This document shows, piece by piece, positions 1-64,000 of a DNA stretch of 64,000 nt (its first letter is position 1; every line of letters starts with the position of its first letter). The notes below the pieces were generated by a model. That model was not told the origin of the DNA. It did not search any database and saw only the letters and a program-made list of their open reading frames with translations. The DNA lies in NCBI GenBank assembly GCA_050084985.1, contig JBITNC010000001.1, positions 4,030,001-4,094,000 on the forward strand, written 5' to 3'. The DNA is from Nageia nagi (Eukaryota; Plantae; Pinophyta). Both the position numbers and the translations under genes were made by a program.

Positions 1-196
1 CACTCTCTCCTTTCAATTTGCTAGGGCATCAAGGTAGGCCGATCCTTTTGAGAGTCTTTGTAGTGAGTCAAGAAAGCCTTCCCTTTTTATTCATTAAGGC
101 ATTGGAGATGCTATTTCACATCAAGGATTAAAATGGTAGGAGCAAGCCTTCGAGATGAAAGGGAAGATGATTGAGCGAGAATAGGTGGGAAGTACC

Positions 197-1656
197 TGTA
201 GATTCCTACAAAATAAATTCTTTATTAAAGCCCCGGTATACCTTAATTTCAACCATGGGTTCATTCTTAGATTCTCTGGAGTTTTTTGGAGCGGATAAAA
301 TAGCTCGGGATCAGAGTAAAGTTTTCCGGAATGAAATGGTGACGTGGCGGAGAATAAGATATTCATCTTTCGGCAAGGACCAAGTTCCGGAAAAGACGAA
401 GTAAGCACAAGTGTCTCCGGAAAACAAAGCATTCCTGATATATGAAGATGACATCACGGAAAAGAAGAAGCTCATAATTGCAAAGGAAACCGGAGTCCGG
501 AGGAGATGACGTCTGCAAGGAGTAACTTCGTATCCGGGGTCTTTGAGTAAAGTATTCCGGAGAAATAAGGTGACGTCAGCAGGTAGCGACTTAGTATCCG
601 GAGCCATAAAGGAAAACATTCCGGAGGAAAGAAAGATGACGTCACAGGCGAAACGACGTTCACATTTTTGAATAAGAACGGAGCCCGGAATGGATGACAT
701 CATCAAGGAGTAATTTAGTGTCCGGAGCCAGTGAATAAAGAAGTCCGGAGATTCAAGGCTGACGTCAGGCGAAGGGGAAAGATTAACATTTGGGATTAAG
801 CCCGCGTCCAGAGGAAAATAGGCCGCAATGAAAGATCGAAGAGTCCGAGTTGGAGAATTGAACATTCCGGGAGAGAAGGAAGTCTGCAAAATACCTGAGC
901 GCCATCATCAGGGAACCGAATCGTCGGCGATCTGCCCAATTTTGTAACAGTCGGCCAAGTGTCATATGTAGGTGATATCAGTTCAAGAAGGCCAGAATCT
1001 TGCGGCCGTTTTGTAAACGTTTCTATTCTGTAATCTTGTAACTGTTATTAATACAGTATAAATATATGAAAATAAAGAGAAACTAGGGTCGGAAGCCTAG
1101 TATTGCCCTTTTCATTTGTTCTCGAAGACCTGTAGCTTCAGTCCGGTACTATGAAACCATCTTGACCTTTCTTGTCTAGCACTCGTAATTGTTATTCTTA
1201 ATTTGGTTACATTGTGGCAGCTTAGCTTGTTTCCTGAGTAATAGTTGCGGGTTGCTAGTATAACTGTGTCTGCTACATGGTAGAGTAGAAGCTGGGGAGC
1301 TATTCAGAGAGTGAGAACTTGTTCTGTGGCTGCGACACTAGATTCAGGCCAAGGTTTCGCACACTGCGAAAGCCCGCGCTGAACTAGTGATCTACCCCTT
1401 TGCTTTCTCTCTCGTTACCCTATCCCTTTACTTCCTCTCTCGTTACCCTATCCTTTTACTTCCTTTCTTGTTACCCTATCCTTTTGCTTGAATCTCTCGC
1501 TCCCTACTCTTTTTATCTCTTTCCTGTTACTTTTTCTTTACCCAATGGATAAGGAACCGGCCTTCTCCGGAGATCAGGCTGCGTCCCACAGTCTGTTCGT
1601 GAACTACTTTGGTTAAGATTGTTCCAGGCGCACATATTACACAATCTCAATCAACA
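197..1656 (+). repeat. 5' LTR of Tat element (1460 bp)
   Basis: TGTAGATTCC...TCAACA; matches 7804-9267 apart from a few substitutions and small indels; TATA-like TATAAATA near 1057; ~29-bp pyrimidine-rich tandem (CTCGTTACCCTATCC) at ~1405-1545. Confidence 0.95.
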
Positions 1657-1667
1657 GTATTTCTTTT

Positions 1668-1713
1668 TGGCACGCCCGGTGGGACCCGAAGAAATTTATT
1701 GGCGACTCTGCTG
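1668..1713 (+). promoter_or_regulatory. Primer binding sites: PBS1 TGGCACGCCCGGTGGGAC (1668-1685) and PBS2-like TGGCGACTCTGCTG (1700-1713), both tRNA-Arg type
   Basis: Both begin with TGG (complement of tRNA CCA) and match the two tRNA-Arg PBS types known from Ogre/Tat elements. Confidence 0.8.
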
Positions 1714-1803
1714 AAGCACCATCCATGGTATGTATTAAAGCAAATTATTTGTGAATATCATAGGTGCTTTGAACCTGTCATTTTCTTTTGCAATCTAGAG
1801 TTT

Positions 1804-4800
1804 ATGTGGACAAGATCTAAAACTAGAGCAGCAAAAGAAGAACCGGAGTTTGGGAAGTTAGATACTCCTAGGAGAAAGACCCTGATCAAGTCCAAGTCTC
1901 TGAATAGTATCGACTCCCTAAAATCCTTTATCAAGCCAGAACCATCCAATCTTCATACTAGAGATACCTTCCCTAAAATGGCTAATCCAGCTCAGAATAT
2001 TTATCCGGAATGGGACAATGGGGTACCCATAGCTCTGGCGGTATTACATGATATCCCAGCAAATGTTTTTAAAACCCTTCCGGAGTTTGATGCAACTTCA
2101 GAAAAAACGGCTTATGAGCACTGTGTGGATGTAGCCGGCCTAGCAAAGATTCACAATATTCAGCATGAAGATATTATGGTGAGATTACTGGCTCAGTCTT
2201 TCAAAGGAAAGGTCCTGGATTGGTACAGGGGCCTTTCTAATGGATCCATCAGTACCTGGGCTCAACTGGCAGAGCCTTTTATCCTGGAGTTTAATGAACT
2301 AGGGGATCCCTTTTCCTTGTTAACCCAGTTTACTTCAATCAAAAGGTTTGAACAAGAGAACATCCCAGATTTCAACATTAGATTCCAGAGAACGTGGACA
2401 AGAGTACCCATGCCAGTCAGGCCTCAGCAGTTTCAAGCTTTGATGTATTATCTGAGAGCCTTTCCTCCGGATCTCTCTCTGCAAATCCAAAATTCCGGAG
2501 TGAATACTTTCCCGGAGGTCTATAGACAAGCAGTATATGCTGAATCCTGTCTTATTGCAGTTGGTAAGTTGCCAAGCCGTATGCCTATGCCCTATTTTCC
2601 AATAACTACCCAACAGCAAATGTGGAGACCTCCGGTAATCAGTTCAGTTCCACCTCTGGCCCATTTTCCTGCTCCTGTTCAACCTTGGTCATCAAACTTG
2701 CCAAATCCTAGAGCTCCTTTGTCTTTACCTGCCCCCCTCAGCCCAATGTGAATCAGGGAGTAGCGTCATCATCAGAAATTCAAGAGCTCAGGGATTTGTG
2801 TAGAAATATGGCGAATCAGATCACCATCCTAAGCAGACAGAGCAATGCAAGGAGATATCCTTACCCGGCAGTGGAAAAGGGCCCACATGTAATGATAGAA
2901 AATTCAGATCAAGGTTCATCCTCCGGGTCAGTTGTTGGTTTGTGTTTGGCTTGCAATGACGCGCATGAACAAACAACATGTCCCGTGCATCAGTACCAAG
3001 AGTATTTGTCGGGAAATGGAGGTATCTCGCCGCCCGGAGTGGCAGACAACATAAATCAAAATGCAAACTTGATGAATTTTGCACCGGCAGATATAGGAGT
3101 TTTTGCGGTGGAAACAAGATCGGGGAAGAGGCCCCTGGTTTCCGGTATTCCGGAAAGAAAAGTTGAATCCCAAAGAGATGCCGGACCAGTGCTTTCTAGG
3201 AGGCAAGATGCAGTCCCGGTTCTAAGGATAAGGTCCTGGAAAAGGAAAAGAATGCCGAAAAATTCCCACTTCCGGAGATCAAACCGACCCCAAAAATCAA
3301 TGACCAAAGTATTCGGAAGCTAAGGTTTCCTTCACTCACTAAGCACCAGAGGAAAGATGATACCCTACAGCTTCGGGAAAGTTTCACCGATAGTCTTAGA
3401 AATAAAATCGGAGAACCTCCGGCTATTCCCGAGTTCGATATTGTGGCCGAGTTAAAGAGGACGCCGGCAAGAGTATCTTTGTTTGAGGCTTTAAAAATTC
3501 CTGGGCAGATTGATTTGCTGAAAGCGTCCCTTATAGCTCAGAACGAAGGAATGGAAAAGGTTCTAAATCTGTTTGAGACATCGAAAATTCCGGGGATGGG
3601 AAAAAATAAACCTCCGGCCTTTTACATGACTCTGGAAATTGAAGGATATGTGCTCCATAATTGTTTGGTTGATTCCGGAGCGGCTACTACTGTTATGCCC
3701 AAAGCAGTGTGTGACGTAATGGGATTGCCTATGACACGAACTACTACTGGAGTATTACAGTTGGATTCCACACCTGTTAAGACAGTGGGAGTTATCAAAG
3801 ATATAGTTCTGAAGATGCACAAGTGCCCCTCTGTGGTTATTACTCAAGAAGTTGTTGTGGTTGAGTTACCCCCTCTGTTCGGGTTATGTTTGTCCAGAGA
3901 GTTTACAGCGAAAATAGGAGGTTACCTAGCAATGGATTATACTCATTATCTGATCCCTTGTGGGAATAAGAGGGTTAGGTTAAACAATGAGGAAATTTCC
4001 GAATTTCACGTAGAGAAAAAGGAGGAAGTGTGTGCAATCTTTGGTGAAATAGAGGAATCAGACGAGTTACTGGAAAGGTTGCAAACCGAAGATCCTTATA
4101 GTATGAGTATGCTTAATACCATCAGCGATATGGAATTTGGAAATTATTGCTTGATGGAACCGGAGTCTTTTGTCCCGGAACTCACTAAGGGAAACTTCCG
4201 GAGAAATGAGATCTGGGAGATGTTTTTTGACGGAGCTAGGTCTAAAAATGGATCTGGAGTGGGAATCATTCTGAAGGAACCAAATGGCAAGGTATATAAA
4301 TTCTCTTTCAGGCTTACCTGGTTATGTTCAAATAATGTAACAGAATATGAAGCACTTTGCCTCGGGCTGGAACAAGCCATTAAAATGAAGATCCGGGTTT
4401 GAAGATCAAAGGAGATTCAGAGCTAATAGTAAAGCAGGTGACAGATAAATGTTCAGCTAAGCATCACTATTTGAAATCATACAGAAATAGAGTTTGGGAT
4501 CTGTTGGAACATTTCGAGGCTTTACATATTCAGTCAATCTCAAGGAGGTTCAATCATGAGGCTGATGCTTTAGCACAGATGGGAGCCAGCTTTGATCCCA
4601 CTGATGATTGGTTCAGGGAAAAAGGGGTTCCAACTCATTTTCAGGCCTTCAATTCCGGATAATGATTCCTTCTGGCAAGTGTTCCGGGATGAGGCTCAGA
4701 TTAATCAATTCCTATTACAACAAGCTGTGTGTCACGCGGTAGGGGAAGAAGATTCTGAAATCTTCCGGGGGCAGGATGTAATTCAACTGAATAATAATAA

Positions 4801-7677
4801 AGTTCCCAAAGATTTGATTCCGTTCGAAGCATTGTTTGACAGATGTGACCAGGTAAAAAGAAGAGGTCTAAGTATAAATCCGGATAACTATAGAGAGTGT
4901 GAGGTTTTCCCGGGCAAGTCATTGAAAATCGGTACCTGTAATACCCCGGAACAAACCCACGAGATTGTGCAATTATGCAAGGCATATGTAGACGTCATTG
5001 CTTGGTCTTACGATGATTTGAAGATTTTCGACAAGTCAGTGATGCAGCATACTATCGAATTGATAGAAAACGCCAAACCAGTCAGACAGAAACAGCGGCC
5101 AGTGAACCCTAAAATCGAAGCAGCTATGAAACAAGAAGTTTTGAAATTGTATAAAGCTGGAATAATTTATCCATTAAACACTCCACTTGGGTGGCGAACC
5201 TCGTACCGGTCCGGAAAGAAAATGGCGAGATAAGGCTGTGTGTGGATTTCCGGGGCCTGAATAAAGTATCCTTGAGAGATCATTATCCTTTGCCACCAAT
5301 GGAACAAATACTCAATACCGTGGCGGGTGCTGAGAAATTCTCTTTGATAGATGGTTTCTCCGGGTACAACCAGGTGTGGGTCCGGAACGAAGACCAATTT
5401 AAAACGGCTTTTACAACCAAATGGGGTACATTCGCTTTCCAGAGAATGCCTTTCGGTTTGTCTAATGCAGGAGCTACTTTCCAAAGAGCTATGGATCATG
5501 CATTTGGAGAGTTGGTGAACAAAAGCGTGGTAGTATATCTTGATGATATTACTGTGTTCTCACACAACAAAAACCTTCACGTCCAACACCTGGAACAGGT
5601 TTTCATCAAATGTAGAAGGTATGGCATATCCTTGAATCCTAAGAAATCAATTTTCGCAGTAGATGAAGGGAAGTTATTGGGTCATGTAATTTCAAAGGAA
5701 GGTTGGGCCATTGATCCAGATAGAATAAAAGCAATTAAGAACTTAGTTCTCCCATCCAATAAGAAGTCTCTACAGTCTTTTCTGGGTCAGATTAATTTTG
5801 TCAGAAGATTTGTTCAGGATTTTTCAGGCATTGTCAAACCTATTACTCAGATGCTAAAGAAGGATACACTGTTTGAGTGGACGGAAGAAGGTAAAAAGGC
5901 TTTTCAGGAAATCAAAGAGGTAATTACTGAAGCCCCGGTACTGAGAAATCCGGATTTTAGTAAGAAGTTTATTCTGTATGCATATGGTTCGGATACTAGT
6001 GTCGCTGCTATTCTGACTCAAAAGTATGAAAAGAATGAGGAATATCCCGTAGCGTTCTTCAGCCAAACTATGATAGTTGCGAAGAGAAATATACCTTTCT
6101 CGAAAAAACAAGTCTTGGCCATTGTGAAAGCTCTTAGTAAGTTGAAACATTATGTTGCTCAAAGCAAGATTTTGATTCTAACTATACATCCGGATGTCAG
6201 GTCTTATATTATGCAGGGTGAGTTGGGAGAAGGGGGGACCCGGTTGGATTTCAAAAATCCTCAAATATGATGTAGAAATCCGGCCTACCAAGCTCATAAA
6301 AGGGAGAGCGCTTTGTGAGCAACTTGCAAAATCAACAATACCAGAGGAGGGAACAGTATGCCATATTGAACAAAAGGTACCAGAGGTCGAACCCGGGGTT
6401 ATAACGAATGATTGGGTAGAGCAGTTAAGCAGATACTTCGAGTCCGGAAAGCTTCCTGACAACATGGATGCGTCCCAGAGAAGGCGGTTCAAAATTCATG
6501 CCCAAAATTATACAGAAATAGATCAGGTACTTTACAGAAGAAATCATGATGGTGTTTTGCTGAGATGTGTACCGGCATCGAAGACAGAAGAACTTATTGA
6601 AGAGTTTCATTCCGGGATATCCGGAGGCCATTATTCCGGATATACAATGGTGGGTAAAATTATCCAAGCCGGATATTATTGGCCTACTATGTTTAAAGAG
6701 GCTTTTGCAAAATCCCAGGGTTGTGAAAAATGTCAAAGGTTCGCGGGGAGAAAGAGAAGTGCAGCATTGCCGTTGGAACCGGTTCAGGCGGAGGAACCCT
6801 TTCAGCAATGGGGGTTGGATTTTATTGGAGTAATCAATCCTAATTCTTCAGCCGGGCATAAATTTATTCTCACAGCTACAGATTTCTTCACCAGATGGGC
6901 AGAGGCGGAAGCCGTGAGAGAAGCAAACCAGAAGACCGTGGTAAAATTCATAGAGAAGCTAATCACCAGGTATGGTATCCCTCAAACAATTGTTTCAGAC
7001 AATGGCTTAGCATTTGTAGGAACAGAAGTCACAAATTTCGCTATGAGATATGGTATTTACTGGAAAACTTCCTCGAATTATTACCCTCAGGGTAATGGTT
7101 TGGCCGAATCTACAAATAAGAACTTGATCCGGATTCTTAAAAGAATAATGGAAGACAACCCACGAACTTGGCATGAGAAACTTAATTGGGCATTGTGGGC
7201 AGATAGAATCACTGTGAAGTCATCCATCAAGACCAGCCCTTATACTCTGGTATACGGTAAGAGGGCCATGTTGCCAAGTCATTTCGAGCTTCCGGCCTTG
7301 AAAATTTTACAAGAGTACGGAGGAGATTTCGAACCCATCAAGTCCGTCTGAATGAACTACTGCATTTGGAAGAACTCCGGAATCAGTCGTATCAGAGTTT
7401 ACAGAACAGAAACGAAGTAGTTAAGAGATGGTTCAATAACCGAAAGGCCACTCCAGAAGATTTCAAGGAAGGAGATTTAGTTTTGAAATGGGATGAAGAC
7501 AGAGCCAAGATTGGAAAACATAAAAAGTTTGATTCCTTATGGTCCGGACCTTACATGATATCTAGATGTGCAGGAAAGAATTCTTTCGAAATATCAAAGT
7601 TAAACGGGTGGCGGCTGCCAATCTTGGTCAATGGGCAGCATTTAAAACACTATGAACCCGCATGCGCGGGAGATTGA
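1804..7677 (+). CDS. gag-pol polyprotein of Tat element, split by several apparent frameshifts
   Basis: Gag (VRLLAQSFKGKVLDWY); protease LVDSGA (~3665); aRH WEMFFDGA...NNVTEYEAL...GDSELIV...NHEADALA (~4214-4580); RT (RLCVDFRGLN, RMPFGLSNAGATFQRAM, YLDD); degenerate RH (LYAYGSD); INT HHCC zinc finger, WGLDFIG, VSDNG, YPQGNGLAE, WSGPY. Confidence 0.9.
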
Positions 7678-7803
7678 CTGAAAGAAAAGACATGATTTTG
7701 TATATATGTAAATAGAAAAGACAGGATTTCAATTTTGAATTTGAGGCTGGATTCTAAATTTCTTTTCGACAAAGGCGAAATTTTCCCTCAGAAGTCGCCA
7801 TAA

Positions 7804-9267
7804 TGTAGATTCCTACAAAATAAATTCTTTATTAAAGCCCCGGTATACCTTAATTTCAACCATGGGTTCATTCTTAGATTCTCTGGAGTTTTTTGGAGCG
7901 GATAAAATAGCTCGGGATCAGAGTAAAGTTTTCCGGAATGAAATGGTGACGTGGCGGAGAATAAGATATTCATCTTTCGGCAAGGACCAAGTTCCGGAAA
8001 AGACGAAGTAAGCACAAGTGTCTCCGGAAAACAAAGCATTCCTGATATATGAAGATGACATCACGGAAAAGAAGAAGCTCATAATTGCAAAGGAAACCGG
8101 AGTCCGGAGGAGATGACGTCTGCAAGGAGTAACTTCGTATCCGGGGTCTTTGAGTAAAGTATTCCGGAGAAATAAGAAGGTGACGTCAGCAGGTAGCGAC
8201 TTAGTATCCGGAGCCATAAAGGAAAACATTCCGGAGGAAAGAAAGATGATGTCACAGGCGAAACGACGTTCACATTTTTGAATAAGAACCGGAGCCGGAA
8301 TGGATGACATCATCAAGGAGTAATTTAGTGTCCGGAGCCAGTGAATAAAGAAGTCCGGAGTTTCAAGGCTGACGTCAGGCGAAGGGGAAAGATTAACATT
8401 TGGGATTAAGACCGCGTCCAGAGGAAAATAGGCCGCAATGAAAGATCGAAGAGTCCGAGTTGGAGAATTGAACATTCCGGGAGAGAAGGAAGTCTGCAAA
8501 ATACCTGAGCGCCATCATCAGGGAACCGAATCGTCGGCGATCTGCCCAATTTTGTAACAGTCGGCCAAGTGTCATATGTAGGTGATATCAGTTCAAGAAG
8601 GCCAGAATCTTGCGGCCGTTTTGTAAACGTTTCTATTCTGTAATCTTGTAACTGTTATTAATACAGTATAAATATATGAAAATAAAGAGAAACTAGGGTC
8701 GGAAGCCTAGTATTGCCCTTTTCATTTGTTCTCGAAGACCTGTAGCTTCAGTCCTGGTACTATGAAACCATCTTGACCTTTCTTGTCTAGCACTCGTAAT
8801 TGTTATTCTTAATTTGGTTACATTGTGGCAGCTTAGCTTGTTTCCTGAGTAATAGTTGCGGGTTGCTAGTATAACTGTGTCTGCTACATGGTAGAGTAGA
8901 AGCTGGGGAGCTATTCAGAGAGTGAGAACTTGTTCTGTGGCTGCGACACTAGATTCAGGCCAAGGTTTCGCACACTGCGAAAGCCCGCGCTGAACTAGTG
9001 ATCTACCCCTTTGCTTTCTCTCTCGTTACCCTATCCCTTTACTTCCTCTCTCGTTACCCTATCCTTTTACTTCCTTTCTTGTTACCCTATCCTTTTGCTT
9101 GAATCTCTCGCTCCCTACTCTTTTTATCTCTTTCCTGTTACTTTTTCTTTACCCAATGGATAAGGAACCGGCCTTCTCCGGAGATCAGGCTGCGTCCCAC
9201 AGTCTGTTCATGAACTACTTTGGTTAAGATTGTTCCAGGCGCACATATTACACAATCTCAATCAACA
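7804..9267 (+). repeat. 3' LTR of Tat element (1464 bp)
   Basis: Direct repeat of 197-1656, followed by TSD GTACC. Confidence 0.95.
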
Positions 9268-9272
9268 GTACC

Positions 9273-10766
9273 AAAGGCACTTCATCAAAAAAGAAGTTCA
9301 ATATTGACTTGGCAGCTTCAATTAGAGCATTACATGAAGACCCCAACTAGAGCAAATTCATCTTCAAGATTAATAATACATTGTTAGTCACCAAAGTCTT
9401 CTTGAACAAGGATCTAGAGAAATCTCAAGTGGAGGCTCATACCCAAAGATGGAGATTGGCAATATCGAGACCATAGGGACGGAACGGATCAAAGAGCTAA
9501 GAAGGATTACAGAAAAGCTAGAGGAGACCCAGGAGGAGCATAACCCTAAAGAAGATAACATGCTCCAAGGCCATACCATCCCCATGATAGGGTGACCATT
9601 CAAGGACGAGAAGGGACCATCTATCGAGAAGCATCAGATGAGCTCTAGTTGGATGGAGGAGTTGCATTTGGGATGCAACATTTTCAATTTATTTTATTTT
9701 GCATAATTACATTTTAATTTGGACATCAAAACATTATTCATTTTGAAATAGCCTCGTGATGGATGAAGATTTGCTACCACAAGTGTTGGATCTAATCTTT
9801 TATTGCCATGTGGCATGTTTTTATTGGACCATTGTTAATTAGAGTTAATTTAGATGAATTTCATTTAAATTTGCATTAGGGTTAGGGTTTTCTTCCAAAA
9901 ACTATAAATACCCCTAGAGGGTTCATTTTGAAAGGAGGATGATCATTTGCCCAAGAGCGGAAAGTATTGCAATTTTGTTTTAGAATTTGGCGACTCTTGT
10001 AAGTGAATGTTGTGCATGATTTAATGAAATTAGGACTTGTTTCACTTAATGGGATTGTAGGCTCGAGTAATTTTACTTGGTGTTTGCTTATGATTAGTGT
10101 ATGACTTGTGTGCATTTCTCGCAAGCGTATGCTTTTTAGAAGGCTGAATGATTATCTTATGAAGTTGTATGACTACCATTTGATGAACATCGTCTACTCT
10201 TTCACATGTAATGGGTGTATGCTGATGAATTCCTTTCTATGTCATTTGGCTTGAGAGGTTGCTCACACTATTGTCATTGACAACATTGCTATAGGCTCCT
10301 TCTACACACAATTTGGACTTAGTCATCTGTGGTAGGATTGGATACGTGGGTATACGTTTCATAATTAACCCGGGAAGGAAATGACTTAGCCACTACCCCA
10401 TGGGTGAACTTGCTCTTGAACGAACTCTTATTGCGTGCCATCATCCCCATTTTACTCTTTCTTCTTCCTTTACCTTGTTATTTATTTATTTATTTTTTAT
10501 GATCAAAAGTCTATCCTTCTAGTCGGTGCAAGACAGCTCCAGTTTCCACAGTATAACGTGGTTAATAGTTGTTGTCTCTCCTTCCACTGAGCATTCCAAG
10601 TATAGCTACTATCACCCTCGTAGAAGATGTCTCACAATACTAGGAACCTTGGGGTAACCATTCCTTATAAGCGGATGTTAGTAACACAACCTCAATCACA
10701 TGTTGGATGCCCTTTCTTGTTATCACCTAGGTGGTCTTCATAAGGGGAAGGAAAAACATCCTAACA
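9273..10766 (+). mobile_element. 3' part of an old giant LTR related to 17785-23548; continues in 1-196 and was interrupted by the Tat element
   Basis: TTAGGGTTAGGG...CTATAAATACCCC...TCATTT (9876-9930), CTTGGGGTAACCATTCC and a terminal hairpin ending CCTAACA (10766) all match the minus-strand element; a degenerate reading frame at ~9335-9470 resembles the C-terminus of that element's ORF. Confidence 0.6.
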
Positions 10767-11299
10767 GATCCAATAGTTTCTCAATTTTGTAGTTTCTAAA
10801 TTTGCTTGTACCCTAGGAGTGGGCAAAGTTGGACCTTGAACATTTGACTACCATGATTATTTTGATTGTGTTGCAAGAAAAGTTGGTGTTCTTCTTCCAT
10901 ATCAGTAGCTTTGAAAAATTCTTCAAACAAAATTGGATGAGATGAAGCCATGAAGCCCTAAGTTTAAATCTAAGGTTTGACAACGTGTTGGATCAGATAG
11001 TATCTTTTTGAATTTAGATGATTTTTTACAAGGCTATTTTTTAAAATGCCAAGTTCACTAAGAGAAACTAGGGTTTGGGCAAGGTTTGATGGTGGTTAGG
11101 GTTTATTGGATCGAAGAAAAATATTGAAAAATCTAGGGTTTTGGCCTAAAACATTTTTAGTAGTTGTGTTCACCAAAAACCTAGGGTGTTTGGCAAAAAA
11201 GAATACAACTAGTTGGCTTCACAAATTTGTAGACAAAAAAATAATGAGCAATGTAGTAAAACATGCACACTTATTTGCTTACAAAATGAAAATAGCACA

Positions 11300-12059
11300 A
11301 TGTTGTATATGATCTAACAATGGGGATTATGCAAATTCACAATTTCACAAGAGGAGATATATAGAAGAATTATTTGGAGGGTGGAGGATTGAAGGTTTGC
11401 TAACATATAACTTATAATCTTGGAGGGCAAACCCTAGTTGCAACCATATGACAGATCTAGATAATTTTGGAAATAATTTTGAAGATCATAATTTTAGTGA
11501 TGATTTGCTTCAGATGATGCTAGACCATATGCAACATTTCGGAATAACCAAGTTCAACCTGAGGGTTGTTGAGATTCATAACAAAATGTTCACATTACTG
11601 GCTTGTGATGCTAGAGTGCTAGGTATTTTGGGCCCTGGAGCCACTAGACGTTTTAGGATTGGATGCTAGAACACTAGGTGTTTTGAGATTGGCTCTTTTT
11701 TTTTTAATATGCATTTCAAGTATTCAGCGTTTTTGATGCTTTTAATGATTCAGCTGCAATAACAGAAGATGATATTGTGTTATTCTTACTTTTTCTTGCT
11801 GATCTTTATCATGATAATTCCTAACATCTTCTATGATGAAATGAACACTTGGGCCTGCTTTATATAGGTTTGCAAATTTGTTTTGAGTTCACCTAGACAG
11901 ACGAACTTAGAATATTGTGCATAGAAGATATGCTAGTTACAGAAATTCACTTAAGCTTGATTTACCCAAAGTGAATCCAATTTGAAATTTTGCATTAATA
12001 AAGTAAATCACTTAAATAATATCATTTTTAGATAATTAATGCAATTTTAAGTGTCTTCA
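11300..12059 (-). repeat. Degenerate LTR fragment (TG.AGACAC-starting family), homologous to ~44870-45750
   Basis: Shared blocks TATTTGGAGGGTG...GGCAAACC.TAGTTGCAA and TAAATCACT.AAATAA...ATGCAATTTTA.GTGTCT.CA; left boundary approximate. Confidence 0.55.
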
Positions 12060-13324
12060 GGTGCTTTATCCTGTCATTAGAGATTTTTGGTTTAGTAAAT
12101 GAAATCCAAAAACAAGGAATTGGAGGTAGTATAGATGCCCACAACATAGTAAAGAAAATCATGCATTATTTGTCAAAACATTGACACTGAGTACTTTAGG
12201 ATTGCTGATATATTTGTTCTTAATTCAGGGTACTGTTCTTTGTCATGTTTTAACGTTTTAGCTTATGATTATTATCAATTATGCATCATGACCATGATAA
12301 TAGTTGTATATAATTGAATGGTATTTCTGAAATGAAATGAAGAAAGATTATTTTAGTGTCTGCAGATGACAAAATTAAGTCAACGAGGATTAAATGAAGA
12401 ATATGTTACAACGGACAGTATTTGGATAAGAGGAACCTTAGGGTCAGAGAGAGTTTAGTCGTTAAAACTACAAACTCAACAAACCCAAGTTCAAAATATG
12501 ATAACGTAATCTATAATGGAATCAGTTTTAGTGCTAGAAAATAGTAAAATTCAGGGCGTCTTGAAAGCCTAATGGAAATGCAAGAATCTTTTGATGTTTT
12601 CAACCTATAATTATATATTCACTCCCAAGACTGGTCATTGAAGTTGATTCCTATGGATGATGACTCGATTTATAGATCAGCCACTTTCGTTTTGTCTTAT
12701 TATGGTTTGAATTGATATTTCACTTCTACTTAATTGAATTATGTTGTAAAAAATCACAAACATGCTTTATCAGATTGTCAATTGTATTAAAAAAATTAAA
12801 TGTTAGTTATTGCCTTCACATGGTTGTGGATTCTGAGTTGTGCAACTATGCATGATAAAAGGGCAGGTGAATCCTATTGATTAAGGTGATTAATTTTAAT
12901 TATTGTTGTTCATTTTTTGTTTTTACTTATTTCAGTCATCTCTTAGTCTAATCATCTAGTATAATTTTATTTTTCATTCTACTAAAAGTCACCACTTTGA
13001 AACTGCATCATTTGAAATGAATAATTGTGTAAATTTTTGAATTGCTCTGTTTCATGAGTGTCTAGTGTATAAGTGTTTGTATTATATGTATGCATGTTTG
13101 TTGTTTGATTGCTGTACAAAGGGAAAATGGGTTTTTTATTTGTCAACTCTCTATTGTGTATTTGATATCTCTGGATTTTACTTTTAATTTGCCTTTTTGG
13201 GAAGAATCATCCCTTTTGTGCATATTTAGTAAATCTAAAACATCTTTATGAAGCAAATATAGAGTATTGAAATTGAATAGCAGGGCATATGATCTTACAT
13301 CCTGTGAATTTCAATTCTTTTCAG

Positions 13325-13406
13325 TTGAAAGATTGACATTTGAGGAGTTTTTCAATCATGAATTCCTTCTCCAGGCAAAGAGGAAAGCCTCTCCACAAGT
13401 AAACAG
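13325..13406 (+). CDS. ATG1: ATG1 exon (end of kinase domain)
   Basis: ttttcag|TTGAAAGATTGACATTTGAGGAG = (V)ERLTFEEFFNHEFL...; donor AAACAG|gtagat, phase matches next exon. Confidence 0.88.
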
Positions 13407-16400
13407 GTAGATATAAATTTAACCTAATCTTATAATTCTATACAATATATGTTTAATGGGCAAAGTTGAGTGTTGCCTTCCCTCTCTCTGTCTCTGGCAG
13501 TCATGCGTACACAAACATTTCAAAATCTGATTGTATCTAAATATAAACGTTTTTTGTTTAAAATCTCTTTTATATCAAACCTTATAATATAAAGAGATAA
13601 CTCACATGTAATCACCCTTCATAAATTGGTTTCAGAGCTCTGTCCTTTAACAATGTGATGATATGACTGCAATTATAAAGGATTTCTAGCTCCTCCAAAG
13701 ACACTACGAACCCTATTATATGCATAGTTCAGATCTAGTTTCTACCCTAGGGTTTATAGCAGTTGTTAAAAGCTTTAATGAGGCTTTTGACAATGGCATC
13801 AAAACCACTTTCTGATCAATGTTTATACATGGTACCTGGATTCTGTGTGCGAAATCCAATAACTTGGAGATTTCAATTTCAACTATTATTGTATGTGGTT
13901 CCGGTTATAGATAAATACTAACTTACTATGTTCGACTTTGACATTAAATTTGATAGGGTCTGGAAATTCAGCATTAAATTCGATATAGTAAAAACATGCT
14001 AAAATATTATTATTATTGTTTTACAATAATAAAAATTCATCACAACATTAGATATTAAATAAAACATTAATACTTTGAAAATAACACTTTCAAAAAAGTT
14101 ATATTAAAATACAAAAAATTTAATAATACAAAAAATATAACATCAAAATTTGGTGTAAAATTCAATATGTTATTAATTTTTTGGTAAGGGTAAATTTATT
14201 AATGAGGTTTCAAACAAACAGGGCCCCAAAACCTGTATTTACACAAATATAAATATTCAATACATGAGCAATATGGTCCAAATGAAAACCTTTTGCTAAT
14301 CTTCAGGCTCTAGTTGCTTGAGCTACGTTGATTGTCTTTCCTACAGCTATCTTTCACTGTCGTCATTCTTAATCTTGCAGTGCTTCAAGATCTAAGAACG
14401 CATTTTTACATTTGAAACTTCGAATATAATATCTGTGCATTTCAGATTCAGAGTCATTCACTACTTCATACTTCTAATCAATCTTTTCTTCCAAAATATT
14501 ACATTTTTTCCGGGTTGAATTTGGTGTAGATTTATCATCTAGTTTTTTGTTTGATCCTTGCTTTGCAGAGACAGAAGCCTGTAAAGACTTTTGGTTGCGC
14601 TTGTCCAATGAATTCCGCATTCCTGACTTCCTTGAGTGGGATTGGGTCCCCTCCTTCCCAGTGCCTACCGTCTGGGATTTTCTACATGTGGCTGTCTCCT
14701 CTATTCTGCCAATATTTGCTTGTGTGGGTGTGCACCAACCAAGCTGCAGAGAAGAAGATACTTGTTTATTGCCAGAATCGCCACAATGTTGGGACTCTTT
14801 TAGAAGCTTAGACGTCTGACTACTATGAAGCTCAAAAGATTTTGGACCTGCCTCCATCGATATTTCCTTGTCGCTCATATTTTCCTCGTACCCTGGATTT
14901 TGACCGAGGGTTGATCCCCAACCATGTTACAATGGCTTTTCCTACCCAAGGAATTATCAAGTGAATTAGATTGATCCTTGGGGCGGAATTTCTTCGAATG
15001 ACCCAACTTTTGACAAGCCAAACATCGAATAGAGTAATTTTCATATTCGATAGTCTAGATCCATTCCTGCCATGGCGATGAGATTCTGATAGTTTGGGGC
15101 CAAGATGTTGAGGTCTTCATCCAAACTACCATTCTGACTTTACTTTTGTTATTCCATGTGTCAATATTTTCTACAATTCGCTCATCCAAGAACAAAAAAC
15201 ATACGATAGCGTCACCAATTTTGGAAAGAGATCATTCCAGAACTCAAACGACAGGGTATAAAGATTTATCCAAACAGGAAATACTTCAAGCGTTTCAGTC
15301 AACAGATCAAAACCAGGCCTCCATGGTCGCATGTAGACACCTCTTTGTCCAAAATCCATGTGTGCCTATAATTGAAAACCCTATCTCGATATTCTACCTT
15401 GTCAAAGATAACAACAAAAAATTTTGGAGAAACAAAACAACAAATAACTCACATTCCCAACTGTCCATAGCGAATTTCTCAAGAGATCCTTGCTCAGTCT
15501 TTTCCCTTTGATCTTGGAACCACAATTCTTGCTAGATAGTCTGTTCCCTGGGTGAAATCTGAATTAGACAGGTGCACTGTAGGCAGAGGAGCTAGGTCCT
15601 GTTCCTATAAAACAACCTTCTTCCTCTCATCGCTTGCATGGTGTCTGTAGAAATTTTTTCCTACATCTGAACGCTTGTGTCCTTGCTCTTCTTTCGACTC
15701 GATTACGAAGAATTGAATCTTGACTCCTAGGGCTTCCGTATTCTTCCCTAGAGTTTGCACGGATAAAATTGCGCTTCCTTCCATATCCTCTAAATTTTCC
15801 CCAAATTCAAAATAATATTATTGTTTTCTGTATAAAAGATATTTTAATTAAAATTTGTATTTGTTTATTATTTAAAAAATTAATATTTATAAATTGTATA
15901 TTTGAATTCATTTAAAAAACTTTTAATATTTAATAATAAAAATACGATATTATGATTAATAATTTTTTAAATAAAAATAGTATTAAAATTTATATTAAGA
16001 ATTTAAAAACGTTTTAAGAAACGAAAAAAAATAAATTTAAAAATAAAATAGCAAATAAAACCCTAGCAGCCATGGCTAGGGCAGCGTTGGCCAGGGCCAT
16101 GATGGCCAATTAGTTTTTTTTTTTTTAATTTCTTTTTCAACGAATTAATCATTTTTTTCACCGATTTTAGTTGGATGCCCTTCAAATTTGTTGAATTTCG
16201 AATCTAATGCTTCAAATTTGACGAATTTTGTATAAAGATATTTACTAGCAAGAATGATATTCATTCAATTTTAAAGAAACAAGAAAACAATTCAATGTTT
16301 GACATCTCTCCATTGACATTCAATATACTTATATAACAATTACTAGCAGAAATAATGCTGCAAATACAGTGGCGTCATGGGAGGCAATACCGGAAACTTG

Positions 16401-19400
16401 AAAAAGTTAAATAAACATAATGGCATAAAATCTAGCAAGGGCAACAACGGCACAAGAAATGTTCTACAAAGGGAAGATGAGGTTGAAACCGAATCAATAT
16501 AACAACCCCATAATATTAAAACATGCTTTATTGGAATATAGGTCCTCTCATTCATCCGTGCACAAGGGTTAGGAAAGATAAAAACTTCAAGCATTCATTA
16601 CAATCATAATTTGTAGAAAAATAAAATGAGAATGATATTTAATTAGTTTCATGCCAAAGGAGAGAGCTCTCCTTTCTTTTATGTGCTTATATATATTTAT
16701 GCAATCATGTTAGCCAAAGTAGGTGGCTTTTGATCTTTCGTTTCTTTCATACAAATATTAGTCATGTGACTCTTCATCTTATATGAAATGCAGGAGAACT
16801 TCTGCCACTTCTGATACTATCCTCCCCCATTGTCCATTGGATGTTATTGTCCGCAAAATAAAAAACAATATAATCAGTTAAATAATAATAATGATCAATA
16901 ACTATAATTATGGCCCGCATGTTTTAATATTGGGTGGTGACCATGCACTCATTAAATATTGGAGACTTAATGTCTTAAGGAATATGACAAGCCTCAAAAT
17001 AGTCCCACCAATTTTTTATTGGTTGGAGTGACATCACTCCAAAAGCTGGCAGTTTTATTGAATAATGGGGTGAGGCTTTCCAAAGAATATAGGCTAATAA
17101 TATTTGACAATATCTGGGAAGAGCCCCGTGTAATATGTGTAGCAGCCTTTGGTTAAGATAGATGACAAGTAAAACTTTGGTCAATCTAGACCATTGAAAT
17201 TCTTTAAGGCTGACAAACACTCTAGAGTCTACAAGGATATAAGCTTCTACAAAGCTTAGCTCACACTTAATTTGGTGCCATGTATGCCAAGTGATGTAAT
17301 CCCATTAGAACTTAAACGGGTATACTGCACATTGCAAGTTGCACGCCTGATTTGGGACCGTTTAATCTTGAACAAATATGGGAACAGCCTTCAAATGATT
17401 TTCTGTTAGTTCACGAGCTTGCCATGCATCTTTCATGATGTCAATGACATTAAGGTAACTAGCGGACTTCATGTTTATAAGTGACAAGATTATGATCTCA
17501 TCTTGGTTGGTTGCGACTGTTGAAAAGCTTTTCAATGACACTACTCGGACGTCATATTGGTAATATGGGCAACAATGCACTTAACGTTTCAGCTTGTAGT
17601 TGGAAACATTCGGTAGACTAGGGGCCACAACATCAAACAAAATTCCACCACCCTTCATAGCTTATGAAACTGGAACTTGGCATATTGCATTCTATACACT
17701 TTGCATGTGTACAACCTGATTATGTCCTATGTGTTCATGTGGACCAAATACCAATAGCTGCAAGGGGAAGACCTGAATGGGAGTTGTTGGGTGGTTTTTC
17801 TTTTCTACCCTAAAAGGTTGAGAAAAACACCAACACCTCAGGTGGAAGGGCGTTACCCCTTCCCGCTATGGGGATTGGTTACCCCAAAGGTCACTCCTCT
17901 TTATGTTGCGAGAGTAGAACTCATGGAGCGGTTGAGATGTTTGAAGTTGCCACCAACATGAATATCATGTGTGGATCAAGGGACTTAGATTTATACCTAT
18001 GGTTCAACAATGCTGTTCCAAAAAAATGCTAAAAGAAATAAATGGTTGCGAAAGCCGTGCAAAGAAAATGTAAATTAAAATGAAAAAGTGGCGGAGAGAT
18101 AGTGGGTACAAGGATGTGACTAATATGCATGCGTACTCATGGGCTTGGATAAGGCCTTATAAGTTGATTTATTTGGGCTCGGTGTAGGTTCCACATACCC
18201 TAGATCCGTCCCACTAGCCAACAACACAAATGGTCTAGTGGAAAGAGCGTGAAGTTGTGGCAAAGATGGTGAAGGATGGGATGGAGGTAATCTTTGGTGA
18301 TTGAGGTGAAGTTCCTACAATGAGCGACATGAACAAAACATTCCAAGATATTCAAGCCTTAATTGCAGATGATAAAGTATTAACAATATGTCATTCAAGC
18401 ACTTCGATAGATATGCAAGCACTCTTTCGTCCACCTTGCTCAAGGTTTACGAAATACATCAAGTGACATGAAACAACACAAAGCGGTAATAGAATCAACT
18501 AGATAGCACTATCATCATTCATTTGTATTCATCATCACAACATAAGGGCATATGAAAATAGTCAAATACAAATACACAAGATCAACAATTTTAAAAAAAG
18601 TTTTTATGTATTAGCATGCAAAGTTCTTTCCAAAATTGTCAAATATCTAACCCCTTACAAATGAGCCCATAAGGGGTATAAATAGTTTTTTTGGCAAACC
18701 TAAGTGTTTCCCTAACCCTAATTGCGTGTATCGAGAAAATAAAACTTGGTCCAATAACAAGATGGTGTTACAAGATCCCTTCCAAACTTGTGGGAGCAAA
18801 TCCTCATCCATCATAAGTTTGGGAATAAAACAATAAAAAAATATTTTGTGAAAATTAATGACTATGATGGTGGCCCCAAGGCCGCAACTCTATCTTCAAA
18901 GTCCTCGTCCAAGAACTTGGATGTGAACTCCAACCCGTGTATCATCTTCGAGGTCCCGACAATGTTCCTTGCTATGCAACGCTCAACCTTGTTGATCATC
19001 CTTTGCATCTCAATCTTCCAAGCATGGGCCCTCAACATGTGTTTAAGATGGCTTTCAGTCTGGTATGTGTTGATATCCTCGGTCTTGAATAGGCTTTGAA
19101 GTAGATGTCTCACTTCCATGACTACCAGGTTCGTCTCTTTGATGTTGGTGTCCTCTTCAAGAAACCTAACCTTAAAATCCATTTGTTCCAAGCTTGAGTT
19201 GGCTTTCTCATTAATCTTTGTGACCTCCTTACTCACTTCTTGAAAGCGAGAAGCCATCTGCTGCACCACCCCTAAATAAAACCAATAATCGTCACAAAAA
19301 TTGGCATCCTTTAGTCTCTGGTCCTGAGTCATTTGGAATCTCTCAACGATGGGCCTCCAAGACTCTAATCTCCTAAGGAAACTGACCCCATTGGCCACAA

Positions 19401-22400
19401 TATCTTTTAACTTCTGCTTCTCAATTGAGATCATTTGCAAGGCGTCTATGAACTGTGCCACCATTGCGAATATATCCTCAGTCATCTCTTGCTTCACAAC
19501 AACCCATCCCCTCCTTTAAAGGTTTCAGCTTCTTGAGCTCCTCAGGGTTTACCTTTGCAGACTCTATCTCTCTAGTCAATCTCCTTTGGGCAACTAATTC
19601 CTTCTTGAGCTTTTGATCTCTTTCTCCTTTTGCAGCCCGTCCTTGGCAATTGTGTTTTTTTGTGGCTATGATCGCATGCTTCCTACCAGCTATGCCAATG
19701 GGATCTGTATTGATAATCTGATTTATCTGTTTGAGGTCCCTAGGTCGTTGTGGGTTGTTCTTATCCATGTACACTATCTTGATATGAACTATGTTATCAA
19801 CCAGGTGTACATATGTTTGACTTTGCTTTGGATGAGTGGAATTTTCTCCAACTTGGTCATTGACCTCATCAATTCCAAACTACTCCCCAATGTCCATATT
19901 GAAGATGTTAAGGCACTTGTCCATATCTACACCCCACTCATCATTTGGTGACGGCTGGTGGGTCTCGACGATTGGCTCTTGATTGATGGTGACATTCTTC
20001 TTGGGCCTTTTCGAAGACCTTGCCTCTTCTTCTACATTCTCCTCGGGTACCGCTAATGATCGAGATTGAGATGTTCTTTTTAGTTGGACTCTTCTAGGTA
20101 TTGATTCAGAGGTTGGGCTCTTCCCCTTCCTTTGAGATGTAGAAGGCTTTGAAGAGAAAGGCTTCCGAACTACCTCCAAAATTCTCAAAGATTCCTCCTC
20201 TTGAGCATCTAGGATTTGAATATGTTGACTAACATTCACCTCATGTTTGCCTTCTTCCCTTTGTTCTTCTCCTTGGCTATCATCTGGTTTGTACAAAGGG
20301 CTAGATGATGAGGAACCAGATGGTGGGATGATTGTAGATGGGCGTTGAGTCGGCCCTCTAGGTGGTCTTTGTGAAGGTGATGGATCTTTCTCTTTGTTTC
20401 TAACACACCTCGTGACCTTGTTGGTTGCCACATTCTCCAGCTCTCTCATATCATGTTCATCTATGGTCACTCTCACTTGCTCAACCATTGTCTCAATTGG
20501 ATTCTTGCCATGCATTGAAGCATATTGGCCAACATGTTCTTCATTCATCGAGGGGAATTGTGTAACTCTGGATGTAGATTCTTGTGGTCTCTTCCCTCTT
20601 GGCTGTGACAACCTCTTGTCAATAGTGGCCTCGACATTCTATTGTTGCTTCTGAGCCTCCTCTTGCATCCTAGCACAAATTTTTCTCATCTCCACCTCAC
20701 GTTCTTGAATAGCTCCTCATCTCCAAGTGACTTATGCTCATAAGCCCTTTTTTGTTCCTTTGTGTAGAAGCCATGAATCTTATGCTCTGAGTCATAGTGG
20801 TCTGTGGCGGTCATCTTCTTGAAGTGGAATCTATGCAACTCCTCTTTCATTGAATCCACGTATGCCCAAGTTTTGCATTGATACTCTCCCACTATGATCA
20901 ACAAATTTGAGGTGGCCAATTTCTTGTGCCAAATGTGCTCATGTAAGTAGGCCAACTGCCTCATCATCTTCATCAAGAGCAATTTGTTGCTAACATATCT
21001 GGGTAGTTGATATGGCTCCATGATTGACCCATAATTCCTGATATAGGAATAGTGTTGGTGATGGATGAAGAAGTCTCCATGCTTCCTTAATGCATCCTGA
21101 GCTGAGTTTGAGATCCTGGTCACTGTAATTTCTCCCTTCAACTCTTTGTAGATCTCATACTCCCATCCATCATTTCTCATGAAGAAACTATCTCACCTTC
21201 TTTCAACCTTCCACTTGGGGTAGCATTTCCAAATGGCATATGTTCCTTTATCGATCCATGTTACCTCCCCTTGAGCCGTGGGTTTATACTTACCATGAAG
21301 CAACAAGTACACCAAGTATGAATTGAGGTAGAATTTGCGTAAAGTGCCCATAGATGACAATTGTTCTGCAAGCGTATCACTCAATACATTACTCCATTTA
21401 ATATTCCTTCCCCTCATCATCTCGACGATGAAGCCAAAGAACTCCTTCGTGAACTTAGAGCCATCTTCTTTTCCGAGGATTCTTGACAACATCAAGATCA
21501 TCAACTCCATTGTAGGGTAGAAGTTGTTGCGAGGAGCATTGATGAGAGCATTTCCTTTGAGGCCATGATGATGATTGCTTTGTTGGTCCCATGGTAACAA
21601 GCAAGTGACTCTACTTCACTGTACACGAAACTCCCTTCCGTCATCCATTGGAATGCCTTTTTGATGGCCTCGGGGCTGAAGTCAATGATGACATGCCCTT
21701 TGATGTCCCGAAGCACCCTCTCACCCATCTTCCAATGTTGGCTCACTTCTATGCACAATTCTGGGAAAGGGGCTATGAATAGGACGAACGTGGCGGTGGA
21801 GAGACCTAAGAATAACACAACATTTTGTTTCAATATGCTGATCTCCACATTGGGTATCTTCTCCCTCATTTGCATGGAATCTAACTTCTGCCAATCTGTA
21901 TCTCTGATAGTGGCAAATCCATTCTTTGAAAATCTGGCTCCTTATGGTAGGGGCTCTCGCCTCTCACATATCAAGAGAGGACAGTCTTGTCTCATTGTCT
22001 CCAAATCCCTTGCAATTTCTCTAGCCATAATACTCTTCGAACTAGTCATCTTGGCCAAACGAGTGATGAGTGTCTCCGAAAGTGATGCATGAGTCCTTCA
22101 AGGGTGAAACTACTGCAACGTTGCTCTTGTCTTGCCTCCAAACCTCTTGCGTAAGTCTAGAATGGTGATGGAATGAACTCGAAACTTTAAAAATGTCTTC
22201 CTTCTACAATTCTGATGCAAAAGATGAAGACGAGAGTGATTTGAATTTGATAAAAATGAAGCCTCAAGCTTGTATTTATAGGCAAATTAGGTCATCTTGA
22301 AACCTTAGTTGACCATGCATGTTGAACAATTTGGCCATGTGTGCCAGCTTGGAATTTAAAGTATTGCCACCAGAAACTGGACATGAGGGTGAGCAAGAGA

Positions 22401-25400
22401 CTTCAGGGTGGGTGCATGACCAAAAAAGACAAGATTGTCTTTCTAAATCATGCGCTCAACTTAGGAGTGCATGCTCTTTGGTCGTTGGTCATCTTGGCTC
22501 TCCCACTCGTTTGTCTTGACCTTCGTACTCATGCTAAGACCTCAACTTGTCCAAATTTGCCTTTTCTAGTGTTCAGACTCGTCAAATTTCATCTTCGTTT
22601 TCAACCAGGACACCTCCAAGTTAGGTGCATGTTTTAAAAAGAAAGATTTTGTCTTTTCAAAACGTGTGCCCAACTCTCCAATCATGCCAAATTTGAGCTC
22701 ATGTCTTAGAAAGACAAGATTTTGTCTTTTTGAGGCATGGGTTGGGTTGCACTTGCCCAGTTTGACTTGTTTCTGGCCTTTTGCAATCAGGACTAGTTGA
22801 TTTTCACCATTTTTGCCAACATGATGTCTCCTTGGGTTAGGCGCATGCTTTAGGAAGTTAAGATTCTATCTTTTTCAACCATGCGCCTGCGCCTCTGGTC
22901 ATGTTTGAGCTGGATACTGGCTTCAGGCTCCATGCCTTAGCCAAATTTCATTGTGTGATCACACTGGATGCCTCTTTGTCTTAAGCGTATGCCCCCAAAA
23001 GACAAGATTTTGTCTGTTTGAGGTGTGCGCTCACCTTCTGGCTGTTTCAACTCACTTCTCCATCTTCGAATCTTTCCCGGGCAGCCTTTGGAACTGGGCG
23101 CATGCCCCCAAAAGACAAGATTTTGTCTTCCATTCTGACCTGGACACCTCCTAGACCCAAGGGCACATCCCAAAAAGATAAAATTTTGATTTTTTGAGGC
23201 ATGCATTGGGCCTAGGAGTGGCTCAGTTTGAAAGACAAAAACTTGTCTTTTTGAGGCATGTGTTGGGCCTAGGAGTGGCACAGTTTCACCTGACTTGACT
23301 CAGACTTGACTTGGGTTCCCCTTGTTTGCGTAAACTCGACTTATTCATTTTATAAAGGATTTTGACCTTTGTTCTAACATGGCTAAGACTAGTCGAGTGA
23401 TAACACTTAGGCTTGGGATGATAGGCGTGATACCCAAATAGGTGGAGCTTTTGAACACTTAAGACAAGGATGTGATGTTGGACAGATCTGAGTTGTGGTG
23501 GGTCTCCAAAATCTTGCGATTTTGGGGTGTGTTGTGTAAGTCACAACAGGATTAGATGTGATGTATTAACAAAGGTTTTAGCTGCATACGAAATGGTGCC
23601 ATTTGGTGTGACTTGTCTCGGACATCTTTGAATTTCTTTTGACTTGATCATGATGCATAATTTGGCCTTAGCGTTTTAGAGGGGCATGCCCTTCTACATG
23701 GTACACAGACTACAAACACATTGTGTAATAGAGCCTCCTTACTGCAAATTCAAAGACTGCATCCAAAAATAATAAACAAATGAAAATATCTTACAAAGTC
23801 ATTAAATTTTGAATTAAAACGCACAAATAAACCCAAATATGTCAGTCCAATAAACTTTAAATGTCTTAAAACTCTAGTAAAAAGTTATCAGTAACAGGAT
23901 TCATAGGAAGCTTATAAAGATAAATCTCCCTACTCTCCTTTTGAGAACATGTTTAGCTTTTTGAAAAATTCCAAACGAGGTGTTTATAGAAACTTGCAAA
24001 ATCAGCGATGGAGATCATGAACAAGAATGTAAATAGTTGAATCCATGAAGCTGTTTTATGCAAAGATGTTGGCCTTACTAACAACTATTGTCAAGATGAA
24101 GATGACAATAAAGATATCTAAAAATTTGCTCAATAATGTTGTCGGGGACATTTTTAGGATCAGAACTGCAACAAAGGGAAAAATGGTTTTTGCTTTTTAG
24201 AAACCCTGAAATCTACATCATGTACTTTTATTTAAGTACCAAATTCCAACGAAAATGAGGTAAAAAGTTTAGCTTCTGGTTTATTTCATAGTGATTTTGA
24301 TTTAACATGGGAATCATGTTCGCATGGTTGCAGTGCTTTTTTGATCTTATATCTGAGGTTGGCCTCAAAATTGGATGTCCAAGTGCAGAGTGGTGACCAA
24401 ACATACTGTCAAAAGTGTTCTCAGATGATCACAATATGGGTGATAGAAGCAATACCCTTATGTGCCAAAGTGATATAAGTTGGGATATGCAGTGTTCCAG
24501 GAAGATGATTTGTTTAAGCATATAATAATAAAATATTGCATATTGTTATTAAAGTTCTTTCTATATTGTACCAACTTTAATATTTGTTTATTGGATGTGT
24601 AGTCAAGGAAACATCAGTAGCCATTATTGTATTAACTGATAATGTACTACACTTCTCTTCCTGGGAAGCAGCAGTTCGAGATATTCTTCTCAATATTTCT
24701 TATATATGTGGTAAATTAAAGATTGTTCTATAGGTCATTATAGCTAACAAGCATGTCTATAGGCATATGAGTGCCCCCACATAAGATGAAGGGAAGTTTT
24801 TATTTAGCTCATATTATTAGTTCAAATTTTTACCTTTATGAGTTTCAACACTTGGAGAAAAGTTGTAGGAAACAACGCCTTTGCCACTACTTCTAAGATC
24901 AACATACACAAGATATTTTTTTATTGGAACTTCTCTCTGATGAATCTAGTCGATTATTCTTTTTAACTATTTGGGTGAAGACGCAACATCATCAAGACTT
25001 GAAATCTTTTTACAAAGTTCTTGAAATGGCCCAGAGTACTTGAACATCCAGCACTTTAGTTGCTTTGGGAGCAATGTAATTCAAACTGATGGTGCTATTT
25101 TGAGTATGTTTGTTTGACATGCTATTTCTTACAATGCTCTTACCTTCAGCACAAGGTATTGGTCTATGGTGGATCTGTTGGGACCAATTTTGTGTGTCTA
25201 TTAGCAATTTGATTATGCTACACGACCATATAGACAGGTAACATCATTTAATAAGATGTCTATCTCGCATGGAAATGACAAAAGAGCTAAAGTTGGTGAT
25301 TAGCTATAAAGAGATGTGTAGGCATTAAATAATTGTGTTTTGAAAGTAATTGGTAATGCACAATTCTACATAAACTGTGCATGCGCAAGGGACAGCATGT

Positions 25401-28400
25401 TGTTAAGATTTCAACAGTTAAACATTTCAAGAGTTTTTTTCCAGAAGTTGCGTTAGTGGTCAAAGTTCAGTTCATAAAAGTCTTAAGATTTCACTCTCAA
25501 AATAAAATTTAGATATATAGCAATTGCTGTAATTTTAGATTTCATTTCCCAGTTGGAATTGAAGGTTCATATTTGAGATTTACAACAGTTATTCAGAATT
25601 TTAGACTTTTTTAGATTTTCATTTTCTTCTCTTATTATATTGTTCATATCTAGAGTTTGTTCCATATAGTTAATTTCAGTTGCACCATGCTACATTTGAG
25701 CTCTTAACACTTCTATGGAGTTTTATTGTGCTGTCATGGGTGGCTTATATATATGAGTACATTTCATCAAACATGGTCCTTTTTACGCTCATGTAATATT
25801 CCTTACAGTATTGTATATTTATCTAAATTTATCAAGGTATGGTTTCTATTTCTAAGAACTTTAATTACTTGATAAAAGAAATAAAGCACCTTAATCAGAA
25901 TTTATATTTAAGTCTGTATCTTTTGTCTGATAATTATAGTACATATTTTTTCAAGGTCTTTGTCAATCCCTATACTGCTCTCATGCATCAATGAACGGCA
26001 TTTGAAGAAACCTTCACTCCTGGCCTGTAACTTAACAAGCTGTTGATAATGTTTTGATCTATTTTACTCTACAGCATCACCTGGTTTGAGTGATACGCAA
26101 GTTGTAGTAAATGAGACATTGTTTAGTATGCATATGAATGTTTAAAGTTCTTTCGGATTGTTTCTTTGCTTCTGCATTTCTATAACATTTTTTGAGTATG
26201 GTTTCATTGGAATTTTGTTCTTACTTCTTTTCAGGCCTACAAGCGGTCTTAGTAAAGCATCATTTATATCAGGCAATCCGTTGAGTGAAACTGGAAAGAG
26301 CTCACAAGAAGATTGTCTACCTTTTCCTTTGGATGATGACCTACAAGGTCAATTTGGAAGTTTATCTTTTTCCTTGAAAAAAAATACTGAAAGTGTTTAT
26401 AATTCATCTGGATTTGTGGGCACTGGTGTAGTGGCTGAAAGAAATCTGTCTGTGAATTCGGCTATAGGTAAAGACTTGCTTTCTAGAGGCATAGAAGCTG
26501 ATATGGAACGTCATGGCATGTTTCTTAGTAATAAACAAGAAAGAATCACAAACACCGATTTCTTGAAAGTCCCAACAGTTGATGTGGAATGTGAATTGCA
26601 AAACAGTCCTAAAGGTAATTGGTCATGCTTATGCCTGAATTGTTACTAAATAGGCATCTCTAGATAATTTTTCTTAGCATCGTGTTCTGCAACATTTTGG
26701 TTGTATATTTTGTAATCTAGTTTTACTAACTTCTCTGTGATGGCCTTTCCAGAGCTTGACACATTTGATTACATTGATCAAGATTATGTTTTTGTTCCTG
26801 CTACATCAATAGAGCTTTCTTCATCACATACTGCTTCTGGGCCGGGTCAGTTTCCGGATAAATTAGTTGGTTCTCCAATTAAGCAAGTTCATAAGAGTCC
26901 AGCAGTCAGTGCACCAATGCCAATAGTTAGAGCTGCAGTAAACTTTGTAGGCAGTCCTGGAAGTTTTGGGAATTATAGTTCAATACGGTCAGGGACTTCT
27001 CCAGGCTCAGTTGATTTGGTGGATGTATTGGATCAACCATCTGTCCATCCTCGAATAAGGGTTCAATCATTGATGCTGTGTGCCTATGCAATTTCTGAGC
27101 TAGCAAATGAAAAGGTATAACTACTGTGTAGTAATTTGACTTCTGGTTCGGATTTTCCCATTTGTTGGTCACATGATGATATCTTTTGTATGTAAGATTT
27201 TAATAATCAATCCAATGGTCATTAGTATACACCTCTACCTAAGCTATATGACATAACATGCTAGCAATATTTTGATTACCTGTATTTTGTACATCCTTAA
27301 TGACACCAGTAAAACCAGTAATTTAACCTATACTTTTTTTTGGTATTGCTAAGAGAGGTTTTAAAGGATCCTCAAACAATTACAATAGACTGGATGTCTT
27401 CATGATAATGTAGCACAACAGTCTGTTCAAAAGGGAAAACAATTAAACAGCGAAACTTTAGAAGTTCACCCAACAAAAAGGGGGGTTTAAGTCCTTAAAC
27501 AGATACAGTTTGGTGAGAAAGATTGACATAATCAAAACTACCTACAGCAACGAACAAATAAAGCTAATTCAAAAAGAGGACACTCTCAAAGCTGGAAAAT
27601 TATGCGTTAACCCCCTTATGTCTTTTTCCTTGCCCATGGTGATGATATTCCCTTTCCATCAGTGTGTCTAGATTAGAGAAAGGATTTTTACATTTAAAGC
27701 TTCTTAAGTAGTATCTTGTGGAATTCATTATTTCTGGTTGAACTTCATCTACACTGGTACTGTCCTGTAAAGTCTCATAGTCAGCTTCAAGTGCGGCAGA
27801 TTTTTGGCTCTTCTAGCTTTATTTTCTTCTCGTTTCCTGCAATGGAGCTTCTTTGATTGGAGGGTTTCTTGAACTTCCTGTTTTTCATCTGATGCATCTT
27901 GGAAGGTTTCGTTCTCTATCCAAGAAGAGGGGCTGATCATACCTTTAGTGTTATATGGGGCTTCTGTCTTTGTTTCTTTGAATTTGGATCCCATGGGACA
28001 TTTCCTCTTTAGGTGGCCTGATTGTTGGCATCCAAAGCACCGAAGGGTGAGGTTTCATAATCAATTGGTTGAATCCATTCACCATCCTCAAAATGAAGGG
28101 TTATATTCTTTGGGCTTGAAATTGAAACATTCATCCTGGGCCTTACTCGTATTCTTTTGAGCTTAAAATTTTCTTCTGTTTGGTCACCCATATACAAGTA
28201 TGTTCCTATAGCATCCCCAATTTTTGTAGAGTTCTTTTCTCCTCCGAATTTCATAGGTAGGGCGTACAAGTTGATCCAAACAGGAATAAGATCTGCATTT
28301 TCTGTGAGAGGATTAAAACATTTTGTCCAGGGTTTTAAAAAAATTCCTCTTTACCCATAAAACAAGTTACTTCTGACATCTGTAACTTACCATGTAGTTT

Positions 28401-31400
28401 CTATCTTCTATGCAAGAAAATGTTACTGCAAAGTTTTTTTTGGGTAAAAATGTGACTCGAAAATCCTTAGATGTCCAGAGATGACAGAATATCTTTTTTA
28501 CCTCTTCCATAGAGGGTCTTCTCCCTCGTAATCTGCATATGACAGTTTGATCTTCAAAATTGCTCATGTCCAAATAAATGTCGTTCGTAGAAATGCTTAT
28601 CAGGGACTCCATGGTGTCAGCAGATTCACCATTGCTGGGTGCTTTGTCATCTTCACTCTCCTCCATCTCACAGCTGTGGCAGCTAAACCCATTCTGATTT
28701 TCTTGGCCTTGCGAAGATTGGCATTGTTTCTCCTCCCGGGCAATGTCCTTTGACAAAAACCCATCAGAAAAGGGGTTCACACTGTTTCTTTCCTTTTGCC
28801 CTCATGATAATTACCCCACCTCCTGTAGCAGCCAATACCCTCCACCTTGATCATTCAGAGATGACTCCAACCAGAGTCTCACTTTCTACCAACCTCCTCA
28901 TTACCAAAGCTTTTCTCGCTTCCTGACTGCCTACGATGGTGGCTGGAGTCTTCTCCTTGGACATTAGGGTTTCCAGGACATCCACCACCTCCTCAAGAAA
29001 GGCATTTCACTCCATCTTTTTCCGCAGTTACCTCCCGTTGTTCTTATTCTGGTAAATGCCTTCAAATTATTAATTGAAAAATGTCCAGTGGCGTAATTCC
29101 TAAACTTTTGTTTGGATCTCTGAAGGGCAGATATATTTGTGATGAGGTGATAATGACCCAAGAAATAATCAATTCTTTAGTGCAAGTACAAAATCCATGG
29201 TGAAGGCATTTAATCAAGAGCTGTTGATAATTATCCAAGGTAAAATTGATCAACATTAACAATTGCAATGCAAAACTCAATATTTTGTTTGATCATGAAC
29301 CAAATTACCAAATATCTTTTCCGCTTCTTAAGAGGTCCTCTGAATCTTCTTATTCATCATAATGGCCTAATTTTTTCAGCTAAGCTGCACAAATAGTACA
29401 AGTATCATTGCATACACAATAAAATTTAATGCTAATTTGGATCTGGTATAAACTCATATCCAATAAGTGGATAAATATTGTTTCATGCTGCAGCATTACA
29501 AAGGATGCCACAATATTTATGCAGATCCTTATCTCCATGTGGCTGTGTTAAGAACAAAAGTGCATTTATTTGAAAATTGTGCTAATCTTCTTTTAATATC
29601 GAGATTGAAAAATTCAACAATGTTAATCTCCTCTGTAGACCTTGTAGGCTAATCATGTCATGTTTTGCTAGTGCAGGCAAAGTTATCACAGTAAATGGCA
29701 ATGTTGCTTTGCAAGCACTAATCTTCATATTGCCCTTAGCACACATGTTCAAAGGAATATTAGTAGCAATCAATTTTGAGCTGCCAACGTGGTTCAACAT
29801 CTGCTAATACGCATACTATTTATAAACTCTTTTGGCAAGTTTGTATAGTTGATGATTATGAAGGATTCTGATTTATATGTTTTATTACTTCATCACTTAT
29901 CTACTATAACATAACACTTTAGGCCAGAAAAGGAAACTAGCCTGTAGATGTCTTAAATTACAGATGAGTGGCAGAATTTGTTGCTACACAAACTACATTA
30001 AGTCCTGTGTTTTATTAAAGTTTCTCAAGTTTATTGTTTGTCTTTTACATTTAAGCTTCTTTGCACTGCGTGAATAGATCTTAATAATTATTCTTTGCAT
30101 CTACAGCTTAAAGAAGAGAAACAGTTGGAGGCATTTTCACTTCAGCTTGTTTGCTTGGCCATATGGAAGCAGGCTTTGCATGTATGCTATGATTGGGCTT
30201 CCTCTGCAACAGAAGGAAGTTCTTCTCCAGATGCCATCGAAACCAATGATGTTTTGAACAGAAGTGTCAATATTGTGCAGCCATCTGAAGAATTAGACTT
30301 TGAAGGAGCAGCAGTGGCTTGCTCACAAACAGAAAGACAATTTATTATAGCAATTGAGCGTGCTGAAAAGCTTGCTCCATTAGATGGTAAAATTGGATTG
30401 CATTGCTTGCTGTTTGTTTTTACATATTAGTTTGGTAGACTATTCATGTTTAATTAATTTATTCTGTTAGATTAATGTTATATGGAAATGGAAAATCTTG
30501 TGTGCAAATGGAACACCTACTCAAATTAATTCAAGATTAATTTGTTGATTCTATATCACAGTCAATGCAGAGATGCCAGATGCTCTAGAGGCTATATATC
30601 AAGAAGCTCTTCAATCAGGCAGAAAGGGTGCTGTAAGTAGTTTATATCTCCAACGTTTTTTCATAATTGATACATCTTGCACATTACTGATAAAGTTTTA
30701 GAAATTAGAGTTCATACAAGAAAACATCTGTATATATGCTAGAATGCACTGAAGAGAAAATGCCAGTTCCTTATAGACCATTAAGAAATTATATATGGGA
30801 GTGCCTTCCATTATTTATTTGGTTAATACAAATGACTGAAATCTTCCAAAACATGGGAATGCCCATCTGATGAAGTGGGTCATCATAGTTAGGCTTAAGT
30901 TCAAAGGGAATAATGTACATTGGAAAAACTGCTTGTATAGAATGCTTATTGTAGCCATGTCATGATTATGTAAAATGCAATATACATTTTGGACTGAGCA
31001 TTATGTTCCATAATCATAGTGATATAAAAATTAAAAACTATCAAGCTCAAGAACGTCATATGTGGGTTGATAGCTGTTTCATACCTGTGGGAGTCTGTAG
31101 ACAAAACAAAAAATAATGTATTTAAATATATACAATTTATTATGGCTACAGAATGAAAATAGATTAATAGCAAATGTAGGTTTAGACATAGCAAATTGGT
31201 TATTGCAGAAAATGTGAGAAGTTATCGAGAAGATTTATTTAGAGTCCTTGGATTGGAGACAGGCTAGGGAATAGCTTGTGATTTTGGAGGAGAAAGCTTG
31301 GTGTTTTGGAGTGAGCAGGTGATGAATATAAGCAATGCTCAACTGTACTTAACTCTTGGAACTGGTATGGGGTCAACCTGGCTCAAGCACAAATCCCCCA

Positions 31401-34400
31401 CATTTTGGCATAAGATTCCAAGATTCCCAACGTACTGGGATGTGAGGTCTACACCCAAGTTTTTGGATTTGCAAAATAATGAATCATGATGGGCTGCGGT
31501 CGATGTGTCTTGTGAGATTACATGTAAATCTACAACTTGCCTTGCATAATTTCAGCTTTGATAAATTTGATCCATCTTGGAGAAGATGTTAATGCTAAAA
31601 CTGTTGTACTCCCTTATTATAATAGTAGGGGCTATCCCCTTTTGCCCCTTGAATAATAATAGGCAGCTTATGCCTCCTCCCTTTTTCGGGTCATGTTATT
31701 CACTTTCCCACAGAGGTGGGTTCTTATGTTTCAGTATTTCTATAGGTGGCCCTACTGGGGTATGAAGTTTTAAAATATTCTAAGATGTTCCCCATATCTA
31801 TTTAAAATTAGCTTTTGCTTTTGCCTTATTTAGACTTGAGAAGTCTAATTTCGAATTGTGGATTAACATGGGTTGGCTTGCACATAAAATAACACTGAGT
31901 TAGGATTTTTTGCTTGAGTTAGCCCAGAATAGCACAAAGTGGGCCCAAATTAGACCTTTTTAATAAATCAAGTAAATAATCTAAATACAGTCATTTTAGA
32001 GAGTTAAAATACAAATTTTAGTGTCTACAGTTTTCCCTTTTGCGACATGGTTGAGGGAGAGAATTGAAGACCACATTTCAAAATAAAAAGGATATAGAGT
32101 TGCACTCAATTGCCCCTACTAAGATCCTGCAAAACACGTGTAGAATAAAAAGACAGGCTAAGAGCATGGAGGGTCACATTCTTTTAGAGAAAAGAAAATG
32201 ATATTGATTGCCCTGTTTGCTTTGTGGGCTGCATGTGTAGATCTATGCTGAATAGGAAGTTTAGAGCAAAAATATTAGATGAAAAATTGATGAATGTTGT
32301 AGTTGATTTACCTTCATGAATTGTGCTATTTGTGATGAGATAAAGACCTGTTTGATACTTTAGTAAATGAAAATTTTGATTAACTTGGAGAGGATATAGG
32401 AAGTGATAATTCAGAAGAGAATGTTGTTTGTGATGTTTGCTAGATGATTGTGAGACTTGGAGAATTGTTTCCACTTTCTATCGTTGATAGGTATAATAAG
32501 TGTCCACAAATTCCTTGACATATTTTCATGCCTCCCTACAAGAAGTTCCTCTTGGTTCATTGATAAGTGCGAAGGAGGCTTAAGTGACTCCTTTTGGAGT
32601 AGAATGCAACTCATGACGAACTTGACGGAGATTACGCACCCTACCAAGAGTATTTTTCAAGGGATTATGAATTGATTGCTAGGTCCTTGATACTTTTGGA
32701 GAGTTTTGGGTCGGTGGCCTATTTAGTTTGCATATTCTTTAACGAATTTTTGTTGCAAAAAGCTAGGGCATAAAGCATGTTGTGCTTCTAGGCAAAAGAG
32801 TGCCTACTAGCATGTCCTTGTTATCTTTATGGTAAATGATCTCATAATAATTACCCAATTAGTTTGGTCTCATAATCATACCCAATTAGTTTGATGACTC
32901 ACTTTAAATAGTTAGAAGAGGAGATTCTTTGTTCCAAACAATCCTTTAGATAATGATGAATAGTCTTGATATGGAAATACATTCCCAAGAGATACAAGTG
33001 CTAGTGATTAACTACTTGACCAATTTCCATCATTTTCTTCTCATAAGTGGATTTGTCAAGGTTCTTGTCAATCAATGCCTTGCTCGTGAAGGCAAGTGGG
33101 TATCCTTCTTTTATGAGCATTGCTTTAATACCTATCACACATGTGTCACTTTCAATGACAAGTTTCAGTGAAGTTGAGTGTAACAATTGGGTGACATGCA
33201 TATCCTAATAAAAGTGATTTTTTAAAAACTTTTTATTTTTAATGGTTCATAAAAATCTTATTAAGAGGATCGCAATAGCTTTCCCAATAAGGAATTTGTA
33301 TTTTTCGAAAGGGTTATCGTAGCATTGTATTGAAATGATTTTCTTCTTGAGATGATTGTAGTGGGCTAGGTCATGAAAATATTTGCTATATCTCAATATT
33401 GAAATACATACATATCTATAGTTGAGGTCAACAACTCCCACAAACAAACTCTATTATTGGAATTCACAGGATCCATTCTATGTACATGGAATAACTCGAA
33501 TCCCCCCCTCCTTATTCCATAATGTTCCAAATATGGGTGGGTAATACCAAAAAATACTTGATGAGCATAGCCAATAGTTCAACATCACACAAGATAGGAA
33601 TGGGGACATACACATCTATTCTTGACAAGTAATAGTAGAACTAGCCTCACTACGCTTTTTCAATAGGATTAAACTATTGGATTTTTATCCAAGGATAAGG
33701 ACAAATACATCTACCCATGGAACCAAGGATAGGGAGAAACACTTCTATCTGAGGTCACACTACAAAATTGGATAGGTAAAAACACTTCTATCCAACATCA
33801 AAGTTATGAACATGGACACACACACATTTGTTCATAAAGCCTATGATTAAGGACAAACACATCCAATCATAATCATCAACTACGGTTGGGGACAAACACA
33901 TCCAATCACCAACATTCAACAAATGTGATTGGGAACAAACACATCCAATCACAAATACAAACTCTAGATTTAGAAGATAAATTCCTCGTCACTACTCTTG
34001 TGTGGAGGGTCTTCCATAACTGCTTCAAAGAGACATTCTTCATCATCCCCTATAGCAAATACTTTTTCTGTATTCACTTACCATCAAGAAGATCCTTGGC
34101 ATGTTGAAGGCATTTCATAATAATGTGCCCCTTTTGCTTCATGTAGTAGCACAAAATTTTGTCCTTGGAGAACTACTTTCCCTTTGCGGTAGAAGAGTTG
34201 GATCTGAAGGAAGGATTATATTTATTTTTGACAAGCATTGCAGTTTCCTCTATAGTCGAATCTTCTTTCTTGGCTCCTTCATCAATCAAGGTAGAAATTA
34301 TAGCTTCTAGGGTGATGTCTATTTTGTTCAATGTGAAGACAATATTATCATAGCTAGGGAACATGCTATTCAACAAAATAGCTTTTATATCATCATCATC

Positions 34401-37400
34401 TTCCTTGGATTTTATCCCAACTAGTTGATTGTTGATTCGACAAGGAGTGAAACTTATTGATGTGTTACGCAAAATTGTCTCCTTCCATCATTTTTAGCCC
34501 AAATATTTTTTGTTTCAAGCCCATTTTGGTACTTGGTGCTTGTGTTCCAAACAAAACGTTTTTACCAGCCCACACTTTCTTCGAGGTCTTCGAGAAGTCA
34601 ATGTGATGAAGATATGCATTGACAATCCAAGACCAATCAAAGTTGTTGCCCTTCGATCTTTTGTTGTCCACTTTGAGATTCCATCAGCATTATACAGTTT
34701 GATGTAGTTCCACCCACTACTTCCCATAGATCCTTTTCAATAAGGATCAACTGGAGCTTGACTTGCCAAGTATGAAAGTCATGCCCTTATAAATTTTCAA
34801 ACGAAAATGTGCTTGTTCTCTCCATCCTTAAAAATATCTTACTCAATCAAAACACTACTCAATGGTGTTGGGTTCCACCAATAATGCACCTAGAAATTTT
34901 TTACCAATTGACTATGACATCAATAGAACCAAAAACATAAAATAGATAACTTTGACGTACGACAAATCTCATAACTCCCTAAAAGTAAACCAACGTTTCT
35001 CCTTTTATATTTTTAAATTCAAATAATAAACTTTTTACTAATCATTTTAAAAAAGAACTAACTTTGTGCAAATATTTGAAAAAAATAAAATAACTTAAGA
35101 CCTTATATTTGAACCTGTGACTTAATAGATAAGCGAAGGATGCTATGACCACTATAACAAACTCCTTAGGTTTGACCAATATTAGGAGGTCATTATCGAT
35201 TGCAAAAGAAAGCTCTACGCTTTCTTCATCTAGAAGAATTGAGCACCCATTATGCATAGTCTCTCATGGCATCCAAATGAAATGCATTTGTTGCAGCTCA
35301 TGGGATAGCTAGATCATATGTCAATTGATGGTCGTGGGTGCCAACTGAGCTTGTGCAGGAAGAAAACACGTCAAGGGAAGTGGACAAGGTCGACAGGTAT
35401 TGCAACACCTATGTCATCAAGATCTTCTCTTCTTATTTGATTTAGACTCTCTGCATCGTCTATGGCTGACTACTCTTACGGGGTCAAGACATGGACCCTT
35501 GTATGTTTGTTGGCACTGTCTTGCATTTTAACTTGCAGTCTCTAGTGCAGATTTCAGAGCATCTTCAGCAGAACCAGTAGAAACAACACATGCTGTCTTC
35601 ACATTCACATCAAGATCAGTTGCAGGTTTATTGAGAAATACAACTCTGGCACTGGTGGAGGTTTTGCGCAAGGACAACAATGGCATACTCCTTCCACCAG
35701 CAGAACAGTGATGACGCAAGGCAAATGCAATGCTCTTTAACTTCTCATTCTACGCCAGCAGAATGGTGATGGCGTATTCCTTCCTCCACACGACAGAAAG
35801 AGATGCATCTTCTCTGATAACATGGAAACATTTGCTATATCTTGATACTGAAATACATACATATTTATAATTTTATAGTTGAGGAAGTTTGTTAACAAAC
35901 TTCTCAGCAACTCCCACAAACAGACTCTATAATTGGAACTCATAGGATCCATTCTACGTCCATATGGAATAACTAACAGGTCGTTAATAAGTAATTTTGG
36001 ACCTTTGAATTTGTTTTTTTATGGTCTACTAGTTCACATAGTAAAATGAACAAGGTAAGCAAGGTGCTGCTAAGGTGAGGAGTATGTGTTTTTCATGTTT
36101 CTTTGATATATGTTGGGAATCGATGAAATAGTACTTGCCCCAATATTTCGAAGTATTAGTCAAGGAGGAAGTCTCTTGTGCTTCTGACTCTACTATCTGC
36201 TTTAGTCAAGGAGGAAGACTCTTGTGCTTGTGACTATACTATCCGCTTTTTCTATAGTACATGAAGGTGATCTTCCTAGGTGTTGTTCTAAAGGCAAACA
36301 AGCTTTTGATGGCTAAAGCTAATTTTCAGGTAAATTCCTTTGGAATCTTCCTATATATGTATGGTACATGAGTTCAAAATCGTCTATGGTTTTTGTTTGA
36401 GGCTTGGGTACTGGTGCATAATTTTCGCATGTCACTTCACAAACAGTTTTATAGGCTGACATCCTTGGCCAATAATGACATTCTTTATGATATTTTAAAA
36501 CCCTGTGGTATAGGGTTTCTAACCTAATGGCTTATGTGGAAAGGGGAGAAAAAGAAAGTGAACTGAAAGTGGGCAAAAAAGAAAATTTTACACATATATT
36601 CAGGCCTTGGAAAGAGCTTTGATAGCATTTAGTATGAATCTACAAGATGAGGGTTTCTAATCCTCAGTTTTCTCCGCCAAGATCTAGGGACTTTAGGTAC
36701 TTGGCTGATATATTTGCCTTGGAAGCTTTTAGTGTGAACCTGCACAAGTCGGTTGTAAATAGAATTCTTGCACAGAAGACGAAAATAATTAGTAGGAACA
36801 ATATCAAATTACCATAAACAATAGATTGCAAAGGAGGAAAACTAAGAATAGTTAAAGAAAGAAAATAATAGTAATGGCAATATGCAGTTCATTTTATATT
36901 ACAGGCGGCCTCTTTGACGGGGTAACCTACCAATGAGAAAACTTAAATATAATTTACATGCTACTTCTTAGCTTGCATACATGACCTCATATAATGGAAA
37001 CGTTTCAGTTAGCATATTCTTACACACTTTTCTTTACACTTGTTCTTTATTTCCTAATATAATTATTCTATCACAGCCTTTATTTTCTTACACTCACATA
37101 GTCCCTTATTCCCTTACAATAGCATGTACATGTGTGCCCTCACATTCCCTTACAAAGTTGAATGACATGTGATCTAGAGTGGGCACATAACAGAAGATTG
37201 GAGGCCTTAGAGACATGAAGTAGAAGATCCTTTGACTGATTAACCATGTGTTGTCACCAATTACATCACATCCTTCACTTACTGAATGGAATTGTTGTCA
37301 ATTGCCAATATCGACCCAGTTACATTGCCTGCCAGTTTTACCCATCATACGATTTAGATGTTGAAAGTACATCAGTTTAATGCACCAGACAAGAGTATGC

Positions 37401-38167
37401 TACAGGCTGTGATGATCATGAACCTTGGCAGCAATATTGGCTAATTATAATTATTAAAGACAGTTTTGGTATAATTCCATATAAGTCGTGTAAATTATGT
37501 TATTGTAAATACTTTCAGGCATCCATTAGTTTTAATATAATATTTTCTTTTTCAAGCAAAAAAGTGAATATTGCTTGTCAATAATAGCACCAGCACAATT
37601 ATCCGAGTACAACATTTATTTCAAGCTTGAGATAAGAATAGAATCTGCTGATACGATTGAGCTATGCATATTCCAAGAACCACTTAATGCTGGCAAATCT
37701 AGTAGCTATAGATGGATAAATGTATGCTTTACAAGAATATTACAATCAAGGTCTTTTGGCATTCCTAATATTATCAGAGCTTACACTGTTCACAGAGCTC
37801 GATTATTTATTCTGATAATTTTTTTTTTTCAGAAAACCTTCTATACGTAAGTTTCCCTAGATGGATAATTATGCTAGCTTCTCATCTGTTTGGTTTACTT
37901 ATTCAACTATGTATATGTTGGAACTCTGTACTATAGGTGGATGAGCTAATGGGTAATGTGATCGAAGCAGCAAGTTTGTATTCAAAATCTGCAACGTTGT
38001 TCCGCTTTCTTCTAGTTGAAGCAACATCTCTGACACTGAGCCCTCCATTCTTGCTCAGTAATTCTGATCGGCAACGTATTCGCCGCTACATTGATGCCAT
38101 AACAATCAGACTCGGCCAATGCAGTACACACAGGACGAGCTGCCCACAAGGCCTACAAAGTGTGTAA
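13325..38167 (+). CDS. ATG1: Serine/threonine kinase ATG1, 3' part: join(13325-13406,26235-26614,26753-27114,30107-30386,30562-30632,37937-38167); 5' kinase exons are outside the window
   Basis: End of kinase domain ERLTFEEFFNH; SSQEDCLPF; IDQDYV; C-terminal MIT-like region LEAFSLQLVCLAIWKQALHVC, EMPDALEAIYQEALQSGRKGA/VDELMGN...LYSK...FLLVEA...L..PF.L..SDRQR. All introns are GT-AG with compatible phases (2,1,0,1,0). Confidence 0.92.
14177..15800 (-). mobile_element. L1-type LINE derivative containing only ORF1 (DUF4283 + zinc knuckle) and a short poly(A) tail
   Basis: MRPWRPGFD...PVWINLYTLSFEFW; IEYENYSIRCLACQKLGH; T6 at 14177-14182; no EN/RT seen; 5' boundary approximate. Confidence 0.7.
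16842..17632 (-). mobile_element. Probable old solo LTR
   Basis: TGTTATTGTCC...GGGGCCACAACA imperfect terminal inverted repeat; flanks TTGGA/TCAAA differ only by transitions. Confidence 0.4.
18862..22049 (-). pseudogene. Degenerate ~1060-codon TE accessory protein: conserved N-terminal domain, S/E/K-rich linker with basic NLS-like patch, coiled-coil-like C-terminus
   Basis: Successive minus-strand ORFs 21501-21875, 21193-21600, 20686-21180, 19880-20611, 19478-19774, 18862-19497 tile one protein; ATG at 22049; CCTATAAATAC ~225 bp upstream. Confidence 0.7.
22420..23255. repeat. Array of ~8 palindromic motifs AAAAGACAA-GATT-TTGTCTTTT
   Basis: Copies near 22423, 22640, 22709, 22856, 22997, 23110, 23172, 23231. 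Confidence 0.85.
26235..26614 (+). CDS. ATG1: ATG1 exon
   Basis: ttttcag|GCCTACA...SSQEDCLPFPLDDD...CCTAAAG|gtaatt. Confidence 0.88.
26753..27114 (+). CDS. ATG1: ATG1 exon
   Basis: Branch point TACTAAC, ttccag|AGCTTGAC; IDQDYVFV...AISELANEK|gtataa. Confidence 0.88.
27334..29050 (-). mobile_element. Second L1-type ORF1-only LINE derivative with poly(A) tail, in an ATG1 intron
   Basis: DUF4283-like frames 28367-28780 and 28009-28269; WIQPIDYE followed by frameshifted RCFGCQQSGHLKRKCP; T8 at 27334-27341; no ORF2; 5' boundary approximate. Confidence 0.72.
30107..30386 (+). CDS. ATG1: ATG1 exon (C-terminal domain)
   Basis: ctacag|CTTAAAG; LEAFSLQLVCLAIWKQALHVC; GATG|gtaaaa. Confidence 0.9.
30562..30632 (+). 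CDS. ATG1: ATG1 exon
   Basis: tcacag|TCAATGCAGAGATGCCAGAT = (V)NAEMPDALEAIYQEALQSGRKGA|gtaagt. Confidence 0.9.
31200..32029 (-). repeat. Degenerate LTR fragment starting TGTAGACAC
   Basis: Terminus AAATTTTAGTGTCTACA like those at 12059 and 45750, followed by pyrimidine tract GTTTTCCCTTT (PPT on minus strand); left boundary approximate. Confidence 0.4.
32950..33201 (-). pseudogene. Ty3/gypsy RNase H fragment
   Basis: VIESDTCVIGIKAMLIKEGYPLAFTSKAL...STYEKKMM matches the gypsy RH consensus (ECDASG.GIGAVL.Q.G.PIAF.SK.L...STYEKE). Confidence 0.7.
33370..35978 (-). mobile_element. Non-autonomous copia-derived LTR element with gag only (TR-GAG-like)
   Basis: Direct repeats ~33372-33496 and ~35821-35978 (CAACTCCCACAAACA.ACTCTAT.ATTGGAA.TCA.AGGATCCATTCTA); C-rich PPT complement at ~33502; copia gag remnants 34080-34800 (FHTWQVKLQLILIEKDLW, AILLNSMFPSYD); no pol; left end uncertain. 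Confidence 0.55.
37937..38167 (+). CDS. ATG1: ATG1 terminal exon
   Basis: ctatag|GTGGATGAG; VDELMGN...AASLYSK...SDRQRIRRYI...TAA. Confidence 0.92.
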   Translation: MDELMGNVIEAASLYSKSATLFRFLLVEATSLTLSPPFLLSNSDRQRIRRYIDAITIRLGQCSTHRTSCPQGLQSV

Positions 38168-39644
38168 ATAATTACTTCTTTGGGAAAATATTAGTTGCAG
38201 GATTTATGCTTATTTTGCTGATGGCTATCTTCACCTGATTGTTAATCAAGTTCATTCTAAAATATGTTTCGAGTACTTATCCGATACCTTACCCTTGAAA
38301 CTGACTGCTGAGGAAGGAAGCTTGAGGCATATTTTGAATCCGTTGTCTAATCTGTTAACTGTTTGAGGAGAACATATTTTCTTAGTTTTCAACATGCCTT
38401 TTCAGCTTTTTGTAATGGAGAACCAATTATTATTATATCTGTACATATATTCTTTTATTCTTTACTTTGAGATGTCAGTTGTCTAAGTAACAGTTGATTC
38501 TTTGATTCTTCTAAATGTAACAGTTTGGTTTACACTTCTTTAGAGACTGTTGGGCAAACACCCTAAAGAATTTCTTGAAGTCCCTTCATAATGAAAATTT
38601 GCATATTTGGATTCAACAATCTCACAAACTGCATTTCATGGTAAGGCTTAGCATACTATAGGATTTTTAAATTTTTTCATAATTTAAAATTTCAGTTTAA
38701 ATTCATGTGTATGTATATGAGACTAATAAAGCATTATAGTTGCTTAGAAAGTACAGCAGTTCCAGAGGAATTCCTTCCACATTTTACTATGGTTGGGAAA
38801 ATGGCGACTTGCATTCCTATGGAATTTTCTGAAGCTATAATAGGAAAATCTTGAAACCATTTGTTTCTTATCTGCTTTCACCCTCTGATTAATATCAGAA
38901 ACTCAGAACCCACATGACGGTACATACACAACTGATTAAAACAAGGTTGAAATAAAAGTTTATTTGTGGGAGGTAGAAAATTTGTAAATTTTGTATATGA
39001 AATAAAAAATTGTTATTTATTAAAAAATGTAAGATTTTTTTTTTATTAAAAATCTGAAGATTGCAAATAGTTCAGTGTATATATATTATTATGAAGAATT
39101 CTTAAGTATTTAAATTATTTTATAAAATTGAAATTGGAATTTGATATTAATATCTGCAAGTGATAAAGAATGGTTAATGAGATTTCAGAGAAGACACATA
39201 TAATAAGAGTAAGGAAGTGCTTAATGCAACTTCAACTTCTATCTGTAAGAGTGAAGTAAATAAAAAGAGAGTCAAAATATAACAATTATGAATTAGGCAG
39301 AGGCATAAATATGTCAATAAAGGGGCTCCATCAGCAGTTGAGGTCAAGCTTTTGATGAGAAAAAATATAGCTTTAGAAATTAAGTTATATTTGATATGTT
39401 AAAAAAATAAAATCTTCAAATATATCTTCACTTAAATTATGTTACAATTTTATTTTTTTCCATATAGAATGTATGATTAGTAAATCACTTATTCAATCAA
39501 TGTAAATGTATCGAACCAAAAAAAAGGATTCAACATGTCCTTCAAAAATGTTAATAATGTTTATTTTGAAATGAGTTACCTTTTCTTTAAATATATCTAA
39601 GGAAGTTCCAAATACTAAATATCAAATCTTAAGTGGATTATAAG

Positions 39645-42600
39645 TGCACCTTCATCTTCAACTCCATGAACTAACAAATGCTTAGAAGTGGTGATGAATC
39701 CTACCCGAACATGTGTCTTAGGAAAACAAGCCCATATGCTTCTCTAAAGCTAATCTCTAAATGATGTGTTATCTGATGATGTGGCCATCCAATGGTTAAC
39801 CGTAGCTTTGTGGGATTATCCCACATGCCAGGCTCTAATGCACCCTTGTCCATATAAGGTGTTCTCATCATCTAAAGCTTTGCCAATCATGGTTTTGAGC
39901 TACTGGCGTGTTCTACCCTACAAAAACTTCAGAGTTATGTAGGATGATTTGGGAACAATCCAGAGATGGGTGATGATTGGGATGTCTAAATGTTGCACCT
40001 TCATCTTCAACTGCACGTACTAATAAATGCTTAGAAGTGGTGACGAATCATACTCGAACATATGCCCTAGGAAAACAATCCCATCTACTTCTCTAAAGTT
40101 AATCTCTAAATGATGTGTTATTTGATGTTGTGACCATCCAACGGTTAGCCATAGGCCTTCAGGGATAATCCCACATGTGCTAGGCTCTAATGCACCCTTG
40201 TCCATATAAGGTGTTCCCACCACCTAATGCTTTGCCAATCATGGTTTTGAGTTATTGACATGTTCTCCTCTTCAAAAACTCCAAAGTTAAGCAAGATGAT
40301 GTGGGATCAATCTAGAGATGGGTGATCGGTTGGGATGTCTCGATGCAACTCCACGTACTAACAAATGTTTAGAAGTGGTGATGAACCCTACTTGGGCATG
40401 TGCCCTAAGGAAGCAACCCCATCTACTTCTCTAAAGTTAATCTCTAAATGATGTGTTATTTGATGATGTGGGCATCCAACGGTTAGCCATAGGCCTTGTA
40501 GGATTATCCCACACGCGTTAGGCTCTAATGCACCCTTGTCCATATAAGGTGTTCCCACCTCCTAAAGCTTTACCAATTGTAGTTTTGAGCTACCGATGCG
40601 TTCTCCCTTGCAAAAACTTCAGAGTTAAGCAGGATGATGTGAGAGCAATCTAGAGATGGGTGATCGACTAGGATGTCCCAATGTTGCACCTTCATCTTCA
40701 ACTCCACGTACTAACAAATGCTTAGAAGTGGTGATGAACCTTAATCGGACACATGTCCTCCCAAGAAAGCAACCCCATCTACTTCTCTAATGTTAACTCT
40801 AAATGATGTGTTATTCGATGTCATGGCCATCCAACGGTTAGCCGTAGGATTATCCTACATTCGCTAGGCTCTAATGCACCCTTGTCCATATAAGGTGTTC
40901 CCTCCACCTAAAGCTTTGCCAATCGTAATTTTGAGCTATTGACGCATTCTCCCACACAAAAATTCTAGAGTTAAGCAAGATGATGTGGGAGCAATCCAGA
41001 GATGGATGATTGGTTGGGATATCCTAGTGCTACATCTTCATCTTCAACTCCATGTATTAACAAATGCTTAAAAGTGGTGGCGAACCTTACTCGAACACAT
41101 GCCTCAGGAAAGTAGCCCCATCTACTTCTCTAAAATTAATCTCTAAATGATGTGTTATCTGATGATGTGGCCATCCAACGGTTGGTCGTAGGCCTTGTGG
41201 GATTATCCCACATGCGCTAGGGTCTAATGCACCCTTGTCCATATAAGGTGTTCCCACCACTTAAAGCTTTGCCAATCGTGGTTTTGAGCTACTGATGCAT
41301 TCTCCCTTGCAAAAACTCCATAGTTAAGTAGGATGTTGTGGGAGCAATATAGAGATGGGTGATTGATTAGGATGTCCCAATTTTGCACCTTCATCTTCAA
41401 CTCCATGTACTAACAATTGCTTAGAAGTGATGACAAACCCTACTCGGACATGTGCCTACAAAAGCAACCCCATCTATTTTTCTAAAGTTAATCTCTAAAT
41501 GATGTGTTATTTGATGATGTGGCCATCCAATGGTTAGCCGTAGACTTTGTGGGATTATCCTAGATGCGCTAGGCTCTAATGCACCCTTGTCCATATAAGG
41601 TTTTTCCACCACATAAAGCTTTGCCAATCGTGTTTTGGGCTACTAGCACGTTCTCCCCTACACAAATTCCAAATTTAAGTAGGATGATGTGAGAGCAATC
41701 CAGAGATGGGTGATCGGCTAGGATATATCGATGCTACACCTTCATCCTCAACTCTATGTACTAACAAATGCTTAGAAGTGATAAACCCTATCCAGACATG
41801 CGCCTTAGGAAAGCAGCCCCATCTACTTCTCTAAAGTTAATCTCTAAATGATGTGTTATTTGATGTCGTGGCCATCCAACGATTAGTTGTAGGTCTTGTG
41901 GGATTATCACACATGTGCTAGGGTCTAATGCACCCTTGTCCATATAAGGGGTGTTGCCAATCATGGTTTTGAGCTACTAGCGCGTTCTCCCCTTCAGAAA
42001 CTCCAAAGTTAAGTAGGATGATGTGGGAGCAATCTAAAGACGGAGGATTGACTAGGATGTCTCGATGCTGCACTTTCATATTCAACTTCACATACTAACA
42101 AATGCTTAGAAGTGGTGACGAACCCTACTCGAACATGTGCCCTAGGAAAGCAACCCATCAATTTCTCTAAAGTTAATCTCTAAATGATGTGTTATTTGAT
42201 GATGTGGCCATCCAATGGTTAGTATTAGGCCTTGTGGGATTATCTTACATGTGCTAGGCTCTAATTCACCCTTGTCCATATAAGGTGTTCCCACCACCTA
42301 AAACTTTGCCAATCATGGTTTTGAGCTATTGACACATTCTCACCTGCAAAAACTCCAAAGTTAAGCATGATGATGTGGAAGCAATCCAAAGATGGGTGAT
42401 CGACTGGGATGTCTCGATACTACACCTTCATCTTCAACTCCACATACTAACAAATGCTTAGAAGTGGTGACAAACCCTATTTGGACACATGCCCTAGGAA
42501 AGCAACCCCATCTACTTCTCTAAAGTTAATCTCTAAATGATGTGTTATTTGATGATTTGTCCATCCAACGGTTAGCCGTAAGCCTTGTGGGATTATTCCA

Positions 42601-42869
42601 CATGTGTTAGGCTATAATGCACCCTTGTCTATATAAGATGTTCCTACCACCTAGAGTTTTGTCAATGAGCTACTGGTGCGTTCTCCCTTACAAAAACTCT
42701 AGAGTTAAGTAGGATGATGTGAGAGCAATTCAGAAATGGGTGACTAGCTGGGATGTCCCAATGTTGCACGTTCATCTTCAACTCCACGTACTAACAAATG
42801 CTTAGAAGTGGTGACGAACCCTACCCGAACAAATGCCCCAAGAAAGTAGTCACATCTACTTCTCTAAAG
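39645..42869 (+). repeat. Tandem array, ~9 units of ~334-353 bp, each with a 5S-rRNA-derived internal promoter segment (Cassandra-LTR-like)
   Basis: Anchor GCTTAGAAGTG (with single-base variants) near 39680, 40029, 40367, 40720, 41066, 41419, 41770, 42104, 42456, 42800; each unit has AACTCC..AGTTAAGC...GAGCAATC...GATGGGTGA...GGGATGTCC...TGTTGCACC. Confidence 0.9.
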
Positions 42870-43049
42870 AGAACTCACAAGTGAAAACATTATAAAGAAA
42901 AACAATGGTTTAAATTTAAGATCATTTATCTTTAGTGAAAAAATTATAAAGAAAGATTGTTAGAAAAAGCCTACTATCAAATTAGTATTAGTTTTAGCAT
43001 CAAATTTGCATTGGCCTATTCATCAAATTAATGTTGAAAGTGTTTTTTT

Positions 43050-44651
43050 TTTTTTTTTAATTGTGTTTTGCATGAGAAAATTTACATGTCTCAACCTTTA
43101 GCTTTATTAAGGGAAGAAATGAGTATCTTGTTTGTAAACTTAAAATGACAATTTATGGTTTGAAACAATAACTAAAAGAGTGGTATTCTAAAATTAATGC
43201 CTTTTTCCTTTCTTATGATTTTGTTAGAAGTAAAGATGATCCTAATTTGTATATTAGGCACATAAGAAATGTTGTCATTGTGATTATTTTATATGTTGAT
43301 GATTTGATCATTACTTCAATTGATGCAATTCATGATACTAAATCCAAGTTAAATAAGTAAATTTCAAATGATGGATATAGGCTTATTGCAATATTTTTTG
43401 GGCATACAAATTTGGCAAACACCTAAAGGTGTTTTTATTTCACAACAAAAATATTCTAAAGTTCTTTTAATTAGATTTAACATGAATGATGCAAAGTGTG
43501 TTCCTAATCCTTTTGAATTGGGAACTCAATTGATGGTTGATATGAATACTCCTTTTGTTAATCCTAATATATATAGACAATTACTAGGAAGTCTTAATTA
43601 TTTAACTCATACAAGATCAAATATTTCTTTCAATGTTGGTTTAGTTTCTAGATATACTTCTAAACCACAACAAACTCATTTTTAAAGTCGCTAAGAGAAT
43701 TTTGAGATATATTAAAGGGACTTTGGATGTTGGAATTTTCTATAGTTGTGATATTTCTTTATATGGCTATACTAATTCCACTTTAGGAGATGATCCCAAT
43801 GATGAGAGATCCACTAGTGCCTATTATTTCTTTGATGGATTAAATACTGTCTCATGGCATACCAAGAAACAATAATCCAATTCAATTTGCTCAACAAAAG
43901 TCAAATATAAAGCTTGTACTCATGCATCTATAGAAGCTCTTTGGTTAAGAAGGGTACTTGAAGATTTGGAACTACCTCAAAAGGAGCCCACTCCATTGTA
44001 TTGTGATAAATAAAATAGTATTGCATTGTATAAGAATCTTTGATATCATGCAAGAACCAAGCACATTGCTTTACAACCTCACTTCATAAGAGAACAAGTT
44101 GAGGAAGGTACAATTTCACTTCTATATTGCAAAGGAGAAGATCAAGTGGCAGGCATCCTTACTAAAAGTTTTTGTAAAGATAAATTTGTTTGTTATTTTA
44201 ATAATTTATGATTGATCCCTATATGTAATGAGGCGAATGATATAAGTATCCCAAGTACATCTTAAAGGGGGGTGTTAGGAATACTTAATCTTTGCTTGGT
44301 TAGATTAATGTAAGAGAGAATATTTATTTCTTTGTATTTACTTTTTTTTTATTTGTAAGGGAAGATTTCAAAGGAATCCCTATAACTATTTTATTCTCTT
44401 ATGACCATCTTCACTTACGTATAAGGATGACTCGTCTGTAACTCCTCTTTTATTGACTTATGTGTTGCTCGCCTTATTAGTAAGGTGGCAATTCTAGAAT
44501 ATGGGAGTTGCTTTTTAACTCCTTTTCCTCATCTCTATTTATGAAGGTGCTCTCCATCCTTTCTCATCTAGTATTGTTTGTGATTCTCCTTTAAACAACA
44601 CTCTTAGATTAGTTTATTTTGGTCCTAATTTATTATATTATATTTCTAACC
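43050..44651 (+). mobile_element. Truncated Ty1/copia element: degenerate RT-RH plus 3' LTR (~44273-44651)
   Basis: YVDDL, LQYFLGIQI, YRQLLGSLNYLTHTR, HARTKHI motifs with stops; PPT AAAGGGGGG directly before TGTTAG at 44273. Confidence 0.85.
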
Positions 44652-44869
44652 AAAATAGAAGAAAGGTAGTCATTGAAGGTTGTTCCTTTTGGTTGCTGTT
44701 AATGTTTTTTTCTTCAATGTAATTTATTAAGTACTCTTGGGTAGAAAAGATGAAATATTTATATTAATGTTTAAAATTGGGTGGCTATAGATAAAAATAA
44801 CAAATAATATATTAAAATATGTACAATTATTCTTGTCTACAAGAGAAAATAGATTTATAGTAATATGTA

Positions 44870-45750
44870 TTATTAGAGATCTAAAGAAGATTTATTTGGA
44901 GGGTGAAAGATCGATAGTGTGTTGGTAGACAACTTTTGAGCTTTGAAGGCAAACCATAGTTGCAATGGGATGGCAAATCTACATGATTTTGGAGATGATT
45001 TTGTAAATGCTTATTTTAAGGATAATTCTAACTTTAGATTATGCTAAAGTGGTTGACTAGACATTCACATGCGATTCAAATAAGAGATACATAAAAAAAA
45101 GGAAGGTGAAAGAGTTTTGGTAGACAAATTTTGATCTTAGAAGGTAAACCATAGATGCAATGTGATAACAAATCTATATAATTTTAAATATGATTTTGAG
45201 CATGGTTCTACCTTTGGATGATGTTAAAGCTAGTATTCAAATCCAATACATAAAGCATTTGCATCAAAATGCCCATATTTTGGGATGATGATGCTAGAAC
45301 GTTGAACATTCTAGGTCAATATGCTAGAATATTAGGCATTTTGGGATGACATGCTAGAACCTTTTGCATTATGGAAAGGTGAATCATTCGGGTTGTATTT
45401 CTTTTAAGAAATGCAATTCAGTCTCTTTTAATGATCATGATTTTTCCATGATGATATAAGAGGGTAGATGACCAACGATGATAATTTTCTTCTTTTTCCC
45501 CTTATTTTTCTCTTGTAAAATGAATACTTGGTGATGCTTTACCTAAGCTTGAAAATTTTAACTTTAGATTCATCTAGATGGACCCATCCAAAATAAGAAC
45601 ATTATGCATTTAAGATAATGCTAACTTAGAGGATTAAACTTAAGTTAGCTTAGAATAATCACTAATGGGTCCAATTTATTTTGCATAATCAAATAAATCA
45701 CTCAAATAAATTCATTTTATATAGTTAAAATGCAATTTTATGTGTCTACA
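44870..45750 (-). repeat. Degenerate LTR fragment homologous to 11300-12059
   Basis: Shared sequence blocks and GTGTCTACA terminus. Confidence 0.55.
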
Positions 45751-46165
45751 TTTTTGCCAACATTTCATTATAGCTAACTTGAAACAATCACAAGGAAGGT
45801 TAGCCCAAATTGTAATATCATACTATCCTTTTAGTATAGTATTCAATCATCAAGAATCATATTAAATAAATATCTTTAACCAAGGTGGAAGATTATATAG
45901 CTGATCACAAAGATATCTCTATAATGCACACTAATAATCCACTACGTCGATTATAGTTGTAGAAAAAATATCAATCCATTATAGTAATTAGAATAAGTAC
46001 AATATTCAAATCATAAATATTTCATAAACAATTGATTATCCAAAAGGAATTATTTATCATGGACTTCTCACAAAAGCTACTATTACCTTACCCTGAAAGA
46101 TCATCAATTATAAATTCTAATAAGGGTAATATTATTCCTTGTCCTTCAAAAAATACCCTCAAGTT

Positions 46166-49100
46166 TGTTGAAAACTTAGCACATATCCTGAGGCAATTCA
46201 CTTATCTTTTGAGTTCAATTATCAGTTGGTACCTTGCATATCGGCTAAACAACTAGCCAACCAACCCCCAAATGCCAACTAGTCCTTAACCAACTGGTTA
46301 GACCTGTCCAACCGATATGCACCCTACTAGTTAGGCTATATTTGTAGTTCCTTGTAACTTCCAAGTCTTGAGGCATTTTTAGCTTTCTTGTGAAATTTTT
46401 ATTTTTTCTTCTAGCTCACACTGGAGTATACAACATGTGTAATTGTTCTTAGCATAAGTTATTAGGTTAGAATACTAGTAACTTAGTCTAGTTTACTTCT
46501 TACTATGTGTGTGTTACTATAGTTTATATTTTCCTACAACTCTCATCATTGAAGAGTTAACGAAGCTTCATTGCTAAATTTCATACATTGTAATTTGATC
46601 TTCTACATTAATTCAACTGTTCCAATTCAGTTTCACTTTATTGTTATTGTATCTCAACTCTAAGTTTGTTTATTTGAATTCATCATTTGGTATCAGAGCT
46701 TTGTTGGTTCTTAGTTGGGTTTGAGAAAGCTCATGGATTCTTGTAATTGTAAAGGTTTCTTGTAGAGTCTTGGTTTCTTTTTTTGCAGGTATAATGGCTA
46801 GCAACACAAGCTCATCAATTCCTATTCCAAAGTTTAATGGTAGTGATTATGGGTAATAGAACATTAAGATACAAACTTTGCTCATTGAAAAATATTTGTG
46901 GGACATTGTTGAATAAGGCTACACAAAGCCAACAAATTGGAGCACTCTTTTAGCAGATGAAAAGAAGGCTAAGAAGGAATGTATGAGAAAGAACTCTCTT
47001 TCCTTGTCTCACCTCCAAGCAACCATTGAAAAGAGTATTTTTCCTAGAATTATAGGTTGTAAGACAACCAAAGATGCTTGGAAAGTGTTGATAGAAGGCT
47101 TCTAAGGGAGAAACCAAGTTAAACAAGTGAATTTGCAAACTTTAAGAATAGGATTTGAGACTCTTAAGATGAAGGAAACCGAGGAAGCTTCAGATTACTA
47201 TGTTAGAGTGAAGGAGATTGTAAACAAGATGTTAACTCTTGGAGAGACCTTGGAAAAGGGAGTAGTGATTAAAAAAATTCTGAGATCTCTCACCAAGAAG
47301 TGGAATCACATTGATGTAATCTTGATGAAAACTAAATATCTCTCTCAAATGGAGATTGATACTCTCATTGGATCTCTTATGTCTCATGAAGAGATGATAG
47401 ATGATGAGCTAGTTCAGTATAGTAAAAAGGAGAAAGCCTTTGTTGCAAAAGAATGTGATTCAAGCTCAAATGGACATGGAAGATGAAGAGTTAGAAGCCA
47501 ACAAAGAGGGATAGGCAAAGGTAGAGGAGGAGGAGGCTCTTCACACACAAGAGGAAGAGGTAGAGACAATAGTGATAAGAGGAATGCTCAATGCTTTTGC
47601 TGCAATAAATATGGACATTATGAGAGGGAGTGTAGAGCAAAACAAGAAATCAATGATGAAGGAAGGGCAACAAATTATGGGGAGGAAGATGAGTATGATG
47701 AAACTCTCTTTCTTTCCATGGAAGAGATAGCCAATGTGGCTAAAACAAAATGTGAAGAAACTTGGTTGCTGGACATTGGTTTCTCAAACCATATAACCAA
47801 AAAGGAGGAGCTACTCTCCTCCATTGATCATTCCTATAGGTCAAAGATTAAGCTTGGTAATAATTCTGCAATAGATGTGGTTGGTAAAGGCATGCTTGTG
47901 GTGCCTACCAAGCATGGAATGAAGAAGGTGAACAATATATATCACACTTTGAATATGGCTCATAGTTTTCTTAGTGTTGGGAAGATTATGGAGCAAAACT
48001 ACAAGTTGGTTTTTGAAGATGGATAATGTGATATTTTTGACAAGAATAATGGGAACAAGCATGTTACTACTATTCACATGAATGCAAATTGATTATTTTT
48101 ACTAAAGCTTGGAGATAAAGGAGATAATATTATTGAAAATGACATGTATTGGTTGTGTCATCTTAGATTTGGCCACTTGAATTTTAATAACTTGAAGCTA
48201 TCTCATGATCTTGTTCATGTTTTGCCTCTTATTGAAGATCGAAAATCTGTTTATGAAGCTTATGTTTTGGGTAAGCAAGCAAGGCATAAATTTGATCATG
48301 GGAAAGCATGGAGGGCCTCATTCCCACTATAGTTGGTGCATACTAATTTATGTGGACCAATACAATCCAAAAGTATTGGTATGAATTCCTATTTCCTCAC
48401 TTTTATTGATGATTTTAGTCGAATGTGTTGAGTTTATTTTCTAAAACATAAAGATGAGGAATTTAGGTGTTTTAAAGAATTCAAGAAGTTGCTAAAAAAT
48501 GAGAGCGAATATAAAATAAAATCTATAAGAAGTGATAGAGGAGGAGGAGAGTATGCTTCTATTGAATCTTAAAGGAGAGAGGAAAAATGAAGTTCCTCAC
48601 CCAGGATGCAAGAGCCTAAAGAATATCACAAGAGCATAAAATATTACTCATAATGAATAAAATTATGGATTAATTATACATAAGGTACACCTTGCTTAAA
48701 TAGCAAGTGAAATGAATAATAGCCATATGATCAAAACAATATTGATCATTAAATTAAAACAACTCGATAATTATGACAACTAAGCATACCTACTAGTGAA
48801 CTTAAGATAATGTAAACCTAGATACCTAACTAGGTAATAAAGAAAATAATACTCTAACATCTCCCCTTAAGTGATACTAAGTAGGAGTGTAGATAGCTAA
48901 GAAAAGATGAGTCTTGAAAACTAGGCTTGATAAGGTACTCATGTACAAAGTGGCTAACACACAAACATGAAAAAACTCTCTTCTATAGATGATGAAAAAC
49001 CACATGGGAAAAAAACATCTTCTAGAAGGGGAAACAAAAATAAAGAAAGGTGGAGAGGAAGGTTTCCTCATCAACACCCCAAGGATAACTTCTATCACCT

Positions 49101-52100
49101 CAACTAAGTAAGATGATAAAAATACATCTATAATGATGATTCTTGAAGTACAATTACCAACAAGGGTGAGCTGAAAATGATCAATGTGATGTCCCCAAAT
49201 AATGTAGATACCTCATCACTGAAATGAATTTCTCCCATGGGGAAGAAATAAGCTAGAAGGTATACATAAAAAATCTTCCCAATTCAAGAAAGTATGAGGA
49301 GGGAACAACATCGAATCTGGTACTGGTAATGATAAGGGAAACTACGAATCATGTTGAAGAGAATATTTTGCCAACAAACCAGATAGTGATGGTGATGATA
49401 CTACAACCAAAGGATCACCATATGATGAGTCAAAAGACTCAATGTCCTACTACACATTAAAAGAACTTATGGAAGTAGTAAGAGAAGGAGAAAAAGAAAC
49501 CTCAACATAGTCTTCAAGATCTCTTAAAGAGAGTCCAATCAAAGATGGAAGTGGAGGAGACTTGAAATAGGTATCACAAAAATCTTATTGTAAGATAAAA
49601 GGAGCATGAAAAGGCTCCAACGAAGTAGTAGTTGAATGAGGAGAAGGTGGCTCATCTAGGAAAGGAAGGCTCACCACAATAATATCCTCAAAAGGATCAA
49701 CATGAGGAGATATATAAAATAAAGAGGTAAGCTCCTCATGAAGGTCAACAACATCAACAATGTGTGACTTTATAAAGAGAAGCAAAACCATCAATAATGT
49801 CTTCCAAAGTATCTAAAATAGAAATAAAAATATCCTACACCATAATATCTTCTCCCACATATGCCTCACTGATTGAATCTTTATGCATCAAGGAATCTTC
49901 ATCACAAGGTGAGAGAGCATCAAAGTATTCACAAACACGTGAGAAATATGTATGAGAAGTCATCTTGGAATAATCAAAAGATGGAAAAGTATCATGATAA
50001 ACACTATCAATAGTGTAGCAAAAGATAGAACACACATCATATATACTGGAATGCCAAATAAGCCACTCAATTATTTAAAAAATAAGTGCTGGAACTAGAC
50101 CAAGAAGAGTAAAAGATTACGATAGCAAAAGTACTCAACAAGGCTTTCATGCCAAGCATGATAGGAAACATGATTAACCAATGGAGTAATGGGATATGTA
50201 TGAGATTGCCATGGAAGATCCATCGAACTATGAAAGTCACTAAAGAAATTCCCTCCTAAATCCAAAGTATCTCACAAAATGAGAAGATAGGGTGAAGAAA
50301 GAACCATAAATGCAAGGATAGTCATGCTCAAAGTGACTTCTCATGCATAAAAAAGTGTGGTCTCCACCTATAAAAAACATGATGGGATGATAACAACTAG
50401 AATAGGAAATTGGGAGTTTATAATTTAGTCTATAACAATGTAGGATTGATCATAAAAAGCTTCCAATAGAATTTATCCCCCACCCCCCCCATAAATGTAA
50501 GCACTATCAAGATAATTAAATATGAAGTGACCCTCGACAATGTATGTCTTCTATGAAAAGAAATGTTTTCCATAAAAAATGCCTTTATAATTTAGGCATA
50601 CAACAAAATCTACTAAGTAGTACTTAGAGTTTGCTTTGTATAGGAAAAAATGACACTCAAAATAGAGTTCGTATGCAAAAGTTATGCAATTAATACAATT
50701 TAGGGCAAAAAAATTAAAATTTAAGGCCCCAAAACTTTAGAAAATTAATTAATTTAACTAATAATCTAATTTTGAAACTTCTGATTGAGATTTCGGGCAC
50801 TAAAGTGGACCAATGGGGGTCATAGTTGTAATGGAAACAATCGGCATAGAATGAGGAATGTTGTGAAAGTATTTATTCTAGAAAGTAGGACCTGGTGAAA
50901 GAGTAATCTTGAAAAATATGATTATTACACAAACTATTCAAATTAAATTGAAAACTAGATCTTCAAATGTTTGTAACTTCCTCAAATGAGCTCGAACTTA
51001 AGTGATATAAAAACTAAAATTGATCATCTTGAAAAAGGGTATCCATATATGGTCATAGAATTTGAAATTGATAAAAAATCATATAAAAAACATGCTGCTA
51101 CCTTGATGATATTTTTTGAGCTAGAAAAAAAAGTGTTGTTCATGAAAAGACATTCATGCTAGCAATAATACCCACTAAATGAATAATTTTTACATTAGTT
51201 GGAAGATGCGTGAGGTTGTGAGAAGGTAGAGAGAAAATAGAAAAGGACTACAATGTGAATGTAACGAGGAGGCTTGCCATTTATTAGAGTAGATCATAAA
51301 GTTGTGAGAAAAGCACCATGGAGTAGAAAAATGATGCCTTCACATAAGCTAGTTAGGGAGAGGGCCAAGAAGCCATCAAAGGGATCTGCAAGTAGATCCG
51401 ATGGATCTAAGGGTCTAAGGAGGTCAAAAGTCTCCATGATGTAGGAGAAAAAGAGCATAAGGAGTGAGGTCACACCCTAACCACGGAATCCTATACATAA
51501 TGCAAAGGAGAAACACCAACAAAAAGGATGTAAGATCTCATAAAGGAGAAGGAAAAAAAACTACAAAATGCAATTCTACCAATAAATCCATAGAGTTGAA
51601 ATGCTATGAGATAGCAATGCAAGGAGATTATCCACCATAATGAATACTCTACAAAATAAATAAAGGTTATGGGTATTAGTGGGATGCAAAAAAAGAGTCA
51701 GGAATATCTTTACAAAACTCAACTTGCTCTGGTACCATGAAAGGAGAGGAAAAACAAAGTTCCTCATCTAGGATGCAAGAGCCGAAAGAATATCACAAGA
51801 GCATAACAAGATTAATCACAATGAATAAAATGATGGATTAATTATACATAAGGTACACCTTGCTTAAATAGCAAGTGAAATGAATAATAACCACATCATT
51901 AAAATAATATTGACCATCAGATTAAAACAACTCGATAAGTATGACAACTAAGCACACCTACTAGTGAACTTAAGATAATGTCAACCTAGATACCTAACTA
52001 GGTAATAAAGAAAATAATACTCTAACATAATTTACTGATTTTTGCAAAGAAAATGGTATTAAGAGGTAATATACTATGACCTATAATTCTAAACAAAATG

Positions 52101-54962
52101 GAGTGTGTGAGAGAAAAAATAGAACTCTCATGAAGATGGCAAGATATTTAATGCAATAAAAAAATTGCATCACATGAATTGGGATGAAGCAATGAGAACA
52201 TCTGATTACATTTTAATTAGATGCTCAACTAGTACAATTAAAGGAAAGATACCTTTTGAAGCTTGGCATGATAAGAAGCCAACTGTCTGGCATTTTAGGG
52301 TTTTTGGGTGTTTGGCATATGCTCATGTACCAAAAGAAAACATAAAAAAATTGGATGCAAAGAGTGAACCATGTGTGTTCATTGGCTATAGTGAAGAGAG
52401 TAAAGCATATAGACTTTATAATCCAAAAAATAGAAATAATTATGTCCAAAGATATCATTTTTTGAGGAGGGGAATATCTATGGACAACAACAAAAATGCA
52501 TTGTTGATATTGGAGGATAAGTACCTAGCCATGAAAACACTTCAAAATTGAAGAATGTGCAGCCCAAGAGATCTAATTCTCTTCTAAATATTTGAGTGGT
52601 GCCTCCATGTCCTCCTTCAAATCCCTCCAATAGCTCCAAATTCACTCCTACTTCTCCTTCAAGTGGTGGTTCTCCCATGTAATTTAATAAGTGATGAAGA
52701 CAAAAAGATGTAGAAGGCATTTTCAAAACCATCATCCTTCTAAAGTTTTAGATCCAAACTTTCATCAAAAGCTTACTAGAATTCAATTTCATTAAATGGA
52801 AAAAATTGTGAAGTAATTTAGCGATATGGAAATAGATGAAGATCCAAAGGGAGAAATGGTGAATTATGCATTGTGCATAACCCAAAATGTTATTTTTTCT
52901 AATTTTTATCCATCTTGTTATGAGGAAGCTTGCATTAGAAATATGTGGTTGAAATCCATGCAAGAAGAGCTTCGCTCAATTGAAAAGAATGATACTTGAA
53001 AACTTTGTGAGTTTTCCAAAGGAAAGATATGTGTAGGCTCCAAGTGGGTCTACAAAACTAAATATAACAATGATGGAACAATTGAAAGATATAAAGCAAG
53101 ATTAATTGCCAAAGGGTTCACAAAAAAATATGGTATGGATTTTGAGGAGAAATTTGCATTGGTTGCAAGATAAAAAATAGTAAGAATGCTTCTTTTATTG
53201 GCTGCACAAATGCATTTGAGTGTACATCACATGGATGTAAAGAGTACATTATTAAATGGGTACTTGGATGAGGAGGTTCATATGCAACAACCTTAAGGAT
53301 TTCAAGTGCAAGGTAAAGAGCAACATGCATACAAGCTCAAGAAGGCCTTGTATGGCCTCAAGAAAGCCCCAAGAGATTGGTACACCTAGATTAATGGATA
53401 CTTCCAAAGGTTTGGGCTCATTAGGGGCACAAATGAGTCAACACTCTACATTAGGAGAGAAGGTAATCAAATTTTACTTATTTCTCTTTATGTTGATGAT
53501 TTGATTTATATGAGAAGTGATTCCATCATGAATGATAAATTCAAAACTGATTTGATGCATTAGTTTGATATGAAGGATCTATGACTTACAAGGAATTTTC
53601 TTGGTATGGAGGTCCACCAATATTAAGAACATAATTTTGTTTACCAAAGCAAGTATGCAAGAGAAATTATCATAAAATATGGCATGGATAATTGTACTAC
53701 TATTTTAAATCATATAGCTCATGGAGAGTTGCTTTGCAAATATGATGATGCTCCAAAAATAAATGTAACAAAATTTAAGAGCATTGTAGGTACCCTCATG
53801 TTTCTTTTCAATACTAGGTCTGACATTCAATTTGCTATCTCAATGCTATCTAGATATATGAATGATCCTTTCATTTTGCATATGCAGGATGTAAAATGTA
53901 TTTTGAGATATGTTAAAGGCACCATTATTTTTGGTCTCCATTATTCTTATGTAGAGAAGATGTAACTATTTGGTTTCAATGATAATGATTGGGGCAATAG
54001 TTTAGATGATAGGAAATCCAATTCTAGACAATGTTTCTCACTTGGTTTAGGTATGATTACATGGAGCTCTAAGAAACAATCTATAGTAGCACTTTCCTCT
54101 TATGAAGCAGAGTATATTGCTATTAGAACAACCAATGCTCAATGATTATGGTTGAGGAAGTTGTTTGAAGAGATTGGTGAGAAACATGGACCAACAATTC
54201 TTTATTGTGATTTTAAAGTGCCATTCAATTGGCACACAATCCCATACACCATAATAGGTCAAAGCACTTTCAATTAAAGTATCATTTCATCCATGACATG
54301 GTGGAGAAGAAATAGATTAAGCTTCATTATTGCAACACCAAGATCAATTTGGTTGATATCTTCACAAAAGGTGTTGTCAAGGCTCAATATATTATGCTTA
54401 AAGAATCCATGGTGAGTCCTCTTTGCATTATAAGGGATAATGTTGGAAACTTAGTACATATCTTGAGGTAATTCACTTATCTTTTGAGTTCACTAACTAG
54501 CTGATACCCTACATATCGACTAAACAACCAACTAACTAGCCCCCAAATGTCAACCGATCCTCAACCAATTATTTAGACCTATCTAATCAATTTACACCCT
54601 ACCAGTTAGGCCAAATTTGTAGTGCCTCATAATTTCCCAATCTTGAGGCATTTTTAAAGCTTTCTTATGCATTTTTTGTTTTGTCTTCCAGCTCACCCTG
54701 GAGTATATAGTATGTGTAATTATTCTTGGCATAAGTTACTAGGTTAGAATACTTGTAACTTAGTTTAGTTTGCTTCTTGCTATGTGTGTATTACTATAGT
54801 TTACATTTTCTTGCAACTCTCACCATTGAAGAGTTAATGAAGTTTCATTACTGAACTTCATACATTGTAATTTGATCTTCTACATTAATTCAACTGTTCC
54901 AATTCAGTTGCACTTTACTGTTATTGTATCTTAGCTCCAAGTTAGTTTATTTGAATTCATTA
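46166..54962 (+). mobile_element. Full-length but degenerate Ty1/copia retrotransposon
   Basis: LTRs 46166-46685 and 54441-54962; TSD AAGTT (46161-46165, 54963-54967); PBS-Met TGGTATCAGAGC 46688-46699; gag/zinc knuckle, protease (WLLDIG), GAG-pre-INT, INT, RT (YVDDL), RH with many stops. Confidence 0.93.
48569..52027 (-). mobile_element. Non-autonomous LTR element nested in the copia integrase
   Basis: ~290-bp LTRs 48569-48859 and 51738-52027; PBS TGGTACCAGAGC and PPT (TCTCCCCTT on +) on the minus strand; degenerate TSD GAATC/TAATT; host frame GGEYASIE|FTDFCKENGI rejoins across it. Confidence 0.88.
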
Positions 54963-55052
54963 AAGTTCATTATTCTAATTACTTTCACTAAGGGTAGTAG
55001 AGCAAAATATTGTATTAGATAATTCACCAATGGAACATCTAAATACCATAAA

Positions 55053-55091
55053 TCTCTCTCTCTCTCTCTCTCTCTTATATATATATATATA
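55053..55091. repeat. (CT)n(AT)n microsatellite
   Basis: TCTCTC... run followed by TATATA... run. Confidence 0.9.
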
Positions 55092-55968
55092 ATTATTTAA
55101 ATAAATTTAAAGATTTTTTAAATTTAGATTTTAATTTTTAATAGGGATTGGCTTATTCATTTGTGTTTGCAACCATAAATATGTATTGTACAATCATATA
55201 CAATCTAATAACATCATAATAACTCAAGCCTATAAGACTCCATGATTACCAAATAAATATGAGTCATACAAAGATAATCCCATACTTATCTTTTCAAGAA
55301 GAATAAATCTTCTTTTTGGAGATAGCCATAAAGGTACACCTTAGCTACATAAACTTTTTCATTTTGTTCCTTTAATAATATCTACTAATACTTGTAACTT
55401 AAAAACTATTATTGTAAATAGACAATGTTGTCATTATTGTCAACACACTATTATGGATGTGTTCAACACTTGCATAAGAATTTTCACTGTCTATGTGCTT
55501 TAATGTGAAAAGTTGCAAAAGTTACAAAAATCATCAAAAATTGTCAAACAGTTGCAAATGGTGCAAAAGTCATTCATATGTGTTTGTTTGAAGATGTTCG
55601 ATGCTTATGAGGATGATTTTCATGTTCAAGTGAAGTTATTTCATATTATTCATACAAATTTGTAAAATTTACAAAAATTATCAAGAAGTTGTCAAAGTTG
55701 TCAAAATTGCAAAAAATGCAAAAAGTTATAAAAAATGTGTAATTCTTGAAAATATTGCACATGCGTGTCAATGGACTGTGTTGGATGGAACAACATATCA
55801 TTTTGAGCTTTGCTTATTAGTTGGAATTGAAGTTGTAGTATTGGATCAACGTTGATTAGGAGTTGTTACTAGTTTGGATCTCTTAGCAATTTTGGTTAAA
55901 TAGGTCAATGTTGCTTTGGTGTATGTTTGGATATGATGGATCAGTGTGGAATGTGTTAGAACATATGG

Positions 55969-58900
55969 TGTCAGACACCTAATTCTTAGGGATTATGGTA
56001 TAGTTAGTATAGTATTAGATACTTACTATATTTAGTAAATTCATAGCTTTGAGTGTGCTAGAATTTAAAGTCATTTCTTGTAGAATATGAGAAGTTACAA
56101 TGTATCTCAAAGGTCACCCAAGAAGGTGAAGATGAAGAGTCTTTCTCAAATTGTATTTACATAATATCTACACTAATAGAATGCTTTTTGATCTTGGAGT
56201 TATCCAACCTGTCATTGGTACCAGAGCCTTGAGTTTTTTTCTTTCTCTAACTCCATGAAAGTGATCAAAAATGCTATCAAAATCCATCCAAAAAGTTTTG
56301 CTTCTACTTTTTCTCTAAAAATGAGCATCAAAATCCAAATCTGAGTGCATATTTGGATATGCATTTTTGTGTAGAGCAAGATTGTTTTTTGAACGAGGTG
56401 ATTTCGAGCAGTTTTGGCAAAATTATCTCAATGTGAAGTTTTCAATCAAGTAAGTGGTCTGTGATTCTTATTTTTTGGTGGTTTTATTTCAGCAATTTTA
56501 TTCAACTCCCTCTATGGTATTATCCCTCCCTCAAGAATATCTATCACATGGTATTGAAATCCTTAAGAATATTTGTCTATGCTATCACCCTTCACATCGT
56601 TCGAGATTTTTTCTCTCCTTCCATGGTCTATGGTATCACCCCTCATGTGGTGTTTGTTCTCATGCCATCTAAGATTTTTGTTCTCATGTGTTTTCAAACC
56701 TACATTCTTCTTGCCTCATGTCAGTTTCACCCCTTCTCCAAACATACTCTATCAACACCTACAGATCTCTATCAACAAAATACACACCACCTTTAAAATG
56801 CGTGCCACCTTCTTCTCAAAATGCATGCCTCCCCTTTACACTTAGATTTGCCATGTGTTGCACGTAGGTGTGACCTACATAGTTAGCAATTTGACTTATA
56901 CAATCAATATTTTTGGCCTAGTAAGCAATGCACAGTTAGCATTTAATTTGATTTTTGAAGTATTTTCAAATTTTGAAGACATTTCTTGCCTAACTTAGTG
57001 TAATGAACTCCTTTTTTAGTGAGATATGTTTTGTTGAACTCAAAATTTAGAGTATTTTTTAGTTATGTTATTGGATGGATATTATTTTTGAAGAGAAATT
57101 AAAAAATATATTGACAAAGATGGTTTAACATTTGACTTAGATTTTGGTGAGTTTGGCATAATTGAGGGATTCTAAACCTTGGAGTATTGTGTTACCCTTG
57201 ATGTTGAGAAAATAAAATTAGATTTGGAAATAAGTTATTTGGCTAATGTTGAAGATAATTAAGACAAAGATGTTATTGTTGAGCTAACTGATGCTACCTC
57301 TACTTCTACCTTACCAACTCCTTGAAGCATTCCTCCTAGAAGGAATCCTCCTTGTAAGAGGAGATGTGTGACGTAATGAAACCTTTTTTGAGATCTTCTA
57401 TTCTTTTTGCAATTTTTGGTGTGGTGTAAGAAAAAAGAATCTTCATTTAGTGTGGACATTGTTATTTTTTGGCAAAGTGTATGAAATTTTATTAGCATTG
57501 TAAAAGTTTGAAAAAGTAATTAAATAAAGCTTGAAGTTTCTATTTCGAAAATGCATTCCCTTATGAGTATTGTTGGTGTTATTTTAACCAAAAATGAAAA
57601 TTGGTTTGAGTGGTCTAGAAAAATAAAGCATACATTAATTTTCAATGATTTTTAAGTTAACATTTGTGATGGTGATAAACAACCTACTAAACTAAATGAT
57701 ACCAAGAAACTTGCAGTTTGGAACATGAAAAATAATAAGGCATATGCTTTGATTGCTTCTTCGATTAGTGAGGAGGTTAACTACCACATTAGCTCTATTG
57801 ATGATACTTGGAATGCACTAAAGAAACTCAAATATTTGTTTGAATCCCATTTTGAACTAGAATTGATCCAACTTCAGTTGAAACTCTTTAACCTAGAGTT
57901 AAAGAATGATGATCCCATGGCACTAATTTCAAAAATTAGAGCAATAATGCATGACATTGACTCTATTGGTGTGAAGATTGATATTACTCTCATAGCTTTG
58001 ATTAAGGCATTGTATCCCACCTATTCAAAATATCTTGAATCTTTGCAAGCTAGTGGTAACCTAAAGTCTCTCACATTTGACACTTTGGTGGATAAGATTG
58101 CAGAATGTGGGAAGGCTTTTGGCAAGAAATCTAGTGATTCTACTTTAGACACATTGTGTATTGCTTAAAAGGGAAAGAATGTTATTCATGATCCTTCTCA
58201 AGGTGAAAGTAGTGACCATGGTCATGGTAGGAGGAATTATAGAGGTAGAGGGGTAGATCTAATCAAGGTGATCTTGATGAGGGGAACAATCTCCATTGCA
58301 AAAGATGCAATAGATGAGACCATGAAACTAATACCTATCGCACTCCATGGGATAGGAGCAAAGAAAGGAATGAAAAATGGGAGCATATTGGAACAATACC
58401 ATTGAAAATTTGTGTAATACTTCATTTGCATCTTGGGAGGATGCATGGTTGCTTGATATTGGTGCTACATGTCACATGACCTTCTGAAGAGAATTATTTT
58501 AAGAGATGAATACCAACATTTTTGGTGCTTCATATTTTGTTGACAAATTTTGTATCAAACCTTCAGGTATTGGTACTATGAGACTTAAATTGCCAGGCCT
58601 TCTAGATATGGTTCTTCAAAATGTGCTCTATCTTCCTCAATTACGAAGGAACTTGCTATCTCTTGTGCTCAGTTGATAACAAGGACACTCTATTCATATG
58701 TTCAATGGTATTATGGAGATAAGGAGGTATTTTGACAAGAAAGTGGTGATGATAGGAAGGGAGGATGAGAAGTCATTAAAAATGCATGGAAGTTCTACCA
58801 AATCACAAAATTATGCCTACCTCACCCATAAAGAAAAAGGTACTCTCTCATATAGTCTTTTATGGCATGCAAGATTTGGCCATCTCAATTTTGATGATCT

Positions 58901-61172
58901 CCATTTATTGAAAAAGAGAGGTTTTTTAGGATTGCCTACTATTCCTAGGAACATAGAACCTTGTGAAGCATGTGTCCTAAGAAAGCACAACAAACAACCT
59001 TTTCATGATTCAAATTTTAGAGCATGTAGAAAACTAGAACTCATACACTCTGATTTGTATGGTCTATTACCTATCCCTTCTACTGCTAGAAATAAATATA
59101 TCATGACCCTCATAGATGATTACTCTAGGATGTGTTGGGTGTATTTGTTAAAGAACAAATCTAAATATTTTGCAAAGTTTAAATAATTTCATGTGATGAT
59201 TGAGAAAGAAGCAAATGCTCATATTGGAACACTTCATTCTGATAATGGGGGTGAATACACTTTAATTGAATTCAAGAACTATCTTAGTCAACATGGAATC
59301 AAGCATCAAACAATTATTCCCTACAATTCACAACAAAATGGTGTACTAAAAGAATGAATAGAACTTTGTTGAATATGACATGGGCAATTTTGTTTTTCAA
59401 GAATGTGAAGATGATGTTTTGGGGTGATGTAGTTGCTTGTGTAGTGTATGTTAGAAATATATGTCCATCTCATCTCTTGATGATAAGACTCCATATGAAA
59501 TGTGGTTTGGTAGTGTTCCTTCAGTTCAACATCTTAGGGTTTTTGGTTCCACTTGCTATTCTCTAGTTCCTAAAGAACAAAGAAATAAACTTGGTGCTAG
59601 GAGTCAAAAATGTATTTTTTTGGGATACTTAGATACTACCAAGGGTTATAACTTTATGATGAGGTAAACAAAAAGTTTCTCTTTGCAAGGGATGTCATTT
59701 TTCTAGAATGTTCCTAGAGTGACCCGACTATTGAGTGACAGCTTGATTACCTTGATAGGTTTACTTGTGGAAAGCATTTCTCTGAACATGATTACGAGAT
59801 TCCAAATGTTGAGGGAGGGATCCCTATTTTGGATCAATTATTAGAATCTACACCACTTGTGTTTATTTTAGAAGTGCCTAATCAAATAGTTGCACCTATT
59901 CTAGCAGTATAAGTACCTTCTCTACCATAGGAAAATCCTTCCTCTTCATCAATCCCAAAAGCTCCTTTGGATGATGTGATTGAAGGGTTTGATAGGTTGA
60001 GTCTTGATGAGGATGAAGAACCTCCCTAGCTTATTGAGCAACCAAAAACATTGTAGAAGATTCCTAAGTGGCTTTCTAAAACACTTGAGAGTGTTCATCC
60101 TGATGAAGTTGGAAAGATGAGAATTAGGAGTTCCTATAGAAATAGAATTGAAGATGGAGTAGTAGAGGATTTAGATTTAGGTGATGATATTGAGGATATG
60201 GAATGTTCATTTGATTGTGAATTGAATTTCTTTGTTGATTATGAGCCAACTTCCTTTAAAGAAGCTTTTTCTCATGATGTCTAGAGGGATGCTATGAAGA
60301 AGGAGTATGATGTTTTCATCAAGAATGAGATATGGAAGTTGGTGGATCCTCCATATGAAACCAAACCTATTGGATGCAAGTGGGTCTACAAGAATAAATA
60401 CAAATTAGATATCTCTCTTTATAAACACAAAGTGAGGCTTGTAGCAAAGGGTTTTGCACAGAAAGAAGGTATTGATTATGATGAACCTTTTCTCCCACAA
60501 TAAAATGGGATACTATTCATTTTTTATTGGCAATGTTAGCTTAGCAAGGATGGAAAGTTCATCAGATGGATGTGAAGACTACTTTCTTGAATGGTGATTT
60601 GAAAGAAAATGTGTACTAGAGACAACCAGAAGGATTTGTAGTGAAGGTTCAGGAACAAAAAGTTTATAAGCTTATCAAGTCCTTGTATGGCCTAAACAAG
60701 CTCCTTGCATTTGGTACAAAAAGATTACTGATCATCTTCTGAAGATAAACTTTAAACACTTTAATCTATATGATGCAACTTTGTTTGCCAAAAAAGTTGG
60801 CAAAATGATTATATATCTTGTGGTGTATGTAGATGATCTTTTGATAACTAGGAATAATGAAAGTTACATTGCATTCATGAAATTAGATTTGAAGAGAGGT
60901 TTTGAAATGATAGATATGGGACATCTTCATTACTATTTAGGTGTTTAAGTGACACAAAACCTAAAGTACATTTTTATTTCCCAAAGAAAGTACATTGGAG
61001 AATTGTGGAATAGATTTGGCATGACAGATTGTAATCCCCTTTCTACTCCAATGGAACAAAATTTGAAGTTGAAATCTATTGAAGGGAATGCATTTGAGGA
61101 TGTAATGAAGTATAGACAACTTGTTGGGAGTCTCATATATCTAATGAAAACTATATTATACATTTCATTTGT
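55969..61172 (+). mobile_element. Degenerate Ty1/copia element with long 5' leader, interrupted in RT by a gypsy insertion
   Basis: LTR end CCTGTCA at 56214 (start approximate); PBS TGGTACCAGAGC 56216-56227; gag ~57551-58400; LWHARFGHLNF, LELIHSDL, HLRVFGS, RLVAKGFAQ, YVDDLL, YRQLVGSLIYL. Confidence 0.88.
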
Positions 61173-64000
61173 TGATCCAAAATTTGAATCCCTTCAACAT
61201 TTAGTAATCTCCATTTTAGTGTGTTCATTGTGATTATCTTATCTTCAGCTTTCTGATGCTTCTTTCAGATCATGAATCCAAGTCTGTATGTGGAAGATAT
61301 GATATTAATTCAGTTTGTGTATTTTGAGAAAAAATTAAAAGGATTAAAAAAAAATAAATTCAAATGTTTTGGCGAGACCCGCTGGACCACGTAGGAGGAG
61401 GACAACATGACAAGGCCCACCATCATGGAGACCACACAGGAGGAGGAGACATGATAGAGCTTGCATGGAGTTTGATCGCGTGGAGTTTGATTGCCCATGA
61501 GATCGCTAGCCATCTACCTACTAGCCAAGCCACACAACTATTGGAGACTACCAACCAAGCTGCACACCTATTGGTGATCACTATCCAAGTTGCCCAAACC
61601 CCCATCTGATCGCCAGCCAAGCTGCCAGTCAATAGGAGGTTAACTTCCTCTAAGCATTCCACATGTCATCACCATAGTACACCTACCTAATGTTAGGTTT
61701 TTTTAATGTATTTTTAGTGTTTTCAAAGGTTTATGGTGATTTCTAATTCACCTAAGGTCCTATTATTAGGCTGAGTTAATTCTATCAGCCTGAAACAATC
61801 CAATGAGCATATTATTTCAATTTCAGAGTTCATTTTGGGGAGATTATTACAACCATTTGAGCCCAAATTTGATAGGAAGATCAAGGAGGTTAATGGGTAT
61901 CTAAAAATAGGTTTTGTATGGAATTTCCTAGTTATAATACTCTCCAATTTTAGCCCCCAAAATTGTATAAAAGGGGAGCAAATTGGACATGAGGAAGAAG
62001 GAGGATTTCAGGAAAATGTTTTTAGTTCTTGTTGTGATTTTTAGAGCTATGAGTGTGTTGTGAATGTGAGACGAGGTTTTGAAGGACATGGAGGCCTTGT
62101 AAAGTGATTCCACCCACCAATAGTAGAGAGCTTTTGAGCTAGATGTAGCCCACACTGGTGAACTAGGATAATTTTGATTGTCTCTTTCTATGGTGAATGC
62201 TTTTCTCTTCTCTATGTTTACAAATTTCTTCCTGATTTTCCTTTACAAGCACTTAATTATTTTAAGTGTGAATTGATCCTAAGAAAAGGTTAAATTGAAA
62301 ATTTAATCATATAGTTTATGGATCAAGTTTGGTATCAGAGTAGTTGAAATCATTGGGATAACCTATATTTTTGAGATTGTTGTTGGTGTTTGGAAAGTGT
62401 TCTTGCATGTATACCAGGTCACAAAGCAAGAAAGGAGAAGGAGAATTTGTGGAGGATCTAGAAATTGGTTCTAGAGTTTGGCTAAAGAAGTAAAGAGAGC
62501 TTGGAGCCATGGCCAATGAAGGAGGGTCTAATGTGGAAAAGCAAATTGCTGATCTCTCCACAATGTTCTAGAAGATGTCTCTACAATTCCAACATTTTCA
62601 AGAACAACAATACAAGAAAAATGAAGGTGAAACTAGTGAAGATAATAAAATTGACAATGATGTTACACATAGTGTTTTCCAAAGTTCTCCTTTGAAATTG
62701 GAAGTTAAATTTGATTTGCCTAATTTTATTGGAGAAGTGAATGCTGAGAAGTTAGACCATTGGATTAAACAAATTGAAGTATATTATAGAATTCAAAGAA
62801 TTATAAGAGATGAGGATAAAATCCAATTAGCAACTCTTAAAATGAGTGGTAATGCACTTGTTTGGTGGGAAAGTTATTTGCAAAGTAAGAATGAATCAAT
62901 TCAATCTTGTATTGCTTCTTGGACCCATTTTGTACAATTGCTTAGAGATCAGTTTTATCCTTTGGGTTATCGACAAAAGGCAATCATGGAATGGAAAACT
63001 TTCCATCAAGGCAAAGGGAAAAGTGTGCAAGAGTACACTATAGAATTCTGAAGAAGAGCTGCAATGTTAGGTATTCCTCTTGATTCCCAAGATACTCTTC
63101 TTAAGTATATTGGTGGTTTGCATAATTATTTAAGGCATACAATATTGATGTTTGATCCAAATGATTTGGATAAAGTTTGTGTACAAGCCACTTACTTAGA
63201 AGAAAGGGAAAAATTCATTAAGGATGGGAAAAAGGAAAATGCTTCCAATAACAATAGTAATAATGATTCTGAAAAGAATAAAGGAAAGGGGAAAAATAAA
63301 ACTACATCTACTACACAAAAAGAGAAGTCTAAAGATGTATGTACACATTGTCAAAAAGAAGGTCATTTAGAGGCTAAATGTTGGAAATTGCATCCTGAAT
63401 TATGCCCTAAACCTAAAGGTCAAAAGAAACAAATAAATACTATTACTAAAGTAATTGAAGATGGTTCATATGTAGATGATAAAATGGCATGTATGGTTTT
63501 GCATAATACACCTAGTGAAGATGAGGAAAAGAAGAAAATTGAACTTTTTCACATCAAGGTGCAAGCTAAGAAGACTAGGATTGATACATTGTTTGATTCT
63601 GGATCTCAAGCTAACTTAATTGCAGAAAAATATGTCAAATCACTTGCACTCACTACTCAACCTCATACAAACCCTTATCCATTGGGATGGGTTAATAAAA
63701 ATTCAAAGTTAAAGGTAACACAACAATGCAAGTTGCAATTTGGAATTAACAGGGAGTACATTGATGAAGTTTTACTTGATGTTGTTCCTTTGGATATTTG
63801 TGGGATTGTGCTTGGTAATCCTTATCTATGGAAAGAGATGCTTTATTTTATATAAAGGAAAACAAATATAGACTCATTAAAGAGGGAATTGAATACATGG
63901 TTAGTGCTCATCAAAATAAGAAAAAGGATATTTCTTTGATTACTGTAGGACAAGCAAAGAGACTAATCAATACAGGACAAATGTTTGTACTTGCAATGGT
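61173..64000 (+). mobile_element. Ty3/gypsy chromovirus-type (CRM-like) element, 5' part: LTR 61173-62325, PBS-Met, gag and protease
   Basis: TGATCC...GGATCA termini; TGGTATCAGAG at 62330; gag KFDLPNF.GE.NAEKLDHW; zinc knuckle CTHCQKEGHLEAKCW; protease LFDSGSQANLI; one in-frame stop at 63049-63051. Confidence 0.88.

Follow-up and report, generated by a model that had tools for sequence, protein, structure and literature searches.

An LTR-like unit in the conifer Nageia nagi carrying a decayed gene with a predicted VANC21-like fold

Introduction

Can a plant retrotransposon keep a gene within its long terminal repeat (LTR), and does such a gene remain when only a solo LTR is left? The question is raised by a 5,764-bp unit on the minus strand of a 64-kb stretch of Nageia nagi DNA (the window), at 17785..23548, which the initial annotation read as a giant solo LTR with its own gene in the U3 region. 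Extra open reading frames (ORFs) of plant retrotransposons are placed upstream of gag, after the 5' LTR, or downstream of pol, before the 3' LTR, in earlier reports (PMC6317226, PMC7264820, PMC3485330), and we found no description of a plant gene inside an LTR in a literature search that covered subscription journals thinly. We consider it likely that the unit is a solo LTR; the fuller proposal, that it belongs to a conifer family whose U3 gene has a predicted VANC21 fold and likely array-binding and anti-silencing activity, has in our judgment about an even chance of being correct.

Results

A single insertion of a repeated element

The unit has TGTTG at 17785 and CAACA at 23548, and the TG...CA termini and the 4/5 target site duplication (TSD) given in the initial annotation were both present, with GGAGT at 17780..17784 and GGATT at 23549..23553 differing by one change. 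Public-run contigs from 4 of 7 runs were aligned over 17300-24000, and contigs from 3 of these 4 runs (X1, X2, and X3, from two studies) contained an empty-site joint (17783->23553) that skips 5,769 bases, equal to the unit plus one target-site copy, and the empty site has a single copy of the target site. Contig cover was unbroken over the unit (lowest bins 33-175) compared with 0-8 in the flanks, a depth that does not give a copy number and was not taken as one, and it was deepest at 17830-17875 in the 3'-end alignment. No pair of direct repeats at LTR scale lies within the unit, and no further copy of it was seen in the window. The empty-site joint, the 5-bp duplication, and the repeat cover together identify the unit as one insertion of a repeated element, and the joint bears out this part of the earlier claim independently of the end motifs.

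The inverted sequence at the two ends of the unit is only 5 bp long, and no motif is common to both ends. Neither a DDE domain nor a transposase ORF was found in the unit by ORF list, Pfam search, or structure search. The reported absence of a primer binding site (PBS), polypurine tract (PPT), gag, and pol also held, with none of ten PBS-type motifs at either end and no Pfam match.

Organization of the non-coding parts

We compared the unit with 8 loci (L001-L008) obtained from one metagenome scan out of 283 pattern matches. The conserved 5' terminus (23497..23548, minus strand) consists of the TGTTG start and a small inverted repeat, and a profile built from four ends matched the window unit, L001, L002, L005, L007 (twice), and a diverged copy in L004, the four source ends being themselves among the matches. 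Seven spaced palindromes with the core AAAGACAA-N4-TTGTCTTT, often with CATG boxes alongside, lie at 22410..23265, and the palindrome array noted previously is far from chance, with 7 copies (at most 3 mismatches of 16), whereas 200 shuffled sequences averaged 0.025 copies and never had more than 1. The array is common to L001, L002, and an ORF-less copy in L007, and core variants were identified in L003, L005, and a second L007 copy, the core varying by subfamily; L006, the most divergent subfamily examined, had no clear palindrome array upstream of the ORF. We regard these palindromes as candidate binding sites for the ORF product.

The first TATA block (22250..22282, minus strand) was located by motif search, with the TATA at 22280 (about 22278 in the initial annotation), and is kept in L001, L004, and the ORF-less copy; it is likely the putative promoter of the ORF itself. 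The second promoter block (18620..18830, minus strand), comprising a CCAAT-like box, a TATA at 18684, and then CATTT, is the most conserved part and, judging by its sequence, is likely a putative LTR core promoter. A second TATA with poly(A) signals had been placed at about 18690-18600; the TATA stands, but there is no poly(A) hexamer there, and the sole AATAAA/ATTAAA downstream of the last ORF codons is at 18173. The remaining R/U5-like region (17785..18620, minus strand), delimited by end profile and folding test, contains conserved hairpins followed by CAACA, and its 3'-terminal 121 nt fold at z -2.86, equalled by 2 of 200 shuffles, in agreement with the terminal U5 hairpin described earlier. 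A bacterial promoter scan of the window gave chance-level results, and its bacterial model is irrelevant to this DNA.

A broken accessory gene once under purifying selection

The long ORF at 18862..22049 (minus strand) has about the expected length, ~1,063 codons, but its frame is not open, being interrupted by frameshifts near 21570, 20690, and 19500 and by in-frame stops at 21944, 21195, 20641, and 19882. With 3 frameshifts and 4 stops, the window copy is not a working cassette, and the idea that the gene survives here as a self-contained unit has to be given up for this copy. The product comprises a globular N-terminal domain, a charged low-complexity middle, and a helical C-terminal part.

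The core piece of the ORF had 110 protein matches at E<=0.001, and wherever the records of 20 named homologues gave an organism, it was Taxus chinensis or Cryptomeria. Four intact distant homologues of 945-1,171 aa were found by alignment, with the family profile spanning their first 430-490 residues, and a word-seeded protein search with the window core piece returned no longer forms. The Viral and prokaryote collections contained no relatives of the ORF. In one Cryptomeria protein annotated as an alpha-1,6-mannosyltransferase isoform (XP_057824563.1; P0107), residues 1-77 are a stretch of this ORF family, which may reflect exonisation of an element or a faulty gene model.

The window ORF was compared with the eight metagenome loci, and dN/dS was 0.06-0.30 in the 12 of 24 comparisons with computable dS, the check among copies proposed initially thus pointing to purifying selection; in the other 12, synonymous sites were saturated while protein identity was still 20-70%. 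Low dN/dS together with saturated synonymous sites indicates that the gene long remained functional for the element. The ORF is therefore an element-encoded gene once under purifying selection, of which the window copy is dead.

Predicted fold of the N-terminal domain

The conserved N-terminal domain (20689..22049, minus strand) has a predicted VANC21/PMD-like fold, VANC21 (PDB 9LNK) being the top structural match for both models of this domain, at 5-9% identity in the alignment. Foldseek against PDB and viral models gave no match, a second look at its matches included; VANC21 was not among the matches of a PDB sequence search, whose single match we attribute to chance. Similarity to the plant mobile domain (PMD, PF10536) and Transposase_28 (PF04195) had been suggested for checking, and no sequence match to either was found in the window pieces or the 110 and 4 homologues. 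Likewise, Athila ORF-1 (PF03078) had no Pfam match in window pieces or homologues, the DUF1985/DUF287 HMMs had none in the 4 window pieces, 110 homologues, and 4 full-length homologues, and nothing in Pfam exceeded the cut-off for the window ORF pieces. Weak C-terminal Pfam matches (CHDCT2 and others) look like coiled-coil noise and were rejected. The Atlas embedding comparison gave a weak PMD lead (score 0.79), and the Atlas search with P0035 had no usable match.

By sequence, the ORF product thus lies outside VANC and PMD, and it may nevertheless work like VANC. The predicted VANC21-like fold makes it likely, as far as a model can indicate, that the product helped the element escape host silencing, and we treat the anti-silencing role as a structural lead.

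Relatives with and without the gene

L001 and L002 match the 5' half of the window unit, with terminus, palindrome array, and then ORF, and the succession from ORF to TATA block to family 3' terminus was identified in L003, L007, L005, and L008 and in a further subfamily represented in L002/L007. A pattern search placed the TATA block 865-1030 nt from the 3' end in 6 of 9 ends; of the other three, one is interrupted by an insertion, and in two the block is recognizable by alignment or by eye. Placement of the ORF between the conserved 5' end and the TATA/U5-like 3' end, as initially proposed, is thus the same in several diverged subfamilies, and the arrangement named as contrary to that proposal, an ORF between two shorter LTRs, was seen in no relative among the window and close relatives. 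L002 and L007, which share one record id, can probably be read as the two halves of a single ORF-bearing copy flanked by CTGAC at either side, and their joining would give a second TSD-flanked unit. Two contigs may be chimeras of assembly or amplification: the ends of L003 carry identical (100%) inverted repeats, and in L004 a 5'-end fragment in inverted orientation abuts the middle of the ORF. We counted the L003 3' end without using its orientation and left the rearranged end of L004 out of the 15 ends considered for pairing.

A 2.58-kb copy in L007 (13764-16347, minus strand) has both ends, the palindrome array, and both TATA blocks, which lie ~420 nt apart, without the ORF, and its empty site is found in L002. 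Because this copy retains the ORF's own TATA, it is a derivative. A short ORF-less copy in L005 (1-1687, minus strand) has its empty site in L006.

Several family members adjoin one another. The ORF-less members (L007 13764-16347, L005 1-1687, and L007 up to 3028, all on the minus strand) lie in or beside ORF-bearing members of other subfamilies, and the L002 ORF-bearing copy starts 32 bp after the 3' end of another family member; the family may prefer inserting into its own kind.

Other repeats in the window

The window also contains the 3' portion of another, diverged family member (9272-10766, plus strand), with a TATA near 9900, its 3' terminus at 10766, and no PBS after it. Inserted into or beside this member is a young intact Ty3/gypsy element (197-9267, plus strand) with 1.46-kb LTRs (4 mismatches in 1,459), the TSD GTACC on both sides, a PBS-like TGG beginning 11 nt beyond the LTR, and no purine tract before the 3' LTR, which we take to be Tat-like by its PBS and RT motifs. 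Both of its LTRs contain a 197-codon stop-free frame (311-904 and 7918-8514, minus strand) that overlaps a degenerate tandem repeat and may be due to chance. An older copia-type element (46166-54960, plus strand) has 0.52-kb LTRs at 85% identity, a tRNA-Met-type PBS, and an internal duplicated stretch (48577-48860 and 51744-52028), and a tandem array at 39657-42869 holds 9.3 copies of a 352-bp unit.

Pairing of the units

The 8 loci and the window together provided 12 units, three two-ended and nine one-ended, giving 15 ends with flanks (6 5' ends and 9 3' ends). A PPT, PBS, linked gag-pol, or shared flank was present at none of the 15 ends, and no paired unit copies were found among them in these short metagenome contigs and the window; by comparison, both intact elements in the window do show a PBS. 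Two TGG triplets near family 3' ends were rejected as PBS. If the solo:intact ratio were 2.8, the value reported genome-wide for Cupressus (bioRxiv 10.64898/2026.07.23.736688), 0/15 paired ends would arise with a chance of 0.024; this chance rises to 0.09 for a ratio of 5 and to 0.26 for 10. In the 3'-end alignment, no PBS-like loose end was seen among the longest 24 of 162 contigs, a selection favouring long unique contigs, and among the contigs listed only low-depth ones extend into the flanks. The unpaired ends and the low-depth flank contigs together suggest one of two states of the family: a strong bias towards solo units, as is plausible for repeats of 6 kb, or no pairing at all.

Discussion

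Competing readings of the unit

The TG...CA ends, 5-bp TSD, outward TATA block, and hairpin 3' end fit a minus-strand U3-R-U5 solo LTR, and frequent recombination is expected of very long LTRs. It is possible, though we doubt it, that the unit is instead the whole element, a never-paired LTR-like module moved as DNA by an integrase-type enzyme in trans, with the ORF-less 1.8-2.6-kb copies as deletion derivatives, as in DNA transposon families. All 15 ends being external agrees with this, as do ORF-less copies that are clean insertions into family members (empty sites in L002 and L006), one of them retaining both TATA blocks; at least 12 listed contigs pass the 3' end by at least 60 letters at depths of 3-6, near single-copy depth, although the contigs listed are the longest, with a bias towards unique flanks. 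DNA transposons are, moreover, known to carry VANC genes (PMC5735166). A terminal inverted repeat of 5 bp, ends without a common motif, and a transposase seen in no locus argue against a DNA element, as do the outward conserved TATA block and U5-like hairpin end, for which a DNA transposon would have no obvious use, and the unpaired ends come from a sample of only 12 units. The wider form of this idea, that conifers harbor abundant never-paired "LTR-only" elements with a VANC-fold anti-silencing gene and a palindromic array, without gag-pol, that spawn ORF-less derivatives, seems to us unlikely.

A solo LTR whose U3 gene serves another function, such as integration targeting, chromatin scaffolding, or particle assembly via the helical C-terminal part, is rather unlikely. 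A common fold does not show function, MAIN/MAIL1 with the related PMD fold act in silencing (PMC5418596; PMC13547354), and L006 is without a clear array upstream of its ORF; however, the gene lies next to a distinct promoter and a densely packed array of motifs whose cores vary by subfamily, as in the VANC system. We consider it very improbable that the ORF is an ordinary Ogre/Tat/Athila-type internal extra ORF and the unit a deletion remnant joining parts of two shorter LTRs. Internal-region extra ORFs with PMD, Transposase_28, or Athila ORF-1 are common (PMC6317226), a 2.6-kb ORF-less version with both ends exists, and PtPiedmont of pine is described as 7.3 kb long with 1-kb LTRs and an unassigned interior (PMC3762812). 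Yet no PBS or PPT remnant lies beside the ORF, and the arrangement recurs in subfamilies with saturated synonymous sites, which means that it was propagated and not made once.

Proposed history and significance

Under the solo-LTR reading with an anti-silencing gene, an LTR integrase would have inserted a full element, and recombination between its two 5.8-kb LTRs would then have removed the PBS, gag-pol, and PPT. The first TATA would drive the ORF and the second the genomic RNA, and the ORF product, if the predicted fold is a guide, would bind the palindrome array of its family and keep the element transcribed against host silencing.

If the LTR reading is true, a plant retrotransposon keeps a counter-silencing gene in the repeat that outlasts solo-LTR formation, and the main route by which the host deletes elements would leave many copies of the gene together with its promoter and target sites. 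Finding a VANC-like fold in an element of a gymnosperm would put this fold in mobile DNA far beyond dicot Mutator elements, and it would bear on whether VANC arose from MAIN-like genes of the host or from older genes of retrotransposons. Because the palindromes differ between subfamilies, co-evolution of protein and motif can be tested directly. Standard pipelines seek paired LTRs or known domains and have probably left such units unannotated or counted them wrongly.

Comparison with known systems

The sag gene of MMTV is a U3-encoded retroviral gene, and a U3 gene of this kind would sit in both LTRs and persist in solo LTRs, as would the ORF described here if the LTR reading holds; this ORF, however, is about three times longer, comes from a plant, encodes an unrelated protein, and is known in single units. 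Ginger-type TIR DNA transposons have long terminal inverted repeats and an integrase-like DDE transposase, whereas the unit has 5 bp inverted at its ends and no DDE domain match. The Ty3/gypsy lineages Ogre (PMD, PF10536), Retand (Transposase_28, PF04195), and Athila (PF03078) resemble the present family in combining a conserved accessory gene with a large plant retroelement, and their LTRs reach about 5 kb (PMC6317226). Their ORFs are internal, whereas the ORF here lies between the 5' terminus and the TATA/U5-like end without a PBS or PPT, and its relation to their extra ORFs comes to a weak PMD embedding lead without a Pfam match.

MAIN/MAIL1, host PMD proteins reported as structural homologues of VANC (PMC13547354) and thus likely in the same fold family, are host genes that promote silencing, in contrast to the element gene described here. 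VANC proteins, encoded by VANDAL Mutator-like DNA transposons, differ from the ORF product in having no detectable sequence similarity to it (5-9% in the structural alignment) and in being described as dicot-specific (PMC13547354), the present element being from a gymnosperm. VANDAL elements have a transposase, whereas this unit has TG...CA ends and a 5-bp TSD without one, and VANC motifs are same-direction 8-9-mers where those here are palindromes. In both systems, nevertheless, the protein combines a conserved domain with a variable region, subfamily-specific motif arrays occupy the non-coding DNA of the element, and the predicted N-terminal fold of the ORF product resembles that of VANC21.
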